Assembly (NCBI GenBank): GCA_964624155.1
Contig: CAZUWM010000003.1
Location: 1 to 61,396, forward strand
DNA from: an uncultured Planctomycetales bacterium
GTDB lineage: Bacteria > Omnitrophota > Gorgyraeia > Aquiviventales > Aquiviventaceae
Length of the DNA: 61,396 nucleotides
Reading direction: 5' to 3'
Part shown: one piece after another, positions 1 to 61,396 of the stretch
How the letters are laid out: every line of letters begins with the position of its first letter
Position numbering within the stretch: position 1 is the stretch's first letter
Translations under genes and position numbers: made by a program
Notes under the pieces: generated by a model
Databases searched by the model: none
The model's input: only the letters and a program-made list of their open reading frames with translations
What the model was told of the DNA's origin: nothing

Positions 1-59
1 CGTGCTGCTGTTGACATACACCGGCATGCCGAAGATCTGCGAGATGGTGCGGAGGTGGA

Positions 60-1012
60 CAATGCGCTCCAGCTTCTGGTCAATCGCCTGGGCCAAGGCG
101 AAGGGATCCGTCCGTTCCCGGAGCCGTTGCAGCGCCGCCACCTTCACCGGATCGGCGTCGGGACAGGCCGCCACGCGATCCAGGGGGGTCTGTGGCGTGT
201 CGTAGACGCGCGTCAGCCGGGAACCGACACGCCCCTTCTTCGCGAGCTTCACCGAGGGGTGGGAGTCTCGTCGCGTTCCCAGGCGAGGAGCTTCCGGACG
301 TGGGTCCAGTTCTTCTGCTCGCTATGGGCGTTGTCATCCGCAGCGCGAAGGGCAAGCCCTGGCGGATCTCCTCCACGGCCGCCTCGATCCCCGCAGAGTC
401 TTTGCCGAGCACCGCACGGCTCTCCGTCCACGTCGTGTGGATGTCGGTCCGCGTGAGAGAGTGGAGGAACTCGCCGTCTGCACACGAGCCCGAGTGCGAG
501 ACGAGGTCGATCTCGGTCCAGCCCGGCGCGGTCACGTCCCAGTGGTCGGTCCTGATCGGGATGTGGTGCTTGAGCAACGTCCCCGGCTTGGTCCGGCCGT
601 AGAGCCGCCGCTTGAGGTGCGTCTTCTTCGCCTGCAAGCGCCGGTCGAGCTGGCGCGCACTGATCGAGCGCACCTCCTGCTCCACGGCGGGCGTCAGGGC
701 GAACCGCTGGCGGATCCAGGGCAGCCACAGGGGTACGAGCGCCTTCAGGCGCACCGACCAGGGGGAGCCCGCCGCGACCCACACCTGCGGGAGGATCGAG
801 ACGGCCTGCGAGCTGTGGCGGGCAGGCCGGCGGCGGCGCCCCCTGGGAGGGCGCGCCGGCGGCGGGCCGTTGAGCAGCCGGATCGCGTACTTGCGATGGT
901 ACTCGCAGACCTGGCAGCACTCGTCCAAGATGCGCGACTTCTCGGCCGGTGCAGCCCGCTGGTAGCGGGCGTAGATGGCGCAGAGGTATTCCCATTTGGC
1001 GCGTCGGCTCAT
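60..1012 (-). pseudogene. Degraded rve/DDE integrase-type transposase (ISNCY-like) with two internal deletions/frameshifts
   Basis: Typical N-terminus (KSRILDE..YHRKYAIRLL, GWTEIDLVSHSG). After LPFALR it shifts frame to DDNAHSEQKNWTHVRK (~340), then shifts again to PSVKLAKKGRVGSRLTRVYDTPQTPL (~255). Confidence 0.85.
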
Positions 1013-1031
1013 GATGCAACCCTCCTGGTGT

Positions 1032-1090
1032 CGGGTTACATCTTAGATGGCGCGACGATAGGGTCACGGGTAACATTTTAGACGGCGCGA
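1032..1090. repeat. Two 24-bp imperfect direct repeats at the IS 5' end (probable transposase binding sites)
   Basis: cgggttacatcttagatggcgcga (1032-1055) vs cgggtaacattttagacggcgcga (1067-1090), 21/24 identical, just upstream of the transposase ATG. Confidence 0.65.
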
Positions 1091-1139
1091 TACGGGGTTT
1101 GGTTTTTCTGCAGGAGGTTTGTGCTATACTAGCAGCGCC

Positions 1140-1586
1140 ATGACGAACAAGCCCACGTACCAACGAAAACGCCTGCTGGTCGATCCTTCCTATCAGCTTG
1201 CCTTCTTTATGAAACTGTTCGGAACGATCGTCGCGGTGGGGGCCATCAGCGCCTTTCTCGCCATCGCGATCGCCTACCGCAATCTCTCCAGACCAGAGCT
1301 AGCGGAGCAGCCGCTCCTCCATGGCGCGCTGATTGGGATCATCCTCGCCCTCTTCATCAACCTCATCATCGCCATCCCCGTTGCGTACTACCTCGGCCTG
1401 CGCCAAAGCCATCGAGTGATCGGACCGCTGGGACGGCTCGCCAGGTTGCTTGAGGCGGTCGGTCGAGGAGAATCCGCGAACGGCTTCAGTTTCAGAAAGG
1501 CCGACGTCCTCAAATCGCTCGAGGCGGCCATCAACCAGATGGCCCGCGACCTCGCACGTCGCTTTCAGCATCCCCCTCGCCCATGA
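1140..1586 (+). CDS. Two-TM membrane protein with HAMP-like C-terminus
   Basis: Two hydrophobic helices, then GPLGRLARLLEAVGRG..FRKAD..L..AINQM (HAMP-like). Stop overlaps the next ATG. Confidence 0.7.
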   Translation: MTNKPTYQRKRLLVDPSYQLAFFMKLFGTIVAVGAISAFLAIAIAYRNLSRPELAEQPLLHGALIGIILALFINLIIAIPVAYYLGLRQSHRVIGPLGRLARLLEAVGRGESANGFSFRKADVLKSLEAAINQMARDLARRFQHPPRP

Positions 1587-2317
1587 AGTTGGAAGGCGCT
1601 GTGGCCCTCATCACCGGAGGCGCCAAGCGTGTCGGTCGGTCGATCGCCCTCGCCCTTGCACAGCGCGGCGCGCACATCGTCATCACCTACCACACCTCCC
1701 ACCATGACGCACACACCACCCTGTCACGCTTGCAGGCGTACTCGACCCATGCGCAGGCGTTCCGCGCCGACGTGTCCCGCGCACCAGTCATCAAACGAGT
1801 CATCACCCACATCGAACGGAGGTTTGGGCGATTGGATATTCTCGTCAACAATGCGGCGATCTTTGAACGAACCCCCTTCACGACCCTCACAGAGCGCGAC
1901 TGGGATGCCCACCTGGATACGAATCTGAAAGGTCCGTTTCTCTGCGCCCTCGCTGCCAGTCGGCTCATGCGAAGGAGGGGTGCCGGCAAGATCATTAACA
2001 TCGCGGATTGGGCCGGTGAGCGGCCCTACCGCGATTACCTGCCTTACTGCGTCTCGAAAGCCGGCGTCATTGCGCTGACGAAAGCCCTCGCCAAAGAATT
2101 GGCCCCCTCAATCCAGGTGGTCGCCATCGCCCCAGGGCCGATCCTGCCGTCTCCGAATGACACGCCGGCCCAGCGGCGTCGAGCCGTCCGACGCCTGCCG
2201 CTGCAACGCTGGGGTTCGCCGGAGGACATCGCCAATGCCGTCGTGTTCGCGATCGAAGGCACCGACTTCATGACCGGCTCCGTGATGTATGTGGATGGAG
2301 GAAGGCTGATTGCCTAA
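1583..2317 (+). CDS. SDR family oxidoreductase, pteridine reductase (FolM/PTR1-like)
   Basis: TGGAKRVG, LVNNAA, YCVSK (YxxxK), IAPGPIL; adjacent to queD. Confidence 0.85.
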   Translation: MKLEGAVALITGGAKRVGRSIALALAQRGAHIVITYHTSHHDAHTTLSRLQAYSTHAQAFRADVSRAPVIKRVITHIERRFGRLDILVNNAAIFERTPFTTLTERDWDAHLDTNLKGPFLCALAASRLMRRRGAGKIINIADWAGERPYRDYLPYCVSKAGVIALTKALAKELAPSIQVVAIAPGPILPSPNDTPAQRRRAVRRLPLQRWGSPEDIANAVVFAIEGTDFMTGSVMYVDGGRLIA

Positions 2318-2330
2318 ACACCAATCGCTC

Positions 2331-2732
2331 ATGTATCGCGTGACGAAAGTCATTCACTTCTGCTACGGTCATCGCCTCCTGAACTACCAGGGCACATGCC
2401 GCTACCTCCACGGGCACAACGGCAAGGTGGAGATTGAACTCGAGGCCCGCCAACTCGACCGGCGGGGGATGGTGCGGGATTTCAGCGAGATGAGATACAA
2501 GCTTCAGGGGTGGATCGACGCCCATCTTGACCACAAAATGATCCTCCATCATGATGATCCCGCGCTGGCAGCGCTGCGTAAGATGAAGGAACCGGTCTAC
2601 GTGATGGAAAGGAATCCGACGGCCGAGAACTTGGCCCAGTTGCTGTTTGAGCAGGCGAAACGGTTAGGGTTCCCTGTGCGGGCTGTGCGACTGTGGGAAA
2701 CCGCCTCGTCGTTCGCCACCTATCAGCGCTAG
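2331..2732 (+). CDS. queD: 6-carboxy-5,6,7,8-tetrahydropterin synthase (PTPS family)
   Basis: FCYGHRL, CRYLHGHN, LDHK, PTAENLA, WETASS motifs. Confidence 0.9.
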   Translation: MYRVTKVIHFCYGHRLLNYQGTCRYLHGHNGKVEIELEARQLDRRGMVRDFSEMRYKLQGWIDAHLDHKMILHHDDPALAALRKMKEPVYVMERNPTAENLAQLLFEQAKRLGFPVRAVRLWETASSFATYQR

Positions 2733-3943
2733 CGGTTCGTCGAATCGGCCGAGAGTTGTGCGCGTAGTTGGTCGAGCACCGGTTGGAGGACCTCTTTGAA
2801 GGAGGGTGAGGCGTATCGGATCGCCTGCTCTAAATCGTCCGAAGCCCCTTGGCGATCACCGAGTTTCAACCGGGCGGCCGCCCGGTCGTGATACACTTCA
2901 ACCGCTGAGGGATTCAGTTCGAGCGCTTTCGTATAATCCGCAAGGGCTCCATCCACATCGCCCTGGCGACCCTTCAGGATCCCACGAGTGTAGTAGACCG
3001 CCCATGTCTCTTCTTCCGGATACTCTGCGGTCAGTTCGATCACCTTGGTGTAATCCGCGATCGCTCCGCTCACCTCCCCGATCTTCTGAAGGACATCAGC
3101 TCGTTGCAGATAGACCTCAATCGCCTCCCCATCCGCTTCTAAGGCTTTGGCGTAATCAGCCAACGCCCCCTCTCGATCGCCCTGCGTGAGACGGACGTTC
3201 CCCCGCCCAACATACGCGCGAAATTCGTCGGGTGCCAGCTCGATGGCTTTGGTGTAATCCGCGAGGGCTTCTTCCAATTGTCCCGCGTGTTGATGGGCAA
3301 CCGCTCGACCGCGATAGGCGTCTTCGTTCTCCCGAAGTTCCACCTGTCGCGTGTAATCCGCAAGGGCTCCCTCGACATCGCCTTGCTCCAGTCGGACAGC
3401 CGCTCGATTGCCATACGCGAGATCGAGGTACGGATCGAGCTCGATGGCCTTGGTGTAATCCGCCATCGCCCCCGCGAGATCGTCTGTTCGTTTCAAGGCG
3501 TTGCCTCGATTGCGATACGGCTCGGCTTCCTCCGGCTCCAGCTCGATGGCTTTCGAGAAATCGACGATCGCGGATGCTGTTTCGCCGCGTTGCAACTGGA
3601 CGAGTCCTCGGTTGCGATACGCCGACACAAAGGCTGGATTCAACTCGATGGCTCTGGTGAAATCCTGCAGCGCTTCCTCGAGCTGCCCTTGATACGCATA
3701 CGCGACCCCGCGACCATGGTGGGCTTCGGCGTAGGTCGGATCGCGCTCGATGGCCTTGGTGTAGTTGGCAATCGCCTCCTCGAATTGATCGATGTCCTGG
3801 TATCCCACCCCGAAGACGTAATACGTCTGCGCATCGTCATCATCCGCCCGGCACAGATGACACAGAGACAGAGCAAACACACCACAGAGTACACAGATAA
3901 CACAGAGAATTTTTCTGTACCCTCTGTGGTGTGTTGTTCTCAT
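2729..3943 (-). CDS. Secreted tetratricopeptide-repeat protein
   Basis: About ten TPR units (A..NRG..A.ADYTKAIEL.P); hydrophobic Cys-rich N-terminus. Confidence 0.9.
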   Translation of the reverse strand: MRTTHHRGYRKILCVICVLCGVFALSLCHLCRADDDDAQTYYVFGVGYQDIDQFEEAIANYTKAIERDPTYAEAHHGRGVAYAYQGQLEEALQDFTRAIELNPAFVSAYRNRGLVQLQRGETASAIVDFSKAIELEPEEAEPYRNRGNALKRTDDLAGAMADYTKAIELDPYLDLAYGNRAAVRLEQGDVEGALADYTRQVELRENEDAYRGRAVAHQHAGQLEEALADYTKAIELAPDEFRAYVGRGNVRLTQGDREGALADYAKALEADGEAIEVYLQRADVLQKIGEVSGAIADYTKVIELTAEYPEEETWAVYYTRGILKGRQGDVDGALADYTKALELNPSAVEVYHDRAAARLKLGDRQGASDDLEQAIRYASPSFKEVLQPVLDQLRAQLSADSTNR

Positions 3944-3960
3944 CTCTGTGATCTCTGTGA
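3851..3960. repeat. CACAGA/TCTGTG palindromic repeat element, copy in the TPR gene 5' end
   Basis: Multiple CACAGA units followed by multiple TCTGTG units; shares ttctgtaccctctgtgg with 37819-37835. Confidence 0.75.
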
Positions 3961-4800
3961 CTTACGGCGGAGGAGATCGGTGGCGGCGCGGCTGCCTTCG
4001 CTCAGCAGGGAGCCCATTTTCGGGTGGCTGGGCTCGAAATCAACCGGCACGTCGTGTCGCGTCAGCGCTTCAGAACAAATCGGACCCACTGAGGCGACGA
4101 CAACGCGTCGTCGAACGGCCGCTCGCAACGTGGCGTCCATCTCCATCTCGCGAGCGACGTGCATCAGGTGATCGACTTGGGTCGCTGAGGTGAACAGCAA
4201 CACATCGGCCTGCCCGTGGCAGATGGCGCGAATCGCCTCTCGAAGCGGACCCGTGTCTTCGGGAAGGGCCCACCGATAGACCGGCACGCGCATCACCTCG
4301 GCTCCGCGCGTCTTCAATCCCTGAAGGAGCTCGTCGTTTGTGACGCCATATTCCTGCACCGCCACCCGCTTGCCCTGCACCGGGCACTGGCTGTCCAATG
4401 TCGTCAAGATATCGCGCCAGGTATTGGGCTCCGGGACGGCAATCGTGGGTTTGAGTCCGACCTCTCCCAACGCAATGATGGGTTTTGGGCCGCGCACCAC
4501 CAGGGTCACGCGACCCAGCGCCTGGATAATCTGCTCGTTGGGATACGTCGTGGCGAGGGCTGCGATGAGGGTACGTGTGCCGACCCCGGTCAGGAGGATC
4601 ACGACATCAAGCGAGCCATTGAACAGGCGCGTGGCGAAGGCCAGGGCTTCGTGCTGATCCGTAAGCGGCACTTCCCGCATCGAGGGCGCAACGAACGGCT
4701 CGCCCCCAAATCGACGAATCAGCCGATGCATGTCTTCTGCCCGTCGGCTTTCAAACGCCACGACCCTCAACCCACCGAAATCAGTCGCCGTCGTCATCAC
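3940..4800 (-). CDS. hemD: Uroporphyrinogen-III synthase
   Basis: VAFESRRA, LTGVG, RGPKP, VYRW, FTSATQV, SVGPICSEAL, HPKMG. Confidence 0.85.
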   Translation of the reverse strand: MMTTATDFGGLRVVAFESRRAEDMHRLIRRFGGEPFVAPSMREVPLTDQHEALAFATRLFNGSLDVVILLTGVGTRTLIAALATTYPNEQIIQALGRVTLVVRGPKPIIALGEVGLKPTIAVPEPNTWRDILTTLDSQCPVQGKRVAVQEYGVTNDELLQGLKTRGAEVMRVPVYRWALPEDTGPLREAIRAICHGQADVLLFTSATQVDHLMHVAREMEMDATLRAAVRRRVVVASVGPICSEALTRHDVPVDFEPSHPKMGSLLSEGSRAATDLLRRKSQRSQR

Positions 4801-5155
4801 CCGTCACCCGTGTCCGAGTCACCTCGACGCTGGCGGAGTCAATGGTGGGTACGGCCCGTTTGGTGACACGCACCGTCACTCGAGGCGTGGGGAACTCCTG
4901 CAGAACGACCGCCGCGATCTCCTCAGCGACCGTCTCGAGCAAGCGATGGGCCTGTCCTTGGACATGGCGGCTCACCACTCCTACCACGGCCGCGTAGTCA
5001 ATCGCCTCCCGGACGTCATCATGGGCCGCGGCACGTGCGGCATCAATCGCCAATTCCAGATCAATCCCAATCCGCTGGGGCGCGGCGCGTTCCGCCTCGG
5101 TGACCCCGATCCGACACGGCACCACCAACCCGTTAAGGCACAGCTTATCGTTCAT
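4781..5155 (-). CDS. folB: Dihydroneopterin aldolase
   Basis: IGVTEAER..PQRIGIDLEL, IDYA, LLETVAE, VRVTK. Confidence 0.9.
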   Translation of the reverse strand: MNDKLCLNGLVVPCRIGVTEAERAAPQRIGIDLELAIDAARAAAHDDVREAIDYAAVVGVVSRHVQGQAHRLLETVAEEIAAVVLQEFPTPRVTVRVTKRAVPTIDSASVEVTRTRVTGDDDGD

Positions 5156-5690
5156 TGAGGAGCCGGCTGAGCACCGCGGTGAGGTTCGATTCCAGCCCTC
5201 CGCGATACCCGCTTTTGTCGTACACGATCCGTCCCTCCTGATCGATCACAAACAACCGGGGGATGCTGTGGACCCCGTACAGCCTCGCCACCTGAAACTC
5301 TCGGTCGAGCAGAATCGGCGCCGTGAACCGCTTCTCCGCCCACCGCTGGATGGTTTCGGCGGTTTCTCCCTGGTTGATAAGCAGGACCACGACACCCCTG
5401 TTGCGAAACATTCGGTAGATGACTTCTAACGAGGGAGTCGAGTACCGACACGGCCCACACCAGGTCGCCCAAAACTCCATGACCACGACTCGGCCTCGGT
5501 ACTCCGACAGGCGGACGGTCTCACCCCTCAGCGTCTGGAGGTCAAACTCTGGCGCGGCCGGACGAGGGTCAAGCGGCGTCCAGTCTGACATCTCTGGAGC
5601 GCACCCAACCACCAACCACGCGAGTGCTACGATCAACCAAGTCTTGCAAACGCAAAGTCGCAGGAATCTAGGAAAACTGGAATGGTCCAC
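5145..5690 (-). CDS. TlpA/ResA-type thiol-disulfide reductase (lipoprotein)
   Basis: FWATWCGPC thioredoxin motif, SIPR cis-Pro loop, lipobox VVGC. Confidence 0.9.
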   Translation of the reverse strand: MDHSSFPRFLRLCVCKTWLIVALAWLVVGCAPEMSDWTPLDPRPAAPEFDLQTLRGETVRLSEYRGRVVVMEFWATWCGPCRYSTPSLEVIYRMFRNRGVVVLLINQGETAETIQRWAEKRFTAPILLDREFQVARLYGVHSIPRLFVIDQEGRIVYDKSGYRGGLESNLTAVLSRLLNER

Positions 5691-5698
5691 TTTCTTCC

Positions 5699-6514
5699 CT
5701 ACCCACTGATGATATCTCGTGGGTTTATTCTCCTACCCTCAGAAGGCTGAACCTTTTTCCAGAGATCAGGAAAATAAGTCGATGTCCTGGTTAGAATCCC
5801 GCTTTTCGTATCCGTGATCGGTTCCAACCTAAATGGCCTTGAGGCCCAAGTCGCATCTTTTGCAAGCGGATAGTATTTGAGTTGCCCGCCTGATTCTCCA
5901 TACCACTCGAAAAGCGTGCCATGTTTGTCATCGCCTTTCAGGCAGCGTGTGGTAGAAAAGTACCACTTCAATGTCTCGGCTTTTGGTAAGGCGATCTTGA
6001 ACTGATGCAATTGATACAGGCCTTGCCTGTTCCACGATAGCACAAGATAAAAGCTCTTTTGGAGGTTAATAATCCCGCCACGCTGCGCGCTGACCGCTTC
6101 ATGCCAGCTTTCCACCAGATCGATCAGTTCCTTGCCAACAAGTTTTGGTCTTTTCAAGTAGGTTTTCGGGGTCATCCCTTGTGCCCCAAGTTGTCTCCAA
6201 AATTTTCCTGCTGAGTTCGAAAGCTCAAAAGAAACTCGTCCTGTTGTCACCAGCTTGTTTAGCTCTCGCCTCATCTTACAGGCAACTCCAAACCTGACTG
6301 TAGAATCGACTGCGATCGGAACGATGACATCAAAAATTGATTTGTTTTCCTGCGCTTCGCCAGAGAAAACGACGGCAACCGTACGCTCAAAATCTCTCCA
6401 GCCTGGCAGAGTTAAGCCGCCCTTCTGGGTCAGCATGCCTGAGCCATCCTGGTAGACGCTCAGTATCAGTCGAATTCGCTCAACTTCTTTCTCGGTAGGT
6501 ATTCTGAAATCCAT
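5699..6514 (-). CDS. Putative type II restriction endonuclease (PD-(D/E)xK-like)
   Basis: WRDFER...FDV...GVACK resembles a nuclease core; lies behind an HTH gene and opposite a DNA MTase; AT-richer than flanks. Confidence 0.6.
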   Translation of the reverse strand: MDFRIPTEKEVERIRLILSVYQDGSGMLTQKGGLTLPGWRDFERTVAVVFSGEAQENKSIFDVIVPIAVDSTVRFGVACKMRRELNKLVTTGRVSFELSNSAGKFWRQLGAQGMTPKTYLKRPKLVGKELIDLVESWHEAVSAQRGGIINLQKSFYLVLSWNRQGLYQLHQFKIALPKAETLKWYFSTTRCLKGDDKHGTLFEWYGESGGQLKYYPLAKDATWASRPFRLEPITDTKSGILTRTSTYFPDLWKKVQPSEGRRINPRDIISG

Positions 6515-6518
6515 GCCC

Positions 6519-6767
6519 TCAACGCTTTAGCTTCAACTCATCACGTAAAAGCTGATCAATGGTCACACCGAAAAAGTCTGCAACTTTTAACACCAGATCC
6601 ACAGTAGGCTTTTTCTTGCCAGATTCGATCTCGCTGAGGTATCCGTGCGCTGAGTAACCAAGTTTCCGTGCAAGGTCTTTGAGAGTTAGCCGCCTTTGCA
6701 GGCGAAGCGAACGGAGTTTCTCACCAAATTTTCGTATCGTTCTGTCCCTCGAAATCCCTCTTGACAT
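6519..6767 (-). CDS. XRE-family HTH protein, probable R-M controller (C) protein
   Basis: FGEKLRSLR..RLTLKDLA..GYLSEIESGKKKPTVD; directly upstream of the putative REase. Confidence 0.8.
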   Translation of the reverse strand: MSRGISRDRTIRKFGEKLRSLRLQRRLTLKDLARKLGYSAHGYLSEIESGKKKPTVDLVLKVADFFGVTIDQLLRDELKLKR

Positions 6768-6806
6768 CCAAAACCAAATTTGCTATTCTGTCTCTAATAG
6801 AGACAG
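6761..6806 (+). promoter_or_regulatory. Sigma70 promoter of the MTase overlapped by an 8-bp inverted repeat (candidate C-box/operator)
   Basis: TTGACA(6761)-N17-TATTCT(6784) with TGn; CTGTCTCT-aat-AGAGACAG at 6788-6806. Confidence 0.65.
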
Positions 6807-6834
6807 CCTTTTGAACACTCGGAAATTAGAGCAG

Positions 6835-7788
6835 ATGGAAATTGTGACCTCCCACCGCCGTCGTAAGCCGATCAACAGCCCATTGAAGTGGGTAGGCGGT
6901 AAATCGCGTTTACGGAAAGCTATCATCAGCTTACTTCCCGATCATACCTGCTATGTGGAACCCTTCGCCGGAGCCGCCTGGGTACTTTTTGGTAAATCTC
7001 CAAGCGATGTCGAGATCTTGAACGATATCGACCAAGAATTGATTACGTTCTTTCGCGTCGTTAAAGAACGACCCGACGATCTCATAGCTTCTTTTGAGTG
7101 GGAACTTGTTTCGAGGGCAGAGTTTGAAAGACTCGCCAATCTCGACCCTCAGACGCTTGACCCTATGCAGCGGGCGCATAGATTTTACTACCTCATTATG
7201 GCAGGATGGGGCGGTGAATTGAACTATCCTCGTTTTGCCACAAGCATCACCGATGGTGGGCATGGCAACCGTCTCATCGGCGCACTCAAGACCTTGCGTG
7301 CTCGTTTGGAACCTGTCTATGAACGACTCAAAACCGTTATCATTGAAAACCTAGACTGGCAGGAGTGTGTGGATCGTTACGATCGTCCTGGTACGCTTTT
7401 ATACCTTGATCCACCCTACCCTGGTAACGGCTGTAACTATGCTCATAATATGCGTTCTTGGGACGCTCATGAGAAGTTAATTGAGAGACTCAAGCAAACT
7501 CGGGCGAAATGGATTTTATCGTCCTACGACATACCAGAAATGCGCGGTTTCTTCTCTGATCATTTCATCGTTTCTGTCAGATCGTCATCGGGAATGAAGG
7601 TAAAGAAAAATGATAATTCGAGAGTCTTGAACGAGGAAATCCTGGTAACAAACTTTTCTCCCAAGACAAACTCACAGTATATTACCGCTCAGAATTCCCA
7701 GTTAACGTTGTCTTTGGGAGACGCCGTGGCGGAACCCGATTCGATTTATAGGGCTGGAAAAAAATTCTTCGTTCTCCAGCCTTCCTGA
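6835..7788 (+). CDS. DNA adenine methyltransferase, Dam/D12 class
   Basis: PLKWVGGKSRL, YVEPFAGAA, ILNDID, YLDPPY. Start chosen at ATG 6835 downstream of the promoter. Confidence 0.9.
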   Translation: MEIVTSHRRRKPINSPLKWVGGKSRLRKAIISLLPDHTCYVEPFAGAAWVLFGKSPSDVEILNDIDQELITFFRVVKERPDDLIASFEWELVSRAEFERLANLDPQTLDPMQRAHRFYYLIMAGWGGELNYPRFATSITDGGHGNRLIGALKTLRARLEPVYERLKTVIIENLDWQECVDRYDRPGTLLYLDPPYPGNGCNYAHNMRSWDAHEKLIERLKQTRAKWILSSYDIPEMRGFFSDHFIVSVRSSSGMKVKKNDNSRVLNEEILVTNFSPKTNSQYITAQNSQLTLSLGDAVAEPDSIYRAGKKFFVLQPS

Positions 7789-7812
7789 TTTCATTTGCTT
7801 CTCTCGCTTTTG

Positions 7813-9573
7813 TCACTCCTCCATGGTGGAGATGTCCCCGACAGGAAGCCCTTGATCCCACGCGCGCAAGACGCGGCGCATGATCTTGCCGGAGCGCGTC
7901 TTGGGGACTTTCTCGACGAAGTCGATCTCTCGGGGAGCGGCGTGCGCGGCCAGATTGTTCTTCACAAAATCGGCGATCTCTTTCTTGAGTGGTTCCGACG
8001 GCTGATAGCCTTTTCGAAGCGCGACGAACGCCTTGATGATCTGCCCCCGCACCTCATCGGGCTTGCCGATGACACCGGCTTCGGCCACCGCCGGATGCGC
8101 CACCAGCGCGCTTTCGACCTCGAACGGCCCCACGCGCTCACCGGAGGTTTTAATCACGTCGTCGGCTCGTCCCTGATACCAGATGTAGCCGTCTTCGTCC
8201 TTGAACGCGCTGTCGCCGCTCACGTACCAGCCGGGGATGCGGAAGTACTCCTGGTACTTCGCCGGGTTCTTCCAGATTGACTGCATCATCGAGGGCCACC
8301 CCGGCTTCACCACCAAATGTCCCAGTTGGCCGGGGGGCAACTCCCTGCCTTGATCATCGACGACGCTCGCATAGGTGCCAGGAAACGGCTTGCCGGTGCA
8401 GCCGATCTTGAAATCGTAGCTGCGATAATTGCAGATGAGCTGCATGCCGGTTTCGGTCATCCACCAGGTTTCATGCGGGGCCAGGCCGGTGATTTTCTTG
8501 ATCCACTTGAGCGCCTCGGGGTTCAGCGGCTCGCCGACGCTGCAAATGTGCCGCAGACTGGAGAGATCATACTGTTTGGGAATGGCCTCTCCTGCTGACA
8601 TGAGCATTCGATAGGCGGTCGGCGCACTGTACCACATCGTCACCCGGTACTTCTGGATCGTCTGATACCATCGGTCCGCATCAAACCGGCCGCCGAGGAC
8701 GACGCTGGTGATCCCCAGCGTCCACGGCCCGTAAATTCCATAGGAGGTTCCTGTCACCCAACCTGGATCCGCGGTGCACCAGAAGCAGTCGTCGTCGCGC
8801 AGATCAAGCGCCCATTTCGCGGTCTGGTAATGGCCCACCATGGCGTACTGGCGATGGAGCGCCCCTTTCGATTTGCCGGTTGAGCCGGAGGTGTAGTGAA
8901 TAATCAGGCTGTCGTCTTTGGTCAACCACTCCGGCTCGCACTGGTCTGACGCGTTCTTCATCTGCGCGTCATAGCTGATCTCACCGGCGGCGAGCGGCCC
9001 TTCGGCACCGACAAGGATGAGGTGTTCCAGCGCCGGAAGGGATTGACGTGGGATGCGCCCTTTCAGCGAGGGAGTGGTCACGCAGGCGATGGCCTCGCTG
9101 TTTTCCAATCGATCCTGGATAGCCTGCTCCATGAAGGCTTCGAACAACGGAACAGGGATTGCTCCAATACGATTAATGCCAAGGATGGCGAGATAGAGCT
9201 CCGGCGTGCGCGGGAGGAACGTCCCCACTCGGTCACCCTTCTTGACGCCAAGCTGTTTCAGGACGTTGCCGAAGCGGCTTGAAAGGGCTTGCAGATCGGC
9301 GAAAGTGTAGCGCTCATCGCGTTTCTCAAGGTCAGTGTAGAAGAGAGCGACTTTGGTACGTCGGAGGGAGGAGGCGTGACGATCGACGGCTTCATGGACC
9401 ACGTTGACCTTGCCGGTCGTGAACCAATCGAATTCCCGCTCAACGTCCTCCCACCGAAACGTGCGATAGGTCGCGTCGTAATCCTTGAGATTAGCGTCGA
9501 TGATCTTGGGCTTGCGTTCCCACTCGACCTGCGCGGCCATTGAAGTAGGCGATTCAACTGGAGAGTCTGCCAT
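7813..9573 (-). CDS. acsA: Acetate--CoA ligase
   Basis: YTSGSTGKSKG, WCTADPGWVTG, WWMTETG, PKTRSGKIMRR. ATG at 9573 overlaps the nuoH TAA (TAATG). Confidence 0.93.
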   Translation of the reverse strand: MADSPVESPTSMAAQVEWERKPKIIDANLKDYDATYRTFRWEDVEREFDWFTTGKVNVVHEAVDRHASSLRRTKVALFYTDLEKRDERYTFADLQALSSRFGNVLKQLGVKKGDRVGTFLPRTPELYLAILGINRIGAIPVPLFEAFMEQAIQDRLENSEAIACVTTPSLKGRIPRQSLPALEHLILVGAEGPLAAGEISYDAQMKNASDQCEPEWLTKDDSLIIHYTSGSTGKSKGALHRQYAMVGHYQTAKWALDLRDDDCFWCTADPGWVTGTSYGIYGPWTLGITSVVLGGRFDADRWYQTIQKYRVTMWYSAPTAYRMLMSAGEAIPKQYDLSSLRHICSVGEPLNPEALKWIKKITGLAPHETWWMTETGMQLICNYRSYDFKIGCTGKPFPGTYASVVDDQGRELPPGQLGHLVVKPGWPSMMQSIWKNPAKYQEYFRIPGWYVSGDSAFKDEDGYIWYQGRADDVIKTSGERVGPFEVESALVAHPAVAEAGVIGKPDEVRGQIIKAFVALRKGYQPSEPLKKEIADFVKNNLAAHAAPREIDFVEKVPKTRSGKIMRRVLRAWDQGLPVGDISTMEE

Positions 9574-10847
9574 TAGTCGACAAGCAGGTAGGTTCTCGGC
9601 TGCAACGGTGCGGGATTGTTGAGTCGAATCAACCACCAAACACTGAGGCTTAACAGGGCGAAGGCGAAGAGTCCTCCCTGGAATCCTGGCAAGGCCACCC
9701 AGAGAGCGGCCGCCATGATGTTGATCAACGTCAGGGGGAGGAAGAACTTCCACGCCAATCCCATGAGTTGATCGACCCGAAGGCGTGGAAGCGTACCGCG
9801 GAACCACACCATGACGAACACCAACAGATAGGTCTTGGCAAGAAACCAGGCCCATGAGGGGACCGCTTCATTCGCAAGGTATGCGAGCATTCCCGTCCCC
9901 ACGCAGGCCAAGACGCCGGACCCTCGCAGCGCCATGGGGATCGTTCGAGCGGTGGCGACAATGAACGCCGAACCACAGAGCGCCCACCACAGGGGAATCG
10001 CCGGACCCTGCCAGCCACCGAGAAACAGCGTCACGGTGAAGGCGCTGATGGCAAAGGCCTCGAGGAACTCGGCCATGTACCAGAGCGCGAACTTCATCCC
10101 GCTGTATTCGGTATGGAAGCCGGCGACGATTTCCGATTCGCCTTCGGGCATGTCGAAGGGCGTGCGATTCACTTCAGCCACTCCGCTCAGGAAAAAGATG
10201 AGGGCTGCGACCACGCCCCACGGGGTGAAGACAAACCACTGATCCGCCTGCGCCTCAACGATCCTCGCAGTGGACAGGGTTCCGGTGATCATGATCACCG
10301 TCACCACGGACAAGATCGAGGGCACTTCATAGGAGATGATCTGGGCCACGGCCCGCATCGCGCCCAGGAGCGAGAACTTGCTGCGCGAACTCCACCCGCC
10401 CATGAAAATCGCGTAGGAGCTAATCGAGGAGATGGCCAAGAAGTACAGCAGCCCAACGTTGAGATCGACGGCCACCATGTTTCGACCAAACGGCAGGACG
10501 GCAAAGACCAGGAGCGCCGGGATGACCGCCACCACCGGAGCCAACCAGTGCAGGAGTCGGTCGGCTCCATCCGGCACGATGTCTTCTTTGATCAGCATCT
10601 TCAGACCATCAGCCAGGGGTTGCGCCAACCCGTAGAGGCCGACTCGATTTGGGCCGAATCGGTTTTGCATTCGCGCGATGATTTTGCGCTCCAACCATGT
10701 CAGATACATCATGATGAGCGGGGCGATCGTCGCAATCGCGCCGATTCCGATCAGGATCGAGACCAATGGAACCGCCCAGTCGGGCAGAATCCTGGCAGCC
10801 AATTGAGTGGCGAACGCACTGAGGGAAACGAAGAGCTGATCGATCAT
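9573..10847 (-). CDS. nuoH: NADH-quinone oxidoreductase subunit H
   Basis: ERKIIARMQNRFGPNRVG, ADGLKMLIKED, ISYEVP, NRTPFDMPEGESEIVAGF, PRLRVDQLM. Confidence 0.95.
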   Translation of the reverse strand: MIDQLFVSLSAFATQLAARILPDWAVPLVSILIGIGAIATIAPLIMMYLTWLERKIIARMQNRFGPNRVGLYGLAQPLADGLKMLIKEDIVPDGADRLLHWLAPVVAVIPALLVFAVLPFGRNMVAVDLNVGLLYFLAISSISSYAIFMGGWSSRSKFSLLGAMRAVAQIISYEVPSILSVVTVIMITGTLSTARIVEAQADQWFVFTPWGVVAALIFFLSGVAEVNRTPFDMPEGESEIVAGFHTEYSGMKFALWYMAEFLEAFAISAFTVTLFLGGWQGPAIPLWWALCGSAFIVATARTIPMALRGSGVLACVGTGMLAYLANEAVPSWAWFLAKTYLLVFVMVWFRGTLPRLRVDQLMGLAWKFFLPLTLINIMAAALWVALPGFQGGLFAFALLSLSVWWLIRLNNPAPLQPRTYLLVD

Positions 10848-11488
10848 GCGGAGGGAGTCGGGGGTGCAGCCGACCGAGCCGGCACCGTCCCCGCTGGCGA
10901 GGAAGTGCCGCCAGCCGGATGGCTGGCGGCCTTTTTGGCCTTGGCGGCTAACCGCTGATCGACGACGGCCGCTTCCGTTGGCTTGATCTTCTGGAAGTAT
11001 TCCGCGCTTTTCAAGAGCCGCTCCTTATCATAGACCAGCTCCCGAAATCGTTCATCGCTCGAAATCTCATGGGCGTTATCCATCTCAATGGCCTCAAACG
11101 GGCAGACATCCACACAAATCTTGCAGGACATGCAAATGGAGACATCGATGTCGAAGCGCACCGGGTAGGTCCGTCCATGGACCTTGAGGGGCCGGCCCTG
11201 CTCATCTTTCGCAGGCCCGACGATATGGATGCACTGCGGGGGACATTCCTGTTCACAGATCTTGCAGGCTACACAACGCAGATTCTCCGGGGTTCCATCG
11301 TAGATAAGAAACGGAAAGACGCGGTGCCGCTCAGCATGTTGCTGTTTGACTTCTGGGTATTGGATGGTAAACAGCCCGTCGCCTTCTGGAAAACCCACAC
11401 GTTTCAGGATCCAGCGGCCGACCGGATAGGTGCCGATGAACTGCCGTAACGTCACCCGCAGTCCTTTCAGCACACCGATGCCAATCAT
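10844..11488 (-). CDS. nuoI: NADH-quinone oxidoreductase subunit I
   Basis: TIQYPE, CVACKICEQECP and CMSCKICVDVCP (two 4Fe-4S motifs). Confidence 0.9.
   Translation of the reverse strand: MIGIGVLKGLRVTLRQFIGTYPVGRWILKRVGFPEGDGLFTIQYPEVKQQHAERHRVFPFLIYDGTPENLRCVACKICEQECPPQCIHIVGPAKDEQGRPLKVHGRTYPVRFDIDVSICMSCKICVDVCPFEAIEMDNAHEISSDERFRELVYDKERLLKSAEYFQKIKPTEAAVVDQRLAAKAKKAASHPAGGTSSPAGTVPARSAAPPTPSA
10872..10930. repeat. 59-nt double-hairpin element inside the nuoI 3' end
   Basis: 46/59 identical to 47390-47448; stem GCCGCCAGCC/GGCTGGCGGC. Confidence 0.75.
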
Positions 11489-11628
11489 GGTTCGACTCGC
11501 TGATGCTCGCTCACCATGACCCTGAGTCCTTCGGCAAGCTCAGGATCCCTCAATCGATCCCGAGCGAAGTCGAGGGACAAGGCCGAACCCGTTCGACTAC
11601 ACTCAGGGTTCGGTCGCGTCGAACGGGT
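11479..11628. repeat. REP-like palindromic cluster (TTCGAC..CTCAGG family)
   Basis: gttcgactcgc..ctcaccatgaccctgag, ccttcggcaagctcagg, cgagcgaagtcgaggg, gttcgactacactcaggg. Related units at 26749-26793 and 30028-30043. Confidence 0.65.
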
Positions 11629-11638
11629 CATCATGTGT

Positions 11639-12778
11639 TCACCGATCCACCTCACCCATCACAATGTCAATCGAGCCGAGAATGATGATCACATCGGCCA
11701 CTTTTTGGCCGAGACACATGTCTTCGAGGATCGTCAGGTTGATAAAGCTCGGCGCGCGGACGTGATACCGATACGGCTGAGGGCTTCCGTCGCTCGAGAG
11801 ATAGAATCCCAGCTCGCCCTTGGGCGCTTCGATCCGCCCGTACGCCTCCGCTCCCTTCGGGGGCCGAAAGGTCCGAGGCGACCTGACCAGTTGCAATCCT
11901 TTCGGGCTGAGGGACGATCCCGAGGGGATTTCTTTCAGGGCCTGTTGAAGGATCTTCAAGCTCTCGCGCATTTCCAGGATGCGGACATAGTACCGATCGT
12001 AGACATCCCCGGCCGTCCCGAGCGGCACCCTGAAGCTGAACCGCGGATAGATCCCATAGCCGTCGACCTTGCGGATGTCGTAATCCACGCCGGAGGCGCG
12101 CAGCATCGGGCCGGTCACGCTGGCATCGATCGCCAACGCCTTCGGCAAGACCCCGACGTTCTGCGTGCGCTGACGGACGATCTCGTTCTGCGTCAACAAG
12201 GCTTCAAACTCATCCAAGAACCGCGGGTACTCGTTGACAATCGCTTGGGCCTGCTCAAGAAATCCTTCCGGCACATCCTCACGCACCCCGCCCGGCCGGA
12301 TGTAGTTGCACATCATCCTCGAACCGGAGGCCATCTCGAAGAGATCGAGGATGTTCTCGCGCTCGCGAAAGGCGTACAGCAGCGGCGTGCCGAAGGCTCC
12401 CATATCATTGAGGAGGAAACCGGTGACCGCGGTGTGGTTCACCAGACGGGTCAGCTCCGACATGATCACCCGGATATACTGCGCGCGCTCCGGTACCTCG
12501 ATGCCGCCGGCGAGCTGCTCGATCGCCAAGGCGAGTGCGAGGTTGTTCGTCATCGCACAGAAGTAGTCGAGCCGGTCGGTGAACGGAAACGAGGCGATAT
12601 ACGTCATCCCCTCGCCGATCTGCTCGTGATTGCGATGCAGATACCCCATGACCGGCTTGAGCTTGACAACCGTCTCTCCATCCAACACCGCCTGCATCCG
12701 GAACACCCCGTGCGTCGAGGGATGCTGCGGCCCCAGGTTCACTTCCAGTAGTTGAGTTTCTAGCAGTGGTTCAGCCAT
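11639..12778 (-). CDS. nuoD: NADH-quinone oxidoreductase subunit D
   Basis: [32 protein letters not shown]-terminal DIVMGEVDR; no NiFe CxxC motifs. Confidence 0.95.
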
Positions 12779-12809
12779 TAATTCCGCATTCCGAATTCCG
12801 CATTCCGCA

Positions 12810-13286
12810 TTACGGAACGTCTTGGTCCTCGACCACGTAGTCTTTGCGCATCGGATGACCCTTGAAGCCTTCCCACATCAAGATGCGGCGCAAATCGGGA
12901 TGGCCCTCAAAGATGACGCCGAACAAGTCGTACGCCTCCCGCTCCTGAAACTCCGCGCCGCGCCACATCGGGGTCACGGAAGGCACGACCGGATTCGCCC
13001 GTGGGAGCTTGACTCGCACCGCGAGGGGACCATGTTTCTGTTTCATGGAATACAGATGGTAGACGGTTTCAACGGCATCCGGAGGATAGTCGATGGCCGT
13101 AAGGTTGGAGAGATAGTCCATGTCATACGCGGGCGAATCCTTCAGGAATCGACAGACCCGCAACAGATCCTTCACCTCCACGACGAGGGTGAGACCTTCC
13201 AGTTGGAGCGTCACACCAGGAAGGCTGCGTTCAATGGTGGCTTTGAATGCGTCAACCGGAGGAAGCATCCTATACACAGATGTCAC
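12810..13286 (-). CDS. nuoC: NADH-quinone oxidoreductase subunit C
   Basis: [43 protein letters not shown]. Start may be 13268. Confidence 0.92.
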
Positions 13287-13293
13287 AGATCAA

Positions 13294-13350
13294 GAACTCC
13301 ACAGATTGACACAGATATCTGTGCTCATCTGTGTGTTGCATCTGTGCTCG
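13294..13350. repeat. CACAGAT/ATCTGTG repeat element at the nuoB-nuoC junction
   Basis: Four CACAGAT-type units then four TCTGTG units; supplies the nuoB tail [11 protein letters not shown]. Confidence 0.7.
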
Positions 13351-13936
13351 TCTGTGTTGATGGAGGTTGCCAGACATCAGAGTTATACCGCGGCACCAGT
13401 CCCTGTTCACCAAACGCGGGGACTGGATATTCGCCTCGTTTCTGATCCATGGCTGCCTTGAAGGATTGCGCTTTGATGTGTGCTTGAAGGCGCATCAACC
13501 CGTCCAGCAATGCCTCCGGCGTGGGAGGACAACCCGGAATATAGACATCAACCGGGATATACCGATCAATACCTTTGAGGACGTTATAGCCCTTGTGAAA
13601 CGGACCACCCGAGGTCGCACAGGCGCCCATCGAGATCACGTACTTGGGCTCAGCCATCTGGTTGTACAAGCGCACCACTTGGGGCGCCATCTTCTTCGTG
13701 ACGGTCCCCGCGACAATCATGAGATCAGCCTGTCGAGGCGAGGCACGGAAGATCTCCGAGCCGAATCGCGCGATGTCATACCGCGAGGCGGCGGTGGCGA
13801 TCATCTCAATGGCGCAGCAGGCCAGCCCGAACTGCAGCGGCCAGATCGAGTTGGACCGCCCCCAGTTGACGAGTTGATCCCAGGTCGTCACGTAGACGCC
13901 CTGCTTCTGCAACTCGCTCTTGAGGCCTTCGTCCAT
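13325..13936 (-). CDS. nuoB: NADH-quinone oxidoreductase subunit B
   Basis: [41 protein letters not shown]. Confidence 0.96.
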
Positions 13937-13985
13937 GCTCGTCTCTCAATCACTCAATCACCTAATCACTCAATCACCGTTTGAA

Positions 13986-14354
13986 TCACTCCCATTCGAG
14001 GACACCTTTGCGCCAAGCGTAGGCCAGGCCGACGGCTAGAATCGCCAGGAAGAACATCATCTCCACCAACGCGACCCACCCCAGCGATCGCCACACCATC
14101 GCCCACGGATAAATAAACACGATCTCCACATCAAAAATCACGAAGAGCAGCGCATACAGATAATACTGCACCCGAAACTGCACCCACGGGTCGCCGACCG
14201 ACTCCAGCCCGCATTCATAGGCCGCCGTTTTGGACGCGCCCGGCTTCTTTGGCGCGAGAAACCGAGCGAGGATCAACGGCAAGACCGCCATGATGATCGC
14301 GGCAACCGTCAAGATTCCGATGAAGAGGTACTGGTACGCGTACGTCGACGACAT
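13986..14354 (-). CDS. nuoA: NADH-quinone oxidoreductase subunit A
   Basis: YECG, QYYLYALLFVIFDVEIVFIYPWA, WRKGVLEW; AGGAGG SD upstream of 14354. Confidence 0.95.
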   Translation of the reverse strand: MSSTYAYQYLFIGILTVAAIIMAVLPLILARFLAPKKPGASKTAAYECGLESVGDPWVQFRVQYYLYALLFVIFDVEIVFIYPWAMVWRSLGWVALVEMMFFLAILAVGLAYAWRKGVLEWE

Positions 14355-14457
14355 AGCAATTAAAACCCTCCTTAAGCCCTCTGTGATTTTATGGTACACT
14401 CACGCCATGCGAAAGGCAAGCCTCCTCACCAATTGGCATCGTCGGAACGTCGACGAA

Positions 14458-15258
14458 ATGACGAATGGATCACGCGACCGCAGCACGGAGAAAGCCGTCG
14501 GGATGAGGCGGCCAATTGGTGCGGGGGCAAGACTGCTCTCGGTACGTCTGTGGTCGGCGGGCGCGTGGATCCTCATCGTCCTGCTGACCATCGTGTTCTT
14601 CCTCCTCATCCTGGCGGCTCGCGTACTCTTGGGGTGGTCTGATCCCCAACGAAAAATTGCCCATTGGCTCGCCTCCCTGTGGGGCCAGGCGACTTTCTTC
14701 TGCTCTCCTGGCTGGCGAATCCGCGTCACCGGACGAAGCCACATTCATCCGGACCGCCCCTATCTCCTCGTGGCCAACCACCAGAGCGCCTTTGACATCA
14801 TGGCCCTCTACTTCTTGCGTCGGCAGTTCAAGTGGGTTGCGAAAGAGGAGCTCTTCAAGATCCCGTTCGCCGGATGGTCGATGTCCCTGGCCGGCTATAT
14901 CTCCCTCGGGAGAGGGCGCAACCGCAGTATTCAAGCCGCGTATGCGCAGGCCAAACAATGGCTGGCTGAAGGCATGTCGGTGTTATTCTTTCCTGAAGGC
15001 ACGCGGAGCATCACCGGCAAGCTCGGACCGTTCAAGAACGGAGCGTTTAAACTGGCGATTGAAGCTGGCGTGCCAGTGGTGCCCATCGCGGTTGACGGGA
15101 CGCGGGAGTTGCTCCCTCGGCACAGCCTCGTGCTGCGGACGCGCGGACACAGTCGCCTCGTCGTCCACCCGCCCATTGAGTCCTCGTCGTATCACGCGAA
15201 CCCGGATCGCCTTCGGGACGAGGTCCGACGACTCATTGAACAGACCCTCACGACCTGA
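14458..15258 (+). CDS. plsC: 1-acyl-sn-glycerol-3-phosphate acyltransferase
   Basis: NHQSAFD (HX4D), FPEGTRS, FKNGAF. Start uncertain. Confidence 0.88.
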   Translation: MTNGSRDRSTEKAVGMRRPIGAGARLLSVRLWSAGAWILIVLLTIVFFLLILAARVLLGWSDPQRKIAHWLASLWGQATFFCSPGWRIRVTGRSHIHPDRPYLLVANHQSAFDIMALYFLRRQFKWVAKEELFKIPFAGWSMSLAGYISLGRGRNRSIQAAYAQAKQWLAEGMSVLFFPEGTRSITGKLGPFKNGAFKLAIEAGVPVVPIAVDGTRELLPRHSLVLRTRGHSRLVVHPPIESSSYHANPDRLRDEVRRLIEQTLTT

Positions 15259-16955
15259 GCCAGTTCTCGTTCCGGGTGGGAACCCAGATGAATCCGCAGC
15301 ACCCGACGACGACGATCCATCAGGGCTTGCGCGTCCCCTAACGCCTGGGCTTGTTTGAGGACGCCAAAGGTGTACGGTTGACCTGGGATGGGCACGTCCA
15401 CCGCATCATCGCACGTGAAACACAACAACACCGCCCGATCAGACCCACCTTTGTAGAGCTGGCCGATGGAGTGGAGATACCGAGGTCCGTGACTCAAGAC
15501 CGTCGCCACCCCCAAACGCTCAGCCAATTGATGGCGCAGGACCACCAACTGGTCATCGAGCGAGGCCAGGCACGGCAAGAATGAGATCAGCGCCACGTAA
15601 TCGTCCTCATGAACGTGCTCCAGCAGCGTTTCCAGCAGGTCGTGGAGCGAATCGCCACGCAACCATGAGCGATCCCCATACAGGCGCAGGTCACCGTTCA
15701 CCAGGAGGGGCTCGTCGGACGGCAACGCATGGTCGCGGGTATAGCGGTCCAACAGTTGCATGGTGCGGTCCTTGCTCTCCTGGACGTTGGGCTCGTCAAA
15801 GGGATTGACCCGCATGACGGACGCGGCGATCGCCGTCGCCATGAACCAGCGGACGATCTCACCACCGAGGTCATAGGCGTCACGCCATCGGAGCTGAACC
15901 ACGGGATGACCCGCCTCCGCGAGGGCGCGGATGGTCTCGTCAAGCCTTCGATCAACCTGAGCGGCGAGTTGGATGTCGATAAAGAGACGATCCGCACCGT
16001 ATTCAGGCGCTGAACGCAACGGCTCATCAGAGATCGGGATCAAACCCTTGCCGGATTTGCCGGTACTTTCGGCAATCAACTGCTCAATCCAGGCTCCTAA
16101 TGATCTCAACCCTGGGGGGCGCACCAACGTCATCTTATCTCTGCCCTGGCCTGCCCCTTCACCCAGGACGAGGCCAAGTTGGACCGCCGGGTTGTCGGAG
16201 AGCGCCCGATCCGGTTGGCAGGCTTCGAACATCTCACGCGCGCGAGACAACAACTGACGAATGTCCAGACCAATCAGCGCCGCCGGCACGAGGCCGAAAT
16301 ACGTCAGCGCAGAGAATCGTCCTCCGACATCCTGCCCGGTGGCCGGTCCATGCGCAAACACCCGACGAAATCCCAACTGGAGGGCCTGGGCCTCGAGGGG
16401 AGTCCCAACATCCGTGATGGCCACGCACTGTGTTCCCGACGACGGTCCATGAAGTTGACGAAGCTCGTCGTAGAAATACCGGCATAAGGCGTTCGGCTCC
16501 ACCGTCGTCCCTGATTTGCTCGAGACGATGACCAGCGTCCGCTCAAGCGGAAGACGTTGACGCAGGTGATGGATGGCGGTCGGGTCCGTCGTATCCACCA
16601 CCGTCAGGTCAAGCCATCCAGGTGTTACCCCAAAGATCGAGCGGCATACCTCAGGAAAGAGACTGCTGCCACCCATGCCCAGCAAGATCGCGTGCGTGAA
16701 GCCATCCTGTTTGACCTGCTGGGCGAAGGTGATGATCTCCTGAGCGGCAGATTCCATGACGGGGAGGATCGCCAGCCAGCCGAGTCGGTTCCGAATGGCG
16801 GCCGCTTCATCAGGTCTCGACGTCCAGAGGGTGGTGTCCTTGTCCCAGAGACGCTTGATGAACTGCTGGCCCCCAAGCCGCTTCCACGCCACGTCGATCT
16901 GTGACGCAAAGGAGCTTGGAAGAATGCTGATGGGTAGGAGAGATTGTCCGGTCAT
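15192..16955 (-). CDS. pgi: Glucose-6-phosphate isomerase (of the type found in Tal/Pgi fusions)
   Basis: GMGGSSL, SSKSGTTVE, VGGRFSAL, EQLIAESTGK, NPFDEPNVQESK, GPRYLHSIGQ. Confidence 0.85.
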   Translation of the reverse strand: MTGQSLLPISILPSSFASQIDVAWKRLGGQQFIKRLWDKDTTLWTSRPDEAAAIRNRLGWLAILPVMESAAQEIITFAQQVKQDGFTHAILLGMGGSSLFPEVCRSIFGVTPGWLDLTVVDTTDPTAIHHLRQRLPLERTLVIVSSKSGTTVEPNALCRYFYDELRQLHGPSSGTQCVAITDVGTPLEAQALQLGFRRVFAHGPATGQDVGGRFSALTYFGLVPAALIGLDIRQLLSRAREMFEACQPDRALSDNPAVQLGLVLGEGAGQGRDKMTLVRPPGLRSLGAWIEQLIAESTGKSGKGLIPISDEPLRSAPEYGADRLFIDIQLAAQVDRRLDETIRALAEAGHPVVQLRWRDAYDLGGEIVRWFMATAIAASVMRVNPFDEPNVQESKDRTMQLLDRYTRDHALPSDEPLLVNGDLRLYGDRSWLRGDSLHDLLETLLEHVHEDDYVALISFLPCLASLDDQLVVLRHQLAERLGVATVLSHGPRYLHSIGQLYKGGSDRAVLLCFTCDDAVDVPIPGQPYTFGVLKQAQALGDAQALMDRRRRVLRIHLGSHPERELAQVVRVCSMSRRTSSRRRSGFA

Positions 16956-16964
16956 GGCCGTCTA

Positions 16965-17820
16965 TTATGGCACAGACTGTCGTGATGAGAGAATGTCGTC
17001 AGGCAAGGTTCCCGCGAGCAGAGGGACGGATCCCGGCCAGCTGCTCGCAAGCTCCGGGGCGGGCGGTTCGCGGGTGATCGTCAGATCATCGTAGTAGGCG
17101 AGGGCTTCGGTCTGCGTGCTATCCGTATCGGTCATGAGCCCAATGGCGACGATCATCGGTGGATCGTCCTCGAAACAGCGTCGGTAATCCTCCGTCACAT
17201 TCCGTTTCACCGTCTGCCACGAACCGAGGTGCTCACGTCCGCTTTCAACGACAAGGATCTTCGAGTTTCTGGAGTAGGGACTCTCAAGCACCGTGTCAAC
17301 CGGCAGCGTCGCCGACCAGACGTAGTCGAGGTTGCGTTTCTGCCAGGGAAGCCCCGAGCTCTCGAAATAGACGTAGACCCGTGCGGAGGCATCCGAGCCT
17401 TGTTTGAGACTCAGGTTTTCTCCTTGGACGAACCGATCCACGCGCCACCGCCAGGAAATCCACGGATGGTGGGCGGGATCGACATGGAGCGGGGTTAAGA
17501 GGATCGAGGCTCCGGATTGACTGAGGGCTTGGAGGCTGGACAATCCGTCAAGCTGTTCGATGCCGTAGCGGGTACGGCCGTGAATCGCGACCTCCCGCCA
17601 GCGCTCGGAATCCAGGCGATCAAATGGCTCTTGGAAGATCAGATTCGAGACACGAGGAAACGGGAAGGACGAGGTCGTCGTGGCAGCCGCGTGGGGCTGG
17701 GAAGGACGATGCCGGGGCGCGCACCCTCCGCTGATGAGGAGCAACGTGATTTCACAGATTACAAGACTGATTCCACAGATTCTTACCCAGCGATCACTCA
17801 GTGCAATCCTCTGACAATCC
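16965..17820 (-). CDS. DUF3047-like lipoprotein
   Basis: ISWRWRV, DASARVYVYF, YVWSA, VVESG, MTDTDST; lipobox ISGGC. Start uncertain (ORF open to 17942). Confidence 0.7.
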
Positions 17821-17865
17821 CCGCCTGCCTCAATGTCCACGGGGCGGGCAGGTGTGTAATCTGTG
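17755..17865. repeat. CACAGATT repeat plus CCCGCCTGCC..GGCGGGCAGG palindrome
   Basis: cacagattt/cacagattc...aatctgtg units; palindrome at 17820-17852. Confidence 0.55.
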
Positions 17866-17866
17866 T

Positions 17867-18367
17867 TTACTTCAGCGTCTCCGCGGCGACCAATTCCCCA
17901 CTGCTGGCTGAGAGATCCTGGTAGGGCGCCAACTGGGCCCACGTCTTCTTGCCCACAATCCCATCGACCGTTAAGCCATGGACCCGCTGGAATTCTCGGA
18001 GGGCTTCACGGGTGAGGGGTCCCATTTTGCCGTCAATCGATCCTTGATAGAAGCCGGCGTTCTTGAGGGCTTGCTGGATTTCTTTCGTCGACGGCTTCGC
18101 CCAGGATCTGACTGGTGTGGCGGTTCCGCGCTCGGCACTCGGCAGAGTTGGAGGACTCGTCGCTGTCGCCACGGCATCCGAGGATTGGCTGTCCAGGGGC
18201 TGCTCGGTGACCTCACGGGTGCTCACCCGTTCGAGCTGGGTGATGCGTCGATCGAGCAGATCCATGGTCGCTTGCAATCGATTGATGGTTTGTGCCGTAC
18301 GCGGTCCTGCGCATCCACTGATCGCGACCGCGATCAACGAGATCCCCAGTACCTCATGCCTTCGCAT
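17867..18367 (-). CDS. Lipoprotein with a peptidoglycan-binding (PG_binding_1) domain
   Basis: Lipobox ISGC, coiled coil, IQQALKNAGFYQGSIDGKMGPLT..FQ..GLTVDGIVGKKTW. Confidence 0.9.
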   Translation of the reverse strand: MRRHEVLGISLIAVAISGCAGPRTAQTINRLQATMDLLDRRITQLERVSTREVTEQPLDSQSSDAVATATSPPTLPSAERGTATPVRSWAKPSTKEIQQALKNAGFYQGSIDGKMGPLTREALREFQRVHGLTVDGIVGKKTWAQLAPYQDLSASSGELVAAETLK

Positions 18368-18410
18368 CAGTCATCCCTCCAGCCGTTTGTCGTTAGTCTA
18401 CCAAAGCGAC

Positions 18411-19286
18411 TTATGAATGTCGAGAGGACGGTTCAAGTTGAAACGTGGTATGCGTGATGCCGAATCGTTCAGCGAGGAGACGGTTGACTGCCGACAACAC
18501 CTCCGAACCTCGTGAGAGCTGGTCAACCGTCAGATGGCCGCTCATCGCCTCCATGCCGGTCGTGATCGTCCACAGGTGGAGATCGTGGATATCCACCACC
18601 CCCTCGACGGCTCGGATGGCGGTGACCACCTTCGCGACACTGAGGTGAGCGGGGGCGCCTTCCAATAAGATGTTCACGGAGCGCTTGACCAGCAGCCAGG
18701 CGTTGATCGCAATCAGGCCGCCGATGAAGAGACTCACGAGGGGGTCGGCGTGGCGCCACCCCTTGAAGCGAATCAGCAGCCCCGCCGTGATCACCCCCAC
18801 CGACCCCAGGGCATCGCTCAGGACATGCAGCCAGGCTCCTTGAACGTTCAAGCTGGCCAGCCGGGCATGAAAGAGGATCCGACCACTGATGAGATTGGCC
18901 GCCAAGCCCAAGCAGGCGGCCAGCAACATCGGGCCGGTCAAAATCTCCGGAGGGTGTTGGAGACGTTGGATCGCGCGCAGAACGATCCACACCACCAGCA
19001 GACAGAGGGCTATGCCGTTGATGAGTGCCGCGAGGATTTCGGTACGGTAATAGCCGTAGGTTTTCTCCGGCGTGGCGGGCCGTGCAGCCATCCACGCGGC
19101 AAACAAACTCAATCCCAACGCCAGCGTGTCGGTGACCATGTGACCCGCGTCAGCCAACAACGCCAGGCTTCCGCTGATGAGGCCTGCAATGATTTCGATA
19201 ACCATGATGAGCGCGGTGATCATCATGGCAAGCGCCAGTTGACGCAGCCCCCCGTCCCCTGGTCGCTGATGCGGATGGACGCTCAT
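18411..19286 (-). CDS. czcD: Cation diffusion facilitator (CzcD-like)
   Basis: SLALLADAGHM, TYGYYRTE, HVLSDALGS, DLHLWTIT, HTTFQLE. Confidence 0.9.
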   Translation of the reverse strand: MSVHPHQRPGDGGLRQLALAMMITALIMVIEIIAGLISGSLALLADAGHMVTDTLALGLSLFAAWMAARPATPEKTYGYYRTEILAALINGIALCLLVVWIVLRAIQRLQHPPEILTGPMLLAACLGLAANLISGRILFHARLASLNVQGAWLHVLSDALGSVGVITAGLLIRFKGWRHADPLVSLFIGGLIAINAWLLVKRSVNILLEGAPAHLSVAKVVTAIRAVEGVVDIHDLHLWTITTGMEAMSGHLTVDQLSRGSEVLSAVNRLLAERFGITHTTFQLEPSSRHS

Positions 19287-20383
19287 CCCGCCTCGGCCGT
19301 CAATTGGTCGAGCCGCTCAAGGAACCGTTTCGGTGGCAGGAACCCCTGAATGCGCAAGTCCGGCCGTTCTCTGCCCTGCACATCGAAGAGCAGAAGCGTC
19401 GGAACCCCATACACGTCGTAGTGCTCGAAGAGTTGTTCCGCTTCCCGCGAGACGCCGCCGGTGGCATCGACCCGCAGGGTGACCACCGAGGATAACCGCT
19501 GCACGACGTCCGGGTGTCGAAACGTCACGTGATCCATTTCCACACACGGCAGACACCAGTCCGCATAGATATCCACGAGCACCGGTTGTCCGCTCTGCCG
19601 AGCTTGCTCCAATCTCGCGTAGCTGTAGGGCTGCCAGACGACCCCCGCCTGACTCCTGGCGGGCAGGGCAGAGGTGGCGGTTCTTCCAGCGGTCGCGTTG
19701 CGCTGACGCGCAGCGATCCCGAGCAAATAGACGCTGAAGGCGATGAGGACGACACCCAGCGCCCGCTTACTCCACACCAGCCACTTGCCGGCTTTAGGCA
19801 GTTGCGTCACGCGATGCGCCATCACGCCGAGGACAATATAGGGTAGGCCCATCCCGATGCCAGTCGTCAAGAGCAACCCGAATCCCAAGACGGGATTGCC
19901 GACTTGACTGACGACCAACAACAACGACAACAGAAACGGGCCGATGCAGGGCGCGGCAATCAAACCGACCGTCAGTCCCATGACCAACGCCCCCAGAGGA
20001 CCCGCGGTCGCTCGCCCAAACCGCTGGGCAAGCCATCGGGGCGGCTGCAGCTCATACAATCCAAACATGCTCAAGGCCAGCGCGATGATAAGTGCCGCGA
20101 CCAGCATGAGCACGGCGGGATGCTGCAACCACGAGCCGAACAACGCGCCCGTCTGCGCAGCGAGCGTACCGAGCAGCGCGTACATCAGCGAGATGCCGGC
20201 GACGTAGGCCACCCCAAGCCACACGACATAGCCGGTGCGCCCCTGACCTTGGCCGCTGAAGAAGGCGACGGTCACCGGCACCATCGGATAGACGCAGGGC
20301 GTCAGATTCAAGGCGAGGCCCGAGAGGAACGCCGCCAGGAACCACACCCAGATGGCTTGACTCTGAAAGAGTGACTCAAGCAT
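19283..20383 (-). CDS. DsbD/CcdA transmembrane domain with C-terminal thioredoxin
   Basis: LTPCVYPM, AAPCIGP, DIYADWCLPC, GVPT. Confidence 0.9.
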   Translation of the reverse strand: MLESLFQSQAIWVWFLAAFLSGLALNLTPCVYPMVPVTVAFFSGQGQGRTGYVVWLGVAYVAGISLMYALLGTLAAQTGALFGSWLQHPAVLMLVAALIIALALSMFGLYELQPPRWLAQRFGRATAGPLGALVMGLTVGLIAAPCIGPFLLSLLLVVSQVGNPVLGFGLLLTTGIGMGLPYIVLGVMAHRVTQLPKAGKWLVWSKRALGVVLIAFSVYLLGIAARQRNATAGRTATSALPARSQAGVVWQPYSYARLEQARQSGQPVLVDIYADWCLPCVEMDHVTFRHPDVVQRLSSVVTLRVDATGGVSREAEQLFEHYDVYGVPTLLLFDVQGRERPDLRIQGFLPPKRFLERLDQLTAEAG

Positions 20384-20404
20384 GGAGGCGATTGATGACT
20401 TCCA

Positions 20405-21406
20405 TTATATCGTGAGGATGCCCTCTTGGCGAAACCATCCGACGGCCCGGCGGATGGCTTCGTCAATCGGCGTCTGGGGTAGATTGAGCTCGCGAAGGGC
20501 TTTCGCGTTGTCCAACTGTTGGCCGGTGCGGCTCAGATGGACAACCTGCCGAGGCAACCACGGCTCACGCCGCGTCATCCCCGCCACCGCTTCACTCCCC
20601 CAGGCCAGAACTCGTGCGACCGACTGAGGAATCTCCCACCGCGGAGGCGCGACACCGGCGATCGTCGCGACGAGTCGAGCGAATTCGCTCACCCTCAGAT
20701 GCCGACAGGCCAGTAGATAGCGCTCGCCGACGCGTCCCCCTTCGGCGGCGCGCACATGTCCCACACCGACATCGCCGGTGTAGATCGCATTGAAGGCATA
20801 GTCGAGATAGAACGGCAGGCGATATTTGGCGAATGCCAGCACGGCGCGGCCGGAAAAACGATGGGCGTCATACTCGCCGATGCACAGACTGGGATTGACG
20901 ACCACGACCGGCAGTCCCTCGCTGGCAAACCGAAGCGCCTCGTGCTCCATGGCGATCTTCACCGTGGCGTAGAGGGGACGCCAATGCGTCAACGGCCACG
21001 GCTCACGATCCGCTTCATTCGCGAGCCGACCGGGCACTTGACGGATCGTCGCGGCACTGCTCGTAAAGACCACGCGCGAAGGCCGCGTCTGCTGCAGGTG
21101 TCGCATCAAGCGCCTGACCGAGTCGATCCCGTGCGCCACGGCGTCATCCCGCCGCGCGTGGATGCGTGGATAGTAGCCCGCAGCGCCGAAGACCCACTCG
21201 CATCCGTCAAGTGCTTCCTGCAGCCCATCGTCCTGATCCAGATCGAGCTGCACGCGCTCAATCGGCAGTCCCTCAAGCACGGAGAGGAATCGGGGATTGC
21301 GATAAGCCGCGCGCACGGTGTGGCCGTCCGCCAGCAACGCCCGCACGATATGCGCCCCGATATGTCCGGTGGCCCCTAAGACGAGTGCGCGAACTGCGTC
21401 TTTTAT
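20405..21406 (-). CDS. NAD-dependent epimerase/dehydratase (HpnA/DFR-like); start codon non-canonical or lost
   Basis: GATGHIG lies upstream of the first GTG (21346); FTSS, YATVK, VNPS..IGEYD. An in-frame ATA is at 21406. Confidence 0.75.
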   Translation of the reverse strand: MKDAVRALVLGATGHIGAHIVRALLADGHTVRAAYRNPRFLSVLEGLPIERVQLDLDQDDGLQEALDGCEWVFGAAGYYPRIHARRDDAVAHGIDSVRRLMRHLQQTRPSRVVFTSSAATIRQVPGRLANEADREPWPLTHWRPLYATVKIAMEHEALRFASEGLPVVVVNPSLCIGEYDAHRFSGRAVLAFAKYRLPFYLDYAFNAIYTGDVGVGHVRAAEGGRVGERYLLACRHLRVSEFARLVATIAGVAPPRWEIPQSVARVLAWGSEAVAGMTRREPWLPRQVVHLSRTGQQLDNAKALRELNLPQTPIDEAIRRAVGWFRQEGILTI

Positions 21407-21440
21407 TGTTGAGCCTGTGAGTTTCTGTTTTGACTTGAAC

Positions 21441-22016
21441 CTATTGAGAGGCGGGTTCTGAGGCGACTTGGACGCGATCTAAATCCTGAATGAATCGCTT
21501 CAGAGGGCGGTACCACGGATACTGATCGTCAAATCCCAACGCCTTCGCTTCGGCATAGGCTTGCTCGGCGCTCCATCCTTCTTCGAGCACGCGGTAACTG
21601 GCCATCAGCGCTCCGGTTCGTAACTGACCCTGCCGACAATGCACGAACACGGGTTGTCGTCGAGGATCGGTCACGACGGCCAGGAACGTTTTGACCTCAA
21701 CGTCCGACGGTTCCTCGTAGTTCGAGAGCGGAAGACTGACGAAGTCAAGACCCAGCGCGTGAGCCTGCTTGGTTTCCTGGGTAATGAGTCGAGGGGGCAC
21801 CCGCAGCGACACAATGGTTTTGACTCCCATTGTTTTGAGCGCCCGTAGGCCGGCTGCATCGGGTTGCGCGCCGCGGTAAATACCCGGAGCGACGTATTGG
21901 AAGTTGTTGATGAGCGCCGATTGGGAAGGTTGTTGAATCGCAGTCGGACTCGCGCATCCCGAGAGGCAAAGGAGAGCAACCAACGCGACCCACATGGGCT
22001 TTATCATAACACTCAA
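21441..22016 (-). CDS. Tyrosine/dual-specificity phosphatase family lipoprotein
   Basis: IYRGAQP, VFVHCRQGQLRTG (CX5R), lipobox LSGC. Confidence 0.88.
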   Translation of the reverse strand: MSVMIKPMWVALVALLCLSGCASPTAIQQPSQSALINNFQYVAPGIYRGAQPDAAGLRALKTMGVKTIVSLRVPPRLITQETKQAHALGLDFVSLPLSNYEEPSDVEVKTFLAVVTDPRRQPVFVHCRQGQLRTGALMASYRVLEEGWSAEQAYAEAKALGFDDQYPWYRPLKRFIQDLDRVQVASEPASQ

Positions 22017-22040
22017 TCACTTAATCACTCAATCACTTAA

Positions 22041-23330
22041 TCACGGATTGTCAGGTAGGCGGTTCGTGCGGCACACGTCAGCGAATCGGCGGGCACTCTC
22101 CCGCACCCGACGCGCCTGGGTGGAGTAGTCCACCTCGATCAAGCCGAAGCGCGGCGTGTAGCCGTGCGCCCACTCGAAGTTATCGAGCAGCGACCAGTAG
22201 AGATAGCCGATCACCGGCACACCCTCTTGAACCGCCCGCCCCACCCAGCGCAGGTGATTGAGGATAAACCGCGTGCGCTGGGCGTCGTCCGTCGTGCAGA
22301 TGCCGTTTTCGGTGATCAACACCGGCAGGCGATACGGCACCGTCCATTGCAGGATCTGCCGGATGCCGGGAGGATAGACATCCCACTCCAGGAAATTCCG
22401 CTCAGTCACGTTCGTGTGATGGCGCGTGCTGCATCGGCTGCCCCACCACAAGGAACCGACGAGCGAGGATCGCAGGAAGACGCGCCCATAATAGTTCATG
22501 CCGATGAAGTCCAGCGACCCGCGAGCCTCCGGGATGCGCACGCGAGGGAACCCTGGAAACTTCCACTCCCCCTCGACCAACGCCTTCAGAAATCGCTGAT
22601 TGTAGACGTGCTCGGCGAATCCGGCGGCCACGCGGTCGATCGGCCACCAGGGACGGCACGGCGGAAACGGCTGGGCGTGATTGGCCAGGCTCACCCGAAC
22701 ATCCCACCTGCTGGCCTTGGCGACGTGGTGGATGAGCTGCGAGCTGACGGCGTGCGCGCGAATGAGGTGCTCGACGACGCGGACAAACAGCCGGACGTTG
22801 TTGCGTTCCCCCGGCGGTCCCACCCCATCCAGATAGTGCATGACCGCATAGACCATCGGCTCATTGATCGTCAGCCAATACCGCACCTGATCCCCCAGCG
22901 CCTCCACGACGCGTTGGGTGAAGCGGGCAAACGCCTCAACGACCTTTGGATTCGTCCATCCACCCTGATTCGCAAGCCACAGCGGATTGGTGTAATGATG
23001 GAGGGTGACGAGCGGCTCCAACCCCCGCTCGCGAAGCGCCGCGATCACCTCGCGGTAGTGGGCGATGGCGGTCTCGTCAAACTCCCCTTCCCTGGGTTCG
23101 ATGCGGCTCCACTCGAGCGAGAAGCGGTGGGCGGTATGGTGCAGCGACTTCGCGAGGTCGAAGTCTTCACGAAACCGACGATACTGATCGCACGCAAGAC
23201 CTGAGGGCTCTTTCACCTTCCCTGCCTGCTCCCAGACCCACCAATCGTTATTGGTGTTATGTCCTTCAACCTGATGAGCCGAAGTGGCCGACCCCCACAA
23301 GAAGCCTGACGGAAAGAGGATATCACCCAT
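22041..23330 (-). CDS. Glycoside hydrolase family 1 (beta-glucosidase)
   Basis: GSATSAHQVEG, RFSLEWSRIEP, TINEP, ITENG, DNFEW. Confidence 0.95.
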   Translation of the reverse strand: MGDILFPSGFLWGSATSAHQVEGHNTNNDWWVWEQAGKVKEPSGLACDQYRRFREDFDLAKSLHHTAHRFSLEWSRIEPREGEFDETAIAHYREVIAALRERGLEPLVTLHHYTNPLWLANQGGWTNPKVVEAFARFTQRVVEALGDQVRYWLTINEPMVYAVMHYLDGVGPPGERNNVRLFVRVVEHLIRAHAVSSQLIHHVAKASRWDVRVSLANHAQPFPPCRPWWPIDRVAAGFAEHVYNQRFLKALVEGEWKFPGFPRVRIPEARGSLDFIGMNYYGRVFLRSSLVGSLWWGSRCSTRHHTNVTERNFLEWDVYPPGIRQILQWTVPYRLPVLITENGICTTDDAQRTRFILNHLRWVGRAVQEGVPVIGYLYWSLLDNFEWAHGYTPRFGLIEVDYSTQARRVRESARRFADVCRTNRLPDNP

Positions 23331-23366
23331 AAGATGCTAGATGTTGGATCTATCACCTATCACCAA

Positions 23367-24185
23367 TCACCCATCACCTTCGTTGAGGATGTGCACGATC
23401 TGCTTCGCGAAGGAGGGATGCGCAAGAATCATTTGTGGACCGCTGAACGAGGGGCGGCCCGAGAAGTCGCACATTACGCGCCCGGTCGCGCGGGCGAAGG
23501 CGGCCATCGGCGCGATGTCCCACACCTTGACGCCGTACTCGATCACCGCATCGACATAGCCGCGGATCAACCAGAGATGGCCGGCGCAGTCGCCGTAGGC
23601 TCGTTCAAGAAAACACGACTTGACCAATCGCTGAAACCCGTTCCAATACGGCGTCGGCATCCACCATTTTGAGCCGCCGTGGAAGATCGCCGCATCACGC
23701 AGCGCCGGCGGCCTCGGGGCTCGCGGCAATAACACGCGAAGGCGGCCCTGGCGCTCATAGGGGGGCGTTCGAAGCCCGACACCGATGAACGTCTTCAACG
23801 CCGGAAACCGGCAGGCGCCGAGGACGGGCTTGCCCCGTTCGACGCGCCCGATCAGGGTGCCCCACGTCGGCAGTCCGCGCGAGAAGGCGCGCGTGCCGTC
23901 GATCGGATCGACCGTCCAGTACGTCGCCCTCGGTTGCGCGGACGGCCCTGCCTGCGTCCACCCTGGAGGCAGGCCGAGCTCCTCTCCGACGATGACCTCG
24001 CCGGGAAAGGCGCGCCCCAGCTCGCGGCGCAGGAACTCCTCGATCGTGCGGTCCGCAATCGTGACCGGTGACTGATCGGACTTGCGCTCAACACGCAGGC
24101 GGGTGCGGAAATAGCGCAGGGCGATCCGCTGGCACTCGGCCGTTTTCGCTTCAGCCCACTCTAAACGTTCATCGCGCAGACGCAT
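23367..24185 (-). CDS. Inositol monophosphatase family / histidinol-phosphatase (HisN-like)
   Basis: KSDQSPVTIAD, GEE, DPIDGTRAF, WDIA. Confidence 0.85.
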   Translation of the reverse strand: MRLRDERLEWAEAKTAECQRIALRYFRTRLRVERKSDQSPVTIADRTIEEFLRRELGRAFPGEVIVGEELGLPPGWTQAGPSAQPRATYWTVDPIDGTRAFSRGLPTWGTLIGRVERGKPVLGACRFPALKTFIGVGLRTPPYERQGRLRVLLPRAPRPPALRDAAIFHGGSKWWMPTPYWNGFQRLVKSCFLERAYGDCAGHLWLIRGYVDAVIEYGVKVWDIAPMAAFARATGRVMCDFSGRPSFSGPQMILAHPSFAKQIVHILNEGDG

Positions 24186-26439
24186 GTCGGATCAGGTTGA
24201 GGGCGGAGCCGGCCTTGAACCAGCAGATCTGTTCGTCGGTCAGCGAATGTCCCAGCGTGATTGTCGTCGTCCCGTCGGGCCGGTGGACGATCGCCGTCAC
24301 CGGTTTGCCGGGCGCCAACGCCTTCAAGCCGGTGAGGCTGATGCGAACGTCCGATTGGATCGCGTCGTAATCCGCCGACTTCGTCAACGTCAGCGGCAGG
24401 ATGCCCTGTTTCTTCAGATTCGTTTCATGTAACCGGGCGAAACTTTTGGCGATCACCGCCTTGCACTTCAGGTGGCGGGGCGACATCGCAGCGTGCTCGC
24501 GGCTTGAGCCTTCGCCGTAGTTGTCATCACCCACCGCCACCCATCCCAATCCTTCCGCTTTGTAGTGACGCGCAACTTCCGGGATGGGCTTTTCCTTCCC
24601 ATCGAGCTGATCGATCGCCGTACCGGTCTTGCCGGTAAAGACATTCTCCGCCGCGGTAAACATGTTGTCGCTGATCTTATCCAAATGGCCGCGAAATCGC
24701 AGCCACTTGCCTGCCGGCGAGATGTGATCGGTGGTACATTGGCCTGCCACTTTGATCAATACCGGCAGACGTTCGAAGTCGAGCCCGTTCCACGGCCGAA
24801 ATGGCTCCAACACTTGCAACCGTTCGCTGCCCGTCGGCACGAGCACGGCGATCGTCTTGCGCTCTGTCTCCGGCAGGGGCGGCAAGAAACCCTCCGTACC
24901 CTGCGCGAATCCATTGGACGGTAGCTCCGGTGCCGACGGGGCTTCGAGTGTGACCATTCGACCGTCCGGAGCCTTCAGGGGATCGGCCAATGGATTGAAT
25001 CGCAAGTCCGCCGCAAGCGCCATGGCGGTGACGATCTCCGGACTGCCCATGAATGCCAGCGTCTCGGCGGAGCCATCGTTACGTCGTGGGAAGTTGCGGT
25101 TAAACGAGGTCAAGATCGAATTAACCTCGCCGGACGTGATGTCGTCCCGTTTCCACTGACCGATGCATGGCCCGCAGGCGTTGGCCAGTACCGTGCCGCC
25201 GATCGCCTCGAGCGCTTTCAATTGTCCGTCGCGTTGGATCGTCTGATAAATCTGATCCGAGCCCGGCGTGATCAAGAAATAACACTTCGCTTTCAAGCCG
25301 GCTCGCCGCGCTTGCTCGGCCACCGCCGCGGCCCGCCCGATATCCTCGTAGGAGGAATTCGTGCAACTGCCAATCAGCGCCACCTTGATCTGCGGCGGCC
25401 AGCCACCCTGTTCGAGGTCCTTGCCCAACTGCGAGATGGGACGCGCCGCATCGGGTGAGCGCGGCCCCACGATGTACGGCTCAAGGGTGGTCAGATCAAT
25501 CTCGATGATCTCATCAAAGAATCGCTTCGGATCGTGCTCGACCTCCGGATCCGCGATCAGCGAAGCGCGATGCTGCTCGGCCAGTTGCGTAAGTTCCGTA
25601 CGATCCGTGGCGCGCAGATACGTGCTCATCCGCTCATCAAATGGAAACACTGAGGTCGTCGCCCCCAGCTCCGCGCCCATGTTGGTGATCGTCGCCTTAC
25701 CGGTGCAACTGATCGACGCCGTGCCGGGGCCGAAATATTCGATGATCTTGTTCGTCCCGCCCTTGGTCGTCAGGAGGCCGCATACTTTTAGGATCACGTC
25801 CTTCGGCGAAGTCCACCCCTGAAGCCGTCCGGTCAGATGCACGCCGACGAGTTTGGGACACTTCACTTCCCACGGAAGGCCTGACATCACATCCGCCGCA
25901 TCCGCCCCCCCGACCCCGATGGCCAGCATCCCCAGGCCGCCGGCATTGGGCGTGTGCGAATCGGTGCCGATGATCAACCCGCCGGGAAACGCGTATTGTT
26001 CAAGGAACACCTGGTGGATGATGCCGGCCCCTGGCTGCCAGAACCCCATCCCATAGCGCTGCGAGGCGGAGCGCAGGAAATCGTAGACCTCGCGGTTCGC
26101 TTCCAGGGCCGCTTTCATGTCGTCGGAGGCCCCGACGCGCGCCTGGATGAGATGGTCGCAGTGGACCGTCGTCGGCACCGCTACGGTGTCGCGCCCCGCC
26201 AACATGAACTGGAGGATCGCCATCTGAGCGGTGGCATCCTGCATGATCACCCGGTCGGGATAGAGCGTGAGGTAACTCGTGCCGCGGACAAACTCTTGAG
26301 TGGCCGGATCCGCGACATGGGCGGCGAGGATTTTCTCCGAAAGCGTCAGCGGCCGCCCCAACCGCTTGCGCAGCACGACCTGTTTCTCCGCCAGCCTCGT
26401 GTACAAGGTCTTGATCGCGTCGATCTCTACGGCGGTCAT
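24169..26439 (-). CDS. Aconitate hydratase (mitochondrial-type AcnA family)
   Basis: MQDATAQMA, HCDHLI, DSHTPNAGG, IGSCTNSSYED, NACGPCIGQW, TTDHISPAG, GSSREHAA. Confidence 0.93.
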   Translation of the reverse strand: MTAVEIDAIKTLYTRLAEKQVVLRKRLGRPLTLSEKILAAHVADPATQEFVRGTSYLTLYPDRVIMQDATAQMAILQFMLAGRDTVAVPTTVHCDHLIQARVGASDDMKAALEANREVYDFLRSASQRYGMGFWQPGAGIIHQVFLEQYAFPGGLIIGTDSHTPNAGGLGMLAIGVGGADAADVMSGLPWEVKCPKLVGVHLTGRLQGWTSPKDVILKVCGLLTTKGGTNKIIEYFGPGTASISCTGKATITNMGAELGATTSVFPFDERMSTYLRATDRTELTQLAEQHRASLIADPEVEHDPKRFFDEIIEIDLTTLEPYIVGPRSPDAARPISQLGKDLEQGGWPPQIKVALIGSCTNSSYEDIGRAAAVAEQARRAGLKAKCYFLITPGSDQIYQTIQRDGQLKALEAIGGTVLANACGPCIGQWKRDDITSGEVNSILTSFNRNFPRRNDGSAETLAFMGSPEIVTAMALAADLRFNPLADPLKAPDGRMVTLEAPSAPELPSNGFAQGTEGFLPPLPETERKTIAVLVPTGSERLQVLEPFRPWNGLDFERLPVLIKVAGQCTTDHISPAGKWLRFRGHLDKISDNMFTAAENVFTGKTGTAIDQLDGKEKPIPEVARHYKAEGLGWVAVGDDNYGEGSSREHAAMSPRHLKCKAVIAKSFARLHETNLKKQGILPLTLTKSADYDAIQSDVRISLTGLKALAPGKPVTAIVHRPDGTTTITLGHSLTDEQICWFKAGSALNLIRHASAR

Positions 26440-26511
26440 TGCGTTCTCCGATCTTCATTATATATCAACTCACCCCCATACGCATCTTCACCACTTTGCT
26501 GTGGCAACCGC

Positions 26512-26540
26512 TTGATGGTCCAAGAAGAATGAGGTATAAT
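26512..26540 (+). promoter_or_regulatory. Sigma70 promoter of the riboswitch leader
   Basis: TTGATG(26512)-N17-TATAAT(26535) in an AT-rich intergenic region. Confidence 0.65.
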
Positions 26541-26621
26541 TACTTTACAATTTAGAAGTTTAGAAAAGGTTAGGTAATCTCACGATAAATCCGCCACAGG
26601 GCATGGCGGACCCGCCAGGCA

Positions 26622-26749
26622 AGTTGGCGGGGGCAAATCCCGAGCGATCGGGAGACGTCCTGAAAGGGATCCCCCCAGGGTTGATTCGCGAGCGAATCAT
26701 GGGGGGGCAAAGCCGCGGATCCTACGAACGGACAGCCGGGCTGCCGAAC
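26622..26749 (+). ncRNA. c-di-GMP-I (GEMM)-like riboswitch with a 50-nt insertion
   Basis: GGCAAA-TCCCGA-GCGA-TCGGGA-GAC-[26657-26706]-GCAAAGCCGCGG..GGACAGCCGGGCTGCCGAA matches the GEMM layout. Confidence 0.75.
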
Positions 26750-26823
26750 CCTTCGACAGGCTCAGGGTTCAGTCCTGAGCAGAGTCGAAGGACCGAAGAG
26801 AATCGGCAGCCCGGTTTTTGTTT
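26736..26823 (+). terminator. Intrinsic terminator overlapping the aptamer 3' strand
   Basis: CCGGGCTGCCGA (26736-47) pairs perfectly with TCGGCAGCCCGG (26803-14), followed by TTTTTGTTT. Confidence 0.75.
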
Positions 26824-26835
26824 CTACGAGGTCTG

Positions 26836-29800
26836 ATGCAACGTAGATCACAGCATCCCTTCCTTAATATACTCCTCAGTGCAGCCCTTGTGGTTGGACA
26901 GGGCCAACCAGTTGCGCTGGCGGCCGACCGTCGCTCCTCTTTAACCCCCTCACCCTCGCCAACCCCATCACCAACCCCGGATCCCACTCCTTCGCCGACG
27001 CCTTCCCTCTCTCCCTCACCCACGCCGGCCGCCCACCCAGGACGGACCGCCCCTCCTGCGCGATCCGCCGTCACGCTGCAATCAACCCTTGGACGGGCAG
27101 CCTCGGCGGCGTCCACCGTTGGTCCTGCGACGACCGTTCCAACGGGTTTCAGTGACGTCTACGTGCGCGGCACGCAGCTCATGGTCCGCCGCCGGCAGGC
27201 TGACGGCTCGCTGGCCGAGGCACAGCCATACCTCGTCAAAGGTGTCACATGGTCACCGGCGACACGGGCGCCGAGGGACGGGCCCGATCCACGGACTGGC
27301 AGACTCGTGCCGTATGGCTTCTTCTTCGACGGCCCCTGGCGCGCCCCCGGCTTGCAGGGCTACGAGCTGCTGGGCTACTGGCAGCGCGCGCGGTTCGCCG
27401 CGCATTACGCCGCCGATCTCGCCCTCATCGCGCAGATGCACGCCAACACCGTGCGCGTCTACACGGATCTGGGCAACACCCCCGCCGAGGGGCTGCGCGT
27501 GCTCGATGAGTGCTACCGCCGCGGCATCATGGTCATCCTGACCGTGGCATCAGCCAAGGAGGACGTCGACAGCGGCCGCTACCTCGAGCTGGTCAAACGC
27601 TACAAGGATCACCCCGCCATCCTCATGTGGTCGCTGGGGAATGAATGGAACCTCAATCGCTACTTCGGCTATACCATCGATGAGGCGATCCGCGCAACCG
27701 ACTCAGCCGCGCAGACCATCAAGCAACTCGATCGGATGCACCCCGTCACCTCGTCGCTTTCGGATCGCTTCACGGAGGGACGCGACGGCATCACCTGGAT
27801 CGTCCGAAACGTGCCGTCGGTCGACGTGTGGGGGCTCAATGTCTACCGGGGGGCCAGCTTCGGCAACCTCTTCAGCCAGTGGAATGCCATCACGACGAAA
27901 CCGTGTTACCTCAGCGAGTTCGGCACCGACTCCTTCTTTACCCAGCGCTACAAGACGGTGAACGGCTTCCAGGCAGATGACGTCGTCGGACAGGAAGATC
28001 GCCCACGACAGGCGGAGTATGTCCTGGGGCTTTGGAAGGAGCTAAAACTCCGTCTCTCTGCTCTCGATCCCACGAAACGCTGCCTCGGCGGCGCTGTCCA
28101 TACGTTCCAGGACGCCCTCTATTTCGTCGGCTCGTTCCACTTCGGCCTCGGCGGACTCGTCGACTACGACGGCCCTGACCGAAGACCGGGAACGGCTGAC
28201 GATGACACGAGCTACGACGAGTACAACCCCGAGGGCTTGGTGATCGTCGGCGGCCATCCGGATCACGTCGCCAACGAAGAATACTTTGGCCTCGTGGACG
28301 CTGATCGGAATCCTAAACCTGCCTACACCGCCTTGCAGCAGCTCTACGCTCAACTCTCTGTCCCTCCGACGGTCGCCAACCGCCCGCCCGTCCTGGAACC
28401 CATTCCCAATCAGACCGCGAGAGTCGGCGAGGCGAAGACCTTTCCCGGCCTGCTGCGCTTCTCTGACCCCGACGGCCAGGTCCCGACCTTTGTGGTCGTC
28501 AGCGGCGGACCGAACGGTCTCGTCGTGCGCCCGACTCCGACCGTCCCCGGTGTGGCCGACGTGTTCTGGCCCGCCGTCCCTCAACCCGGCACCTGGACGT
28601 TGACCGCCATCGTCCCGGATCCCCAGGAGGGCAATCTCAATGGCCCGCTCGCCGCCCGTCGCCAGTTCACCGTGAGCGTGCAGGCCGCGAATCGCCCTCC
28701 GATCGTCGCATCCTGTGAGACCACGGAAGACGCCTCGCTCATGACCTTATCGTTTGAAGACGTCATGCGCTGTCTGACCGATGCCGCCGTTTCGGAGCCG
28801 TCAAAACGACGTCTCGTTGGCATCCGGGCTGCGCCGACTACCCAGAACCATCTGACCTCACGCCAGGTCTTCACCCTCTTGACCCACCCACAGGTGCCTG
28901 ATTCGGTGAAGGCGGTCACTGTGCAGCTTCGGCGATTCGATCCAGGCGTTGTTGCGATGCAACAGGGGTTCCAAACGATCCTAATCCGTCCGGAGGCAGA
29001 TTTTTCCACTCCGCCTCAGACCGTGGAGACGTTTTTCAGCGCCATCACCAACGTCTACGGCTTCACCGCCGCGTTCAAGCAATACATGCAGTCAGAGTTG
29101 TTTTTCAAAGGGAACAACTTACAATCAGAGGAGCTTGGCAACGGCTACGGTGAGAATCTATTGGTCCTGGTTAGTTCCGGCGCGCACTGGCTCGCCGTCC
29201 ACGAACTCGATCACACATTCTGGGAATGGGAACGCGCGCAGAAAGGGCCATCGATCACTGAAGCGCTCATCCACGCGGTGTATGACGTCGCCACTGGCCG
29301 CATCCCTGTGGCGAAAGCGGAGATCGCCCAGCGTGCTCGCGAGGCGTTGTTCGACCGACACCCCAACGCGTTCCCCCCGAAAGCCGATCAGGCGATCTAT
29401 TCGTGGGAGGAGGTTAAGGCGAAACTTGATGCCATCGATGGCCTCCACGTCCGAACGGCCTTTTGGCCGTGGACCGTGACACGAGAACTGCCTCCTGAGC
29501 TATGGCGATTTTGGAGCGGCATGCTCGGTCCAGAACTCCCACCGGCCACGCGTCACCAGATTCGCCTCGGTAGTCCTAGCGGTCCACCTCCATCAAACAC
29601 CCCAGCAGCCAACCGGCCGCCGACGATTCAGTGGACCAAGGTCTACGATCCAGGTGGATCGATCCTCGGCTTCGTCACCGGCCGGCCGATCACCTTCGAA
29701 GCACAAGCGACTGATCCGGACGGCAAGACCGTGACCTACACATGGGACTTCGGCGATCAGACGACCGCCACCGGCTCAACCGTGCAACATCCCTACGCCC

Positions 29801-30048
29801 GTCCAGGCTCTTATACCGTGACCCTGCGCGTGAGCGACGGCCAGTCCACAGCGACGAAATCAATCCCGATCACCGTCCAAGCCACCAACCCGCCGCCGGT
29901 TGCCGGACAAAATGGGCCGCAGCCTGGCGTGACCGCTGATTCCTCCCTCCCCCAGCGCAAGACGACCCCCACGCGACAACCGGCGGGGCGAGATCCTGCC
30001 CGCCCCGGCATAACGGGTCGGGCCGGGGAGCCTGTCGAAGGACCGTGA
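26836..30048 (+). CDS. Large secreted protein: clan GH-A (GH2-like) barrel, Ig-like module, HExxH region, PKD domain
   Basis: Signal peptide, P/S/T linker, ANTVRVY, LGNE, YLSEFG, NRPPVLEPIPNQT, HELDH, YTWDFGD..H.Y..PG.YTVTLRV. SD GAGGT before ATG 26836. Confidence 0.85.
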   Translation: MQRRSQHPFLNILLSAALVVGQGQPVALAADRRSSLTPSPSPTPSPTPDPTPSPTPSLSPSPTPAAHPGRTAPPARSAVTLQSTLGRAASAASTVGPATTVPTGFSDVYVRGTQLMVRRRQADGSLAEAQPYLVKGVTWSPATRAPRDGPDPRTGRLVPYGFFFDGPWRAPGLQGYELLGYWQRARFAAHYAADLALIAQMHANTVRVYTDLGNTPAEGLRVLDECYRRGIMVILTVASAKEDVDSGRYLELVKRYKDHPAILMWSLGNEWNLNRYFGYTIDEAIRATDSAAQTIKQLDRMHPVTSSLSDRFTEGRDGITWIVRNVPSVDVWGLNVYRGASFGNLFSQWNAITTKPCYLSEFGTDSFFTQRYKTVNGFQADDVVGQEDRPRQAEYVLGLWKELKLRLSALDPTKRCLGGAVHTFQDALYFVGSFHFGLGGLVDYDGPDRRPGTADDDTSYDEYNPEGLVIVGGHPDHVANEEYFGLVDADRNPKPAYTALQQLYAQLSVPPTVANRPPVLEPIPNQTARVGEAKTFPGLLRFSDPDGQVPTFVVVSGGPNGLVVRPTPTVPGVADVFWPAVPQPGTWTLTAIVPDPQEGNLNGPLAARRQFTVSVQAANRPPIVASCETTEDASLMTLSFEDVMRCLTDAAVSEPSKRRLVGIRAAPTTQNHLTSRQVFTLLTHPQVPDSVKAVTVQLRRFDPGVVAMQQGFQTILIRPEADFSTPPQTVETFFSAITNVYGFTAAFKQYMQSELFFKGNNLQSEELGNGYGENLLVLVSSGAHWLAVHELDHTFWEWERAQKGPSITEALIHAVYDVATGRIPVAKAEIAQRAREALFDRHPNAFPPKADQAIYSWEEVKAKLDAIDGLHVRTAFWPWTVTRELPPELWRFWSGMLGPELPPATRHQIRLGSPSGPPPSNTPAANRPPTIQWTKVYDPGGSILGFVTGRPITFEAQATDPDGKTVTYTWDFGDQTTATGSTVQHPYARPGSYTVTLRVSDGQSTATKSIPITVQATNPPPVAGQNGPQPGVTADSSLPQRKTTPTRQPAGRDPARPGITGRAGEPVEGP

Positions 30049-30122
30049 TCCCTGATCCATAAATAAACCCGAGATTGCTATGCATCATCAGATGTGGTAT
30101 TTTACGCAGTGAAGGTAACCCC

Positions 30123-30323
30123 ATGCGTACCACCCTTGATCTGAATGAGAAGTTGTTGTCCCAAGCCATGGCGGCTGCACACACGAAGACGAAGAAAGCA
30201 ACGGTGGAGCGATCGTTGCGTGAATTGATCCGCGCCGCCCACATCGAACGGCTCATCACCCGACGCGGAGAGGGGACGACGCTGACCCTCCGCACGCTGT
30301 CCCGCATGCGTCGGGATGCGTAA
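30123..30323 (+). CDS. vapB: VapB-family antitoxin
   Basis: MRTTLDLNEKLL..AM..TKTKKATVERSLRELI; promoter TTGCTA-N17-TATTTT at 30075-30103. Confidence 0.85.
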   Translation: MRTTLDLNEKLLSQAMAAAHTKTKKATVERSLRELIRAAHIERLITRRGEGTTLTLRTLSRMRRDA

Positions 30324-30735
30324 GCCGCTCGTCTTGGTCGATTCGTCCATCTGGATTCCCTTCCTGCGGAGTCGAACAGCCGATCCGGCGGCGGAACTCC
30401 TGATGGGGCTGCTTCGTGACAAGCGGGTCGCGACCAACTGGCTGATCCGGCTGGAACTGCTCAGTGGAACGGCCACACACCAGGCCTATGAGTCGCTCGA
30501 TGCAGATCTGGCCGCGCTCCATCAGCTCCCGCTGACAGAGAAGGTGTTTCACGCGGCCAGCCTGCTACGATGGCGGCTCCATCGCAAGGGTGCTTCCATT
30601 CCGGTGGTCGATACCCTGATTGCGGCCTGCGCCATCTTCTACGCTTGCCCACTGCTGGAAGACGATGCTCACTTCCGACTGATCGCCAAACACGCCCCGC
30701 TTCATCTTCATCTTTCGTCAGGGCTCCACATTTGA
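30316..30735 (+). CDS. vapC: PIN-domain toxin
   Basis: LVDSSIWI, ELLSG, VDTLIAACA, LLEDDAHF. Confidence 0.9.
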   Translation: MRKPLVLVDSSIWIPFLRSRTADPAAELLMGLLRDKRVATNWLIRLELLSGTATHQAYESLDADLAALHQLPLTEKVFHAASLLRWRLHRKGASIPVVDTLIAACAIFYACPLLEDDAHFRLIAKHAPLHLHLSSGLHI

Positions 30736-30771
30736 CACGCCGGCTGGCACCTCCACCCCCCCGCGCGCAAG

Positions 30772-30877
30772 CCGTGAGCCCTGCTTCGCCAAGGCTTCGC
30801 AGAGGCCTCTCCGAAGCCCTGCTGCGCTGAAGCGAAGCTCCGGCTTCGCAGAGGCGAGCGCGAAGCGCGGAGGAGGG
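30772..30877. repeat. REP-like palindromic cluster (CTTCGCCAAGGCTTCG family)
   Basis: ctgcttcgccaaggcttcgcag, ccgaagcc, gcgaagctccggcttcgc. Confidence 0.6.
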
Positions 30878-30891
30878 CCCTGATCCGCCGA

Positions 30892-31256
30892 TTGGAAATC
30901 CGAGAATTCAGGAGGAGAGATGACCACGAAAATCGTCACCTCGCCGGTCGGCGCGAAAGCCCAGGTTACCCTCCCGAAACTCGTGCGGGAGGCGCTGCAT
31001 TTGACGGCGCAGCAGGACTTGGTTGGCTTCGTGATCTATGGAGGCCGCGTGGCATTGACGCGCATCGAACCGGTGCCCTCCAGCGATCCGTTCACGGACG
31101 AGGAGTGGAAGAAGATCGACCGGCTGACTTCCCAGACCCCCGCCGCCGTGGCAGAGAACGCCGCGGATTCCTTGCGCTACTTGAAGCGTCATCTCGGCCG
31201 CGCGTAATGCGGTATGCCTATCAACCTTCGTTTCTCGAGACCACCCGCCATCTCTC
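30892..31256 (+). repeat. 365-bp direct repeat, copy 1 (copy 2 at 32192-32556)
   Basis: Appears identical at an offset of exactly 1300 bp; identical 95-aa translations. Confidence 0.92.
30920..31207 (+). CDS. AbrB/MazE/SpoVT-fold antitoxin, copy 1
   Basis: KAQVTLPKLVREALHL..DLVGFVI..GRVAL; AGGAGG SD. Confidence 0.8.
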   Translation: MTTKIVTSPVGAKAQVTLPKLVREALHLTAQQDLVGFVIYGGRVALTRIEPVPSSDPFTDEEWKKIDRLTSQTPAAVAENAADSLRYLKRHLGRA

Positions 31257-31371
31257 TTACGCCCAAGCGACCAAGCTGTTGAAGGCCATCCAGAAGTTCC
31301 AGCATGCTATTGAGACGTCCCAGTGGCCTCAGGGGTTAGGCCTCACGCATCTGCGCAACGAGGATGGATAA
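31207..31371 (+). pseudogene. Truncated RelE/ParE-like toxin (54 aa)
   Basis: Homologous to the N-terminal half of 32507-32782; stops at HLRNEDG*. Confidence 0.7.
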
Positions 31372-31489
31372 GTGTCAGACGCTTTCGAACCGTCGTCCTC
31401 CCCTCCCGCGTGTCCGAAGCCTCTTGCGAGACGATGGGCGGTTGACAGTTCATGAGGGGAAGTGTTAAAGTTTAGGTGAGGGTACGTTT

Positions 31490-31705
31490 ATGCATCCGTC
31501 AGTGGGTCTCACGACGATTTCCTATGCGAAATATCAGCGTCGCTATGGCGGCAAGTTCATCGCCCGCCACGACGGGGAGGTCCTGGCAAGCGGCGCCAGC
31601 TATCGGGCGTTGTTGCAGGCGATCCGAAAACGCCGCCTGAGGCGACAAGACGTCATTGTGGGCTACGTCCCCCCCAAAGACGCCATTTGTATTTATGTCA
31701 GTTGA
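31490..31705 (+). CDS. Small DUF5678-like protein
   Basis: KYQRRYGGKFIARHDGEVLASG; promoter TTGACA(31442)..TGnTAAAGT upstream. Confidence 0.7.
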   Translation: MHPSVGLTTISYAKYQRRYGGKFIARHDGEVLASGASYRALLQAIRKRRLRRQDVIVGYVPPKDAICIYVS

Positions 31706-32105
31706 CTTCCCGATCGGGATCAAGGTCATTTCCCTCGGTCGAGTCGCCAATCCCGTCGTGCCCCTCCTTGTCCGGACTCGCCAGGGCTATGTGCCATTCG
31801 ATTTCCTCGTCGATACGGGCGCTGATTGTTCCATGATGCCAGCGTCTATCGCTGAGACAGAGCTCGGCGTGTCTCTCAAACGCGCTCCACAAGAGACATT
31901 CTTCGGAATCGAGGGCAGCGGCCTGCGTGTCTACCGAGGATGGGTTGCTCTGAAAATCGGCCCGTATCCTTTGCGCGTCCGCTGCGTCTTCTCACCTCAT
32001 GAACACACTCCGTTGATCCTCGGACGAATGGATGTATTCCGTCGTTTCACGATCACCTTCGACAATCACCTCCGTCGCATCCGATTCACCAAGCTGGCTC
32101 ACTAG
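31695..32105 (+). CDS. Retropepsin-like (clan AA) aspartyl protease
   Basis: FLVDTGADCS, ILGRMDVF; overlaps the upstream small ORF. Confidence 0.85.
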   Translation: MSVDFPIGIKVISLGRVANPVVPLLVRTRQGYVPFDFLVDTGADCSMMPASIAETELGVSLKRAPQETFFGIEGSGLRVYRGWVALKIGPYPLRVRCVFSPHEHTPLILGRMDVFRRFTITFDNHLRRIRFTKLAH

Positions 32106-32220
32106 TCTTTCATACCAGCTTTCCTTAACCAGCCACAACACAACCTCTTCGATCCCTTGACACGACCGACCTACCCTGGTTATACTTATAGTTGGAAATC
32201 CGAGAATTCAGGAGGAGAGA

Positions 32221-32507
32221 TGACCACGAAAATCGTCACCTCGCCGGTCGGCGCGAAAGCCCAGGTTACCCTCCCGAAACTCGTGCGGGAGGCGCTGCAT
32301 TTGACGGCGCAGCAGGACTTGGTTGGCTTCGTGATCTATGGAGGCCGCGTGGCATTGACGCGCATCGAACCGGTGCCCTCCAGCGATCCGTTCACGGACG
32401 AGGAGTGGAAGAAGATCGACCGGCTGACTTCCCAGACCCCCGCCGCCGTGGCAGAGAACGCCGCGGATTCCTTGCGCTACTTGAAGCGTCATCTCGGCCG
32501 CGCGTAA
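32221..32507 (+). CDS. AbrB/MazE/SpoVT-fold antitoxin, copy 2 (ATG at 32220)
   Basis: Identical to 30920-31207; promoter TTGACA(32157)-N18-TATACT upstream. Confidence 0.8.
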
Positions 32508-32782
32508 TGCGGTATGCCTATCAACCTTCGTTTCTCGAGACCACCCGCCATCTCTCCCCCACGCAAGCAACCAAACTCCTGAAGGCGGTGGAGCGATTCC
32601 AGGCGGCGCTTGAAAGCCGCCAATGGCCCAAGGGATTAGGCGCCACGCATCTGCGAGATGACTATTTTGAATTCCGCGCGGACCTCCATACGCGGGTGAT
32701 CTACCGACGGAGCCGTGACCTGATTCAGTACGTCTTGTGCGGCAGTCACGACGAGGTCAGGCGTTTCTTGAAAACGCGGTAA
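32507..32782 (+). CDS. RelE/ParE-like toxin (91 aa)
   Basis: TAATG coupling to the antitoxin; Y..SFL, LRDDYFEFRADLHTRVIY, GSHDEV. Confidence 0.75.
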   Translation: MRYAYQPSFLETTRHLSPTQATKLLKAVERFQAALESRQWPKGLGATHLRDDYFEFRADLHTRVIYRRSRDLIQYVLCGSHDEVRRFLKTR

Positions 32783-32789
32783 CGACTCC

Positions 32790-32819
32790 TTGACAAGAGG
32801 GGCGGGAGCCTGGTATAGT
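32790..32819 (+). promoter_or_regulatory. Strong sigma70 promoter upstream of the cspA leader
   Basis: TTGACA-N18-TATAGT with a TGn extended -10. Confidence 0.75.
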
Positions 32820-32883
32820 TCAAGTGTTTGGAGTGAATGTACGTGTGGGAAGGTTCTGGTCAGGAACGAGTTCGAGTCGTGGG

Positions 32884-32926
32884 AACCGCAGGGCGATCTG
32901 GTCGGTCGTCCAGCGGTTTTTTATTT
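32884..32926 (+). terminator. Intrinsic terminator/attenuator inside the cspA upstream region
   Basis: AACCGC-A-GGGCGATC-tggtc-GGTCGTCC-A-GCGGTT then TTTTATTT. Confidence 0.65.
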
Positions 32927-32929
32927 GAG

Positions 32930-33163
32930 GCCGTCACTTACGGAGCGGGAACGAACGTAAGTGACAGGGCCGAAAATAACCCCGCACCCAGCGCAATGGA
33001 CGTTGGAGCGTGAAATGAGTTTTAGCGCGTTTCGAACTGAACAGACCTCACACACAGCCGACCGCCGTTGGTTCGGCTGGGTGCGGGGTTCAATTCGCAC
33101 ACGCAACTTACGTTCACTAGCGTTCCGTAAGTTGCGTGCTCATTGAAGGGGGGTGTACGACAG
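32930..33163 (+). ncRNA. Unrecognised structured leader RNA, copy 1 (cspA)
   Basis: 15-bp stem 32978-92/33076-90; core 109/118 identical to the reverse complement of 41823-41940. Confidence 0.7.
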
Positions 33164-33367
33164 ATGCCGAGAGGCACCGTGAAGTGGTTCAGCGACCAGA
33201 AGGGGTATGGCTTCATCACCCCGGAGGACGGGTCGAAGGACGTGTTTGTCCATCACAGCGCCATTAAAGCCGACGGCTTTCGCAGCCTTCGGGAAGGCCA
33301 ACAGGTGGAGTTCGAGATCACCCAAGGACCGAAAGGTCCGCAAGCCTCCAACGTGGCGATAGCCTAA
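33164..33367 (+). CDS. cspA: Cold-shock protein
   Basis: [15 protein letters not shown] (RNP1), DVFVHHSAI (RNP2), [10 protein letters not shown]. Confidence 0.97.
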
Positions 33368-33382
33368 CGTTTGGACGCTGAC

Positions 33383-33421
33383 AACCCCGCCCTTTCTCAA
33401 GAGAGGGCGGGGTTTCTTTTT
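33383..33421 (+). terminator. cspA intrinsic terminator
   Basis: AACCCCGCCCT..AGGGCGGGGTT followed by a T-run. Confidence 0.85.
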
Positions 33422-33435
33422 GGTATGCTAGAGGC

Positions 33436-33879
33436 ATGCGCCGCAACGTCTGGATTAGCCTGTTCGTGATCGTGTGGGTCGCCGTCTTCCATTACGAGAC
33501 GCTGCGCCTGAATTACCTCAGCCCGCTCGTCGGACGTGAGCTACCCAAACTGAAGTTCCTCTACCCTCCCGCCGGATGGATCATGTTCTTCAACGTGGAC
33601 CGCTCCTACGGATTCGCGGAAGTCTACGGCGTGAAAGCGGGGCGCCCAACGCTCCTCGACCCCCACGACATCTTCGAAACCCGAGCCGTCCTCTACGACA
33701 ATATCCACCGCAACGTCTTGATCAGCGTGCTCTCACCCTACGACGGGCCGCGATTCTGCCGTTACCTGAGTCGAAAATTCCCGCAGTATGGCCGGTTCAC
33801 CGTTGTGTATGCCGCCTACCCCGATCTCATCGAGCGGCCCAACGAGATTCAGCGCCGAGTGGCGTACCGGTGTCCATGA
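33436..33879 (+). CDS. Membrane-anchored protein, possible SdpA/DUF5819-like partner of the HTTM protein
   Basis: N-terminal TM, GWIMFF motif; ATGA overlap with the next gene. Confidence 0.6.
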   Translation: MRRNVWISLFVIVWVAVFHYETLRLNYLSPLVGRELPKLKFLYPPAGWIMFFNVDRSYGFAEVYGVKAGRPTLLDPHDIFETRAVLYDNIHRNVLISVLSPYDGPRFCRYLSRKFPQYGRFTVVYAAYPDLIERPNEIQRRVAYRCP

Positions 33880-35171
33880 AGCTGCTCCAGTGGTGGCACA
33901 AGGCGTTCTTTGAGGAGCGGCCGTCGATCAGTCTGTCGCTCTTCCGCATCGCGGTGGCCATCACGGTCGGCTGCCACGTGCTGCCCGCCTTCTTCCAGAT
34001 GGAGGACAACTACCTCTCCACTGCCTTCAAAGAGAAGAACGGCTCCTTCTTCCCCATCTGGGCTTTGCAGCTTGTCGAGCAGAGTCCGGATTGGCTGGTG
34101 TGGACGTTCGTGGGGCTCTTCGGCGGCTCGTGGTTCTGTTTCCTGATCGGGTTCCAGTCTCGGGCGAGCTGCCTCCTCATGGGGCTGGCCTGCTACTACT
34201 TCTACGCGCTCAATTCGCTTCATATCGGCACGCTCTCCTTTGACATCCTCCTCGTGACGCTCTCCCTCATGTACGTCACGAGCTACCATGGGGATTTCCT
34301 TTCGGTCGACAGCCTCTTACGAGGCGATGTCCAGCCGTACAAGCGCCTGCGGCCGTTTTTCGTCCAGCGGCTGCTGCAATTGCAGATCGCGTGGACATTT
34401 TTCTATACGGCGCTGAGCAAGATCACCGCCAGCGGCAACTGGCTGACCGACAACCCCTACTACTATTTGATGCGCTACCCGCCTCTGGGGGTCGTCCGAG
34501 ACTTTCCCTTCCGTGGCTTCCTCGCTCAACACCCCTCATGGTGTTATGGCATCGGCCTCAGCGTCCTGGTCTGCGAGTGTGCGTTGCCGTTGTTGCTGTT
34601 CATCCGTCGCACGCGGCCCTTCGCCCTGGCCTGCGGGCTCAGCTTCCATGTCCTGCTGCTGATCACCCTTCATGTGCCGACGATCTTTTTCTTCCTCTTC
34701 CCTCCGCAATTGCTGCTCTTTGTCGAGCCGGAAACCCTCGTGCGATGGATTGAGCGGCGGCGTGCCCGACACGCGGCACACGGGCGGATGCGTCTGATCT
34801 ACGACGGGCGCTGCGGGTTTTGCCTCGAGAGCGTGCGGCGGGTGTTGACGCTCGATGTGTTCGGTCGGCTGGAGCCGATCGACTTCCACGGTGTCGCTGA
34901 TCTGCGCGCGATCCACCCGTCACTCGACCGGGAGCGCTGTCAAAGTCGGATGCAGGGTGTTGAGCCGTACGGAAGGATTACGGAAGGCTTTGAGGCGTTT
35001 CGACGGATCAGTGTGCGGCTGGTATTACTCTGGCCGCTCGCCCCACTGCTCTACCTGCCAGGTGTTCGCTGGATCGGCGTGCGCGTCTACGACTGGGTCG
35101 CCGCCCATCGCTTCCTCTTCCACCGCAGCACAGTCTGCGCCGACAACCAGTGCCATCTGCCTCATCGCTAG
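33876..35171 (+). CDS. HTTM-domain membrane protein fused to a DCC1-like thiol-disulfide oxidoreductase
   Basis: LSLFRI, LSVDSL, LQLQI..YTALSK..W; C-terminal IYDGRCGFC (CxxC) and YDWVAAHR. Confidence 0.85.
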   Translation: MKLLQWWHKAFFEERPSISLSLFRIAVAITVGCHVLPAFFQMEDNYLSTAFKEKNGSFFPIWALQLVEQSPDWLVWTFVGLFGGSWFCFLIGFQSRASCLLMGLACYYFYALNSLHIGTLSFDILLVTLSLMYVTSYHGDFLSVDSLLRGDVQPYKRLRPFFVQRLLQLQIAWTFFYTALSKITASGNWLTDNPYYYLMRYPPLGVVRDFPFRGFLAQHPSWCYGIGLSVLVCECALPLLLFIRRTRPFALACGLSFHVLLLITLHVPTIFFFLFPPQLLLFVEPETLVRWIERRRARHAAHGRMRLIYDGRCGFCLESVRRVLTLDVFGRLEPIDFHGVADLRAIHPSLDRERCQSRMQGVEPYGRITEGFEAFRRISVRLVLLWPLAPLLYLPGVRWIGVRVYDWVAAHRFLFHRSTVCADNQCHLPHR

Positions 35172-35175
35172 CGGT

Positions 35176-35787
35176 TCAGAGGAGCTTCACGCCGGCGGCG
35201 CGGTGGAACCTCGCGATGGCTCGCTGAGTATCGAACGACGGGCCCCAGAGGGTCCGACCAGAGGTTTGGAGAAAATGCTCGACGTGCCGGCGGAAGTCGA
35301 ACTGTGCCAGCGAGCGAGGGCTGGCTCGTAGCGCCTTTCCCCAGACATTGACCGCAAGAGCCCAGGGAATCCGTTGGCGACGCAAGGTGGCCGCGACGTC
35401 ACGTTGATCGAGCTCAAGATAGCGTGTGAGCTTACCGATCGCCCAGTAGAGCGGATCCAGCACTCGCACCTCGATGGTCCCAAACCGCCGGTAGCGTGTC
35501 GTCCTCCTGGCATAATCCAGCAAGCTGATCATGCCCCACCGGTCGATATCCTCCGCATAGTTGACGTCGATGCGAGTCTGCGCCGTCGCCTGGCTGATGG
35601 CCGCTTCGAACGCCCTCCATTGTTGAGGCGATCGGCGGCGCAGGCGGACCGCAAAATCGATGTCGCGGCTGGCGCGGGGATTGCCGAACAGGGTGCCGGC
35701 CGCGGCCCCCGTCACCATTACGGTCGCCTTGCCGTTGAACCGTCGGCTCAACTCCAAGAAAAACCGATTGATGTCTCGTTTGGTCAT
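35176..35787 (-). CDS. DUF6036-like nucleotidyltransferase-fold protein
   Basis: VTGAAA..G..RASRDIDF, IGKLTRYLELDQRDV; ATGA overlap with the upstream HTH gene. Confidence 0.7.
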   Translation of the reverse strand: MTKRDINRFFLELSRRFNGKATVMVTGAAAGTLFGNPRASRDIDFAVRLRRRSPQQWRAFEAAISQATAQTRIDVNYAEDIDRWGMISLLDYARRTTRYRRFGTIEVRVLDPLYWAIGKLTRYLELDQRDVAATLRRQRIPWALAVNVWGKALRASPRSLAQFDFRRHVEHFLQTSGRTLWGPSFDTQRAIARFHRAAGVKLL

Positions 35788-36305
35788 GGGCGATGCAACC
35801 GGTCCGTGATGCGCGACAGCAAACTGTCCACCACGCTCGATGGATAGCGCGCACGAAGTCGTAACCACGCGAGGTTGGTTTTCCGGTTGCTCCAGCGCGG
35901 GGTCTTCCAGGGTTTGTGATAGGCGTGCGCTTTGGGGGCCACGAGCCTGCGTAATGTCTCGACCAGAAACCGATCCGCTTCGCGACGCACCGGCGCTCCG
36001 CTGACCACGTGATCGGCGAGGCGCTCCATCTCCTCCCGCGAGAGCTGGCGTCCGGGGTGGCCTTCCGACGGAGGCAGTAATCCATCAACGAGCATCCCAG
36101 GTTGTACGTTGAGGGCGGAGGCCAGAGCCCGCAAGGTTTGCAGCGTGACCTCTCGCCTGCCTCCTTCAATTGCCGAGAGGTTGGAGCGAGGGATGTGGCT
36201 GCGCGCCGCCAACGCCTGTTGCGTCATCCCGCGAGACATGCGCCAGAAGAGCACCGTCTCTCCGAAGGGAGTCATGGAATCATGATTGTCGTAGTTGTAC
36301 GACAT
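35784..36305 (-). CDS. XRE-family HTH protein
   Basis: RGMTQQALAARSHIPRSNLSAIEGGRREVTLQTL; promoter TTGACA-N17-TAGACT at 36343-36315. Confidence 0.85.
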   Translation of the reverse strand: MSYNYDNHDSMTPFGETVLFWRMSRGMTQQALAARSHIPRSNLSAIEGGRREVTLQTLRALASALNVQPGMLVDGLLPPSEGHPGRQLSREEMERLADHVVSGAPVRREADRFLVETLRRLVAPKAHAYHKPWKTPRWSNRKTNLAWLRLRARYPSSVVDSLLSRITDRLHRP

Positions 36306-36361
36306 TCATGACTTAGTCTACCTGGAGGGAGGCTTCGTGTCAAGCGAGGATCGACGGATGA

Positions 36362-37882
36362 TCACTGTTCTTCAAAAATCTGATCTTGGAAGGTGAAGAG
36401 GTCGGCGGATTGCCAGGCATCGGGAGGCAGGCCGGCTTTTTGGGAGGCGAGCTCGCGCAAGAACTCCAGGCGGGTCCAGCCGGTTTCGTGCCACACCTGC
36501 GGGAGAAACAACCCGCTGCGACCATCCTTCTGCAAGATCACCCCGTCGCGCCCGGCGACAATCTCTTGAGCCGATGGGACCGGCTGGGAAGGGGTGAGGA
36601 TCGACACCTCGATGGAGACCTGATCCAACTCTTCAGCCGTCATCGGCGCAAAACGCGTATCGCGCAGCGCCGCATCCATGGTCACGATCGGCAGGAGCTG
36701 AGCCAGCGGTACATCGCTTTCGATGCGGCCGATACAACCGCGCAACTCCTTGTTGGCGCGCCGTCGCAGCGTGACGAACATCCCCTGCTTGTTTGAAAGC
36801 TCCGGAAACGACTCGAGCGACACCGGCGCCGCACTGCGGGGATGGAAGTAATGCTGCAATGTTGCGCGGGCCGCGCGCACCAACGCCATCCCCGCCTCCG
36901 AGGAGAGAGGAGAGGAGGGCGACGTGATCAGGGGCACGACGTACAGATCAATGGCGGCATAGCCCACCACGCCACGGCTCTTGTCGCCGGTCGTATCACC
37001 TGAGTTCGCATAGTGGAGGAGGCGGGGCTTCTGATAGCCGAGACGCTCGGTGAGTGAGAGCGCAGCCAGGATCGGCCCTCGACCACACGCCTCGAGATGG
37101 CCAGCCTGAAACAATCGATCCACGGCGCTGGAGGTTTCGCGCAAGATGAGGTTGATCGTCTGCTCGTCACGTCGCTTTGCGTCATCATAGGGGTGGTAGT
37201 GCGACAAATCTGTGCTGAAGACGAACAGATAATTGTCCTGCTTGGCGAGTGTGGCGAGCGAGTCAGCGAGCGCCTGCGCATCTTTCAAGTCCACACTGCC
37301 CATCAGAATGGGAATCAGCTTGAAGTCGCCAAGGGTGACTTGGAGAAACGGCAGCATCACCTCGATCGAGTGCTCCCCGGAGGCATGCGCCGACTCTACG
37401 TGCGAGAGGCCGGGTTGCAGCATCAGCCATGCGGCAACATTGGTATCAATGGGAATGACCCCAAGCGGGGTCTGGTAGCCATCACGGTCATCCACCGAGC
37501 TGCCCTCAAATTGGCCGCGGTGGGTGAACCCAACGACGACAACCCCCTCGTAGGAGTGCCCTTGCACCTGGCGAAACGCGCGGGCGGCCACGGGGCCGGA
37601 ATATTCGTATCCAGCGTGAGGGACGATCAGGACGCTCGGCACAGGGGCTGAGGCGTCGGGCTCAGGCTGCTGGCTGAGGAGCTGTGTGACGAGGGCGCGA
37701 AGGGCGGTTGGGTCGTCCGGATAAAACGAGCCCGCAACCTGCGCTTCCCTGACCTCCGCACCGACCACAGAAGTCACAGATAGACAGAAACACACCACAG
37801 ATAACACACAGATAAATCTTCTGTACCCTCTGTGGAGCAGCTGTGTCATCTGTGGAGTTTCTGTGGCATCTGTGGTGATCAT
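36362..37882 (-). CDS. AmmeMemoRadiSam protein B (MEMO1) + protein A (AMMECR1) fusion
   Basis: VAGSFYP, PHAGYEYSG, EHSIEV.LPFLQ, STDLSHY, ANSGD; GMFVTL..LRGCIG, DTRF, LFLPQVW, LASQKAG. Confidence 0.92.
   Translation of the reverse strand: MITTDATETPQMTQLLHRGYRRFICVLSVVCFCLSVTSVVGAEVREAQVAGSFYPDDPTALRALVTQLLSQQPEPDASAPVPSVLIVPHAGYEYSGPVAARAFRQVQGHSYEGVVVVGFTHRGQFEGSSVDDRDGYQTPLGVIPIDTNVAAWLMLQPGLSHVESAHASGEHSIEVMLPFLQVTLGDFKLIPILMGSVDLKDAQALADSLATLAKQDNYLFVFSTDLSHYHPYDDAKRRDEQTINLILRETSSAVDRLFQAGHLEACGRGPILAALSLTERLGYQKPRLLHYANSGDTTGDKSRGVVGYAAIDLYVVPLITSPSSPLSSEAGMALVRAARATLQHYFHPRSAAPVSLESFPELSNKQGMFVTLRRRANKELRGCIGRIESDVPLAQLLPIVTMDAALRDTRFAPMTAEELDQVSIEVSILTPSQPVPSAQEIVAGRDGVILQKDGRSGLFLPQVWHETGWTRLEFLRELASQKAGLPPDAWQSADLFTFQDQIFEEQ
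37765..37880. repeat. CACAGA/TCTGTG repeat element, copy in the Memo-Amme gene 5' end
   Basis: Same unit structure as 3851-3960 and shares a 17-mer with it. Confidence 0.75.
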
Positions 37883-38769
37883 GACGGCCCGCGCGCTCCC
37901 AACACGATGAGGGGATGTCGCCGCGCCACCTCGACCCTCAAACGATCGCCAAATCGCAGGGGATGGCGGATGTGCGGCCCGTCAATAAACGCCGCGCCCT
38001 CGCGCATCAGCCACGTCACCTCCACAACGGCATCCAGCGGCAGCACTCCACCGGTCAGCCGGTAGCGATGCAGCCGCCCCTCATACAATTCGCGGGGACG
38101 GTACTGGAATCGCCTCGCGTCCCATGCCAATCGCCGGCCACCCGCCGCAAGAATCGCGCTGCTGGAGCCAGCAGCCGTCGCGACCCACAAGCCGGAGCTT
38201 TTCTGGTCTTCGCGGCGAGCGCCGAGCTTCAGATGATAGCGGCTCATCGTGGCGGGATTATCATGCACGATCAAGACATCGTTGAGCACGAAGGGCTTGA
38301 GGAGACGACCGTTGAGTCGGAGCTGAAGCCGCGTCAGCGCAGCACCTCCCAGTTGACCTTCTACGGCTCGACGCAGGATGCGCCTGACGCTCTGGCGCGT
38401 CGCCGCGCAGAAGACCGCTTCGCTGCGTGTCGGATCGGAGTTGACCCCGACGACGGGAACGCCGTCCACCAGATGGGAAGCCTGCAGGAGGGTCCCGTCA
38501 CCCCCAACCGAGACGACCAGGTCATAGCGAGCGGCGGATCGCAGCTCTCCACGATAGACCACATCGAAGCGCACCCCGAGATCGCGCACGGCCTGGATGA
38601 CCGCCTCCAGCGTGCGTTGGTGAACCCGGTGCGCGACTAACAGATCGCGCGCCTCCGGATGACGCGCCTGGAGGAGCGCTCGCAGATGCCGATCGCGGCG
38701 CTCCACCACGTGGAGCTGGTAGGCGCTTTTCTTGTACACGACCAGGATTCGCGAGGGACCCGTTGACAT
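37879..38769 (-). CDS. NAD(+) kinase
   Basis: [35 protein letters not shown]. Confidence 0.9.
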
Positions 38770-38800
38770 GACGGAACTAGTATACTATGCTACCGCCAAG

Positions 38801-39019
38801 ATGGCTAAAGAGGAAGGGGTCGAAATTGAAGGGATTATCGTGGAACGGCTGCGCAATTCCCGCTTCCGCGTGAAAATCCCCGGCGATCATCTGGTCTTGG
38901 CGTATCTCTCCGGCAAGATGCGCCACCACGCCATCCGCATCCTGGAAGGCGACACGGTCCGTCTGCTCCTCTCCCCCTATGACCTCACTCAGGGACGCAT
39001 CGTGTACCGGGTGAAGTAG
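38801..39019 (+). CDS. infA: Translation initiation factor IF-1
   Basis: IEIEG-like start, [30 protein letters not shown]; promoter TTGACA(38763)-N17-TATGCT. Confidence 0.9.
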
Positions 39020-39099
39020 CTTGACGTAATGTTTGATAATTTTTGTTGATTTTTGATAATAAAGTTGCTATAGTTTGCCAACTAAAAAGGAGGGTACCC

Positions 39100-39438
39100 A
39101 TGACCAAACGGTTAGGGGTAATGGCCGTGGTTCTCGCGTTGATAGTGGCTCCAACCGCAGTGTTTGCGGCAAGCCCGTGGGCGCAAGAGGCCACCTATGT
39201 GGGCAAGGCGAAGGGCAAGCTCGTCTACGGCCTGAAGAACGGCCTGCTCGGCTGGACCGAGATCTTCAGCGAACCGGCGGAAGCTATCCAAGGGGGTGGC
39301 AATTTCTTCGTCGGTATTGCTGAGGGGCTCTTCAACGGTGTCGGGCAGACCATCGGCGGGGCGTTGCACCTCGCGACCTTCCCGATTCCGCAAATCGACG
39401 TTCCCCTTCCGGAAGGCGGGACATCACTCCTTCAATAA
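39100..39438 (+). CDS. Secreted TIGR04073-like (exosortase-associated) small protein
   Basis: Signal peptide, KLVYGLKNGLLGWTEI, GIAEG, TFPIP; SD AGGAGG. Confidence 0.65.
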   Translation: MTKRLGVMAVVLALIVAPTAVFAASPWAQEATYVGKAKGKLVYGLKNGLLGWTEIFSEPAEAIQGGGNFFVGIAEGLFNGVGQTIGGALHLATFPIPQIDVPLPEGGTSLLQ

Positions 39439-39461
39439 GTCCTGATCGTTCTTGATAAGAC

Positions 39462-39500
39462 AAAAGGCCCTTGGGGATCTTCCCGAGGGCCTTTTTATTT
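39462..39500. terminator. Bidirectional terminator between convergent genes
   Basis: AAAAGGCCCTTGGG..CCCGAGGGCCTTTT. Confidence 0.8.
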
Positions 39501-39520
39501 GGCTGATAAAAAATATCTTG

Positions 39521-41149
39521 TCAAGTCCATGCGCCCCGCAACGCCGTGAGGGCATCATCCGTCACAGCGGAGGGCGCGCGATCGGTGGAGAGCTTCGTCC
39601 ACTGGGAGGACGTCCAGCCACGGACGGGCTCAAACCCTTCCCTCAGGCGATCATAGTGTTCTGGCTTGGCCTCTGAGAGATCACGCCTCTGTGCATATCG
39701 TGCCCCGAGGCGCTGGATCGCCACCGCTCGCGGCGCCGTGCACTCGAAGAAATGAAACGAGGCGCCGTGGCGTCGCGCGATCTGAGCCAGCGTCCGGCGG
39801 CCTTCGGCTTTCGAGAAGGTCCCATCGCAGATGACCGAGCGGCCCTGGCGCACGAGGGCGTCGGCGCGCTGGATGAGCCGCTGGTAAACCAGCGCGGAGA
39901 CGCGCGGCGCATAGAGCCCATCGGCAAATCCTGACCCCGCCTCTGCTTCGCCGCCTGGCTTCGCAGCAGCAAGCCGCCGAAATCGCGCAAATTCTTTCAG
40001 TCGAATCTCATCCGTCCGAAGCCAGACCGCGCCCAGTCGCTCGGCGAGGGCCTTCGCGAGTGTGCTCTTCCCTGTCCCGATGAGCCCGCCGACGGCGATG
40101 AGTCGAGGCGGCGCAAACTGGCGGGTGTAGCGAAGCGCCAGGGCGAAGTGCCGCCGGGACAGCTCCCGAAGCCGACGACCTTCTGGAGTACGTGGATGTT
40201 GGAGCCACGCCAGTCCCCTGACCTTCCCTCGCACGAGAGTCCGATGGCACTTGTAGAACGGGAGCAGTAGATCACCGGTCGAATCGTTGAACCCTCGTCG
40301 ATACTGAGCGACCAACGCGTCGGCCAACCGGCGTTTCCCTCGGAATTCCAAATCCATCACGAGGAAGCTCAGGTCGTTCACCGCATCACCGCACCGAAAC
40401 GCCGGTTGAAACTCCACGCAGTCGAAGATCGTCACCGGATCAGTCACGCAAATATTTTCACAGCGCAAGTCGCCGTGCCCGTCAACGATCCGTCTCTCAC
40501 GGATTCGCTGCTGCAGTAGGGGTCCATGGAGGGTGAGAAATTGACGATACGCCGACTCCAGGAATCGGCGATCCGACTCAGAGACGAGCCGCCCGACGAA
40601 GGGGGCGCACTCCTGCAGATTGCCTAGCACCAACTGGGCGACGGCTGCTGGGGTGCCGAAGCGAGTAATTTGCGCGCTGCGTGCCGCGCGCTTGAAGAAC
40701 CGAACCAAGGTCTGCCCGATGTGGAGCATGTCGCCTCGGCCGACTCGGCGTCTTGCCACGAGCTGATCGAGCATGCGCGCTTCGGGCAGTCGGCGCATCT
40801 TGACGAGCCATTCAACCGTCTTCCCCCGCCCCCCAAGCTGAAGCGCTCCTCCTCGTTCCACGACCGGCACAAGACCGAGATAGATGCGGGGAGCTAAGCG
40901 CCGATTGAGAGCAAGCTCCAAACCACACCATCGCTTGCGCAGCGAAAGCGTGGAGGCGTCGAGGAACGGAAACTTCACCGGCTTCTTGAGCTTGTACGCG
41001 AACGATCCGGCGAGGAAGACATGGGAGACATGCGTCTCGCGGCGCTCCACCCGATCGACCGCGTGAGGATAGTTCGCGGGATCTGAGAAGAACGAGACGA
41101 GACGACGTTCGTGCGTGGCCAGAACGGTGGACTTACGTGAGTTTCCCAA
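39521..41149 (-). CDS. Bifunctional aminoglycoside-phosphotransferase-like / AAA_33 P-loop kinase
   Basis: ETHVS, YKLKKPV, DGHGDLR.ENI, FDCVEF; GGLIGTGKS (Walker A). Start uncertain (TTG 41149 or 41194). Confidence 0.88.
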   Translation of the reverse strand: MGNSRKSTVLATHERRLVSFFSDPANYPHAVDRVERRETHVSHVFLAGSFAYKLKKPVKFPFLDASTLSLRKRWCGLELALNRRLAPRIYLGLVPVVERGGALQLGGRGKTVEWLVKMRRLPEARMLDQLVARRRVGRGDMLHIGQTLVRFFKRAARSAQITRFGTPAAVAQLVLGNLQECAPFVGRLVSESDRRFLESAYRQFLTLHGPLLQQRIRERRIVDGHGDLRCENICVTDPVTIFDCVEFQPAFRCGDAVNDLSFLVMDLEFRGKRRLADALVAQYRRGFNDSTGDLLLPFYKCHRTLVRGKVRGLAWLQHPRTPEGRRLRELSRRHFALALRYTRQFAPPRLIAVGGLIGTGKSTLAKALAERLGAVWLRTDEIRLKEFARFRRLAAAKPGGEAEAGSGFADGLYAPRVSALVYQRLIQRADALVRQGRSVICDGTFSKAEGRRTLAQIARRHGASFHFFECTAPRAVAIQRLGARYAQRRDLSEAKPEHYDRLREGFEPVRGWTSSQWTKLSTDRAPSAVTDDALTALRGAWT

Positions 41150-41753
41150 CGGTGTACGATGACCGAATGCTCGCCCAGATCGCCAGCATCCCAAGGCCGA
41201 TGGCCAAGAGGAGCGCGGGGGCGCTTATCGCGCCGTAGTGAGCCGGCGCGAGCATGCCGAAGAGCATGGGACCGGAGAGGAACGTATTGATCCGAGAGGT
41301 CAGCAGCGCCCGTTTCCTCACCGCCGGAGCCTGTTCGGCCGGGACTTTGCCGGTCAGCAGACGCTTCTGGGCCGGCCAGATGATGAACCACACGTTGAAC
41401 CACATGATGGTTCCCAACAGCATACCGAACAAAATCCACATGGCCCGCTGGGTCATTCCCATCGTATCGATCAACAAACTGGTCGGCCCAAATCCTACCC
41501 CTGGGGTATAGAAGTAGGTCAGGACAAACAGCGTCAGGCCGGCGAGGAAGGTGATCATCGCGCCCCACCGGAACCACCACAAGACTCGCGGCATCAGTTG
41601 CGGATTGACGGCCTTTTTGGTGGCGTCATCGAGCGAACCTTGGAGGGGGACATTGACGAAGTTGAAAAAATAGAGATGTCCGATCCAGGTAATGCCCGCG
41701 ATCACATGGAGCCATCGGACGATCAAGTGGACGTTGCTGTAGAGATCCGGCAT
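41133..41753 (-). CDS. Membrane protein of the urate-oxidase-N / PuuD-like family
   Basis: RWLHVIAGITWIG.LYFFNFV, WWFRWGA, IM.FNVW.IIWP.Q, SRINT.LS.PMLF.M. Confidence 0.75.
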   Translation of the reverse strand: MPDLYSNVHLIVRWLHVIAGITWIGHLYFFNFVNVPLQGSLDDATKKAVNPQLMPRVLWWFRWGAMITFLAGLTLFVLTYFYTPGVGFGPTSLLIDTMGMTQRAMWILFGMLLGTIMWFNVWFIIWPAQKRLLTGKVPAEQAPAVRKRALLTSRINTFLSGPMLFGMLAPAHYGAISAPALLLAIGLGMLAIWASIRSSYTVGKLT

Positions 41754-41986
41754 GGTCGCTCACCCTCCTTCAATGAAGGCACACGTTACGGAGTCCGCAG
41801 GACGACGTAACGTGTCGTGCCTGAATTGAACCCCGCACCCAGCCGAACCAACGTTGGTCGTCTAGGTGTGAGGTCTGCTCAGTTCGAAACGCGCTGAAAC
41901 TCATTTCACGCTCCAACATCCATTGTGCTGGGTGCGGGGTACGTTCGGCCAGCCCTTTACGTCACCGTGTTCCGTAAAGGGCTGCC
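41754..41986 (-). ncRNA. Unrecognised structured leader RNA, copy 2
   Basis: Homologue of 32930-33163; promoter TTGATG-N16-TATAAT at 42020-41993. Confidence 0.7.
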
Positions 41987-42003
41987 TCACGTATTATACA
42001 CCC

Positions 42004-44205
42004 TCACCGAACCGCATCAAGGAGTTCCACCATCTTCGCGACATCGGTGGTCGGCAGATTACACAGATAGTTCTGGCAGACGTAGGCGGTGGATTGGCCC
42101 TGAAGCGGTAGTTGATTCGCCACAAACGGGATCAGGGCTTCGATCGCGCTGGCCTTTGACCCGCTCGGATGAAACGCCGCAACCGCTCTGGGGAGGAAGC
42201 GACGGTGAACCGCCTGAATCATGGACTGAGTCTGTGGAGTGGAGGGATCGCCGGCGATGACGATCTCTTGCGAGGGGCCCAGCCAATGATCCAGGGCGAT
42301 GAGAAACTGGGGAAAGGCGTGCGGAGCGCGGGCCACCTCTCCCGAGAAGGCTTCGATGAGCCGCTTCGCCTTCTCCTGCAGGACGTCATCCATCGTCAGC
42401 GTGCCTAAGCGAACCAACACCAGGGCGGCCACCGAGTTGCCTGACGGAACCGCGCCGTCGTACAACTCCTTGGTGCGGGCGATGAGGGTTTCATTCTTGG
42501 CGCCGCCCAGGAACAACCCGCCTGAGGAGTCATCCCAGAAGAGCCGCACCATCTCGTTCGTCAACCGTTTCGCCTCCGAGAGCCAGCGCGCGTCGAACGT
42601 CGCCTCGTAGAGCTCCAGCAAGCCCCAGCTCAAGAAGGCGTAGTCATCGAGGAACGCTGGGATGGCGGCTTCCCCGTCTCGATAGCGATGCAGGAGCCTC
42701 CCCTTCTGTTGAAGACGATCCAGCACGAATGACGCCGCCCGCGTCGCCTCCTCTGCATACTGCGGCTCTCCCAACGCTTTGGCCCCGTAGGCGAGGACGC
42801 CGATCATCAGGCCGTTCCAGTCGGTGAGGATTTTGTCATCGCGGTGCGGCCGCTTCCGACGGTTTCGAGCCTCCAACAGTTTGGCCCGCGCGGCGTCAAG
42901 CCGCGTCTGAACCGACGGGTCGGGGGATGTCGCCGTCGTCAGAATCGTCGTGCCGTTCTCTCCGCCAAACTGATTGGCGGATCCGCCATGCTGTGTGGCG
43001 GAAAAGTTCCCGGCCAGCGTCACGCCAAACGCTTCCATGACGAAGGCGGCGTCTTCCTCGCCAACCACCGTCTTGATCTCCTCCGGCGTCCAGACGTAAA
43101 ACTCCCCTTCCTTCCCCACCTCGCCAGCATCCTCTGCGGAATAGAACGCGCCCTCGGGACCGCGCAGATCCCGCAGCACGTAGGTGAAGATGTCCCTCGC
43201 CGTCTGGGCGTACGAGGCGTTGCCGGTCACTTGATAGGCTTCGAGGTACGTCCGCGCCAGCAGCGCCTGATCGTAGAGCATCTTCTCAAAATGCGGGACC
43301 AGCCACTGCTCATCTGTCGAGTAGCGGTGGAAGCCTCCGCCCAGATGGTCGTGAATGCCGCCCCGCGCCATGGCATCCAGCGTTTCCTCGACCATCTTCA
43401 GCAGCTGGGGATCGCGCTGCCGATACCACACCCTCAACAGGAACGACAGCGCATGGCTGCGGGGAAACTTCGGGGCTGAGCCGAATCCGCCATGGGTGGG
43501 GTCATACTGGTTGCTGAACTGGACCGCCGCGGTTTGCAGTGTTTCAAGGCCCACGGACGACGAGACGGTGCGTTCGGCGCCGGCCTGCAGAGCTTGGGTA
43601 ATGGATTGACTCGAGGTGAGGAGGTCGTGGCGTTTGGTCTGCCAGGACTCGTGGATCGAGCGCAAGACCGTCTTGAACCCCGGTCGGCCGAACGCGTCCT
43701 CCGGAGGAAAATACGTCCCACCCCAAAACGGTTTGCCCTCCGGAGTCAAGAACACGGTCATCGGCCAGCCGCCTTGCCCCGACATCGCTTGGACCGCGCT
43801 CATGTAGAGCGCATCGAGGTCGGGACGCTCCTCCCGATCGACCTTGATCGAGACAAACCAGTCGTTCATCAATTTGGCAATCTCTGGACTCTCGAAGGAT
43901 TCCTGCTCCATGACATGACACCAGTAACAGGTGGAATAGCCGATAGAGAGCAGGATCGGCTTGTCTTCCCGCTTGGCGCGGGCCAACGCCTCCTCCCCCC
44001 ATGGATACCAGTCCACGGGGTTGTGGGCGTGCTGCAAGAGGTAGGGACTCTTTTCTTTAATCAGGCGATTGGATTGGCGAGCGGTCTGTTCCTGCGCCAT
44101 GCGCGTGGGCTCTGTAGTGGTCCGTGGACGGATGCCGGCCACCCACAGGGTAGCCGCCATCCCGGCGACCACGGCCATCAACAACCACCACTTCCTTTTT
44201 ACCAT
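42004..44205 (-). CDS. YyaL/SPATA20-like protein (DUF255 thioredoxin plus alpha/alpha-barrel)
   Basis: [58 protein letters not shown]. Confidence 0.93.
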
Positions 44206-44271
44206 GACCGTTCCCCATCATACAACTACTTGCTTTCTGGGTCTACTCATGCTAGAGTGCCCCCACTTCAC

Positions 44272-44622
44272 ATGCTACGGTCACGGTGCGTCACTTTCAC
44301 TGTGGTGCTGACTTTCCTCGTGATCGGCTTCTTCAGCGCTCCCTCTGTCACTCACGCCGCCGGTCCCACCACCAAACTCGGTCGCGGACTCACCAATGTC
44401 GTCACCGGATGGGTGGAAATCCCCAAGCGCATCGCGGAAACCTCCCAGGTTCAAGGGATGGCTGCCGGGCTGACGTGGGGGCTGTTGCGCGGCCTGGGCT
44501 ACGGATTCGTCCGCACCGCCGCCGGTTTCTACGAGGTCTTCACCTTCCCGGTTGCCGCCCCTCCCAACTATGAACCGGTGATCCAACCCGAATATGTCTT
44601 TCTGGAGGAATCTCGTGAGTAA
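44272..44622 (+). CDS. Secreted TIGR04073-like (exosortase-associated) small protein
   Basis: Signal peptide, KLGRGLTNVVTGWVEIP, G.YEVFTFP, PVIQPEYV. Confidence 0.75.
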   Translation: MLRSRCVTFTVVLTFLVIGFFSAPSVTHAAGPTTKLGRGLTNVVTGWVEIPKRIAETSQVQGMAAGLTWGLLRGLGYGFVRTAAGFYEVFTFPVAAPPNYEPVIQPEYVFLEESRE

Positions 44623-44716
44623 CGCACCACTCGTGTTCATCCCCCGCCACGTTCCTTCCCCGTGTGTCGGGATGGTGCAGCTCATCGTGCGTGAAATTCA
44701 ACACAGGAGGTGAAGG

Positions 44717-45391
44717 ATGGATTGGCAGATGGTGCTCGTCCAGCCGGTCCAAGCCTTTTTTACCCAGCTCATGGGGTTTCTGCCCAATGTGCTGGGCGCG
44801 TTGCTCATCCTGCTGGTCGGATGGGCGGTCGCCAAAGGGATCGAAGGAGTGCTCGTCAAGCTCCTGAAGACCGTCAAACTGGATAAGCTGGCGGACAAGA
44901 TTCAGATCAGCGAGATCCTGAACAAGGGGGGGATCAAGCGCAAGCTGTCGGAAGTCATCGGCATCATCGTCTACTGGCTTGTCATGCTGGTCGTCCTCAT
45001 CGCCACCTTGAACGCGCTGCAACTGACGGTGGCCGCTCAGCTCCTTGAGCATGTGGTTGCCTTTCTGCCGAATGTCGTCGCCGCGATCTTCATCCTCGTG
45101 GTCGGGATTGTCACCGGCGCGTTTCTCTCAACGACGGTTCGGACGGCCGCGAGTAACGCGGGAGTGGACTCGTCCCGCCTGCTCGGTCAAGCCGTGCAGA
45201 CGACGGTGATCGTGTTTGCCATCGTCGCAGCCTTGAAGCAACTCCAGATCCAACTCGTGGGCGAAGCCTTCCTGATCGTGCTGGGTGCCGTGTGTTTTGG
45301 ATTGGCGCTGGCCTTCGGGTTAGGCGGCAAGGATCTGGCCGGTCGCTGGTGTGACAGTTGGGCCAACGAAATCACCGCCAAGAGACGATAA
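44717..45391 (+). CDS. TM-helix repeat membrane protein (CmpX / MscS-associated)
   Basis: FLPNVLGALLIL..GW repeated as FLPNVVAA; AFGLGG; SD AGGAGG. Confidence 0.8.
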   Translation: MDWQMVLVQPVQAFFTQLMGFLPNVLGALLILLVGWAVAKGIEGVLVKLLKTVKLDKLADKIQISEILNKGGIKRKLSEVIGIIVYWLVMLVVLIATLNALQLTVAAQLLEHVVAFLPNVVAAIFILVVGIVTGAFLSTTVRTAASNAGVDSSRLLGQAVQTTVIVFAIVAALKQLQIQLVGEAFLIVLGAVCFGLALAFGLGGKDLAGRWCDSWANEITAKRR

Positions 45392-45402
45392 GAACGATAC
45401 GC

Positions 45403-46212
45403 GTGAAGTTGTCTGCGCACACAGCCCGACCGTCCGGCTCTATTCTGGCCGCGGTCGGGCTGTTGTCTTTGTGGGTGACGTCCGCCGCAGCCGTCCCCTC
45501 CCTCAACGTCGATCGCCTCAGCCCTGAGGATGTGACGCGGCTGCAGATCATCCTCCAACACCTTGAGCCTCTCATCGCCTCCCACAAGCAAGTAGGCACG
45601 GTCAATCTCCTGACGTGGGACGAACTCTACCAACCGCTCGCCGAGGAGGAGTGCCGGTTTCTCGATGCGTTTCGTGCGTTGAAAGGCGCTGAGCTCGGTG
45701 CGACCAGCCATTATTTTGGAGAGCTCACTGAACCGGATGTGGTGCCGCTCGGTCCCCAAGAAATCCTCAAGGACGGCCGCCGCACCCAAACGCTCTCCGC
45801 CCAGTTCCTGCCTCGGGATGTGGCGGATGCCTACGAGACGATGATGCAGGCGATGGAGCGCGACCTCGGCAGGCGCCTCCTCATCGAGTCCGGCTATCGC
45901 TCGCCTGCCTACCAACTCTATCTGTTCCTTTTTTATCTGCCGAAGCACGACCATTCGATCCGGGAAACCAACCGGTTCGTGGCGCTCCCAGGCCATAGCG
46001 AGCACGGGTACCCGCCTCGGCAGGCGATTGATTTCATCAATCAAGAGGGCATCAACGGCGAGGACCACCCGGAGGAATTTGAGGCGCTGCCGGAGTATGC
46101 GTGGTTGCAAGAGCGCGCGCATGAGTTCGGATTTTACCTGTCGTATCCGCGCGACAATCCCCACCACACGGCGTTTGAGCCATGGCATTGGCATTACGAA
46201 AAAAGTGATTGA
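45403..46212 (+). CDS. M15B D-alanyl-D-alanine carboxypeptidase (VanY-like)
   Basis: SGYRS, PGHSEH..AID, EPWHW; signal peptide. Confidence 0.85.
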   Translation: MKLSAHTARPSGSILAAVGLLSLWVTSAAAVPSLNVDRLSPEDVTRLQIILQHLEPLIASHKQVGTVNLLTWDELYQPLAEEECRFLDAFRALKGAELGATSHYFGELTEPDVVPLGPQEILKDGRRTQTLSAQFLPRDVADAYETMMQAMERDLGRRLLIESGYRSPAYQLYLFLFYLPKHDHSIRETNRFVALPGHSEHGYPPRQAIDFINQEGINGEDHPEEFEALPEYAWLQERAHEFGFYLSYPRDNPHHTAFEPWHWHYEKSD

Positions 46213-46240
46213 GTGATTAGGTGATTGGGTGATTAAGAAA

Positions 46241-47629
46241 ATGAGTAAGCCGACGCTGATCCGGGCGCTGGGGTTGGCGGACGCCACGTCGCTGGTGGTG
46301 GGGTGCATCGTCGGCGTAGGCATTTTCCGCACGGCCAGCTCCATCGCCGCCCATCTGCCCTCCCCTTCCCTTATTCTGCTGGTCTGGGTCGTGGGCGGCA
46401 TCGTGTCGTTATGTGGCGCGCTCTGTTACGCCGAGCTCGCGGCGATGTTTCCCTCCACGGGCGGCGACTACGTGTACCTGGAACGCATCTACGGACGATT
46501 CTGGGCCTTCTTGTTTGGGTGGACCAAGCTCTTCATCGAACGCACGGGGACCATCGCGATCTTGGGGTTTGTCTTCGCCGAATACGTCCGGCGCGTGATC
46601 CCCTACGACGAGATGACCTTGCGATGGACGTCGGCGGCGGCGATTACGGCCTTGACCGCCGTCAACGTGTTCGGGGTGCGGTGGGGCACGTTGGTCCAAA
46701 ATATCTTTACCGTGCTCAAGATCGCCGCCCTCGCTTCGCTCATTCTCGCCGGGTTGATGATCGCAGCGCGCGGTCAGACGGTTTCGTTGGACTGGACGAT
46801 CCCCCCGCTGACAGGATCAACCGTGCAAGCGTTGGGGGTGGCGTTCGTGTTTGTCCTCTGGACATTTGGCGGCTGGACGGAAGCCGCGTATGTGGCGGAG
46901 GAGGTGCGCGAGCCGACCCGCAATCTCCCGCGGGCGATCATCGGAGGATTGCTCCTTGTGACGTTCCTCTACGTGCTCGTCAACTGGAGCTATCTGGTCT
47001 GCGTCCCTATCGAACAATTGCCGCAGACCCCGCTGGTCGCTTCCCGCGTCATGCAAGGGGCCCTCGGCTCCGTCGGGGCGGCGTTGATCGCCGTAATGGT
47101 GGCGTGCTCCGCCTTTGGGGCGCTCAACGGCTATATCCTCACCGGCGCTCGGATTCTCTATGCCATCGGTCAGGATCACGCCTTTTTTCGACGATTGGCC
47201 GCCATTCACCCCACCTTTCATACGCCGGCGAGGGCCTTGTGGGTCAACGCGGCGATTGCGATCCTGCTCGTGTTCACCAAAACGCTCGACCAGATCATGA
47301 CCTACTCCACCGTGGTCATCTCGATCTTCTTTGTCATGACGGTCATCGGGGTCATGGTCTTGCGCCGCCGGCTTCCGCGTCAGCCGCGCGACCGAGCTGG
47401 CACCTTCCTCGCTGGCGAGGGAGTGTCGACGGCCACAGGGCCGTCGACGCCGTATCGCGCCTGGGGTTACCCCTTTACCCCGCTACTCTTCTCGCTGGTG
47501 ATGGTCGGCTTCGTCATCAATGCGTGTCTTACGCAGCCGCGTGAGGTACTCTTCGGCTTCGGACTCCTCGCCCTTGGGCTGCCCCTGTACGCGCTCTCCC
47601 GCCCGACCACCCAATGCCCCTCTTCGTAA
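46241..47629 (+). CDS. APC-family amino acid permease
   Basis: VGCIVGVGIF, ALCYAELA..P..GGDY.Y, GGW..EEV..P.RNLP, TP..AL, YRAWGYP. Confidence 0.92.
   Translation: MSKPTLIRALGLADATSLVVGCIVGVGIFRTASSIAAHLPSPSLILLVWVVGGIVSLCGALCYAELAAMFPSTGGDYVYLERIYGRFWAFLFGWTKLFIERTGTIAILGFVFAEYVRRVIPYDEMTLRWTSAAAITALTAVNVFGVRWGTLVQNIFTVLKIAALASLILAGLMIAARGQTVSLDWTIPPLTGSTVQALGVAFVFVLWTFGGWTEAAYVAEEVREPTRNLPRAIIGGLLLVTFLYVLVNWSYLVCVPIEQLPQTPLVASRVMQGALGSVGAALIAVMVACSAFGALNGYILTGARILYAIGQDHAFFRRLAAIHPTFHTPARALWVNAAIAILLVFTKTLDQIMTYSTVVISIFFVMTVIGVMVLRRRLPRQPRDRAGTFLAGEGVSTATGPSTPYRAWGYPFTPLLFSLVMVGFVINACLTQPREVLFGFGLLALGLPLYALSRPTTQCPSS
47390..47448. repeat. 59-nt double-hairpin element inside the permease gene
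   Basis: Homologue of 10872-10930; stem GTCGACGGCC/GGCCGTCGAC. Confidence 0.75.
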
Positions 47630-49302
47630 TTACGCTGGCTTCATGTGGGTTGTTTCTGGTTGGTTACCTTCTGTATGGACGGTTATTAGCTCGTCGGTTT
47701 GACCTCTCGCCGGCACGAACGACACCGGCTCATACCATGAGCGACGGGGTTGACTACGTGCCGGCGAAGGCCCCCTTCCTGCTGGGGCAGCATTTCTCGG
47801 CCATTGCGGCGGCAGGTCCCATCGTCGGCCCGATTCTGGCCGGGTTGTGGTTCGGCTGGCTGCCAGCGCTGTTATGGATCGTCTTCGGAGCGATCTTCTT
47901 CGGAGCGGTCCACGATTTTTCGAGCCTGGTCGGCTCGATCCGCCATCGCGCGCAGTCCATCGTGGAGATCGTCCGTGACCAGCTCGGCCCTCGAGCGCAC
48001 GCGCTCTTCATGGGTTTCGTCTGGCTGTCGCTCCTCTACGTCATCATCGCCTTCACGGACCTGACCAGCTCTTCCTTTGTGGAAGTCACCTACGGGGGTG
48101 GGGTCGCCAGCTCCTCAAGCCTCTACCTCGTGGCGGCTGTGGCGATGGGGTTGTGCCTGTATCGGCTGCGCCTGCCGTTATGGCTGGCGACGGCCGTCTT
48201 CCTGCCGGTGGTGGCGTGGATTATCTGGTATGGACAGTCGATCCCCCTCACCCTCTCTCCGATCGGTTCCATCCGCCCGCAACTGCTCTGGAACGGCATC
48301 ATCCTCGCCTACTGTTTCGTCGCTTCGATCATTCCGATGTGGCTGCTCTTGCAGCCCCGCGGCTATCTCGGCGGGTTCTTTCTCTATGTGGTCTTGGCCG
48401 CCGGCGTGGTCGGCCTCTTGTTGGGCGGCGAGCATATCAAGTATCCGGCGTTTCTGGGATGGACGAGCCAACGGGGGCTGCCGCTCTTTCCCATGCTGTT
48501 CGTCACCGTCGCTTGCGGCGCGTGTTCCGGGTTTCACGGGATCGTCAGCTCGGGCACGACCTCGAAACAAATCAGCCGGGAACCGGATTGTCGGTTGGTC
48601 GGCTATGGGGGGATGCTGCTGGAAGGGCTCGTCGCGGTGATTGCGCTCTCAACGGTGATGTTGCTCGCCCCGGGCGATCCGACCCTCGCTCAATCGCCGG
48701 ATCGCATCTATGCCAATGGCCTGAGCCACTTCGTCGAGCGCTTCGGCGTCAATCGAGACTTCGCCAGGTCGTTCGCGCTCCTGGCGTTTGCCACGTTTAT
48801 TTACGACACACTGGACGTGGCGACCCGGCTCGGCCGCTACGTGTTGCAGGAACTGACCGGATGGAAAGGCTGGTGGGGGCGTGTGGGAGCCACCCTCTGC
48901 ACGCTGGTCCTACCGGCGCTGTGCGTCAGCCTGACCATTCGAGACTCCTCAGGGACTATCGTGCCCGCATGGAAGGTCTTCTGGACGATTTTCGGAACCT
49001 CCAATCAATTGCTCGCCGCCCTGACGTTACTGACGATTACCGTGTGGCTGAAGCGCAGTAACCGTCCGTGGTGGCTCACGGCCGCGCCGGCGGCCTTCAT
49101 GGTGACGATGACCTTCTGGTCGCTCATCCTCACCGCCCGCCCATGGATCACTGCTCTGTTCCAAGGCCGGGCTACGATTGACTGGATCGCGGTCACCGCC
49201 CTCGTCCTGATGGTACTGGCGGTGTTGGTGGTCACCGAAGCGTTGAAAGTTCTGGCGACACTTCTTCGTTCCGCACCCTCTCCTAGCAGCCGTACGGCGT
49301 AA
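47614..49302 (+). CDS. cstA: Carbon starvation protein A (peptide/pyruvate transporter)
   Basis: TPAH..DGVDYVP, GQHFSAIAAAGPIVGP, ACGACSGFH, TLDVATRL, FGTSNQLLA. Confidence 0.93.
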   Translation: MPLFVITLASCGLFLVGYLLYGRLLARRFDLSPARTTPAHTMSDGVDYVPAKAPFLLGQHFSAIAAAGPIVGPILAGLWFGWLPALLWIVFGAIFFGAVHDFSSLVGSIRHRAQSIVEIVRDQLGPRAHALFMGFVWLSLLYVIIAFTDLTSSSFVEVTYGGGVASSSSLYLVAAVAMGLCLYRLRLPLWLATAVFLPVVAWIIWYGQSIPLTLSPIGSIRPQLLWNGIILAYCFVASIIPMWLLLQPRGYLGGFFLYVVLAAGVVGLLLGGEHIKYPAFLGWTSQRGLPLFPMLFVTVACGACSGFHGIVSSGTTSKQISREPDCRLVGYGGMLLEGLVAVIALSTVMLLAPGDPTLAQSPDRIYANGLSHFVERFGVNRDFARSFALLAFATFIYDTLDVATRLGRYVLQELTGWKGWWGRVGATLCTLVLPALCVSLTIRDSSGTIVPAWKVFWTIFGTSNQLLAALTLLTITVWLKRSNRPWWLTAAPAAFMVTMTFWSLILTARPWITALFQGRATIDWIAVTALVLMVLAVLVVTEALKVLATLLRSAPSPSSRTA

Positions 49303-49317
49303 GAGCGTTTTCGACCC

Positions 49318-50670
49318 TCATCGGGCGTTCTCTCGTACGAACTGCTCCACAAGCGGCCGAACCATTCGTTCTTTGGACAGCGGAAAGAAGTCGAAGAGCA
49401 TACAAAGCTCACTGACTGTTGAATGGACTAAATCGATCAGCTTGGGTTCAATGTCTTTCAGACGTTCTTTAATCCATGCCTCCGCTTCATCCTCAATACA
49501 CACTCGTTGAGTGTGCATCGTCATCGCCCGTCCAGGGTCACCTGCCGATAGGACCCGGCTTCGAAGCCCAGTGTACCGGATTCTGATCACGACTTTCTGT
49601 TCAGGTCCTACGTGAAGGGTTCGATACAGCCGGCTGATTCGCATGAGGGTTTCTGCGGTGCGGACAATCCGCGTATCCACGAAAATCTTCCCTTCGGATC
49701 GCTCATCTTCAAACAGCGTCTTCAGGAGATAAAACACCCGGTCTGTCCGAAGCGCCCAGTAGTCGAACGAAGATCGGCCCGTTAGTCCACCGGTCAGAAT
49801 GGTGGCTCGGATTCCGTCCTTATGAGGCTTTGGCGCATCTGCCGGTCGAGTCATTACCAGCCCGATCGGCCATCCGAATGAATGTACCTGGGTCTGCTCC
49901 ATGGCTCGCCGCAGCTCATCCTGCCGAAATTGCAGGGTTGTGTCCGGCGTCTGTCCCGTCGCTACTTTCCACGCGTCCTGCTGTGCGTTAACCACGGTAT
50001 CTGGAAGATAGGCGAGCACTTCCATCAAGCATTTGTCAAGTTGCCGAGTCTTCGCGATACCAAGCGCCTCTCGCCGCTCCTGCTCAACCCATGCTTTGAG
50101 GTTGTTGTACTCATCAGCAACTTTGACCTCTTCCGCATGGGCTTGGCGCGGTGGCCTCAAGATAAAATCAAAGTCACAGCCTGCCTTGCTCGCAAATCTC
50201 CGGAGATAGTCGATCGTGATCTTCTCCCGTCCTTGTTCGATTCCGGAGACGAACTGCTGGCTGCAGCCGAGCATCTCAGCCACTTCTCCTTGTGAGAGGT
50301 GCAGGGCTTCTCGACACTGGCGCAACTTGCTGGTCAATTCTTCAATGAACGGGTCAGGCTCACGAGGCTGCCTCTGGCGAAGCCTTACTCCGGAATGCTT
50401 AAACTCGCGGCTATACCGCTCGTAGGTGGCTCGCCAGAACGCCCCTTTCTCCTTGGTCCATTCATCCTTATTGACCTCTTGCTGGATGGCGTAGAACCGA
50501 CGACAAAATGCCAGCGGCTTAATCAAGGAGAACACCTGCTCAGGATCATCAACTCGTGCCAACAGGCGGGCAGCCACCCGGGGAAATTTGGGATTCTGCT
50601 CATCGGTCAAGATGTCCCGAATCTTCTCGATCGGCATGCCTAAATCCCAATACCAATTCTCACGTTTCAT
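49318..50670 (-). CDS. XRE HTH-containing multidomain protein with a large uncharacterised C-terminal domain
   Basis: Central LSQGEVAEMLGCSQQFVSGIEQG; ATGA overlap with the upstream NTase; AT-richer. Confidence 0.75.
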   Translation of the reverse strand: MKRENWYWDLGMPIEKIRDILTDEQNPKFPRVAARLLARVDDPEQVFSLIKPLAFCRRFYAIQQEVNKDEWTKEKGAFWRATYERYSREFKHSGVRLRQRQPREPDPFIEELTSKLRQCREALHLSQGEVAEMLGCSQQFVSGIEQGREKITIDYLRRFASKAGCDFDFILRPPRQAHAEEVKVADEYNNLKAWVEQERREALGIAKTRQLDKCLMEVLAYLPDTVVNAQQDAWKVATGQTPDTTLQFRQDELRRAMEQTQVHSFGWPIGLVMTRPADAPKPHKDGIRATILTGGLTGRSSFDYWALRTDRVFYLLKTLFEDERSEGKIFVDTRIVRTAETLMRISRLYRTLHVGPEQKVVIRIRYTGLRSRVLSAGDPGRAMTMHTQRVCIEDEAEAWIKERLKDIEPKLIDLVHSTVSELCMLFDFFPLSKERMVRPLVEQFVRENAR

Positions 50671-51368
50671 GTGGTCACGTAGCGACGGTTCAGACGCTCA
50701 TACACCTGCTGTTCCATGTGTCGCATGATTTGCTTGATATTACCCTCTGGCGCAATATCAAGCAGGTCAAACGTGGTCCCTTGACCTGTCATCGCTTGCA
50801 GCCACCGCGTCAGCCGCTGATAGTCCTGACGGCCAAAATGGGTTGGAAACCACTCGTGCAGCGGTGCATAGTGTGTCGAAAGATACCACAGGTCAAAAAG
50901 GTCTTTGGCGTAGTCTCTCCCTCCGGCAAGCCGTTGTCCAGTTGAAGATACTTTGTCGGTCCATCCGATGACAGCACGAACCTTTCGCAGGTAAATGTCA
51001 TCCATTGACGCGATACCATCCTGCTCAACCGGCTGCAGCAATGGATCAAAGTCTTCGATGATGTCTACCTTCACAAATATTCCCTTAGCAACATTGAATT
51101 CGTAGACCGCCACCTTCGCAAGACGAGGCCTGATCCGTTCGTCCAAGAGGCGGAATGAAAACCCTGTTGCTCGCTCAATGCACTTGCCAAGCGTTCGGTG
51201 CAACTTGTGGCTCCATTGTTGAGTGAAGAAATCGATATCTTCCGAGTAACGATGCCGACAACGGATCGCAAGGGCCGTTCCTGCCGCCAGATAAACACCA
51301 AGATTAGCCGCAGTGACAGCCTTGAGCATTCTCTTCTGCACTTCAATGATAGTTTGATTGATAGACAT
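50667..51368 (-). CDS. AbiEii/AbiGii-like nucleotidyltransferase
   Basis: YLAAGTALA..HRYSEDIDFF, KVDII, KDLFDLWYL. Confidence 0.85.
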   Translation of the reverse strand: MSINQTIIEVQKRMLKAVTAANLGVYLAAGTALAIRCRHRYSEDIDFFTQQWSHKLHRTLGKCIERATGFSFRLLDERIRPRLAKVAVYEFNVAKGIFVKVDIIEDFDPLLQPVEQDGIASMDDIYLRKVRAVIGWTDKVSSTGQRLAGGRDYAKDLFDLWYLSTHYAPLHEWFPTHFGRQDYQRLTRWLQAMTGQGTTFDLLDIAPEGNIKQIMRHMEQQVYERLNRRYVTT

Positions 51369-51377
51369 GCTATACCT

Positions 51378-51432
51378 AGTATATACTCTTATTTATAGCA
51401 CAGTCAATCTTATAAAACAAGCTATAGCTTGT
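51378..51432 (-). promoter_or_regulatory. Promoter plus 16-bp perfect palindrome (candidate operator)
   Basis: TTGACT(51407)-N18-TATACT; ACAAGCTATAGCTTGT at 51417-51432. Confidence 0.6.
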
Positions 51433-51468
51433 ATACAAAAGACGCAAAACAACCGAGGGGTAAACGAA

Positions 51469-51810
51469 TTAGATCAAATCCGCGGGGGAAGCGGGACTGG
51501 CGGAAGGTGAGGAGGAAGACGGGAGGCTTCCGAGGACATCTTGGATGATTCGCTCCACGTCATCCTGCGTGACGCCATAGTACCACACGTTGTCGGGGAA
51601 GACCATGACGTTCGGGCCTTTCGCGCAGAGATCCTGGCAGCCCGACTTGCTGACCCGAACGATGCGAGATAACCCCAAGGCCTTGATGCGCTCCTTGAGT
51701 TGAGCCGCAATCGTCTCGCTCTCCCGATGGGCGCAGCAGATCTCGTTCCCCGCTCGTCGATTGATACACACAAAGAGGATCTTCTGATACGGAACGCGCG
51801 CCTGTTCCAT
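51469..51810 (-). CDS. Thioredoxin-like [2Fe-2S] ferredoxin
   Basis: FVCINRR..CC..SGCQDLCAKGP.V.VFPDNVWY. Confidence 0.9.
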   Translation of the reverse strand: MEQARVPYQKILFVCINRRAGNEICCAHRESETIAAQLKERIKALGLSRIVRVSKSGCQDLCAKGPNVMVFPDNVWYYGVTQDDVERIIQDVLGSLPSSSSPSASPASPADLI

Positions 51811-53045
51811 CAGGATCCGTTGAGGTTGATCATGTCTTCAGAGCGGCCGAGTGTCAAGAACATCATGAGGTAATCGCGCAAGTGACGGGTTAAGAGGAAA
51901 TTCTGCCGCACGTGCTCCCGCCCGTTCTCCCCAAGCTGTTTCGCAAATTCGGGGTTGCGCAAACATTGCTTGATCGCGTGCGCCGTCCCTTCGATGCTGT
52001 GCACCAGAAGCCCGCTGTAGCGATGCTTCACCTGCAGCGGAATGCCTCCGACGGCTGAGGCGACCACCGGCTTGCACTTCCACAGGGCCTCAGCCACCGT
52101 TAAGCCGAATCCTTCACGAAGCGATTTCTGCACGATCACCGTCGAACCTCGCTGGAGGGCGTTGATCTCCGTGTGGCTGTCGGGAGGCAACATCAACAGG
52201 TGGATATCGGGATCGTCGGCCACGCGTTCCCGCACGCGCGCGAGCACCTCCTCGCCCTCAGGGTCATCACTGGCCGGCCCGCCGGCCAGGACGAGCCGAC
52301 ACCGCATCGTCCGACGCACCAGGCGAAAGGCCTCCACGACCCCCACAGGATCTTTGAGATAGTCGAATCGAGAAACCTGGGTGATGATCGGCCGATCCTG
52401 CGGAATGCCCAGACGTCCGAAGACGGCCTTGATCGCCTCCGGCTCGAGCTCCCGGTTCTTGTCGCTGAGCGGATCAATGGAGGGGGCGATCAAGATTTGC
52501 CGAAGGGACGGTGACCTGGCAAACGCAGGCGCGGAGTACACGGCCGCGTCGTATTGTTGGACGTAGGGGCGCAGGAACTCCCACGCCTCCCGCTGGGCGT
52601 AGGTGAGATCAATGTGACATCGCCACACCCAGTGTCGGCCGACCGTTCGACGCCCCTCAACCAGAGCGATCGGCTGCGGATCGTGGATGAAGATGATGTC
52701 CGTGTCAAGATTCAACCGTGAGAGATTGCGACGGTTGACCTCGATGAGCGTCTGGCGCATGTCCGGCGTGATGGTTTCAGGATTCCCGTGCAAGGCGTTG
52801 TGAAGTCTCTTGGTTGCCTGATAGAAGCCGGCCGGGCCTTCCAAGACCTCCCACCGGGCGTCGAGTCCCAATTCACCGAGCAGCGGGATCATGCGATGCA
52901 AGATCTCCGCCACCCCACCGCCTGTTTTCGTGGCATTGACGCAACAGATCCTGCGACCCGCGAGGCGATCGGCCAGCAACCGTAGCTCTCGGAGCGTGCT
53001 GGGCCCGACGAACGGGCGATACTGATCCAATCCCTGCGTGCTCAT
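51810..53045 (-). CDS. treT: GT4 trehalose glycosyltransferring synthase (TreT-like)
   Basis: NAT..GGGVAEIL, IHDPQP, WRCHID, QVSRFD.LKDP.GV, EGFGLTV.EA.WK. Confidence 0.88.
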   Translation of the reverse strand: MSTQGLDQYRPFVGPSTLRELRLLADRLAGRRICCVNATKTGGGVAEILHRMIPLLGELGLDARWEVLEGPAGFYQATKRLHNALHGNPETITPDMRQTLIEVNRRNLSRLNLDTDIIFIHDPQPIALVEGRRTVGRHWVWRCHIDLTYAQREAWEFLRPYVQQYDAAVYSAPAFARSPSLRQILIAPSIDPLSDKNRELEPEAIKAVFGRLGIPQDRPIITQVSRFDYLKDPVGVVEAFRLVRRTMRCRLVLAGGPASDDPEGEEVLARVRERVADDPDIHLLMLPPDSHTEINALQRGSTVIVQKSLREGFGLTVAEALWKCKPVVASAVGGIPLQVKHRYSGLLVHSIEGTAHAIKQCLRNPEFAKQLGENGREHVRQNFLLTRHLRDYLMMFLTLGRSEDMINLNGS

Positions 53046-53746
53046 GCGTGCAACCGCTGTCTCACCAACGCGATCATCATGGAGCGCAGGGTCTCCAGGC
53101 TATGCGCATACGGATCCAGGGCCACGAGCTCCTTGGCCAACGTCGTCTCGCCGAGCTGCTCCTCACACCATCGAGCGAAATCGTTCGTCGAGCGACCCAG
53201 GCGCAGCCGCGCATCGAAGATATGGAAGTAGAGCGACGACAAACTGACGCGAGCCAGCGCATCGGCGAACTCAGACAAGCTCGATGCGGTTTCCTCCGTC
53301 GGCATGACCACCTGGACGGACTTGAGGAAGAAAAACTCCTCGCCTTCGCTGACGAATCGGAAACGAGCCGCGGGATGCTGCGCCAGATGGTCTTCGATCG
53401 TTTTGATGAGAACGCGGCGGATCTGCTCGAGAGAATCGAATTCGAGGATGTCAATGCTCGCCAATCGCTCTCCTAACGCTTCATCCCCCAACACCTCCGT
53501 GACCCAATACGCGAAGTCATGGGTGGGCTCGGGAGTCAGGTAGTGGTGGCTCAACAAGAAGTAGTGGGTGTGGTGGTAGATGCACGCTTCCGGGACCTGA
53601 CGGAGCAGCTTGACCAAGCGTGGCAGGGTGGCGGCGCGTAATCCCGTCGCCTCTTGAAGGACGAAACTGGTATGGAAGCGAAACGGCGCGGAGGCGGTCA
53701 CTGTGCGGGGACGTGCGTGCGCCACGTCACGAGACGGTTCAGCCAT
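53042..53746 (-). CDS. DUF5752-like protein (usual TreT partner)
   Basis: Internal duplication: IYHH..DFAYWV...LGERLA and LYFH..NDFARW...LA..LDPY. Confidence 0.75.
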   Translation of the reverse strand: MAEPSRDVAHARPRTVTASAPFRFHTSFVLQEATGLRAATLPRLVKLLRQVPEACIYHHTHYFLLSHHYLTPEPTHDFAYWVTEVLGDEALGERLASIDILEFDSLEQIRRVLIKTIEDHLAQHPAARFRFVSEGEEFFFLKSVQVVMPTEETASSLSEFADALARVSLSSLYFHIFDARLRLGRSTNDFARWCEEQLGETTLAKELVALDPYAHSLETLRSMMIALVRQRLHA

Positions 53747-54513
53747 TGTGTCACCTCACGCGGTGTGCGCAACCGATACATCGCCGCCGTTCGTCGGCTT
53801 GGTCGTCCGACCAATACCGAGATGCCGTGACGACGGTTGACAACACGAAACGCATCCTCATCGGTCTGATCATCGCCCACATACACCACAAGGGGCAGCC
53901 GCCAACGAGTCCGTCCAGGCCTCGGCGTGTCGAGGATCCAGCTGATGATCCGGCCTTTGTCCCATGTCACCGGCGGGCGGATCTCAATGACCCGCTTGCC
54001 GCGTGTGATCCGAACCGTCCCGCTTCGGCGATACGGAGCAAGACAGCGGCCCGCAAGACGGTGAAACGCTCGTAAGGCCGCCTGAGGGACATTCCGCCAA
54101 TGAAGACTCAACGTCAATCCTTTGTCTTCCACCTCTACGCCACGAATCGGCCCCAGCACCTTTCGTAGGTGTGTGGCCATCCGTTTGAGAAGCGGTCGTC
54201 TTGCGTTGGCGACGGGATTGAGATAGCGCAGCCGAGGGCCCTGAAGTGCTAACCCGTGGTTGCCGACATAGTAGAGACCGCGAAGACCGACCCGTCGTTG
54301 CAGGTCTCGCAATGCCCTGCCGCTGACCAGCACCACGCGAACGCCTGGGAGAGTCGCCAGGCGTTTGAGCAACGGTTTGGTCCTGCCCGAGAGCCGAGCG
54401 TCCCAGGGATGCTTGACGATGGGGGTCAACGTCCCGTCATAATCCACACACAGCAGCAACGATGCCGAGGAGGCGATACGTCGTCGGACGGGATGGTCAA
54501 CCAACTCCCGCAT
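53698..54513 (-). CDS. otsB: Trehalose-6-phosphate phosphatase
   Basis: DYDGTL, VSGR, GNHG, EDKG.T.S.HWR, EIRP..WDKG, GDDQTDEDAF. Confidence 0.93.
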   Translation of the reverse strand: MRELVDHPVRRRIASSASLLLCVDYDGTLTPIVKHPWDARLSGRTKPLLKRLATLPGVRVVLVSGRALRDLQRRVGLRGLYYVGNHGLALQGPRLRYLNPVANARRPLLKRMATHLRKVLGPIRGVEVEDKGLTLSLHWRNVPQAALRAFHRLAGRCLAPYRRSGTVRITRGKRVIEIRPPVTWDKGRIISWILDTPRPGRTRWRLPLVVYVGDDQTDEDAFRVVNRRHGISVLVGRPSRRTAAMYRLRTPREVTQWLNRLVTWRTHVPAQ

Positions 54514-56751
54514 TTAGGCAGAAGCCGCTGCATGTTCTTGAGCCGGCTGGAGACGCGTGAGCTCAGCGACCAGATTGGCCGCCCAGCGGTAGACGTTGTG
54601 CTCTTGAATCGTCCAGCGCATCCGCTCCATCCGGCTCTGCTGTTCCTCACGGCTCATGATCAGCGCAGCGTAAATGGCTTCGGCCATCTCCTCGACGTCA
54701 TAGGGATTCACGAGCAGCGCCTCTCGGAGCTCGCGAGACGCTCCGGCGAAACGACTGAGGACGAGCGATCCCCGCAAGTCAGATCGGGCGGCGACAAATT
54801 CTTTGGCCACGAGGTTCATCCCGTCGTGCAGCGAGGTGACCAAGCAGACATCCGCCGCGCGGTAGAACGGCGCGATCTCCGCTTGGCTGTGATGTTTCTT
54901 CAGAAACAGGATTGGCTTCCATTGGCGCGTCTGGAAACGCCGGTTGATCCGCTCCACCTCGGCATCCAGCTCCGCCCCCAGGTCATGGTAGCGCTTGATG
55001 ACGGTCCGGCTTGGGGCGCCAAGTTGGATAAAGACACACTTCCCGTGAAATTCCTGATGGAGTTCCAGAAAACGCTCGATGGCTCGGAACCGCTCCGTGA
55101 TGCCCTTTGTGTAATCAATCCGATCCACGCCGACTCCCACCCACTGCACGTTGAAACCCAGTTCTTTCAGAAAGTGATCCCTCGAGAACTCACCCGAGGT
55201 CTCTGGGACGGCGATGCCGATCGGAAACGGCTTGACCCACGTCGAATGGCCGGCCCGATTCACGGCGAATTGCTCCCAGTCAATCCGCGATTCCAACAAC
55301 CGATCCACGGTGTCAAGAAAGTTGTTGCAGTGAAATTGGGTATGGAAGCCGATCACATCGGCCCCCAACATACCGTGCAGCAGTGCGTCGGCCCAGGGGC
55401 AGATCCCGAAGGCTTCAGGATTGGGCCACGGGATGTGCCAGAAGAGCGCGATTCGAGCGTCCGGACGTTTCTCTTTGATCAATCTTGGCAATAAGGCGAA
55501 ATGGTAGTCTTGAATCAACACGCAGGGATGCTCGGTACCTTCCAGCTCCTCCAGAGCCGCCTGGGCGAACTTGGCGTTGACGGCCGCATACTGTTGCCAG
55601 TCCTCGACTCGGAAGATGGGACGGGTGTGCGCGATGTGGCACAAGGGCCACAACCCCTCATTGGCAAATCCGTAGTAGTAGCCATCCTCTTCTTCCTTGG
55701 TGAGCCAGAGCCGCCTGAGCGTGTAGAGGGGCGTCTCGGGAGGCACGCGCAACCGGCCGCTGGAGTCTGCGGTCTCACGGTCCGCATCGCCTGCACCGTG
55801 AGCGATCCACGTCCCTCCACAGGCTCGAAGGATGGGTTCTACCGCCGTCACCAGACCGCTGGCCGGCATGATCCACCGAACCTGCCGGCCTTGTCGGATG
55901 TGCATATACGGTTCCCGATTGGCGATGAGCAGCAGCGGCCGTCCGTTCAACGCCTTGCGAGTGTGTTCTTTCAACCGTTCGGACGTCCAGCGCGATTCAG
56001 CCGCGTGCCGCAATTTCGCTTCTGTTTCTGCTGCGGCGCGCGCGACGGTGAGGCTCCTCGCCATGTGCGTGACTTCGCGGGCCAAGGGCGCAAAGACGTC
56101 GCCTCTCGGCAGCGTGTCATGTTCCGCGAGCTCCCCACGTCGCAGGCGCCTCATCCACTCGATCGTCTTTGACAACGGCCGAAGCACGTTCCACTGGACG
56201 ATCAGCAGCGTGATGAGCGAGATCAACAGGACGTGAGCGAGCAGGCGGATGAAGTTTTGACGCCACAGACGGTCTCGCTGAGTGTCAATGTAGCCGGCGT
56301 CATGCACGATCGCCAGCGCCCCAATGATCTGCTCCACCCATCGAATCGGCAAGACTTGCAAATGCCACCGCCTCTTCTCATCAGACAAGAAGAGCCCCCT
56401 CCCCTCGCCGTTCCTCATGACGTCCTGCGCCATCTCATGAGGTTGGTGAAAGACCGCGGGGAGGCTTTGGGTGACGGCCAGAGGATGGCCCTCGTTCGTG
56501 TAGACGGCGATTCCCGCCAATCGCTCCCGCGCGCCGAAACGCTGCACCAAGCGCTGTAGTCCCTCCAGATTGCCACCCGAGGCAAGCGGCTCAACGGATT
56601 CCTGGAGACTATCAGCCAGCACGGCGGCTCGACGAGCCAGCTCCTCTTCAAGACGTCCCTGTTCCTGACGGGCCTGGAATCCGGTCGAGATGAACACCAC
56701 CGCCGCGGCCGCAAGCATAAGAGAAAAAATTAGACGAAGGGTGACTCGCAT
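54514..56751 (-). CDS. otsA: Trehalose-6-phosphate synthase with N-terminal TM-sensor-TM-HAMP module
   Basis: ANREPY, SGLVTA, IQDYH, FWHIPWP, VDRIDYTKG, DGMNLVAKEF; first ~235 aa contain two TMs and a HAMP-like segment. Confidence 0.92.
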   Translation of the reverse strand: MRVTLRLIFSLMLAAAAVVFISTGFQARQEQGRLEEELARRAAVLADSLQESVEPLASGGNLEGLQRLVQRFGARERLAGIAVYTNEGHPLAVTQSLPAVFHQPHEMAQDVMRNGEGRGLFLSDEKRRWHLQVLPIRWVEQIIGALAIVHDAGYIDTQRDRLWRQNFIRLLAHVLLISLITLLIVQWNVLRPLSKTIEWMRRLRRGELAEHDTLPRGDVFAPLAREVTHMARSLTVARAAAETEAKLRHAAESRWTSERLKEHTRKALNGRPLLLIANREPYMHIRQGRQVRWIMPASGLVTAVEPILRACGGTWIAHGAGDADRETADSSGRLRVPPETPLYTLRRLWLTKEEEDGYYYGFANEGLWPLCHIAHTRPIFRVEDWQQYAAVNAKFAQAALEELEGTEHPCVLIQDYHFALLPRLIKEKRPDARIALFWHIPWPNPEAFGICPWADALLHGMLGADVIGFHTQFHCNNFLDTVDRLLESRIDWEQFAVNRAGHSTWVKPFPIGIAVPETSGEFSRDHFLKELGFNVQWVGVGVDRIDYTKGITERFRAIERFLELHQEFHGKCVFIQLGAPSRTVIKRYHDLGAELDAEVERINRRFQTRQWKPILFLKKHHSQAEIAPFYRAADVCLVTSLHDGMNLVAKEFVAARSDLRGSLVLSRFAGASRELREALLVNPYDVEEMAEAIYAALIMSREEQQSRMERMRWTIQEHNVYRWAANLVAELTRLQPAQEHAAASA

Positions 56752-56759
56752 GGCGGGCG

Positions 56760-57659
56760 CTACTCTTTCGATTTGAGGTGGACGGTGCGAATGGGGAACG
56801 GGATCGTGATGCCGTCACGTTGATAGCGGGCATGGAGGCGTTTGACGAACTCATGCTTGACGAGATATTGATCAACGAACTCCTTGGCGCGCAGGACGAC
56901 GGTGAAATTGACGCTGGATTCGCCGAAGGTGTGAAAGCGCACCATCGGCTCAAAGGTCGCCACGCCGCCGGGAATGGTTTGCAGAACCTCTTTCGCCACG
57001 TCAACCGTCACCCGCTCGACGCGCTCCAGATCACTGTCGTAGGCCACGCCGACTTCCACCAGCACGGCCAGCTCCTTATCCGGAAGATGATAATTCGTGA
57101 TGACCGACTGGCTCAGTTTGGCATTGGGAATGATGACGGCGTTGTTGGGGAGCATCTTGATTTTCGTCTCGCGCCAGCCGATGTCGATGATGTAGCCTTC
57201 CTCCCCGCTCTGCAGTCTGACGTAGTCGCCCAGGCGCAGATTCTTGCTGACTCCCACGTACATGCCGGCAAAGAGGTTCGACAACGTATCTTGGAGCCCA
57301 AGAGCGACGCCAAGGCTTCCAATGCCCAGAGCAGCGAGGAGACTGCCAATCTTGATGCCCAAGCTGTCGAGGATGATCAGCAAACCCAGACTGAGGATCG
57401 CGATCTTCGCCAGCTGCCGGGTTAAGCTGGTCGCCGGAACAGCCATCTTCCATGTGGCGGCGTAGCGCACCACCACGTTGGAGGCCAGCCTCGCGCCGAC
57501 CCAGGCGACGGAAAAGATCCACAGCGCTTTGAGAATCTTGCCGACGACCTCCACGACGTCTTCGGGGATCGGAGAAAACTTCACGGCGAGATAGATGCCG
57601 AGCATGACAACCCACAACACCATCGGTCCTCTGATCTTTTTATGTATCATTGCTCTCAC
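56760..57659 (-). CDS. mscS: Small-conductance mechanosensitive channel
   Basis: LGIGSLGVALGLQDTLSNLFAG, GDYV, IGWRET, IPN, VGVAY, GITIPFP. Confidence 0.92.
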   Translation of the reverse strand: MRAMIHKKIRGPMVLWVVMLGIYLAVKFSPIPEDVVEVVGKILKALWIFSVAWVGARLASNVVVRYAATWKMAVPATSLTRQLAKIAILSLGLLIILDSLGIKIGSLLAALGIGSLGVALGLQDTLSNLFAGMYVGVSKNLRLGDYVRLQSGEEGYIIDIGWRETKIKMLPNNAVIIPNAKLSQSVITNYHLPDKELAVLVEVGVAYDSDLERVERVTVDVAKEVLQTIPGGVATFEPMVRFHTFGESSVNFTVVLRAKEFVDQYLVKHEFVKRLHARYQRDGITIPFPIRTVHLKSKE

Positions 57660-57691
57660 TTCCCACTTCTAACTTCTTACTTCCGACTTCG

Positions 57692-58141
57692 TCATAGTGG
57701 TTGGCGGTCAGCGTAGCCGCTCTCGACGGGGTGCCAAAACCTGACGGTGTCCTCATCCAGCTTCCAACAGAGGAAGGCCGGCTCTCCGTCACGGACTGTA
57801 TAGAAATCGACGAGGCCCGCGTTGAGATCCTTCAGGACGCCGCCGAGTGTTTCGAGCTGTTGGAGCGCGGAATGAAACGCTTCAATGAGCTGCAACTGGT
57901 GCCGGGTGAGGGATTCGATCTGCTGGCGGACTTCGTGGAGGGGATACCCGTTCCCTTGGGAGAGCTTGTTCACCGACTCATCGAGCTGTTCGTTCGTCTT
58001 GAGGATCGAACCATGCAACCCTTGAAGCTGCTCGATGAGGGGACGAACGCGAGGCAGGAGCGCGTTCGCCTCGTCAACTGCGAAAACCTTGGGAGGTTGC
58101 TCGGAAGGCAGTTGTCCTACACGCTGAAGGAGGAGCCGCAC
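57692..58141 (-). CDS. DUF2203-family protein
   Basis: F.VDEANALLP, LKDL..GLVDF, LCWKL.E...WH..GYA.RQPL. Confidence 0.85.
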   Translation of the reverse strand: MRLLLQRVGQLPSEQPPKVFAVDEANALLPRVRPLIEQLQGLHGSILKTNEQLDESVNKLSQGNGYPLHEVRQQIESLTRHQLQLIEAFHSALQQLETLGGVLKDLNAGLVDFYTVRDGEPAFLCWKLDEDTVRFWHPVESGYADRQPL

Positions 58142-58443
58142 CCGCAGGACTTCTTGGCCAACGGATTGTTGAATTCAAACCCGCCGCCCACCAGACCGCT
58201 CTTGAAATCAATCGTCGTCCCATCGAGGTAGAGGTGGCTCTTCGCGTCAACCAGAATCTTCAACCCGTCCTGCTCAAAGACGGTATCGTACTGCTTCGGG
58301 GTGGCCTCATCCACGAGCATCTGGTAGCTGAAGCCGGAGCACCCGCCCCCCTTGACCCCCAGGCGAAGGGCCGCGTTGGGCTTCTGCTCTTTCGCGATCA
58401 AGCGTCTCACTTCCTCAGCCGCCGTCGGTGTTAACGTAATCAT
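58117..58443 (-). CDS. A-type Fe-S carrier (IscA/ErpA, HesB family)
   Basis: GGGCSG.SY, LDG..IDF, NP.AK.SCGCGSSF; SD AAGGAGG. Confidence 0.95.
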   Translation of the reverse strand: MITLTPTAAEEVRRLIAKEQKPNAALRLGVKGGGCSGFSYQMLVDEATPKQYDTVFEQDGLKILVDAKSHLYLDGTTIDFKSGLVGGGFEFNNPLAKKSCGCGSSFSV

Positions 58444-58456
58444 CGTATGTCCTCCT

Positions 58457-58867
58457 TTACCTTTTTATTATACCTCCTCGGAGGCGGGCGATCAAGGTGC
58501 AATCGGCCGGGGGGAAACGATCCCGACCAAGCTGCTCCGCCCTCACCCACCGAATCGCTTGAGTCCCCAATGGCCGCGGCTCTCCGCGGGCCAGCTGACA
58601 TCGAAAGACCCGAAACGAGATCAGGCGATCAGGGTACTGGTGCCGAATCCGACCGAACGGCCGGAGGTTGCGCACCGACACCCCCAGCTCTTCTCGAAGC
58701 TCTCGACGAAGGCATGCCTCCCACGACTCCCTCACCTCTTTCTTTCCCCCAGGAAATTCCCAGTAGCCGCCGAAATGATCATTCGGGCGGCGCCGGCAAA
58801 TGAGATAGCGGCCGTCTCGCTCAACGACCGCGATCGCCACGCGCACGTGAGGGATTGGAGGGTTCAT
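58457..58867 (-). CDS. mutT: NUDIX hydrolase, 8-oxo-dGTP diphosphatase-like
   Basis: WEFPGGKKE..ES..CL.REL.EELG, FPPAD. Confidence 0.88.
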   Translation of the reverse strand: MNPPIPHVRVAIAVVERDGRYLICRRRPNDHFGGYWEFPGGKKEVRESWEACLRRELREELGVSVRNLRPFGRIRHQYPDRLISFRVFRCQLARGEPRPLGTQAIRWVRAEQLGRDRFPPADCTLIARLRGGIIKR

Positions 58868-59531
58868 AGGGATAACTCCGACACGACCGGCGCAAGACGC
58901 ACGTTGAACACTGAGGGGCTCGTGCCGTGCAGATCAAGGCGCCGAAATCCATCATCGCCTGGTTGATGGTGTAGCCCCGCCCTCTAGGGATCACCGCCGA
59001 CGCCAAGGCCCAGAGACGACGCCGTGTCGAGGCGCGTTTGAGGGGTGCTCGAATGCCGAAATAGCGCGAGAGAAGCCGCGCCACATTCGTATCGAGAATC
59101 GGGGCATCCTGCTTGAAGGCGAAGCTCAGCACGGCTCCTGCGGTGTAACGGCCGATCCCGTCCATCGCCACCAGCCCGTCATACGAATCAGGGATCGAGC
59201 CGCGGTGTTGCTCGACGACCTGTTTAGCCATGTTGCGCAGGCGCAGCGGCCGGATGTTATAGCCCAGCGGGTACCACAGTTTTCTGACCTCGGTCGGCCG
59301 CGCCTTCGCCAGGTGTTCAATCGTGGGGTAGCGCTGCAGGAATTCGTGATATTTAGGGATCACGCGATCCACTTGGGTCTGCTGGAGCATGATCTCCGAG
59401 ACGAGGATCTTGTACGGATCGCGCGTCGCTCTCCACGGCAGCGGCCGTTGATGGCGCACGTACCACCGCAGGACATGCCGTTGGAACGCTCGAACGGATT
59501 GTGGGATGGGGGACTTCGAGAAGGCTGGCAT
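58821..59531 (-). CDS. mutY: A/G-specific adenine glycosylase, catalytic domain only
   Basis: SEIMLQQTQV, LGY..R, GIGRYTAGA, LDTNV.R, AMMDFG..CTA..P.C..C....C. Confidence 0.9.
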   Translation of the reverse strand: MPAFSKSPIPQSVRAFQRHVLRWYVRHQRPLPWRATRDPYKILVSEIMLQQTQVDRVIPKYHEFLQRYPTIEHLAKARPTEVRKLWYPLGYNIRPLRLRNMAKQVVEQHRGSIPDSYDGLVAMDGIGRYTAGAVLSFAFKQDAPILDTNVARLLSRYFGIRAPLKRASTRRRLWALASAVIPRGRGYTINQAMMDFGALICTARAPQCSTCVLRRSCRSYPYEPSNPSRARGDRGR

Positions 59532-59562
59532 GAGCGATCTATTATAGTGTAGAATACCGTCG

Positions 59563-60306
59563 ATGAGTGTGCAAACGTATCAAAGCGTCGTCGATCGCAT
59601 TGACATCCTCTCGTACAACGTCCGCTGTTTTCGGCTCCGATTGACCGAGCCCAAACGCCTTCCCTTCGAGGCGGGGCAATTCGTGATCATCCACGTGCCG
59701 ACGAAGGGCCTGCCGGCCACGACGCGCGCGGCGAAGACCGGCGAGAGCGTCCTCAAGCGCGCCTACTCGATCGCCTCGCCGCCCCATGAGGACGGGGTCG
59801 TGGAAATCTGCCTCCAGCATGTTGACGGCGGGGCCGCCTCCACGTTTTTCTGGCAGCTCAAACAAGGCTCGCCGGTAACCCTCTCAGGCCCGCATGGGCG
59901 GTTCGTCCTCAAGCAGCCGCTCAATTACGAGCCGATTTTCATGGCCACCGGCACGGGGGTCGCGCCGCTGCGCAGCATGATTCACGACCTCTTTCACCGC
60001 CAGGCCACGCAACCCGTCCGGCTGTTCTTCGGCTGCCGCTACGAGCATACCGTGCTGTTCGAAGCGGAGTTCCGCTCGCTGGCGTCTCTACGCCACAACT
60101 TCCACTATATCCCCATCGTCAGCCGCCCGAAGGAATGGACGGGGGAGGTCGGCCACGTCCAAGAGGTGTTTCACAAGCAGATCACCGAGTTCACCAACAA
60201 AGAAATCTACATCTGCGGGTGGCTCGAGGTCGTCAAGGCGATTGCCAACGATTTGCGCTCGTTCGGTGTTCCCAACGAGCAGATCCATTACGAGGAATGG
60301 GGCTAA
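59563..60306 (+). CDS. FNR-family FAD/NAD(P) oxidoreductase
   Basis: F.AGQF, RAYSIAS, GPHGRF, ATGTGVAP.RSM, YICG. Confidence 0.9.
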   Translation: MSVQTYQSVVDRIDILSYNVRCFRLRLTEPKRLPFEAGQFVIIHVPTKGLPATTRAAKTGESVLKRAYSIASPPHEDGVVEICLQHVDGGAASTFFWQLKQGSPVTLSGPHGRFVLKQPLNYEPIFMATGTGVAPLRSMIHDLFHRQATQPVRLFFGCRYEHTVLFEAEFRSLASLRHNFHYIPIVSRPKEWTGEVGHVQEVFHKQITEFTNKEIYICGWLEVVKAIANDLRSFGVPNEQIHYEEWG

Positions 60307-60385
60307 TAACGAGTTAGGAGTTCGGAGTTAAGGGTTGGGAGTTGAGAACCCTCAACTCGGAACTCTGAACTCTCAACTTATCACG

Positions 60386-61249
60386 ATGACTCAACGGGTA
60401 ATTACTGTGGGGCATACGCCGGACATGGACGACGCGTTCATGTTCTACGCCATCGCGGAGGGCAAGGTGGCCGTGGAGGGGTTCTCCATCCAACATGTCA
60501 TTGAAGACATTCAAGCCCTGAACCAACGAGCCCTCCGCGCTGAATTGGATGTCACCGCGGTCTCGGCGGCCGGCTACCCGCTCATGGCCAAAGACTACTG
60601 GATCCTCTCGATCGGTTCCAGCGTGGGGCGCGGCTATGGGCCGCTCGTCGTCGCCACCAAGGGCTGCAATCCTCAAGAGCTTGCGGGGGGGCGCTACGTG
60701 GCCGTGCCGGGCCTGCACACGACGGCGTACCTGGTCTTACGCTTAGCCATTCCGGAGATCGTGCCGGTCGAGATGCCGTTTGAGCAGATCCCGGAGTCGG
60801 TCTTGAGCGGGCGGGTGGAGGCGGGGCTCTTGATTCATGAACGACAACTGACGTATCGCGATCAAGGGCTGCTGCCGATCCTAGACCTCGGGACGTGGTG
60901 GCAGACCCAGACGAAACTGCCCTTGCCGCTCGGTCTGAACGTCATCAAGCAGTCGCTCGGCCAACCGTTGGCCACGCAATTCGCGCAACTCTTGAAGGAC
61001 AGCATTGTCTACGCGATGACCCATCAGGATGAAGCGCTGAGTTGGTCGTTGCGCTACGGACGGGGGATTGACCCCGTCCGCGCCCGACAATTCGTGAGCA
61101 TGTATGTCAATGAAGACACCCTCACCTTCTCCCCCGCGTGCCAGCAGGCGTTGCATCTCCTGTACGAACGCGCGCAGGCCTGTGGCCTCATTCCCTCCGT
61201 GCCCCCGTTGACCTTCATCCAGCCGACCACACAGATTTCACAGATTTAA
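60386..61249 (+). CDS. mqnD: 1,4-dihydroxy-6-naphthoate synthase (futalosine pathway)
   Basis: GHTPDMDDAFMFYAI, GRGYGP, PG.HTTA, LLIHE, DLG.WW..T.LPLPLG, MYVN. Confidence 0.9.
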   Translation: MTQRVITVGHTPDMDDAFMFYAIAEGKVAVEGFSIQHVIEDIQALNQRALRAELDVTAVSAAGYPLMAKDYWILSIGSSVGRGYGPLVVATKGCNPQELAGGRYVAVPGLHTTAYLVLRLAIPEIVPVEMPFEQIPESVLSGRVEAGLLIHERQLTYRDQGLLPILDLGTWWQTQTKLPLPLGLNVIKQSLGQPLATQFAQLLKDSIVYAMTHQDEALSWSLRYGRGIDPVRARQFVSMYVNEDTLTFSPACQQALHLLYERAQACGLIPSVPPLTFIQPTTQISQI

Positions 61250-61308
61250 AAACAGATTGCACAGATTGATCTGTGAAATCTCACTTCAAGAATCTGTGTA
61301 ATCTGTGT
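61230..61308. repeat. CACAGATT/AATCTGTG repeat element between convergent mqnD and def
   Basis: Four ACAGATT units then three ATCTGTG units. Confidence 0.75.
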
Positions 61309-61396
61309 TAGGCATAGCGTTTTCGTCGGAAGACATCGGTTCGCAGATTCGTCACCCGATCCAAAAACAGCATGCCGTCCAAATGATCCACTTCGT
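61308..61396 (-). CDS. def: Peptide deformylase, C-terminal fragment (gene runs off the window)
   Basis: Minus-strand translation (H)EVDHLDGMLFLDRV..FRRKRYA*, matching the HExxH-LDG motif. Confidence 0.8.
   Translation of the reverse strand, partial: EVDHLDGMLFLDRVTNLRTDVFRRKRYA

Follow-up and report, generated by a model that had tools for sequence, protein, structure and literature searches.

Two leaders with a common element

Two genes in the window, by which we mean the whole 61,396-nt stretch of DNA analysed here, are preceded by copies of the same leader element: cspA on the plus strand and a gene for a PuuD-like membrane protein on the minus strand (Table 1). The element, which we call the cassette, is a structured unit of about 215 nt that occurs twice in the 61-kb window (218 nt in copy A, 217 nt in copy B), each time in the 5′ UTR, in sense orientation relative to the downstream gene, and directly 5′ of a Shine-Dalgarno (SD) box. 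The original prediction had described a match of 109 of 118 nt between positions 32979-33096 and the reverse complement of 41823-41940, with both copies in the same position before an ATG and with shared ends, and all of this held when the sequence was re-read. Copy A ends in TCATTGAAGGGGGGTG, followed by 8 nt and then the ATG at 33164; copy B ends in TCATTGAAGGAGGGTG, followed by 7 nt and then the ATG at 41753 on the minus strand. With blastn the match between the copies stretched to 205 nt at 82% identity (E = 6e-51), and two core probes of 18-22 nt matched at these two sites only, where 0.07 and 0.00 matches were expected by chance. An assembly artefact was rejected because 18% of positions differ between the copies. 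An arrangement with inverted flanks around a direct rod in copy B was dropped, as the direct alignment was equal or better; and the shared ATGCCG was rejected as a part of the repeat, since all PuuD-like homologues start with MPDLYSN, which makes it native to this gene, and the SD box is native at both sites.

Table 1. Features of the two leaders and their genes, in window coordinates
Feature	Position	Strand	Details
cspA promoter	32790..32819	+	TTGACA, 18-nt spacer, TATAGT with TG extension; score 11/12
Terminator-like hairpin and U6 in cspA leader	32884..32922	+	AACCGC...GCGGTTTTTT
Cassette copy A	32926..33143	+	TGAGGCC ... GCTCAT; H1, linker, rod, linker, H3
H1, copy A	32929..32971	+	lower stem GGCC/GGCC; 10-bp upper stem GTCACTTACG/CGTAAGTGAC
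Rod (H2, the core of the original prediction), copy A	32978..33090	+	113 nt; 15-bp closing stem AACCCCGCACCCAGC/GCTGGGTGCGGGGTT
Putative leader peptide ORF	ATG 33015, stop TGA 33144-33146	+	stop inside TCATTGAAGG; GGAG with 6-nt spacer
Linker L2	33089..33096	+	TTCAATTC; UUCAAU pairs with AUUGAA of L3
H3, copy A	33097..33139	+	TTACG...CGTAA; inverted copy of H1-type hairpin
L3 and SD box, copy A	33140..33155	+	TCATTGAAGGGGGGTG; native leader from TGAAGG onward
cspA	33164..33367	+	67 aa, cold-shock domain (PF00313, E = 2.6e-32)
PuuD-like membrane protein gene	41133..41753	-	206 aa, Urate_ox_N domain only
L3 and SD box, copy B	41761..41777	-	TTCATTGAAGGAGGGTG
Cassette copy B	41773..41989	-	TGAGGCA ... 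CCTTCAT
H3, copy B	41778..41821	-
Rod (core), copy B	41830..41940	-
H1, copy B	41947..41986	-	GCCCTTTACG/CGTAAAGGGC
PuuD-like gene promoter	41993..42020	-	TTGATG, 16-nt spacer, TATAAT

In the cspA leader the cassette follows a terminator-like hairpin, which adjoins its 5′ end and lies outside it. This hairpin is kept in 10 orthologous leaders, with double-sided changes in six of its pairs, and a TTGACA promoter lies at the orthologous position in 10 related leaders. At the PuuD-like gene, copy B starts 3 nt past the -10 box, so that essentially the entire 5′ UTR is expected to be cassette. The upstream end of this promoter overlaps the 3′ end of a DUF255 gene. Identity between the copies is unevenly distributed, at 92% in the rod (100/109 inside the closing stem) and 66-77% in the flanks, a contrast that calls for gene conversion or for purifying selection acting on the rod. 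H1 of copy B is 71% identical to the H1 of a related cspA leader, L041, and 66% identical to that of copy A.

A search of the whole window against Rfam 15 gave no family at gathering score, with nothing but noise at E <= 10; the cspA family RF01766, whose threshold is 78 bits, reached 12.1 bits, with its match at 33236-33314, within the coding region. The repeated leader element is real and is in no Rfam family, in agreement with the earlier statement that it was not recognised as any riboswitch class. A covariance model of the rod, run over 401 kb of related loci, found the two copies and their antisense and nothing else. The 28-nt core pattern RYYRRRGCGTGAAATGAGTTYYRRYRYR had 0 matches in genome_contigs and 0 in metagenome_contigs, and the core probe GGCTGGGTGCGGGGTTCAA had 0 in viral_contigs; these were exact patterns, which a diverged copy would escape. 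A 'distant' blastn search against plasmids and phages gave no match, a Pfam search for transposase domains found none in any sizeable ORF of the window, and exact look-up of the window's CspA and PuuD-like proteins found no record of either. An IS200/IS605 or REP-type origin, with a TTAC-like target and subterminal hairpins, was unsupported; here TTAC lies inside the stems.

Leaders of related genes

The closest relative of the PuuD-like gene, L039, whose protein is 92% identical (87% at the nucleotide level), has a leader that is only 27 nt long and lacks the cassette. Its promoter is nearly identical to that at copy B; CTTGATGCGG..GGTGAGGGTGTATAATA and TGAAGGAGGG-ATGCCGGAT are as at copy B, with just GCGCTC in between, and TGAAGG(G/A)GGG is kept both there and in the empty-site cspA leader L043. 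As the same promoter and SD box are separated by so short a leader in L039, we take copy B to be a recent insertion. Mobile-repeat behaviour, which the original prediction had set against a regulatory role, is what was found at this site, copy B being an insertion relative to the 27-nt leader. Short leaders were also present in four further PuuD-like homologues (L001-L003, L040).

Leaders of cspA varied widely. The distance from the U-run to the ATG was 33-43 nt in 6/11, and 82, 123, 134, 162, and 247 nt in the rest. Six orthologous leaders lacked the cassette, one held a remnant, and two had unrelated hairpins. In L043 all that remains is GTTTACGGATAACG; L011 has H1 only; and in L041 H1 is accompanied by a 28-nt hairpin and by an H3 that is unrelated. 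Copies A and B and L041 arrange their parts alike, in the order TGARGCC, H1, GGCYGAA, H2, TKCAATTC, H3, TCATTGAAGG, and beyond the window the frame of H1, linker, and H3 was found only in L041 and, in part, in L011. Third-codon identity of cspA to the window is 86-89% for L011 and L043, which are cassette-poor, and 62% for L041, which is cassette-bearing, with synonymous sites between the window and L041 near saturation. None of the other 11 cspA leaders examined, and none of the 5 PuuD-like ones, contained the rod. Conservation of the 118-nt core was thus unsupported among the orthologous cspA and PuuD-like leaders retrieved.

Palindromic structure and predicted folding

The whole cassette is one large nested palindrome built of hairpin H1, the 113-nt rod, and hairpin H3. 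Compared with its own reverse complement the rod shows 71% identity, and the H1 region of L041, when reverse-complemented, matches H3 of copy A at 76%. The ends are complementary as well (TGAGGCA/TGCCTTCA; TGAGGC(A) versus (T)GCC(T)TCA), and A, B, and L041 are each flanked by a 5-nt direct repeat (left TGARG, right TGAAG), a candidate target-site duplication that is not separable from the complementary ends or from the native SD box, both of which it overlaps. The cassettes folded far more stably than shuffled sequences, with z = -5.2 (copy A) and -6.6 (copy B). Sense and antisense strands folded equally well, with MFE values of -101.9 and -102.3 for copy A, -106.8 and -109.4 for copy B, and -53.3 and -52.0 for the rod of copy A, as would be expected of a DNA palindrome and not of a strand-specific RNA.

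The individual pairings that had been reported earlier were all found. The 15-bp stem 32978-92/33076-90 could be read in the sequence and its inner stems appeared in the RNAalifold consensus, with a U-A to C-G exchange in the TTYAG/CTGAR stem; the 12-bp local hairpin 33101-12/33126-37 was present as described, and so were both long-range pairings, 32936-47/33121-32 (with one G-U) and 32953-62/33106-15. The two-state switch deduced from these pairings was not supported as a property of both copies. In copy A the alternatives were nearly isoenergetic, the gap between the rod fold and the local fold being only +0.4 to -2.1 kcal/mol, and bistability is predicted for this copy, the two folds changing places near 10°C; in contrast, the local fold of copy B was better by 14-23 kcal/mol. 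The bistability is not shared by L041 either, where H3 is unrelated to H1. We attribute the apparent switch to H1 and H3 being inverted copies of one hairpin type.

Nor did the models point to an effect of such a switch on the adjacent ribosome-binding site (RBS). Between 0 and 45°C the predicted unpaired probability of the SD stayed at ~0.24-0.47, both in the free ensemble and in those of the local and rod folds, and so the SD was about equally accessible in every modelled state and at every modelled temperature. No expression platform, by which the SD or a terminator would be sequestered in an alternative fold, was apparent in silico, and no anti-RBS/RBS pairing was predicted. A thermosensor working by RBS occlusion had no support in silico, SD exposure being nearly constant across states and temperatures. 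On our reading, the behaviour of the element is not that of a switch that senses a ligand or occludes the RBS.

Within the stems, many differences among copies A, B, and L041 leave the pairing intact. Five upper-stem pairs of H1, read by hand in these 3 sequences, are fully compensated, and there are seven doubly changed pairs in H3 among the same 3 sequences but only one in the rod, a sample too small for a statistical test of covariation. The UUCAAU/AUUGAA helix between L2 and L3 has 6/6 pairs in both window copies and 5/6 in L041, and the linkers GGCYGAA, TKCAATTC, and TCATTGAAGG are conserved between the window and L041. Double-sided stem changes beside conserved linkers are a classic sign of selection on RNA structure; template-switch repair can also yield compensatory changes in short DNA quasi-palindromes.

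Origin and possible role of the cassette

The element behaves like a fast-evolving palindromic insertion cassette rather than a conserved riboswitch or two-state switch. Our favoured reading, held with even confidence, is that it is a non-autonomous, MITE-like palindromic repeat, prone to insertion and duplication, which is co-transcribed with the gene and likely acts on mRNA processing or decay. The gain and loss of hairpins together with the second, inserted copy point to MITE-like repeat behaviour. Some properties of a MITE-type unit are present, in that the cassette is short and non-coding, has terminal inverted repeats, and has hairpin potential; moreover there are an empty site in L039, reduced states in L043 and L011, and short leaders in the outgroups. 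Against this reading stand the presence of just two copies in the 61-kb window, both in sense orientation and both directly before an SD, the absence of a transposase domain from the sizeable ORFs of the window, the overlap of the candidate target-site duplication with the complementary ends and the SD box, the higher identity of the rod than of the flanks, and the full compensation of H1 and H3 and retention of the linkers despite nearly saturated synonymous sites between the window and L041. As to the proposal of a new cis-regulatory RNA, what stands is an unannotated, strongly structured leader element of which both copies share their orientation and their place before the SD and have compensated flanking hairpins; what does not is the conservation of its core. 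The predicted small regulon could comprise two genes, and the duplication itself is the one thing that speaks for it.

We propose that the cassette fills a variable stretch of the 5′ UTR immediately 5′ of the TGAAGG box. In one Omnitrophota-like lineage, the part of the cspA leader that separates the terminator-like hairpin from the SD would have gained and lost whole hairpins. The cassette of this genome would then have acquired the rod found only here, and a second, diverged whole cassette would have entered an unrelated membrane-protein gene, downstream of its -10 box and upstream of its SD. In the models the cassette RNA folds on itself with ~75 base pairs, leaving the SD about as accessible as in cassette-less relatives. 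The long duplexes are plausible substrates of the double-strand-specific RNase III, a protective stem-loop may be provided by H3, at the foot of the SD, or by H1, with which the copy B transcript would begin, and CspA might counteract the cassette structure.

Several known elements resemble the cassette. Like the Correia repeat-enclosed elements (CREE/NEMIS) of Neisseria and other bacterial MITEs (ERIC, BOX, RUP), it is 100-250 bp long and non-coding, with inverted-repeat ends and hairpin potential over its whole length, and its presence or absence differs between close relatives; like CREE, it lies between promoter and gene and would place in the mRNA a long hairpin open to cutting by RNase III. 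It differs from these elements in having no sequence similarity to them, in its nested build (hairpin, rod, inverted hairpin), in the lack of a clear TA-type target duplication and of a cognate IS, and in its number, with two copies in the 61-kb window compared with about 100-250 CREE in each Neisseria genome. Both of its insertions, in addition, fall exactly at an SD box, and empty sites are the only sign of its mobility. A Correia element that has entered between a promoter and its genes is carried into the mRNA, where RNase III cleaves it (PMC2649163). [quoted passage not shown] The cassette has no sequence or structural homology to that hairpin, and differs further in its lack of conservation among orthologous leaders and in its second site, before a non-csp gene. 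The S. aureus cspB/cspC thermoswitches are csp leaders with mutually exclusive folds and paralogous leader copies in one genome (PMC8034633). Copy A resembles them, and the E. coli cspA thermosensor, in its predicted bistability; the cassette departs from the cspB/cspC and RF01766 thermosensors in that no anti-RBS/RBS pairing is predicted and B and L041 are not bistable.

The compensatory changes in H1 and H3 and the conserved linkers keep another explanation in play, one that we regard as tentative: the cassette may be an undescribed cis-regulatory module of cold-shock mRNAs in this lineage, responding to temperature, CspA, or an RNase, which was copied to the PuuD-like gene. Its functional parts would be H1, the single-stranded linkers, and H3 with the L2/L3 helix beside the SD, and the PuuD-like gene would be under cold-shock-type control. 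The same order of parts in A, B, and the orthologous L041 leader fits such a module, as do a frame shared with L041 at only 62% third-codon identity, the five H1 and seven H3 pairs altered on both sides with pairing intact, the retained UUCAAU/AUUGAA helix, and the predicted bistability of copy A near 10°C; regulation by csp 5′ UTRs that form long hairpins and alternative folds is established (PMC8034633; PMC5815144). However, L011 and L043, which by cspA are nearest to the window, have the cassette in reduced form or have lost it, and six other orthologous leaders are without it; H2 is not conserved, measuring 28 nt in L041 and 113 nt in the window; and H3 of the window is an inverted H1-type hairpin, so that its loop reads as the complement in RNA. 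Copy B is not bistable, the SD is predicted to be accessible whatever the fold or temperature, the two strands fold alike, and DNA template-switch repair can mimic compensatory changes. The bolder form of this explanation, a transposable post-transcriptional control module of an uncultivated Omnitrophota lineage, which compensatory evolution has maintained from a time before synonymous sites saturated and which can recruit new genes such as the PuuD-like one into the cold-shock regulon, with the highly conserved rod as a protein-binding platform for CspA or RNase III, we consider doubtful.

It is unlikely that copy B was derived without transposition from a cspA-type leader, through ectopic recombination or gene conversion at the microhomology of the SD box, the cassette being functionless and the identity of the rod being kept by continuing gene conversion between inverted copies 8.6 kb apart. 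The right junction does lie exactly at the shared TGAAGGRGGG box, the rod is 92% and the flanks 66-77% identical, and the window is without a transposase; but the left junction has no extended homology, H1 of copy B is nearer to that of L041 (71%) than to that of copy A (66%), which suggests a donor other than A, and the maintained stem pairing is left unexplained.

Two further explanations have very little to recommend them. That the TTACG-N-CGTAA palindromes flanking the rod are DNA operators of a dimeric transcription factor is highly improbable: TTACG/CGTAA is common to four hairpins in both orientations, such palindromes are absent from the rest of the window, and L043 retains a 5-N5-5-like TTACGGATAACGTGAA, but the operator was rejected on account of its variable half-site spacing, which is 12 nt in L041, 55 nt in L011, and 11, 13, 13, and 15 nt at the window's own sites. 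The complementarity also extends beyond the conserved half-sites, which an operator does not need, and the copy A sites are ~100-300 nt downstream of the promoter. Hardly credible is a 43-aa leader peptide encoded by the rod and coupled in translation to the downstream gene, for although the frame is open in both copies, with the same terminal TGA overlapping the SD box and an SD-like GGAG 6 nt 5′ of the ATG, the ORF has no coding signal, the nine core differences comprise 3 synonymous ones and 6 in 4 changed codons, the start region is buried in the rod, L041 has no equivalent, and a search of the open sense frame against 1.84 billion representative proteins gave no real homologue, only repeat-inflated chance matches to large repetitive proteins.

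If the MITE-like reading is true, palindromic cassettes rebuild 5′ UTRs in an uncultivated phylum, and their insertions fall exactly between the promoter and the ribosome-binding site, leaving both intact. The locus also holds a caution for riboswitch hunts, in that a duplicated palindrome alone gives strong folding z-scores, apparent compensation, and an apparent two-state switch. Should the cold-shock explanation be true instead, the cassette would be a new leader module that is portable between genes and would offer a simple route to regulon growth.

The repeat and its setting

The match originally claimed between 32979-33096 and the reverse complement of 41823-41940 gave the same count on re-reading (109/118), and blastn aligns 205 nt of the two copies (82% identity, E = 6e-51), a stretch that begins at the first hairpin and reaches the start codon. 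Two core probes, 18 and 22 nt long, matched only these two places in the window (chance expectation 0.07 and 0.00). As had been described, both copies lie in sense orientation just before an ATG, that of cspA for copy A and that of a PuuD-like gene for copy B, and all of the listed stems were present, both on reading the sequence and when imposed as folding constraints; the inner stems were also recovered in the RNAalifold consensus. Both copies folded much more stably than shuffled controls (z = −5.2 and −6.6). The repeat as such is confirmed, far beyond chance. It had been reported as an unrecognised RNA, and across the window no Rfam family reached threshold; with relaxed cut-offs the repeat region gave noise only, including RF01766 cspA at 12 bits versus 78, inside the coding region. 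The cassette lies outside every Rfam family, that of the cspA thermoregulator included.

Each copy is a cassette of ~217 nt, whose parts are listed in the table. Identity between the copies is uneven (5' flank, 35/53; rod, 100/109; 3' flank, 47/61), the rod evolving about three times slower than the flanks. The second linker contributes UUCAAU to a helix whose other strand, AUUGAA, lies just ahead of the SD. The rod matches its reverse complement at 71% identity, copy A's H3 has 76% identity to a relative's H1 region when the latter is inverted, and the cassette termini are complementary (TGAGGCA and TGCCTTCA); the four TTACG...CGTAA hairpins of the window all lie in the two cassettes. Judged from its sequence, the whole cassette is a nested palindrome, and the alternative long-range pairing of the original prediction arises because H1 and H3 represent a single hairpin type in opposite orientations. 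The sense frame of the rod also holds a 43-codon ORF in copy A (region 33005-33146, + strand; GGAG, 6-nt spacer, ATG at 33015, stop TGA at 33144-33146 in TCATTGAAGG), open at the equivalent place in copy B.

Parts of the cassette and signals of the cspA leader
Feature	Position	Strand	Description
Copy A cassette	32926-33143	+	before cspA
Copy B cassette	41773-41989	−	before PuuD-like gene
Cassette start			TGAGGC
H1			GGCC-type lower stem and 10-bp upper stem ending UUACG/CGUAA
First linker	after H1		GGCCGAA..UA
Rod			113 nt; closing stem perfect, 14-15 bp, G+C-rich
Second linker	after rod		UUCAAUUC
Cassette end			H3, then UCAU
SD box	directly 3' of cassette		UGAAGG(G/A)GGGUG
cspA promoter	32790-32819	+	strong
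Terminator-like hairpin	32884-32922	+	with U6 run

The genes of the window (NADH dehydrogenase subunits, aconitase, trehalose synthesis genes, permeases) are those of an ordinary chromosome, and no transposase was found within its 61 kb. Copy A precedes a gene for a 67-aa cold-shock protein, in the order promoter, ~65-nt leader, terminator-like hairpin with U6, cassette, SD, cspA. Copy B precedes a gene for a 206-aa membrane protein with Urate_ox_N as its only domain; its cassette begins 3 nt past the −10 box of the promoter (TTGATG-16-TATAAT) and, with the start site placed by promoter geometry, should form essentially the whole 5' UTR, with H1 at the extreme 5' end. Elsewhere in the window (49318-51368, − strand) an HTH-domain protein adjoins an AbiEii-type nucleotidyltransferase toxin, probably as a type IV toxin-antitoxin pair.

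Leaders of related genomes

The closest proteins came from metagenome-assembled genomes labelled Candidatus Omnitrophica/Omnitrophota. The nearest PuuD-like locus, L039 (protein 92% and nucleotides 87% identical), has in common with the window the promoter CTTGATGCGG..GGTGAGGGTGTATAATA and the block TGAAGGAGGG...ATGCCGGAT, between which L039 has just GCGCTC, giving a 27-nt leader. Four further homologues (L001, L002, L003 and L040) have their own −10 box ~45-70 nt 5' of the ATG and no cassette. We concluded from these cassette-free leaders that copy B was inserted within the lineage of the window. The ATGCCG common to both copies is native to the gene, because every PuuD-like homologue begins MPDLYSN. 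The neighbourhood of the PuuD-like gene has been rearranged (window 39521-44205, − strand, compared with L001 and L002): an AAA_33/zeta-toxin-like kinase gene precedes it in relatives and follows it in the window, where a DUF255 thioredoxin-domain gene lies upstream. In L039 the upstream gene differs, but beside the promoter ~45 nt retain homology to the 3' end of that DUF255 gene.

At cspA synteny is kept (aconitase on the opposite strand, cspA, a 147-aa ORF, an HTTM/DCC1 gene), and all cspA leaders have a TTGACA promoter and a terminator-like hairpin with a U-run. This hairpin is kept in 10 orthologous leaders with six pairs doubly changed, and is conserved more widely than the cassette. It lies (AACCGC...GCGG, U6-7 run) ~65-100 nt past the strong promoter, within the leader, in L004, L010, L011, L013, L018, L024, L037, L041, L043, L045 and the window; it had no Rfam match, and might act as a Csp-dependent attenuator or else mark where a separate small RNA ends. 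Aconitase (24169-26439, − strand) and the cspA promoter, adjacent in relatives, are separated in the window by ~6 kb of additional genes (26440-32790), among them those for a 1076-aa PKD/glycosyl-hydrolase protein and a PIN-domain protein (30316-30735), an aspartyl-protease-like ORF (31656-32105) and an unknown 196-aa ORF.

The distance from U-run to ATG is 33-43 nt in six cspA leaders and 82, 123, 134, 162 and 247 nt in L045, L011, L010, L041 and the window, respectively. In L043 the U-run and TGAAGGGGGGTG are separated by GTTTACGGATAACG alone. In L011 and L006, H1 encloses two small hairpins and is followed by CCGAAAAT and the SD; at L011 3471-3535 (likewise L006-L009 and L044) these small hairpins stand in tandem, both with the stem TCCGCC...GGCGGA, and are another palindromic expansion inside the leader. 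The part order of L041 is that of the window, with H1 CCGACTTACGG..ACGTAAGTCGG, first linker GGCTGAATGTGA, a 28-nt hairpin where the window has the rod, second linker TGCAATTC, an H3 unrelated in sequence, and cassette end TCATTGAAGGAGGTG. L010, L042 and L045 have other, unrelated hairpins in the cassette's place (~4870-4985, 1-55 and ~890-925, respectively, in the slot between U-run and CGTGAA(A)GG); stable hairpins of differing sequence recur just upstream of the SD box across lineages. Third-codon identity of cspA to the window is 86-89% for L011 and L043 and 62% for L041. As the window's cspA is therefore nearer to L011 and L043 than to L041, the cassette frame, known in full from three instances (copy A, copy B and L041), either dates far back and is disappearing from the nearest relatives or has been gained more than once.

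The rod was found in the window only. It was absent by blastn from all 45 fetched loci, a covariance model run over 401 kb of related DNA recovered just the two copies and their antisense (38 and 32 bits), and its core probes had no match in any public collection scanned, by exact pattern matches that diverged copies could escape.

Predicted folding and regulatory readings

A two-state switch beside the RBS had been proposed for both copies. With those pairings imposed, copy A was nearly bistable (rod minus local ensemble, +0.4 kcal/mol at 0°C and −2.1 at 45°C), its MFE structure being three hairpins at 5°C and the rod at 37°C; in contrast, for copy B the local fold was predicted to be better by 14-23 kcal/mol at all temperatures. 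H3 of L041 is unrelated to L041 H1. The predicted mean unpaired probability of the SD region was ~0.24-0.47 across all ensembles and temperatures, and exposure with the cassette was similar to that predicted for the cassette-free L043 leader (0.42-0.46). Sense and antisense strands were equally stable. These predictions, computational like every statement here on structure and function, lend no support to a shared two-state RBS switch, an SD-occluding thermometer or a strand-specific RNA.

That the cassette frame is a real regulatory module, the main alternative, we regard as possible but less likely than not. H1 stays paired without a mismatch although five of its pairs are doubly changed among three sequences (counted by hand; an automated check agrees where the MAFFT alignment is correct), H3 has seven such pairs, the three linkers are conserved between genomes with near-saturated synonymous sites, and the rod has changed slowly, a pattern that would be expected under selection on RNA. 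Against this, the cassette is lost in the nearest relatives, H2 is not conserved, H3 is inverted and its loop is hence the complement in RNA, and there is no strand asymmetry; moreover, template-switch repair can keep short DNA quasi-palindromes perfect, and gene conversion can homogenise two similar copies. A regulatory module could still have had a mobile origin, with domestication coming later. That the cassette is a portable cold-shock leader module seems slightly less probable again. Plain ectopic recombination as its origin, a DNA operator role and a 43-aa leader peptide encoded in the rod, whose frame lacks a coding signature and, translated and searched against 1.84 billion proteins, gave no homologue and nothing real, are minor alternatives.

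A palindromic repeat in the leader

We give about even credence to the cassette being an insertion-prone, duplication-prone palindromic repeat of the MITE kind, because there is an empty site, a ladder of states at cspA, a rod found nowhere else, nested inverted repeats and strand symmetry, and because the ends are complementary and all three cassettes are flanked at each junction by a TGARG/TGAAG direct repeat, a candidate target-site duplication. Its size, inverted ends and empty sites are features of MITEs. Such a repeat would occupy the one stretch of leader that tolerates insertions, with transcription signals on one side and the SD box on the other.

The cassette RNA is predicted to form ~75 base pairs and to fold independently of the RBS. 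Its long quasi-continuous helices, namely the rod and H3 stacked on the L2/L3 helix, would resemble RNase III substrates. 5' stem-loops can stabilise mRNAs, and the hairpin that ends up 5'-terminal, which would be H3 in copy A once cleavage has occurred and H1 in copy B, would be expected to shield the mRNA. Precedents, and the closest systems in way of working, would be Correia/ERIC-type MITEs in 5' UTRs, such as the Correia element that lies between mtrCDE and its promoter and whose transcript RNase III cleaves (PMC2649163), and the Staphylococcus aureus cspA 5' UTR hairpin, where the RNase III cut yields a more stable, better translated mRNA and which CspA itself melts (PMC5815144). Given a fold independent of the RBS, it is plausible, we infer, that the cassette acts through mRNA processing and decay.

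Follow-up and report, generated by a model that had tools for sequence, protein, structure and literature searches.

A palindromic module of a cold-shock gene leader in front of a puuD-like gene in an uncultured Omnitrophota bacterium

How does a structured element of a cold-shock gene leader come to stand in front of a gene for a membrane protein, and do its hairpins act there as an RNA switch? This question is raised by a locus within the window, i.e. the whole 61-kb stretch of the source genome that was analysed, which contains two copies of the element. A sequence-only reading had described the second copy as a leader with its own promoter, in which two alternative pairings are preserved with different sequence, such that the structure itself would be under selection.

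Copy 2 lies on the minus strand at 41769–41989 and extends from TGAGGC to CATTGAA. Upstream of it a 733-aa ORF encodes a DUF255/thioredoxin-like protein (Thioredox_DsbH in Pfam; 42004–44205, minus strand), in synteny with the related locus L007. Downstream, the Shine-Dalgarno sequence AGGAGG (41769–41764), a spacer and the start codon (41753–41751) occupy positions 41751–41769 of the same strand and lead into the gene of a 206-aa PuuD-like membrane protein (41133–41753, minus strand; Pfam Urate_ox_N). The promoter-like sequence TTGATG-N16-TATAAT that had been reported before the motif is indeed found on the minus strand at 41993–42020 (TTGATG 42020–42015, TATAAT 41998–41993). The upstream ORF ends within this site, whose spacer holds the stop codon (42006–42004). 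Scanning positions 41600–42200 provided this single promoter-like site, compared to 0.3 expected from shuffles, and no further one within or after copy 2. Copy 2 would thus lie downstream of a plausible promoter.

Copy 1 is located on the plus strand at 32926–33147 and comprises a first hairpin H1 (32929–32971), a core (32979–33089) and a last hairpin H3 (33090–33147). It precedes a 67-aa cold-shock protein gene with a CSD domain (csp; 33164–33367, plus strand; Pfam). Further upstream in the same leader are a promoter-like site TTGACA-N18-TATAGT (32790–32819, plus strand), which is kept at the related loci L003 and L094, and a terminator-like hairpin followed by T6 (32884–32922, plus strand). 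This putative leader attenuator is common to many Omnitrophota csp leaders and does not occur in copy 2. The homology between both copies runs from TGAGGC through TCAATTC and H3 up to the Shine-Dalgarno sequence and may even extend past the palindrome into the spacer before the ATG (GGGTG..CGAC). Copy 2 is therefore, as had been proposed, a true copy of the csp leader, with homology continuing beyond TCAATTC.

To see what the puuD-like locus looks like elsewhere, we consider its relatives. At the syntenic loci L007–L009, whose puuD-like gene has 85% DNA identity, the sequence reads ...TTGATGCGATCCGGTGAGGGTGTATAATAACGCCACACAGGAGGG...ATG, with 37 nt from the stop codon to the ATG. The intergenic regions upstream of the puuD-like gene in L006 and L010 are likewise short, and the module is missing at the orthologous locus throughout L006–L010. 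Since the promoter-like site is identical in L007–L009, where just those 37 nt separate the stop codon from the ATG, copy 2 can be recognized as an insertion of about 220 nt that is specific to its lineage, and the promoter-like site as a property of the locus, older than the module and not brought along by it. The claim of an own promoter thus holds for the presence of a site upstream of copy 2 but not for its ownership. More generally, a promoter beside a repeat may be part of the host locus and not of the repeat itself. A target-site duplication is not visible: the left flanks of the modules are ATT, ACG and ACA, the right flank is invariably TTGAAGG, and the empty site in L007 is clean, without duplicated bases. 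This disfavours a simple MITE, in agreement with the earlier assessment.

The predicted H1 unit of copy 2 (41947–41986, minus strand) forms a G+C-rich 12-bp stem CAGCCCTTTACG/CGTAAAGGGCTG (41984–41973 with 41961–41950) with a folding energy of −24.8 kcal/mol and a score of 63.5 bits for the covariance model R1; the hairpin would begin 2–4 nt from the predicted transcription start. It is followed by the core palindrome of 111 nt (41830–41940, minus strand), closed by a perfect 14-bp stem ACCCCGCACCCAGC/GCTGGGTGCGGGGT, and by H3 (41769–41829, minus strand; −28.3 kcal/mol), in which TTCAAT-TC-AGGCAC..CACGTTACG would pair with CGTAACGTG..TGCCT-TC-ATTGAA. H3 contains the previously noted local hairpin ACACGTTACG/CGTAACGTGT, with arms at 41781–41796 and 41800–41815. 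R1, which was built from the H1 units, also matches H3, though on the opposite strand: with 49 bits (E 2e-12) in copy 1 and with 27 bits (E 1e-5) on the plus strand at 41774–41829 in copy 2. By this model the H3 of copy 2 represents the H1 unit in inverted and diverged form; pairwise identities between units range from 60 to 74% in either orientation. Over the whole of copy 1, arms of 67 nt reach 73% complementarity. Terminal inverted repeats are thus present in the perfect 14-bp stem of the core, in the 67-nt arms of copy 1 and in the inversion of H3 relative to H1. Taken together, the comparison identifies the module as a nested inverted repeat of the form unit(+)–core palindrome–unit(−). 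Its parts are a self-palindromic unit of about 59 nt (n5-TGAG-stem-TTACGGA...ACGTAA-stem-CGAA-n5'), a palindromic core of about 110 nt closed by ACCCCGCAC/GTGCGGGGT, and a second, inverted unit.

Both copies fold more stably than shuffled sequence (z-scores of −6.6 for copy 2 and −5.1 for copy 1). Among copy 1, copy 2 and an independent homologue, the csp leader L092, 15 of the 57 consensus pairs exhibit two-sided changes, such that the hairpins are maintained by compensatory changes despite a different sequence. This part of the earlier interpretation is borne out. Compensatory changes alone are, however, no proof of selection on RNA structure, because template switching at DNA palindromes can also produce them (PMC8794818). 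Conservation is moreover unevenly distributed, with an identity between copies of 92% for the core compared to 62–72% for the units (Fisher p 4e-6).

We then turn to the alternative pairings, on which the idea of a bistable leader is based. According to this idea H1 and H3 swap strands into long-range helices, which would provide a conserved switch in both copies and regulate the genes that follow. The long-range 7-mers are present in copy 2 (TTACGGA/TCCGTAA, 41971–41977 with 41786–41792; GACGTAA/TTACGTC, 41957–41963 with 41804–41810), and a paired difference between the copies, which turns GAACGTAA/TTACGTTC of copy 1 into GACGTAA/TTACGTC, preserves the inner long-range helix. For copy 1, the conformers hardly differ in energy (−102.4 kcal/mol long-range vs −100.6 kcal/mol local, a difference of −1.8 kcal/mol), with the centroid structure being the long-range fold. 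For copy 2, however, the long-range fold amounts to −94.5 kcal/mol compared to −114.3 kcal/mol for the local fold. This penalty of 19.8 kcal/mol at 37 °C (26.5 kcal/mol at 5 °C) stays at about 20 kcal/mol across all temperatures tested, so that the comparison of folds reproduces the suspected balance in copy 1 only, and the pairings of copy 2 are retained as 7-mers but not as a competitive structure. Likewise, copy 1 alone has an H1×H3 duplex energy beyond that of shuffles. The duplexes of copy 2 barely exceed them (fractions of 0.03 and 0.10), and in L092, where H1 and H3 share no sequence, there is no excess at all (0.07 and 0.52). L092 is thus a homologue that lacks the alternative pairings, which the sequence-only reading itself had named as a refutation, and the csp leader L003 has a single hairpin, which corresponds to one unit with an insert of about 50 nt in its loop. 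The long-range pairing is not conserved, and a common logic of alternative pairings under selection is contradicted by L092, L003 and copy 2 alike. Since H3 is an inverted copy of a self-palindromic H1 unit, local and long-range pairings arise automatically. As far as can be read from the sequence, the two alternative pairings result from the geometry of the mirror-symmetric build and do not represent a conserved RNA switch. As the Shine-Dalgarno sequence would also be equally exposed in both conformers, we regard a bistable leader as highly improbable.

A regulatory role could also be played by a dedicated 5' UTR of the csp type, a selected three-hairpin element that is cold- or Csp-responsive and acts on the stability or translation of csp mRNA. 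Its copying would have recruited the puuD-like gene into the same post-transcriptional regulon. The E. coli cspA 5' UTR is a thermoswitch that is represented by the Rfam family RF01766; the Rfam cspA model gives no match to the module. Control by long structured 5' UTRs has been described for csp genes of E. coli, Listeria and S. aureus, including the paralogous thermoswitches cspB and cspC of S. aureus (PMC8034633). The module shares with the thermoswitches of E. coli cspA, L. monocytogenes cspA and S. aureus cspB/cspC the location in a long structured csp 5' UTR, the occurrence of paralogous copies in one genome, a long imperfect hairpin and, in copy 1, two conformations of similar energy. 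In contrast to them, it is about twice as long, its alternative fold is not conserved in copy 2 and L092, and copy 2 precedes a non-csp gene, such that the copies stand before a CSD-domain gene and a PuuD-like membrane protein gene, respectively. Moreover, the ribosome-binding site is not predicted to be sequestered. In silico the Shine-Dalgarno sequence pairs with the module in neither the local nor the long-range fold, and its computed opening energy is the same as without the module (6.1 kcal/mol for copy 2 vs 5.9 kcal/mol for L007; 0.9–2.6 kcal/mol for copy 1 vs 2.4 kcal/mol for L094). With predicted accessibility unaltered and no conformer hiding the site, these models speak against a thermoswitch that sequesters the ribosome-binding site.

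How firmly the module is tied to csp genes can be judged from other csp leaders, among which L003, L092 and L094 were taken from the ENA/Logan assemblies ERZ27254845, ERZ27245685 and ERZ27284380. L092, whose csp gene has 84% DNA identity to that of the window, is the sole homologue from another organism with the H1–core–H3 architecture and its linkers; the order of attenuator, TGAGGCC, H1, CCGAA, ACCCCGCAC...GTGCGGGGT, TCAATTC, H3 and TCATTGAAGG is that of the window. The architecture is hence shared by lineages with 16% DNA divergence between their csp genes. Together with the home in a csp 5' UTR, the compensatory stem changes, the identical orientation and abutment to the Shine-Dalgarno sequence in all three full instances, and the U-rich apical part of both core types, this favours a dedicated regulatory UTR. 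On the other hand, the core interiors of the window and L092 are unrelated, there is no obvious RNA rationale for H3 being the reverse complement of H1, and the module is missing or rearranged in three relatives with closer csp genes (L094 with 90%, L003 with 88% and L091 with 87% DNA identity), and is therefore dispensable. It is absent or different in the csp leaders L094, L091, L093 and L001, and none of the csp leaders of 80 GTDB genomes is module-like, many having the terminator-like attenuator only. A dedicated csp-type regulatory UTR is thus a possible but rather unlikely explanation.

Two further functional readings concern shorter signals within the module. In the first, an upstream ORF of 43–44 codons would be translated from GGAG-N6-ATG in the core to the TGA in CATTGAAGG, and its translation would be coupled with the downstream start or expose it. 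In the two window copies an SD-like GGAG and an ATG are followed by a frame open to the identical TGA, and of their nine core differences two are synonymous in that frame. L092, however, has no matching ATG or Shine-Dalgarno sequence, its sole ORF in this region starting with TTG and running in another frame through the conserved GTGCGGGGTTCAATTC. A codon-degenerate pattern of the core was absent from 185,579 GTDB species genomes, and its chimeric three-frame translation had no relatives among 5.8 billion proteins. A coupling upstream ORF is scarcely credible given these data, and, with start codon and Shine-Dalgarno sequence lacking in L092, we rejected a conserved translatable ORF or leader-peptide attenuation. 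In the second reading, four TTACG-N11-15-CGTAA inverted repeats would act as DNA operators for a dimeric transcription factor. The motif is strongly enriched, since TTACG-N5-25-CGTAA has four matches in the whole window compared to 0.22 expected, all of them within the two copies, and in copy 2 the first site is placed directly at the predicted transcription start. The half-site spacing varies, however (11, 13, 13 and 15 nt), the complementarity runs 10–16 bp past the motif and covaries, and the sites of copy 1 follow the promoter at a distance of over 100 nt. Furthermore, L092 changes both half-sites in a compensatory manner to TTAGG/CCTAA, while its H3 has no motif. We therefore give operator sites very little credence.

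The reading that we prefer, while granting it only about even chances, is that copy 2 represents a csp-leader module of about 220 nt, palindromic and similar to REPIN, BIME or MITE elements, that was inserted into the 5' UTR of the puuD-like gene, and that its pairings are not a switch. The normal residence of the module would be the csp 5' leader in one clade of Candidatus Omnitrophota. From there it may have reached the short puuD-like 5' UTR, between the pre-existing promoter and the Shine-Dalgarno sequence, through duplicative insertion or illegitimate recombination.

Repetitive extragenic palindromes (REP) of E. coli and Pseudomonas comprise units of 20–40 nt with a conserved 5' GTAG, form hairpins as doublets and are mostly found at the 3' ends of genes or between them; REP and REPIN sequences are mobilised by RAYT, a Y1 transposase similar to IS200/IS605. 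Like REP, BIME and REPIN elements, the module is composed of short palindromic units present in either orientation and in a mosaic with other motifs, the inverted pair of units provides a long hairpin, target-site duplications are lacking, and it would be transcribed within mRNAs. It differs from them by units of about 59 nt that begin with TGAG in place of GTAG and by its position in a 5' UTR against the Shine-Dalgarno sequence. Also the copy number is different: R1 detects just four units in the 61-kb window, all within two modules that are located in 5' leaders before genes. In 268 kb of related loci (93 loci), no units were found outside csp leaders. A transposase, RAYT or IS200-like gene was not found among the 63 ORFs of these 61 kb compared with Pfam, a set that covers every one of the 57 non-overlapping long ORFs.

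MITE-type elements in untranslated regions are also represented by the ERIC elements of enterobacteria. The Correia elements of Neisseria are likewise MITEs lodged in untranslated regions (PMC2649163). As in these elements, we find an imperfect palindrome within 100–250 bp whose core is conserved, orthologous sites that differ in its presence or absence, and a position between promoter and gene such that the palindrome would be co-transcribed and its long duplexes be expected to attract RNases. Unlike Correia and ERIC elements, the module has no TA or other target duplication, creates no promoter and apparently has a very low copy number, and the homology between its copies is not cleanly bounded by terminal repeats.

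Several observations weigh against the preferred insertion of a REPIN- or MITE-like module. A prolific mobile repeat should be spread wider than two modules, with units elsewhere confined to csp leaders; target-site duplications are not visible, and the window has no transposase or RAYT gene. The homology that may reach past the palindrome into the SD–ATG spacer fits a one-off recombination better than transposition, and the contrast between core and unit identities is beyond what a simple single duplication can explain. The shared orientation and abutment to the Shine-Dalgarno sequence would also fit a selected RNA function.

[quoted passage not shown] A 5'-terminal stem-loop stabilises the mRNA in the case of the ompA leader. 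Copy 2 resembles this situation with a G+C-rich 12-bp hairpin 2–4 nt from the predicted 5' end, and its long duplexes could be targets of nucleases or Csp proteins. Different from ompA, the H1 hairpin of copy 1 would be about 100 nt into the transcript, after the attenuator, and the start of copy 2 is only predicted. Any influence on mRNA stability or translation is a conjecture. A more far-reaching but clearly unlikely version is that of a portable 5' UTR cassette, in which a palindrome domesticated in the csp leader confers cold-shock-type post-transcriptional control and can be copied before other genes. Control would then act via stability or translation in the cold, possibly by Csp binding or RNase III, the regulon would grow by "leader transposition", and the unusually conserved core would either do the functional work or be a cassette exchanged on its own.

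Should the module indeed change the fate of the mRNA, it would represent a natural case, in a member of the poorly known, uncultured phylum Omnitrophota, of a gene that acquired its structured leader ready-made from a cold-shock gene, and of palindromic repeats that seed regulatory RNA structure. Because inverted palindromic units generate alternative pairings automatically, and compensatory differences can follow from such a pair as well, neither is by itself a sign of a riboswitch-like mechanism.

Known RNAs and further copies of the core were sought as well. A search of Rfam gave no match at gathering scores, and even with E ≤ 10 it returned only snoRNA and miRNA hits of chance level. Neither the Csp nor the PuuD-like protein of the window has an exact sequence match on record. 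An origin of the GGGGTTCAATTC stretch from tRNA or tmRNA was dismissed after ARAGORN found none, and a retron ncRNA, brought up by a sub-threshold retron-effector match of the Csp protein, was discarded with no reverse transcriptase in the window. The terminal-stem pattern of the core gave nothing in viral contigs, nor did blastn of the core against plasmids and phages. Limited scans of JGI metagenomes with an exact core 20-mer returned two matches, both unrelated. Within the window, CATTGAAGG has a match at 20788 and GTTCAATTC one at 7224; both lie within coding sequence and are due to chance.

The module of about 220 nt consists of two flanking hairpins, H1 and H3, and an intervening core. 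In copy 2 it lies on the minus strand between an upstream 733-aa ORF (DUF255/thioredoxin-like, 42004-44205, minus) and a 206-aa PuuD-like membrane-protein ORF (ATG at 41753, minus), where 250 nt separate the stop codon of the former from the ATG. On this strand H1, a 12-bp hairpin (stem arms 41984-41973 and 41961-41950), is followed by the 111-nt core (41940-41830), whose ends form a perfect 14-bp stem, the long bulged hairpin H3 (41829-41769) and the Shine-Dalgarno sequence (SD) AGGAGG (41769-41764). The region folds far more stably than shuffled sequence (z = -6.6) and matched no Rfam family on either strand. A sequence-only reading had proposed two alternative pairings for it, and the quoted local hairpin as well as both 7-nt long-range complementarities were all found in copy 2.

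That reading had also given copy 2 a promoter of its own. The site, TTGATG-N16-TATAAT (42020-41993, minus), exists and is the sole promoter-like site within 41600-42200 (0.3 expected from shuffles); its -35 hexamer lies inside the final codons of that ORF upstream. It is, however, already present at the locus where the module is lacking. The related loci L007-L009 share the synteny of the window, a puuD-like gene of 85% DNA identity and the sequence ...CTTGATGCGATCCGGTGAGGGTGTATAATAACGCCACACAGGAGGGCGAGTCATCATG. They carry an identical TTGATG-16-TATAAT, yet their stop codon-ATG gap is only 37 nt. The promoter-like site therefore belongs to the puuD-like locus, and the lineage of the window has gained an insertion of about 220 nt behind it, with TATAAT-ACG on one side and AGGAGGG on the other. 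In two further relatives (L006, L010) the leaders are short as well, and a TATAAT-like box of its own is present in each.

Copy 1 (32926-33147, plus) is arranged like copy 2 and immediately precedes the gene for a 67-aa cold-shock protein (csp, 33164-33367, plus). About 110 nt upstream of its H1 a promoter-like TTGACA-N18-TATAGT is found (32790-32819), and a T6-tailed, terminator-like hairpin (32884-32922) lies in between. Transcription of copy 1 is thus predicted to come from a different place than that of copy 2. The homology of the copies spans TGAGGC to the SD. Identity is uneven along the module (Fisher p = 4e-6): the cores are identical at 102/111 positions without gaps, compared to 62% in the H1 part and 72% in the H3 part, both with indels. 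All 4 TTACG-N-CGTAA hairpins of the window lie inside these two copies (0.22 expected).

The names given to close homologues of both downstream proteins suggest Candidatus Omnitrophota. Among the related csp loci, L092 (csp 84% DNA identity to the window) has the order of the window: attenuator, TGAGGCC, H1, CCGAA, ACCCCGCAC...GTGCGGGGT (~107 nt), TCAATTC, H3 and TCATTGAAGG; neither its core interior nor its H3 stem is related in sequence to that of the window. L003 (88%) has one unit only, with a ~50-nt insert in the loop, while in L094 (90%) the SD follows the attenuator with nothing in between. Other hairpins occur in L091/L095 (87% for L091) and L093 (84%), and the leader of L001 (82%) is unrelated. 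Within this set the module is kept in the more distant L092 and is missing or rearranged in the closer L094, L003 and L091. Similarity to the module was absent among 80 csp loci of GTDB species genomes. In limited scans the core was not found elsewhere in JGI metagenomes, GTDB species genomes, viral contigs, or plasmids and phages, and its three translated frames had no match among 5.8 billion proteins.

Copy 1, copy 2 and L092 served to build a covariance model (R1) of the H1 unit. R1 matched H3 on the opposite strand, with 49 bits in copy 1 (E 2e-12) and 27 bits in copy 2 (E 1e-5), and matched nowhere else in the window even with filters off. All units share the frame n5-TGAG-stem-TTACGGA...ACGTAA-stem-CGAA-n5' and show 60-74% identity whichever orientation is compared; the H3 stem of copy 1 is nearly that of the L092 H1. 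At the scale of the whole module, copy 1 has arms of 67 nt with 73% complementarity. Together with the reverse matches, this makes the module a unit(+) – core palindrome – unit(−). Since each unit is itself palindromic, such an inverted pair can pair locally or mutually. This arrangement is enough to account for the two alternative pairings; H3 as a reverse-complement copy of H1 is a symmetry at the level of the DNA. The 92% core identity, next to units that diverged like the orthologous L092 units, suggests either that gene conversion acted between the cores or that the core is a cassette exchanged on its own, with ACCCCGCAC as its conserved termini.

Constrained folding yielded near-equal conformers for copy 1 (local -100.6, long-range -102.4 kcal/mol) but a much weaker long-range fold for copy 2 (-94.5 versus -114.3 kcal/mol for the local one), with a gap that grows as temperature falls. 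Local hairpins were always better than every shuffle. H1xH3 duplexes clearly surpassed shuffles only in copy 1; those of copy 2 were borderline (shuffle fractions 0.03 and 0.10), and those of L092 did not go beyond shuffles (0.07 and 0.52). L092 is thus a homologue without the alternative pairings, the very case that the sequence-only reading had named as its refutation. Neither conformer involves the SD, whose predicted opening energy does not differ between leaders with and without the module: 6.1 with and 5.9 kcal/mol without it for the puuD-like gene, and 0.9-2.6 with and 2.4 kcal/mol without it for csp. Known csp thermoswitches are defined by an anti-RBS that is tied up in a long hairpin in the first conformer and base-pairs to the RBS in the second (PMC8034633), a logic absent from the window's module.

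The RNAalifold consensus of copy 1, copy 2 and L092 is a three-hairpin structure with 57 pairs, 15 of which keep pairing with two-sided changes. The 4-5 nt outside the TGAG...CGAA of H1 covary as well (TTATT/AATAA, TACG/CGTA, CACA/TGTG). Hairpin formation is thus maintained. This is no proof of selection on the RNA: perfect stems can also be generated and kept up in one step when replication switches templates (PMC8794818).

Other readings were considered. An SD-ATG within the core opens a 43-44-codon frame in both copies, with the TGA of CATTGAAGG as its stop; since L092 has no equivalent start and its frame across the conserved junction is a different one, an upstream ORF was dropped. An operator in duplex DNA is improbable, given half-sites spaced anywhere from 11 to 15 nt apart, a complementarity that reaches well past the motif, and the joint alteration of both half-sites in L092. 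ARAGORN detected no tRNA or tmRNA.

The sequence features hold up, and their kind is unremarkable: they represent a new family of palindromic elements in 5' UTRs rather than a proven switch, and copy 2 is placed behind a promoter that predates it. The best reading takes the module for a palindromic, REPIN/BIME/MITE-like element at home in csp leaders of a single Omnitrophota clade, which was copied one further time, into the short 5' UTR of the puuD-like gene. A prolific mobile element is disfavoured by the apparently very low copy number, the absence of a target duplication, and a homology of the copies that may extend into the SD-ATG spacer. A Pfam scan of 63 ORFs, among them every one of the window's 57 non-overlapping long ORFs, also gave no transposase, RAYT or reverse transcriptase. 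A one-off illegitimate recombination is an equally possible origin of copy 2. If the ancestral promoter fires at ~41986, as predicted, H1 would lie 2-4 nt from the mRNA 5' end. In E. coli a hairpin that near the 5' end protects mRNAs, and by analogy H1 of copy 2 may do so. The long duplexes could serve as targets of RNase III or Csp proteins.

Terminator-like hairpins (CCGC..GCGG type) with 5-7 T shortly before the SD recur in csp 5' leaders of many Omnitrophota (window 32884-32922, L011, L012, L014, L015, L018, L003, L092, L094), as candidate leader attenuators that Csp antitermination possibly relieves. In the csp leader of L093 (1352-1503) the SD (GAAGGGAGG) is predicted to pair with a U/C-rich tract after the attenuator, which would be an RBS-sequestering arrangement absent from the window's module.

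Aconitase lies directly upstream of csp in L001, L003, L091 and L092. In the window ~6.4 kb (26440-32790) between aconitase (24169-26439, minus) and the csp promoter hold a 1076-aa PKD/GH2-like protein, a PIN-domain ORF, duplicated cassettes and an aspartyl-protease-like ORF, and look like an inserted island. A perfect direct repeat just upstream of the csp promoter (30892-31250 and 32192-32550, 1300 nt apart; 300 nt by repeat search, ~355 nt by eye) spans a small AbrB/SpoVT-like ORF (MTTKIVTSPVGAKAQVTLPKLVREALHL...) as well as the first part of the small ORF behind it, and looks like a duplicated toxin-antitoxin-like cassette. At 49318-51368 an AbiEii-type nucleotidyltransferase toxin ORF adjoins an HTH-domain ORF, probably a type IV toxin-antitoxin or abortive-infection pair. 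A second small repeat family, unrelated to the module, comprises short dispersed CACAGAT(T/A)-based repeats in intergenic inverted pairs (3876-3935, 13267-13341, 17748-17781, 37770-37877, 61229-61308). Short tandem arrays of 8-nt period (CACTCAAT/CACTTAAT) lie 8 kb apart at 13943-13993 and 22010-22052. The 102-nt-period repeats at 2909-3783, inside a TPR-repeat protein ORF (2729-3943, minus), are coding repeats and not a DNA element.

Follow-up and report, generated by a model that had tools for sequence, protein, structure and literature searches.

Can the rate at which a cell makes a compatible solute be set by a membrane sensor that belongs to the same polypeptide as the synthase? Trehalose is a main bacterial protectant against drying, salt and cold, and the textbook controls on its synthesis are transcription (RpoS in E. 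coli) and soluble allosteric effectors. OtsA/Tps1 trehalose-6-phosphate synthases are soluble cytosolic proteins of about 460–500 amino acids without a membrane segment. The question is raised by a gene in the window, by which we mean the whole 61,396-nucleotide stretch of DNA that was analysed. Its product shares with the soluble enzymes (E. coli, 1gz5/1uqt; 5jij) a full-length GT20 domain of the GT-B type, the active-site residues and an adjacent otsB. Unlike them, it carries 272 additional N-terminal residues that form a TM-PDC-TM-HAMP-like-linker module, and its GT20 domain falls in a separate, long-branch clade.

A sensor module and a GT20 domain share one open reading frame

The open reading frame lies on the minus strand (54514..56751), with its ATG at 56751 and its stop codon at 54514–54516, and encodes 745 amino acids. 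Its coordinates had been given correctly in a preliminary description of this DNA. The start codon is supported by the N-terminus M-R/K-x-T-L-R-L, which is conserved in homologues. A plus-strand reading of the same interval was ruled out by its many stops. The stretch is present in six DNA sequencing runs from two studies, with most of it in four; no RNA run was among the sequencing runs listed for it.

We observed the domain order TM1, WalK-like PDC/sCache periplasmic domain, TM2, HAMP-like helix-loop-helix, 38-residue conserved linker and complete GT20 domain. This bears out the TM/extracytoplasmic domain/TM layout and the intact GT20 domain that had been described for the protein, while the HAMP portion of that layout is only borderline, with scores below the Pfam cut-off. 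An AlphaFold2 model of residues 1–275 (pLDDT 84) showed a long helix and a five-stranded alpha/beta domain between the TM segments and, past TM2, a helix, a 16-residue loop and a second helix. TM1 (residues ~3–24; 56680..56745, minus strand) has a Kyte-Doolittle peak of 2.39, is helical in the model and is flanked at its cytoplasmic end by Arg2 and Arg6. TM2 (residues ~165–187; 56191..56259, minus strand) has a peak of 2.55 and lies within a continuous model helix (residues 153–204). As predicted from hydropathy and the cytoplasmic positive charges, the topology is N-in, with the PDC domain in the periplasm and the GT20 domain in the cytoplasm.

We rejected an assembly or gene-calling artefact that joined a sensor gene to otsA, because a fusion of the same size (735–777 aa) recurs in hundreds of independent assemblies. 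The fusion was also found in hundreds of protein clusters. The gene is a single open frame without a stop, and we found no evidence for an artefact, the probability of which we consider negligible.

The periplasmic domain has a WalK-like PDC fold

The domain between the two TM segments (residues ~28–164; 56260..56670, minus strand) was assigned as a PDC or single-Cache-like sensor by its fold matches and by a profile match to the extracellular domain of WalK. In the model it has a PDC-type fold, with a long N-terminal helix, a five-stranded antiparallel sheet and flanking helices. The WalK extracellular PDC domain (4ywz) superposed with a VIA Z score of 15.2 and an rmsd of 2.0 Å over 130 of its 147 residues, and CitA (2j80) reached Z 14.1. 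Foldseek also matched the WalK extracellular domain (E 6e-8 to 2e-7), together with KinD and DctB, and residues 1–264 superposed on a full-length WalK model (TMq 0.67). At the sequence level, the WalK extracellular domain was matched by the fusion-family profile (E 1.5e-4). The preliminary description had raised a Cache fold as a question, and these data place the domain among Cache-type folds as a WalK-like PDC/sCache. No specific Pfam Cache/PDC family scored above threshold among 31 family members, in which the sub-threshold matches were to SMP_2 (15 members), sCache_3_2 (4), CHASE8 (4) and Cache_WalK (1).

The nearest non-OtsA relatives of the whole sensor module were WalK-type histidine kinases. 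The family profile aligned over residues 6–240 with Omnitrophota kinases of the order TM-sensor-TM-HAMP-PAS-HisKA-HATPase (hhalign probability 95.8%, E 8e-9), in register with the above-threshold Pfam HAMP of the kinases. The claim that the N-terminus is a histidine-kinase-type input is therefore upheld as homology to the WalK-type input. As in WalK (YycG), TM1, an extracytoplasmic PDC domain, TM2 and HAMP follow in the same order; unlike in WalK-type kinases, the output is a glycosyltransferase, without PAS, HisKA, HATPase or a response regulator.

LapD-type inside-out receptors also combine a periplasmic PDC-like domain, TM helices, HAMP and a cytoplasmic nucleotide-binding module. By analogy, the GT20 domain might sense a sugar nucleotide or trehalose-6-phosphate and, via the HAMP-like unit, alter a periplasmic domain that binds a periplasmic partner. 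The periplasmic output domain of LapD/CdgS9 did match in fold (Z 10.2) and weakly in sequence (E 0.07), and Pfam LapD_MoxY_N was hit in 2 of 31 family members, but the matches to the WalK and CitA sensor domains were stronger. Whereas the cytoplasmic domains of LapD are degenerate and only bind ligand, that of the fusion keeps all catalytic residues checked and comes from the sole GT20 gene of its genome. No conserved periplasmic partner gene was found among the neighbours tested in related loci. We regard signalling in this direction as highly improbable.

Residues 86–117, the usual PDC ligand-pocket region, were the least conserved (0.39–0.47), and no conserved small-molecule site was evident in the PDC domain of the family. 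One natural variant (L092) has no periplasmic domain and a single TM segment and retains the HAMP-like unit and the linker. The extracytoplasmic sensor is thus dispensable in at least one lineage. The poorly conserved pocket region and this variant speak for a simple membrane tether, which is a serious rival to switching: the N-terminal module, as a relic of a kinase input, would serve to anchor and dimerise OtsA at the inner membrane face, where the enzyme would be constitutively active, and would pass no signal. Trehalose might, for example, be made where lipids need protection, or beside channels. A constitutive tether explains the same anatomy.

A divergent HAMP-like unit leads into a conserved linker

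The HAMP-like helix-connector-helix (residues ~188–234; 56050..56190, minus strand) scored 17.0–19.1 bits with Pfam HAMP (PF00672) on residues 187–234, against a cut-off of 25; the match spanned profile positions 4–51 of 53. HAMP was matched at E ≤ 0.1 in just 4 of the 31 family members (best E 3.7e-5). The unit is more divergent here than in the kinases (17–19 versus 39–42 bits). Weak NCBIfam matches (E 2e-4 to 6e-3) were to the TM2 and HAMP region of Tar, CreC, MtrB and WalK. When the HAMP and linker profile was searched alone against the PDB, no HAMP protein was found, and the same segment compared with bona fide HAMP was not significant (E 0.024, probability 2%). In the full-length monomer model, the HAMP-like region had a pLDDT below 50.

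The residues 1–275 model showed a HAMP-like layout of ~50 residues after the TM segment, with helix 153–204, loop 205–220 and helix 221–253. P192 (near the start of helix 1), R204 and E226 (helix 2) were invariant across about a dozen phyla, and G206, at the start of the connector, was present in at least 90% of alignment rows. The HAMP assignment on which the earlier proposal depended is thus borderline: the layout is present, and the scores fall below the Pfam threshold, with few members matching.

The linker (residues 235–272; 55936..56049, minus strand) continues the second helix to residue 253 and, after a short break, forms a helix at 257–268. With a mean column identity of 0.68–0.72, it was the best conserved part of the N-terminal module (TM2 and AS2, 0.54–0.71; GT20, 0.78). 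A237, A241, E244, A245, T256 and L260 were invariant across phyla.

The sub-threshold HAMP scores favour the tether, but a folded periplasmic domain and a HAMP-like unit would be superfluous in a simple anchor, and both are kept, with invariant residues, across about a dozen phyla. Linker conservation that nearly equals that of the enzyme also argues against a passive anchor, as does the kinship of the module with working signalling kinases. We consider the tether possible but rather unlikely.

The GT20 domain retains the OtsA active site

The GT20 (OtsA-type) catalytic domain occupies residues 273–732 (54556..55935, minus strand). PF00982 matched residues 276–732 over nearly its full length (profile positions 6–472 of 473; E 1e-116; 390.6 bits against a cut-off of 32.5). 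The matches in the PDB were to OtsA/Tps1 enzymes, including Mycolicibacterium thermoresistibile OtsA (5jij, E 2e-77) and E. coli OtsA (1gz5, E 6e-67), with 34% identity between the E. coli enzyme and the fused domain.

We compared the residues that contact glucose-6-phosphate and UDP-glucose in the E. coli enzyme (R9, G22, Y76, W85, D130, H154, R262, K267, R300, D361 and E369). Ten of these map by pairwise alignment to G299, Y359, W368, D415, H439, R544, K549, R582, D643 and E651. R9 lies outside the local alignment and was paired with R279 on the basis of the motif alone (Ser-Asn-Arg in E. coli, Ala-Asn-Arg here). All eleven positions were invariant or nearly so in the fusion family. The description of the GT20 domain as intact is consistent with these data, since every OtsA active-site residue checked is retained, and the catalytic domain looks competent by this measure.

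The NCBIfam equivalog cut-offs for OtsA were missed (TIGR02400, 421.5 bits against 564.85; NF011071, 472 against 634), although these were still the best-scoring families, and GgpS (TIGR02398) matched the fused domain at 300 bits. Together with the long branch that separates the fused clade from E. coli OtsA, these scores could point to another product, with GT20 as a nucleotide-sugar-dependent variant or the maker of a different glycosyl-phosphate osmolyte. In that case, the sensor would be linked to a synthase for another solute. We judge this improbable, given that the glucose-6-phosphate and UDP-glucose contacts of E. coli OtsA are all retained, that every one of the best matches with a solved structure is a trehalose-6-phosphate synthase and that the trehalose-phosphatase gene which directly follows passes its equivalog cut-off.

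The fused gene lies in a compact trehalose gene cluster

The fused otsA is part of a tightly packed row, mscS-otsA-otsB-DUF5752-treT, on the minus strand. The first base of otsB (trehalose-6-phosphate phosphatase; 53698..54513; TIGR00685 180.5 bits against a cut-off of 68; PF02358 E 1e-45) directly follows the otsA stop codon. Beyond it are a DUF5752 gene (53042..53746; PF19027 E 1e-64) and a gene for a TreT-like trehalose synthase of family GT4 (51810..53045; PF21269 E 8e-52; NF041139 351 bits, below the equivalog cut-off). Upstream, the gene for an MscS-type mechanosensitive channel (56760..57659; Pfam MS_channel domains and NCBIfam MscS) ends 8 nt before the otsA ATG. Of 68 related loci, 31 had the DUF5752 and treT pair downstream of their fused otsA. 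A same-strand MscS gene near it was present in just 3 of 80.

The fused gene is the sole GT20 gene of this 1.8-Mb Omnitrophota genome (92% complete). Given this, the adjoining otsB and the retained active-site residues, the fused protein is most likely the trehalose-6-phosphate synthase of the cell, as predicted from sequence.

In Thermoproteus tenax, the msc-gt-tpsp operon co-transcribes a GT20 synthase with a small-conductance mechanosensitive channel and a GT4 enzyme, for which a logic of make on upshock and release on downshock was proposed (Zaparty et al. 2013, PMC3634074). The TPSP of that operon is a soluble fusion of synthase and phosphatase that is activated by binding of the GT (PMC3634074). 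The likeness to the present locus is limited to the co-location of MscS, GT20 and GT4: here otsB is separate, a membrane sensor forms part of the synthase, and the GT4 enzyme is TreT-like and paired with DUF5752.

A signal-controlled synthase is the preferred reading

We lean slightly towards the reading that the gene encodes a membrane-embedded receptor-enzyme, a signal-controlled trehalose-6-phosphate synthase. An osmolyte synthase under direct signal control is consistent with the architecture, the competent-looking GT20 domain, the kinase-input homology, the sole GT20 gene and the otsB and MscS neighbours. Switching of the enzyme by the sensor is what we infer from architecture and conservation.

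Under this proposal, the protein would be a dimer, as HAMP receptors are. A homodimer prediction for residues 1–275 with the family alignment scored 0.21 against a mark of 0.42, a value that speaks neither for nor against a dimer. The cue would come from the periplasm or the membrane, with osmotic, ionic or envelope stress as the most plausible candidates, and would change how the HAMP-like bundle and the linker helices pack. The linker would join the N-terminal lobe of the GT-B enzyme, and its movement could directly increase or decrease the synthesis of trehalose-6-phosphate, with neither a phosphorelay nor a transcription step. OtsB would then produce trehalose, and in this genome the MscS channel, presumably co-transcribed, may serve as the opposite, down-shock arm.

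In membrane adenylyl cyclases (for example mycobacterial Rv3645) and HAMP-GGDEF diguanylate cyclases, a TM sensor, a HAMP-type unit and a cytoplasmic catalytic domain are likewise coupled within a single polypeptide. To our knowledge, HAMP receptors have outputs that synthesise or degrade signalling molecules or that phosphorylate their partners. In contrast, the output of the fusion would be a bulk compatible-solute precursor made by a GT-B enzyme. The chances seem to us evenly balanced that it represents a new output class of HAMP receptors, in which a PDC sensor outside the cytoplasm has direct control over how fast a GT-B enzyme works and compatible-solute control is held within one polypeptide, free of phosphorelay, second messenger and transcription. 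In its full form, this evenly balanced proposal has the class arising once and passing among about a dozen phyla, and it makes the fusion the principal or sole OtsA of many Acidobacteriota from soil and Omnitrophota from groundwater. If so, a bulk metabolic enzyme would join signalling enzymes among the known outputs of HAMP-type receptors, and a synthase wired to its own sensor would offer a much faster and more direct route of control. Since its output is a measurable sugar phosphate, the fusion could serve as a simple test system for HAMP signalling.

The fusion is widespread and annotated as plain OtsA

We counted at least 253 species genomes that encode the fusion. They represent about a dozen phyla, and most belong to Acidobacteriota, in which the fusion is the prevalent form. 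In Omnitrophota, about 64 of the 127 GT20-bearing genomes sampled carried it, and it is widespread in soil and groundwater bacteria. Acidobacteriota are among the most abundant soil bacteria, and prevalence of the fusion in this group could matter for the response of soil communities to drought and rewetting.

The fused GT20 domains lay on one side of a branch with support of 97/95, which was recovered in 98% of bootstrap trees, and formed a long-branch clade separate from E. coli OtsA. One well-supported group fits a single fusion followed by horizontal transfer, and the fusion probably arose once and then spread in this way.

The fusion is not rare and is widespread in databases under the OtsA name, which makes it less distinctive; no description of it was found in the literature searched. 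The full-text search, which covered papers other than subscription-only ones, returned no paper describing the fusion and none mentioning DUF5752. No cultured strain carrying the fusion was identified among the named cluster members, all of which were proteins from metagenome-assembled genomes called trehalose-6-phosphate synthase. All database copies seen were likewise annotated plainly as "trehalose-6-phosphate synthase". Hundreds of entries under that name conceal a 270-residue sensor module, which domain databases mostly leave unlabelled.

The fused OtsA is a membrane-embedded enzyme with a kinase-type sensor module

We observed that positions 54514-56751 of the window contain one open reading frame of 745 aa; it is read on the minus strand, from an ATG at 56751 to a stop codon at 54514-54516. 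The plus-strand frame at these coordinates was full of stops and was rejected. The start codon is well placed, because homologues from other phyla share the same N-terminal opening motif, M-R/K-x-T-L-R-L. The enzyme domain is intact, as the preliminary description had it: the OtsA-type catalytic domain GT20 (PF00982) covers residues 276-732 (E = 1e-116), its closest solved structures are all trehalose-6-phosphate synthases (E = 2e-77), and it is 34% identical to E. coli OtsA. The residues that contact glucose-6-phosphate and UDP-glucose in E. coli OtsA are all present, and show little or no variation across the family; E. coli R9 falls outside the local alignment and was matched by motif only. 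Because scores fell below the NCBIfam equivalog thresholds, the name trehalose-6-phosphate synthase rests on the domain match, these residues and the gene context. The gene was the only GT20 gene in the 1.81-Mb genome (92% complete), and its product is the sole OtsA of the source organism.

Hydropathy analysis placed two membrane segments at about residues 3-24 (TM1) and 165-187 (TM2). Arg/Lys residues lie ahead of TM1, and six lie within 28 residues past TM2. This charge pattern favours an N-in orientation, in which residues 28-164 would be outside and everything past residue 187 cytoplasmic. Thirty homologues went into an AlphaFold2 model of residues 1-275 (mean pLDDT 84). In it, a long helix (2-58) is followed by a five-stranded alpha/beta core (62-151); the next helix runs through TM2 and ends at residue 204, and beyond a loop of 16 residues lie a helix at 221-253 and a short one at 257-267. 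The top match of this N-terminal module in an all-against-representatives structural search was the WalK extracellular domain (Z = 15.2, rmsd 2.0 Å, 130/147 residues), followed by CitA, DctB, KinD and many Cache chemoreceptor domains. Foldseek was concordant and superposed 264 model columns on a full-length WalK model, including TM2 and HAMP (TMq 0.67). By sequence alone, a module profile from 31 species matched the WalK extracellular domain at E = 1.5e-4. From the WalK-led structural matches and this profile match, the extracytoplasmic part is a sensor domain of the PDC/single-Cache type. The proposed layout of two membrane segments flanking an extracytoplasmic domain was borne out.

No specific Pfam Cache family reached threshold for this domain in 31 family members; weak matches were to SMP_2, sCache_3_2 and CHASE8. 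The region of the usual PDC ligand pocket was poorly conserved (mean column identity 0.39-0.47), which argues against one small-molecule ligand conserved across the family.

The sensor module is related to histidine kinase inputs

When 201 Omnitrophota genomes were searched with the profile, the nearest non-OtsA relatives of the sensor module were proteins of ~615-630 aa. All three examined (L089:443-2335 (-), L090:95-1942 (+) and L091:254-2098 (-)) were TM-sensor-TM-HAMP-PAS-HisKA-HATPase kinases, with HAMP above the Pfam cut-off (39-42 bits). Across residues 6-240 the family profile aligned with one of these kinases, in register with its HAMP (probability 95.8%). These alignments indicate that the N-terminal module as a whole shares its ancestry with a kinase input module, and the three kinases are candidates for its donor lineage.

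The HAMP domain postulated after TM2 held only in part. A unit of ~48 residues straight after TM2 has the position, length and helix-connector-helix shape of HAMP, and P192 near its start, G206 opening the connector and E226 in the second helix are kept across phyla. NCBIfam gave weak, mutually consistent matches to the TM2 and HAMP region of Tar, CreC, MtrB and WalK. The alignment of Pfam HAMP to residues 187-234 used almost the full profile, but it scored 17-19 bits, below the cut-off of 25, and only 4/31 family members matched at E ≤ 0.1. The HAMP and linker segment alone was not significant (E = 0.024, probability 2%) and retrieved no HAMP protein from the PDB; in the full-length monomer model, the HAMP-like segment was predicted with low confidence. 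Because the whole module is homologous to a kinase input while segment-level scores stay weak, these residues are best termed HAMP-like, their membership of the HAMP family being unproven.

The linker (residues 235-272) was the best-conserved stretch of the module (mean column identity 0.68-0.72, versus 0.78 in the enzyme domain), and Ala237, Ala241, Glu244, Ala245, Thr256 and Leu260 were invariant over about a dozen phyla. Such conservation would be expected of a coupling element but not of a passive spacer. We infer that the sensor module regulates GT20 catalysis, with a constitutive membrane tether as the chief alternative. A 578-aa Omnitrophota variant (L092:1167-2903 (+)) lacks the periplasmic domain and the conserved Pro, yet retains a single TM helix, the HAMP-like unit and the conserved linker ahead of GT20. 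This is compatible with a signal carried by the membrane as well as with anchoring alone, and as a natural sensor-less form the variant would be a useful comparison for the full protein.

The fusion is widespread and its architecture is conserved under selection

Searching with the N-terminal module returned 478 protein clusters of ~750 aa bearing GT20, and, at 50% identity, 929 representatives, many being fragments. At least 253 species carry the fusion in one-genome-per-species data, mostly Acidobacteriota. By MAG label, other carriers are Elusimicrobiota, Omnitrophota, Bacteroidota, Ignavibacteriota, Methylomirabilota, Planctomycetota, Deltaproteobacteria/Syntrophus, Eremiobacterota-type, Chloroflexota and one Saccharimonadales bin. 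The named database copies examined are all annotated simply as trehalose-6-phosphate synthase (two IMG entries with added wording), and a full-text literature search found no description of the sensor-GT20 fusion.

Within Omnitrophota, GT20 was above cut-off in 127/201 genomes. The sensor module was found in about 64, almost always in a 735-777-aa frame with GT20 directly after; the few shorter frames were located at contig ends. The remaining genomes carried ~500-aa unfused or ~735-aa forms resembling synthase-phosphatase fusions. Fused and unfused genes are not strict alternatives, because genomes G042 and G134 hold both; a third genome has two fused copies.

A maximum-likelihood tree placed 29/29 fused GT20 domains on one side of a branch (UFBoot 97, SH-aLRT 95, 98% of bootstrap trees), with phyla intermixed within the fused group and ten unfused Omnitrophota enzymes as its sister under midpoint rooting, the only root used. 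The 46 domains were hand-chosen (24 of 80 loci, 20 Omnitrophota regions, the window and E. coli). The tree and distribution are consistent with a single fusion followed by horizontal spread. In three acidobacterial loci (L048, L063 and L070), tblastn found the GT20 part in two to four overlapping pieces, which suggests frameshifts from gene decay or assembly indel errors.

Fused otsA lies in a trehalose gene row

The gene lies in a tightly packed minus-strand row: DUF2203, MscS, fused otsA, otsB, DUF5752, a TreT-like GT4 and a small ferredoxin-like ORF. The mscS stop is 8 nt upstream of the otsA ATG, and otsB, above its equivalog cut-off, begins on the base right after the otsA stop codon. A search of sequencing runs turned up no RNA data for the stretch. 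In 68 related loci the downstream sequence was long enough for comparison: otsB was the next gene in 31, DUF5752 and treT were present in 31, at least one of these elements occurred in 48, and all three in 15. The DUF5752-treT pair (51810-53746 (-) in the window) is found downstream of fused otsA in many phyla, whether or not otsB is present. DUF5752 may work alongside TreT or regulate it; a full-text search found no mention of it.

Same-strand MscS was rare (3/80 related loci, plus the closest Omnitrophota relative). In Thermoproteus tenax, an operon likewise combines a GT20 synthase and a GT4 with an MscS-like channel, and the authors of that study proposed that trehalose is made on up-shock and released on down-shock (PMC3634074). 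The T. tenax synthase is soluble and fused to its phosphatase, whereas the window synthase is membrane-embedded and otsB is separate.

The stretch immediately upstream of mscS (57692-58443 (-)) holds the DUF2203 gene together with an Fe-S cluster biosynthesis (PF01521) gene that overlaps the DUF2203 start. The small ORF ending the row (51469-51810 (-)) shares one base with the treT stop and has weak, sub-cut-off matches to thioredoxin-like [2Fe-2S] ferredoxin and Sucrase/ferredoxin-like families.
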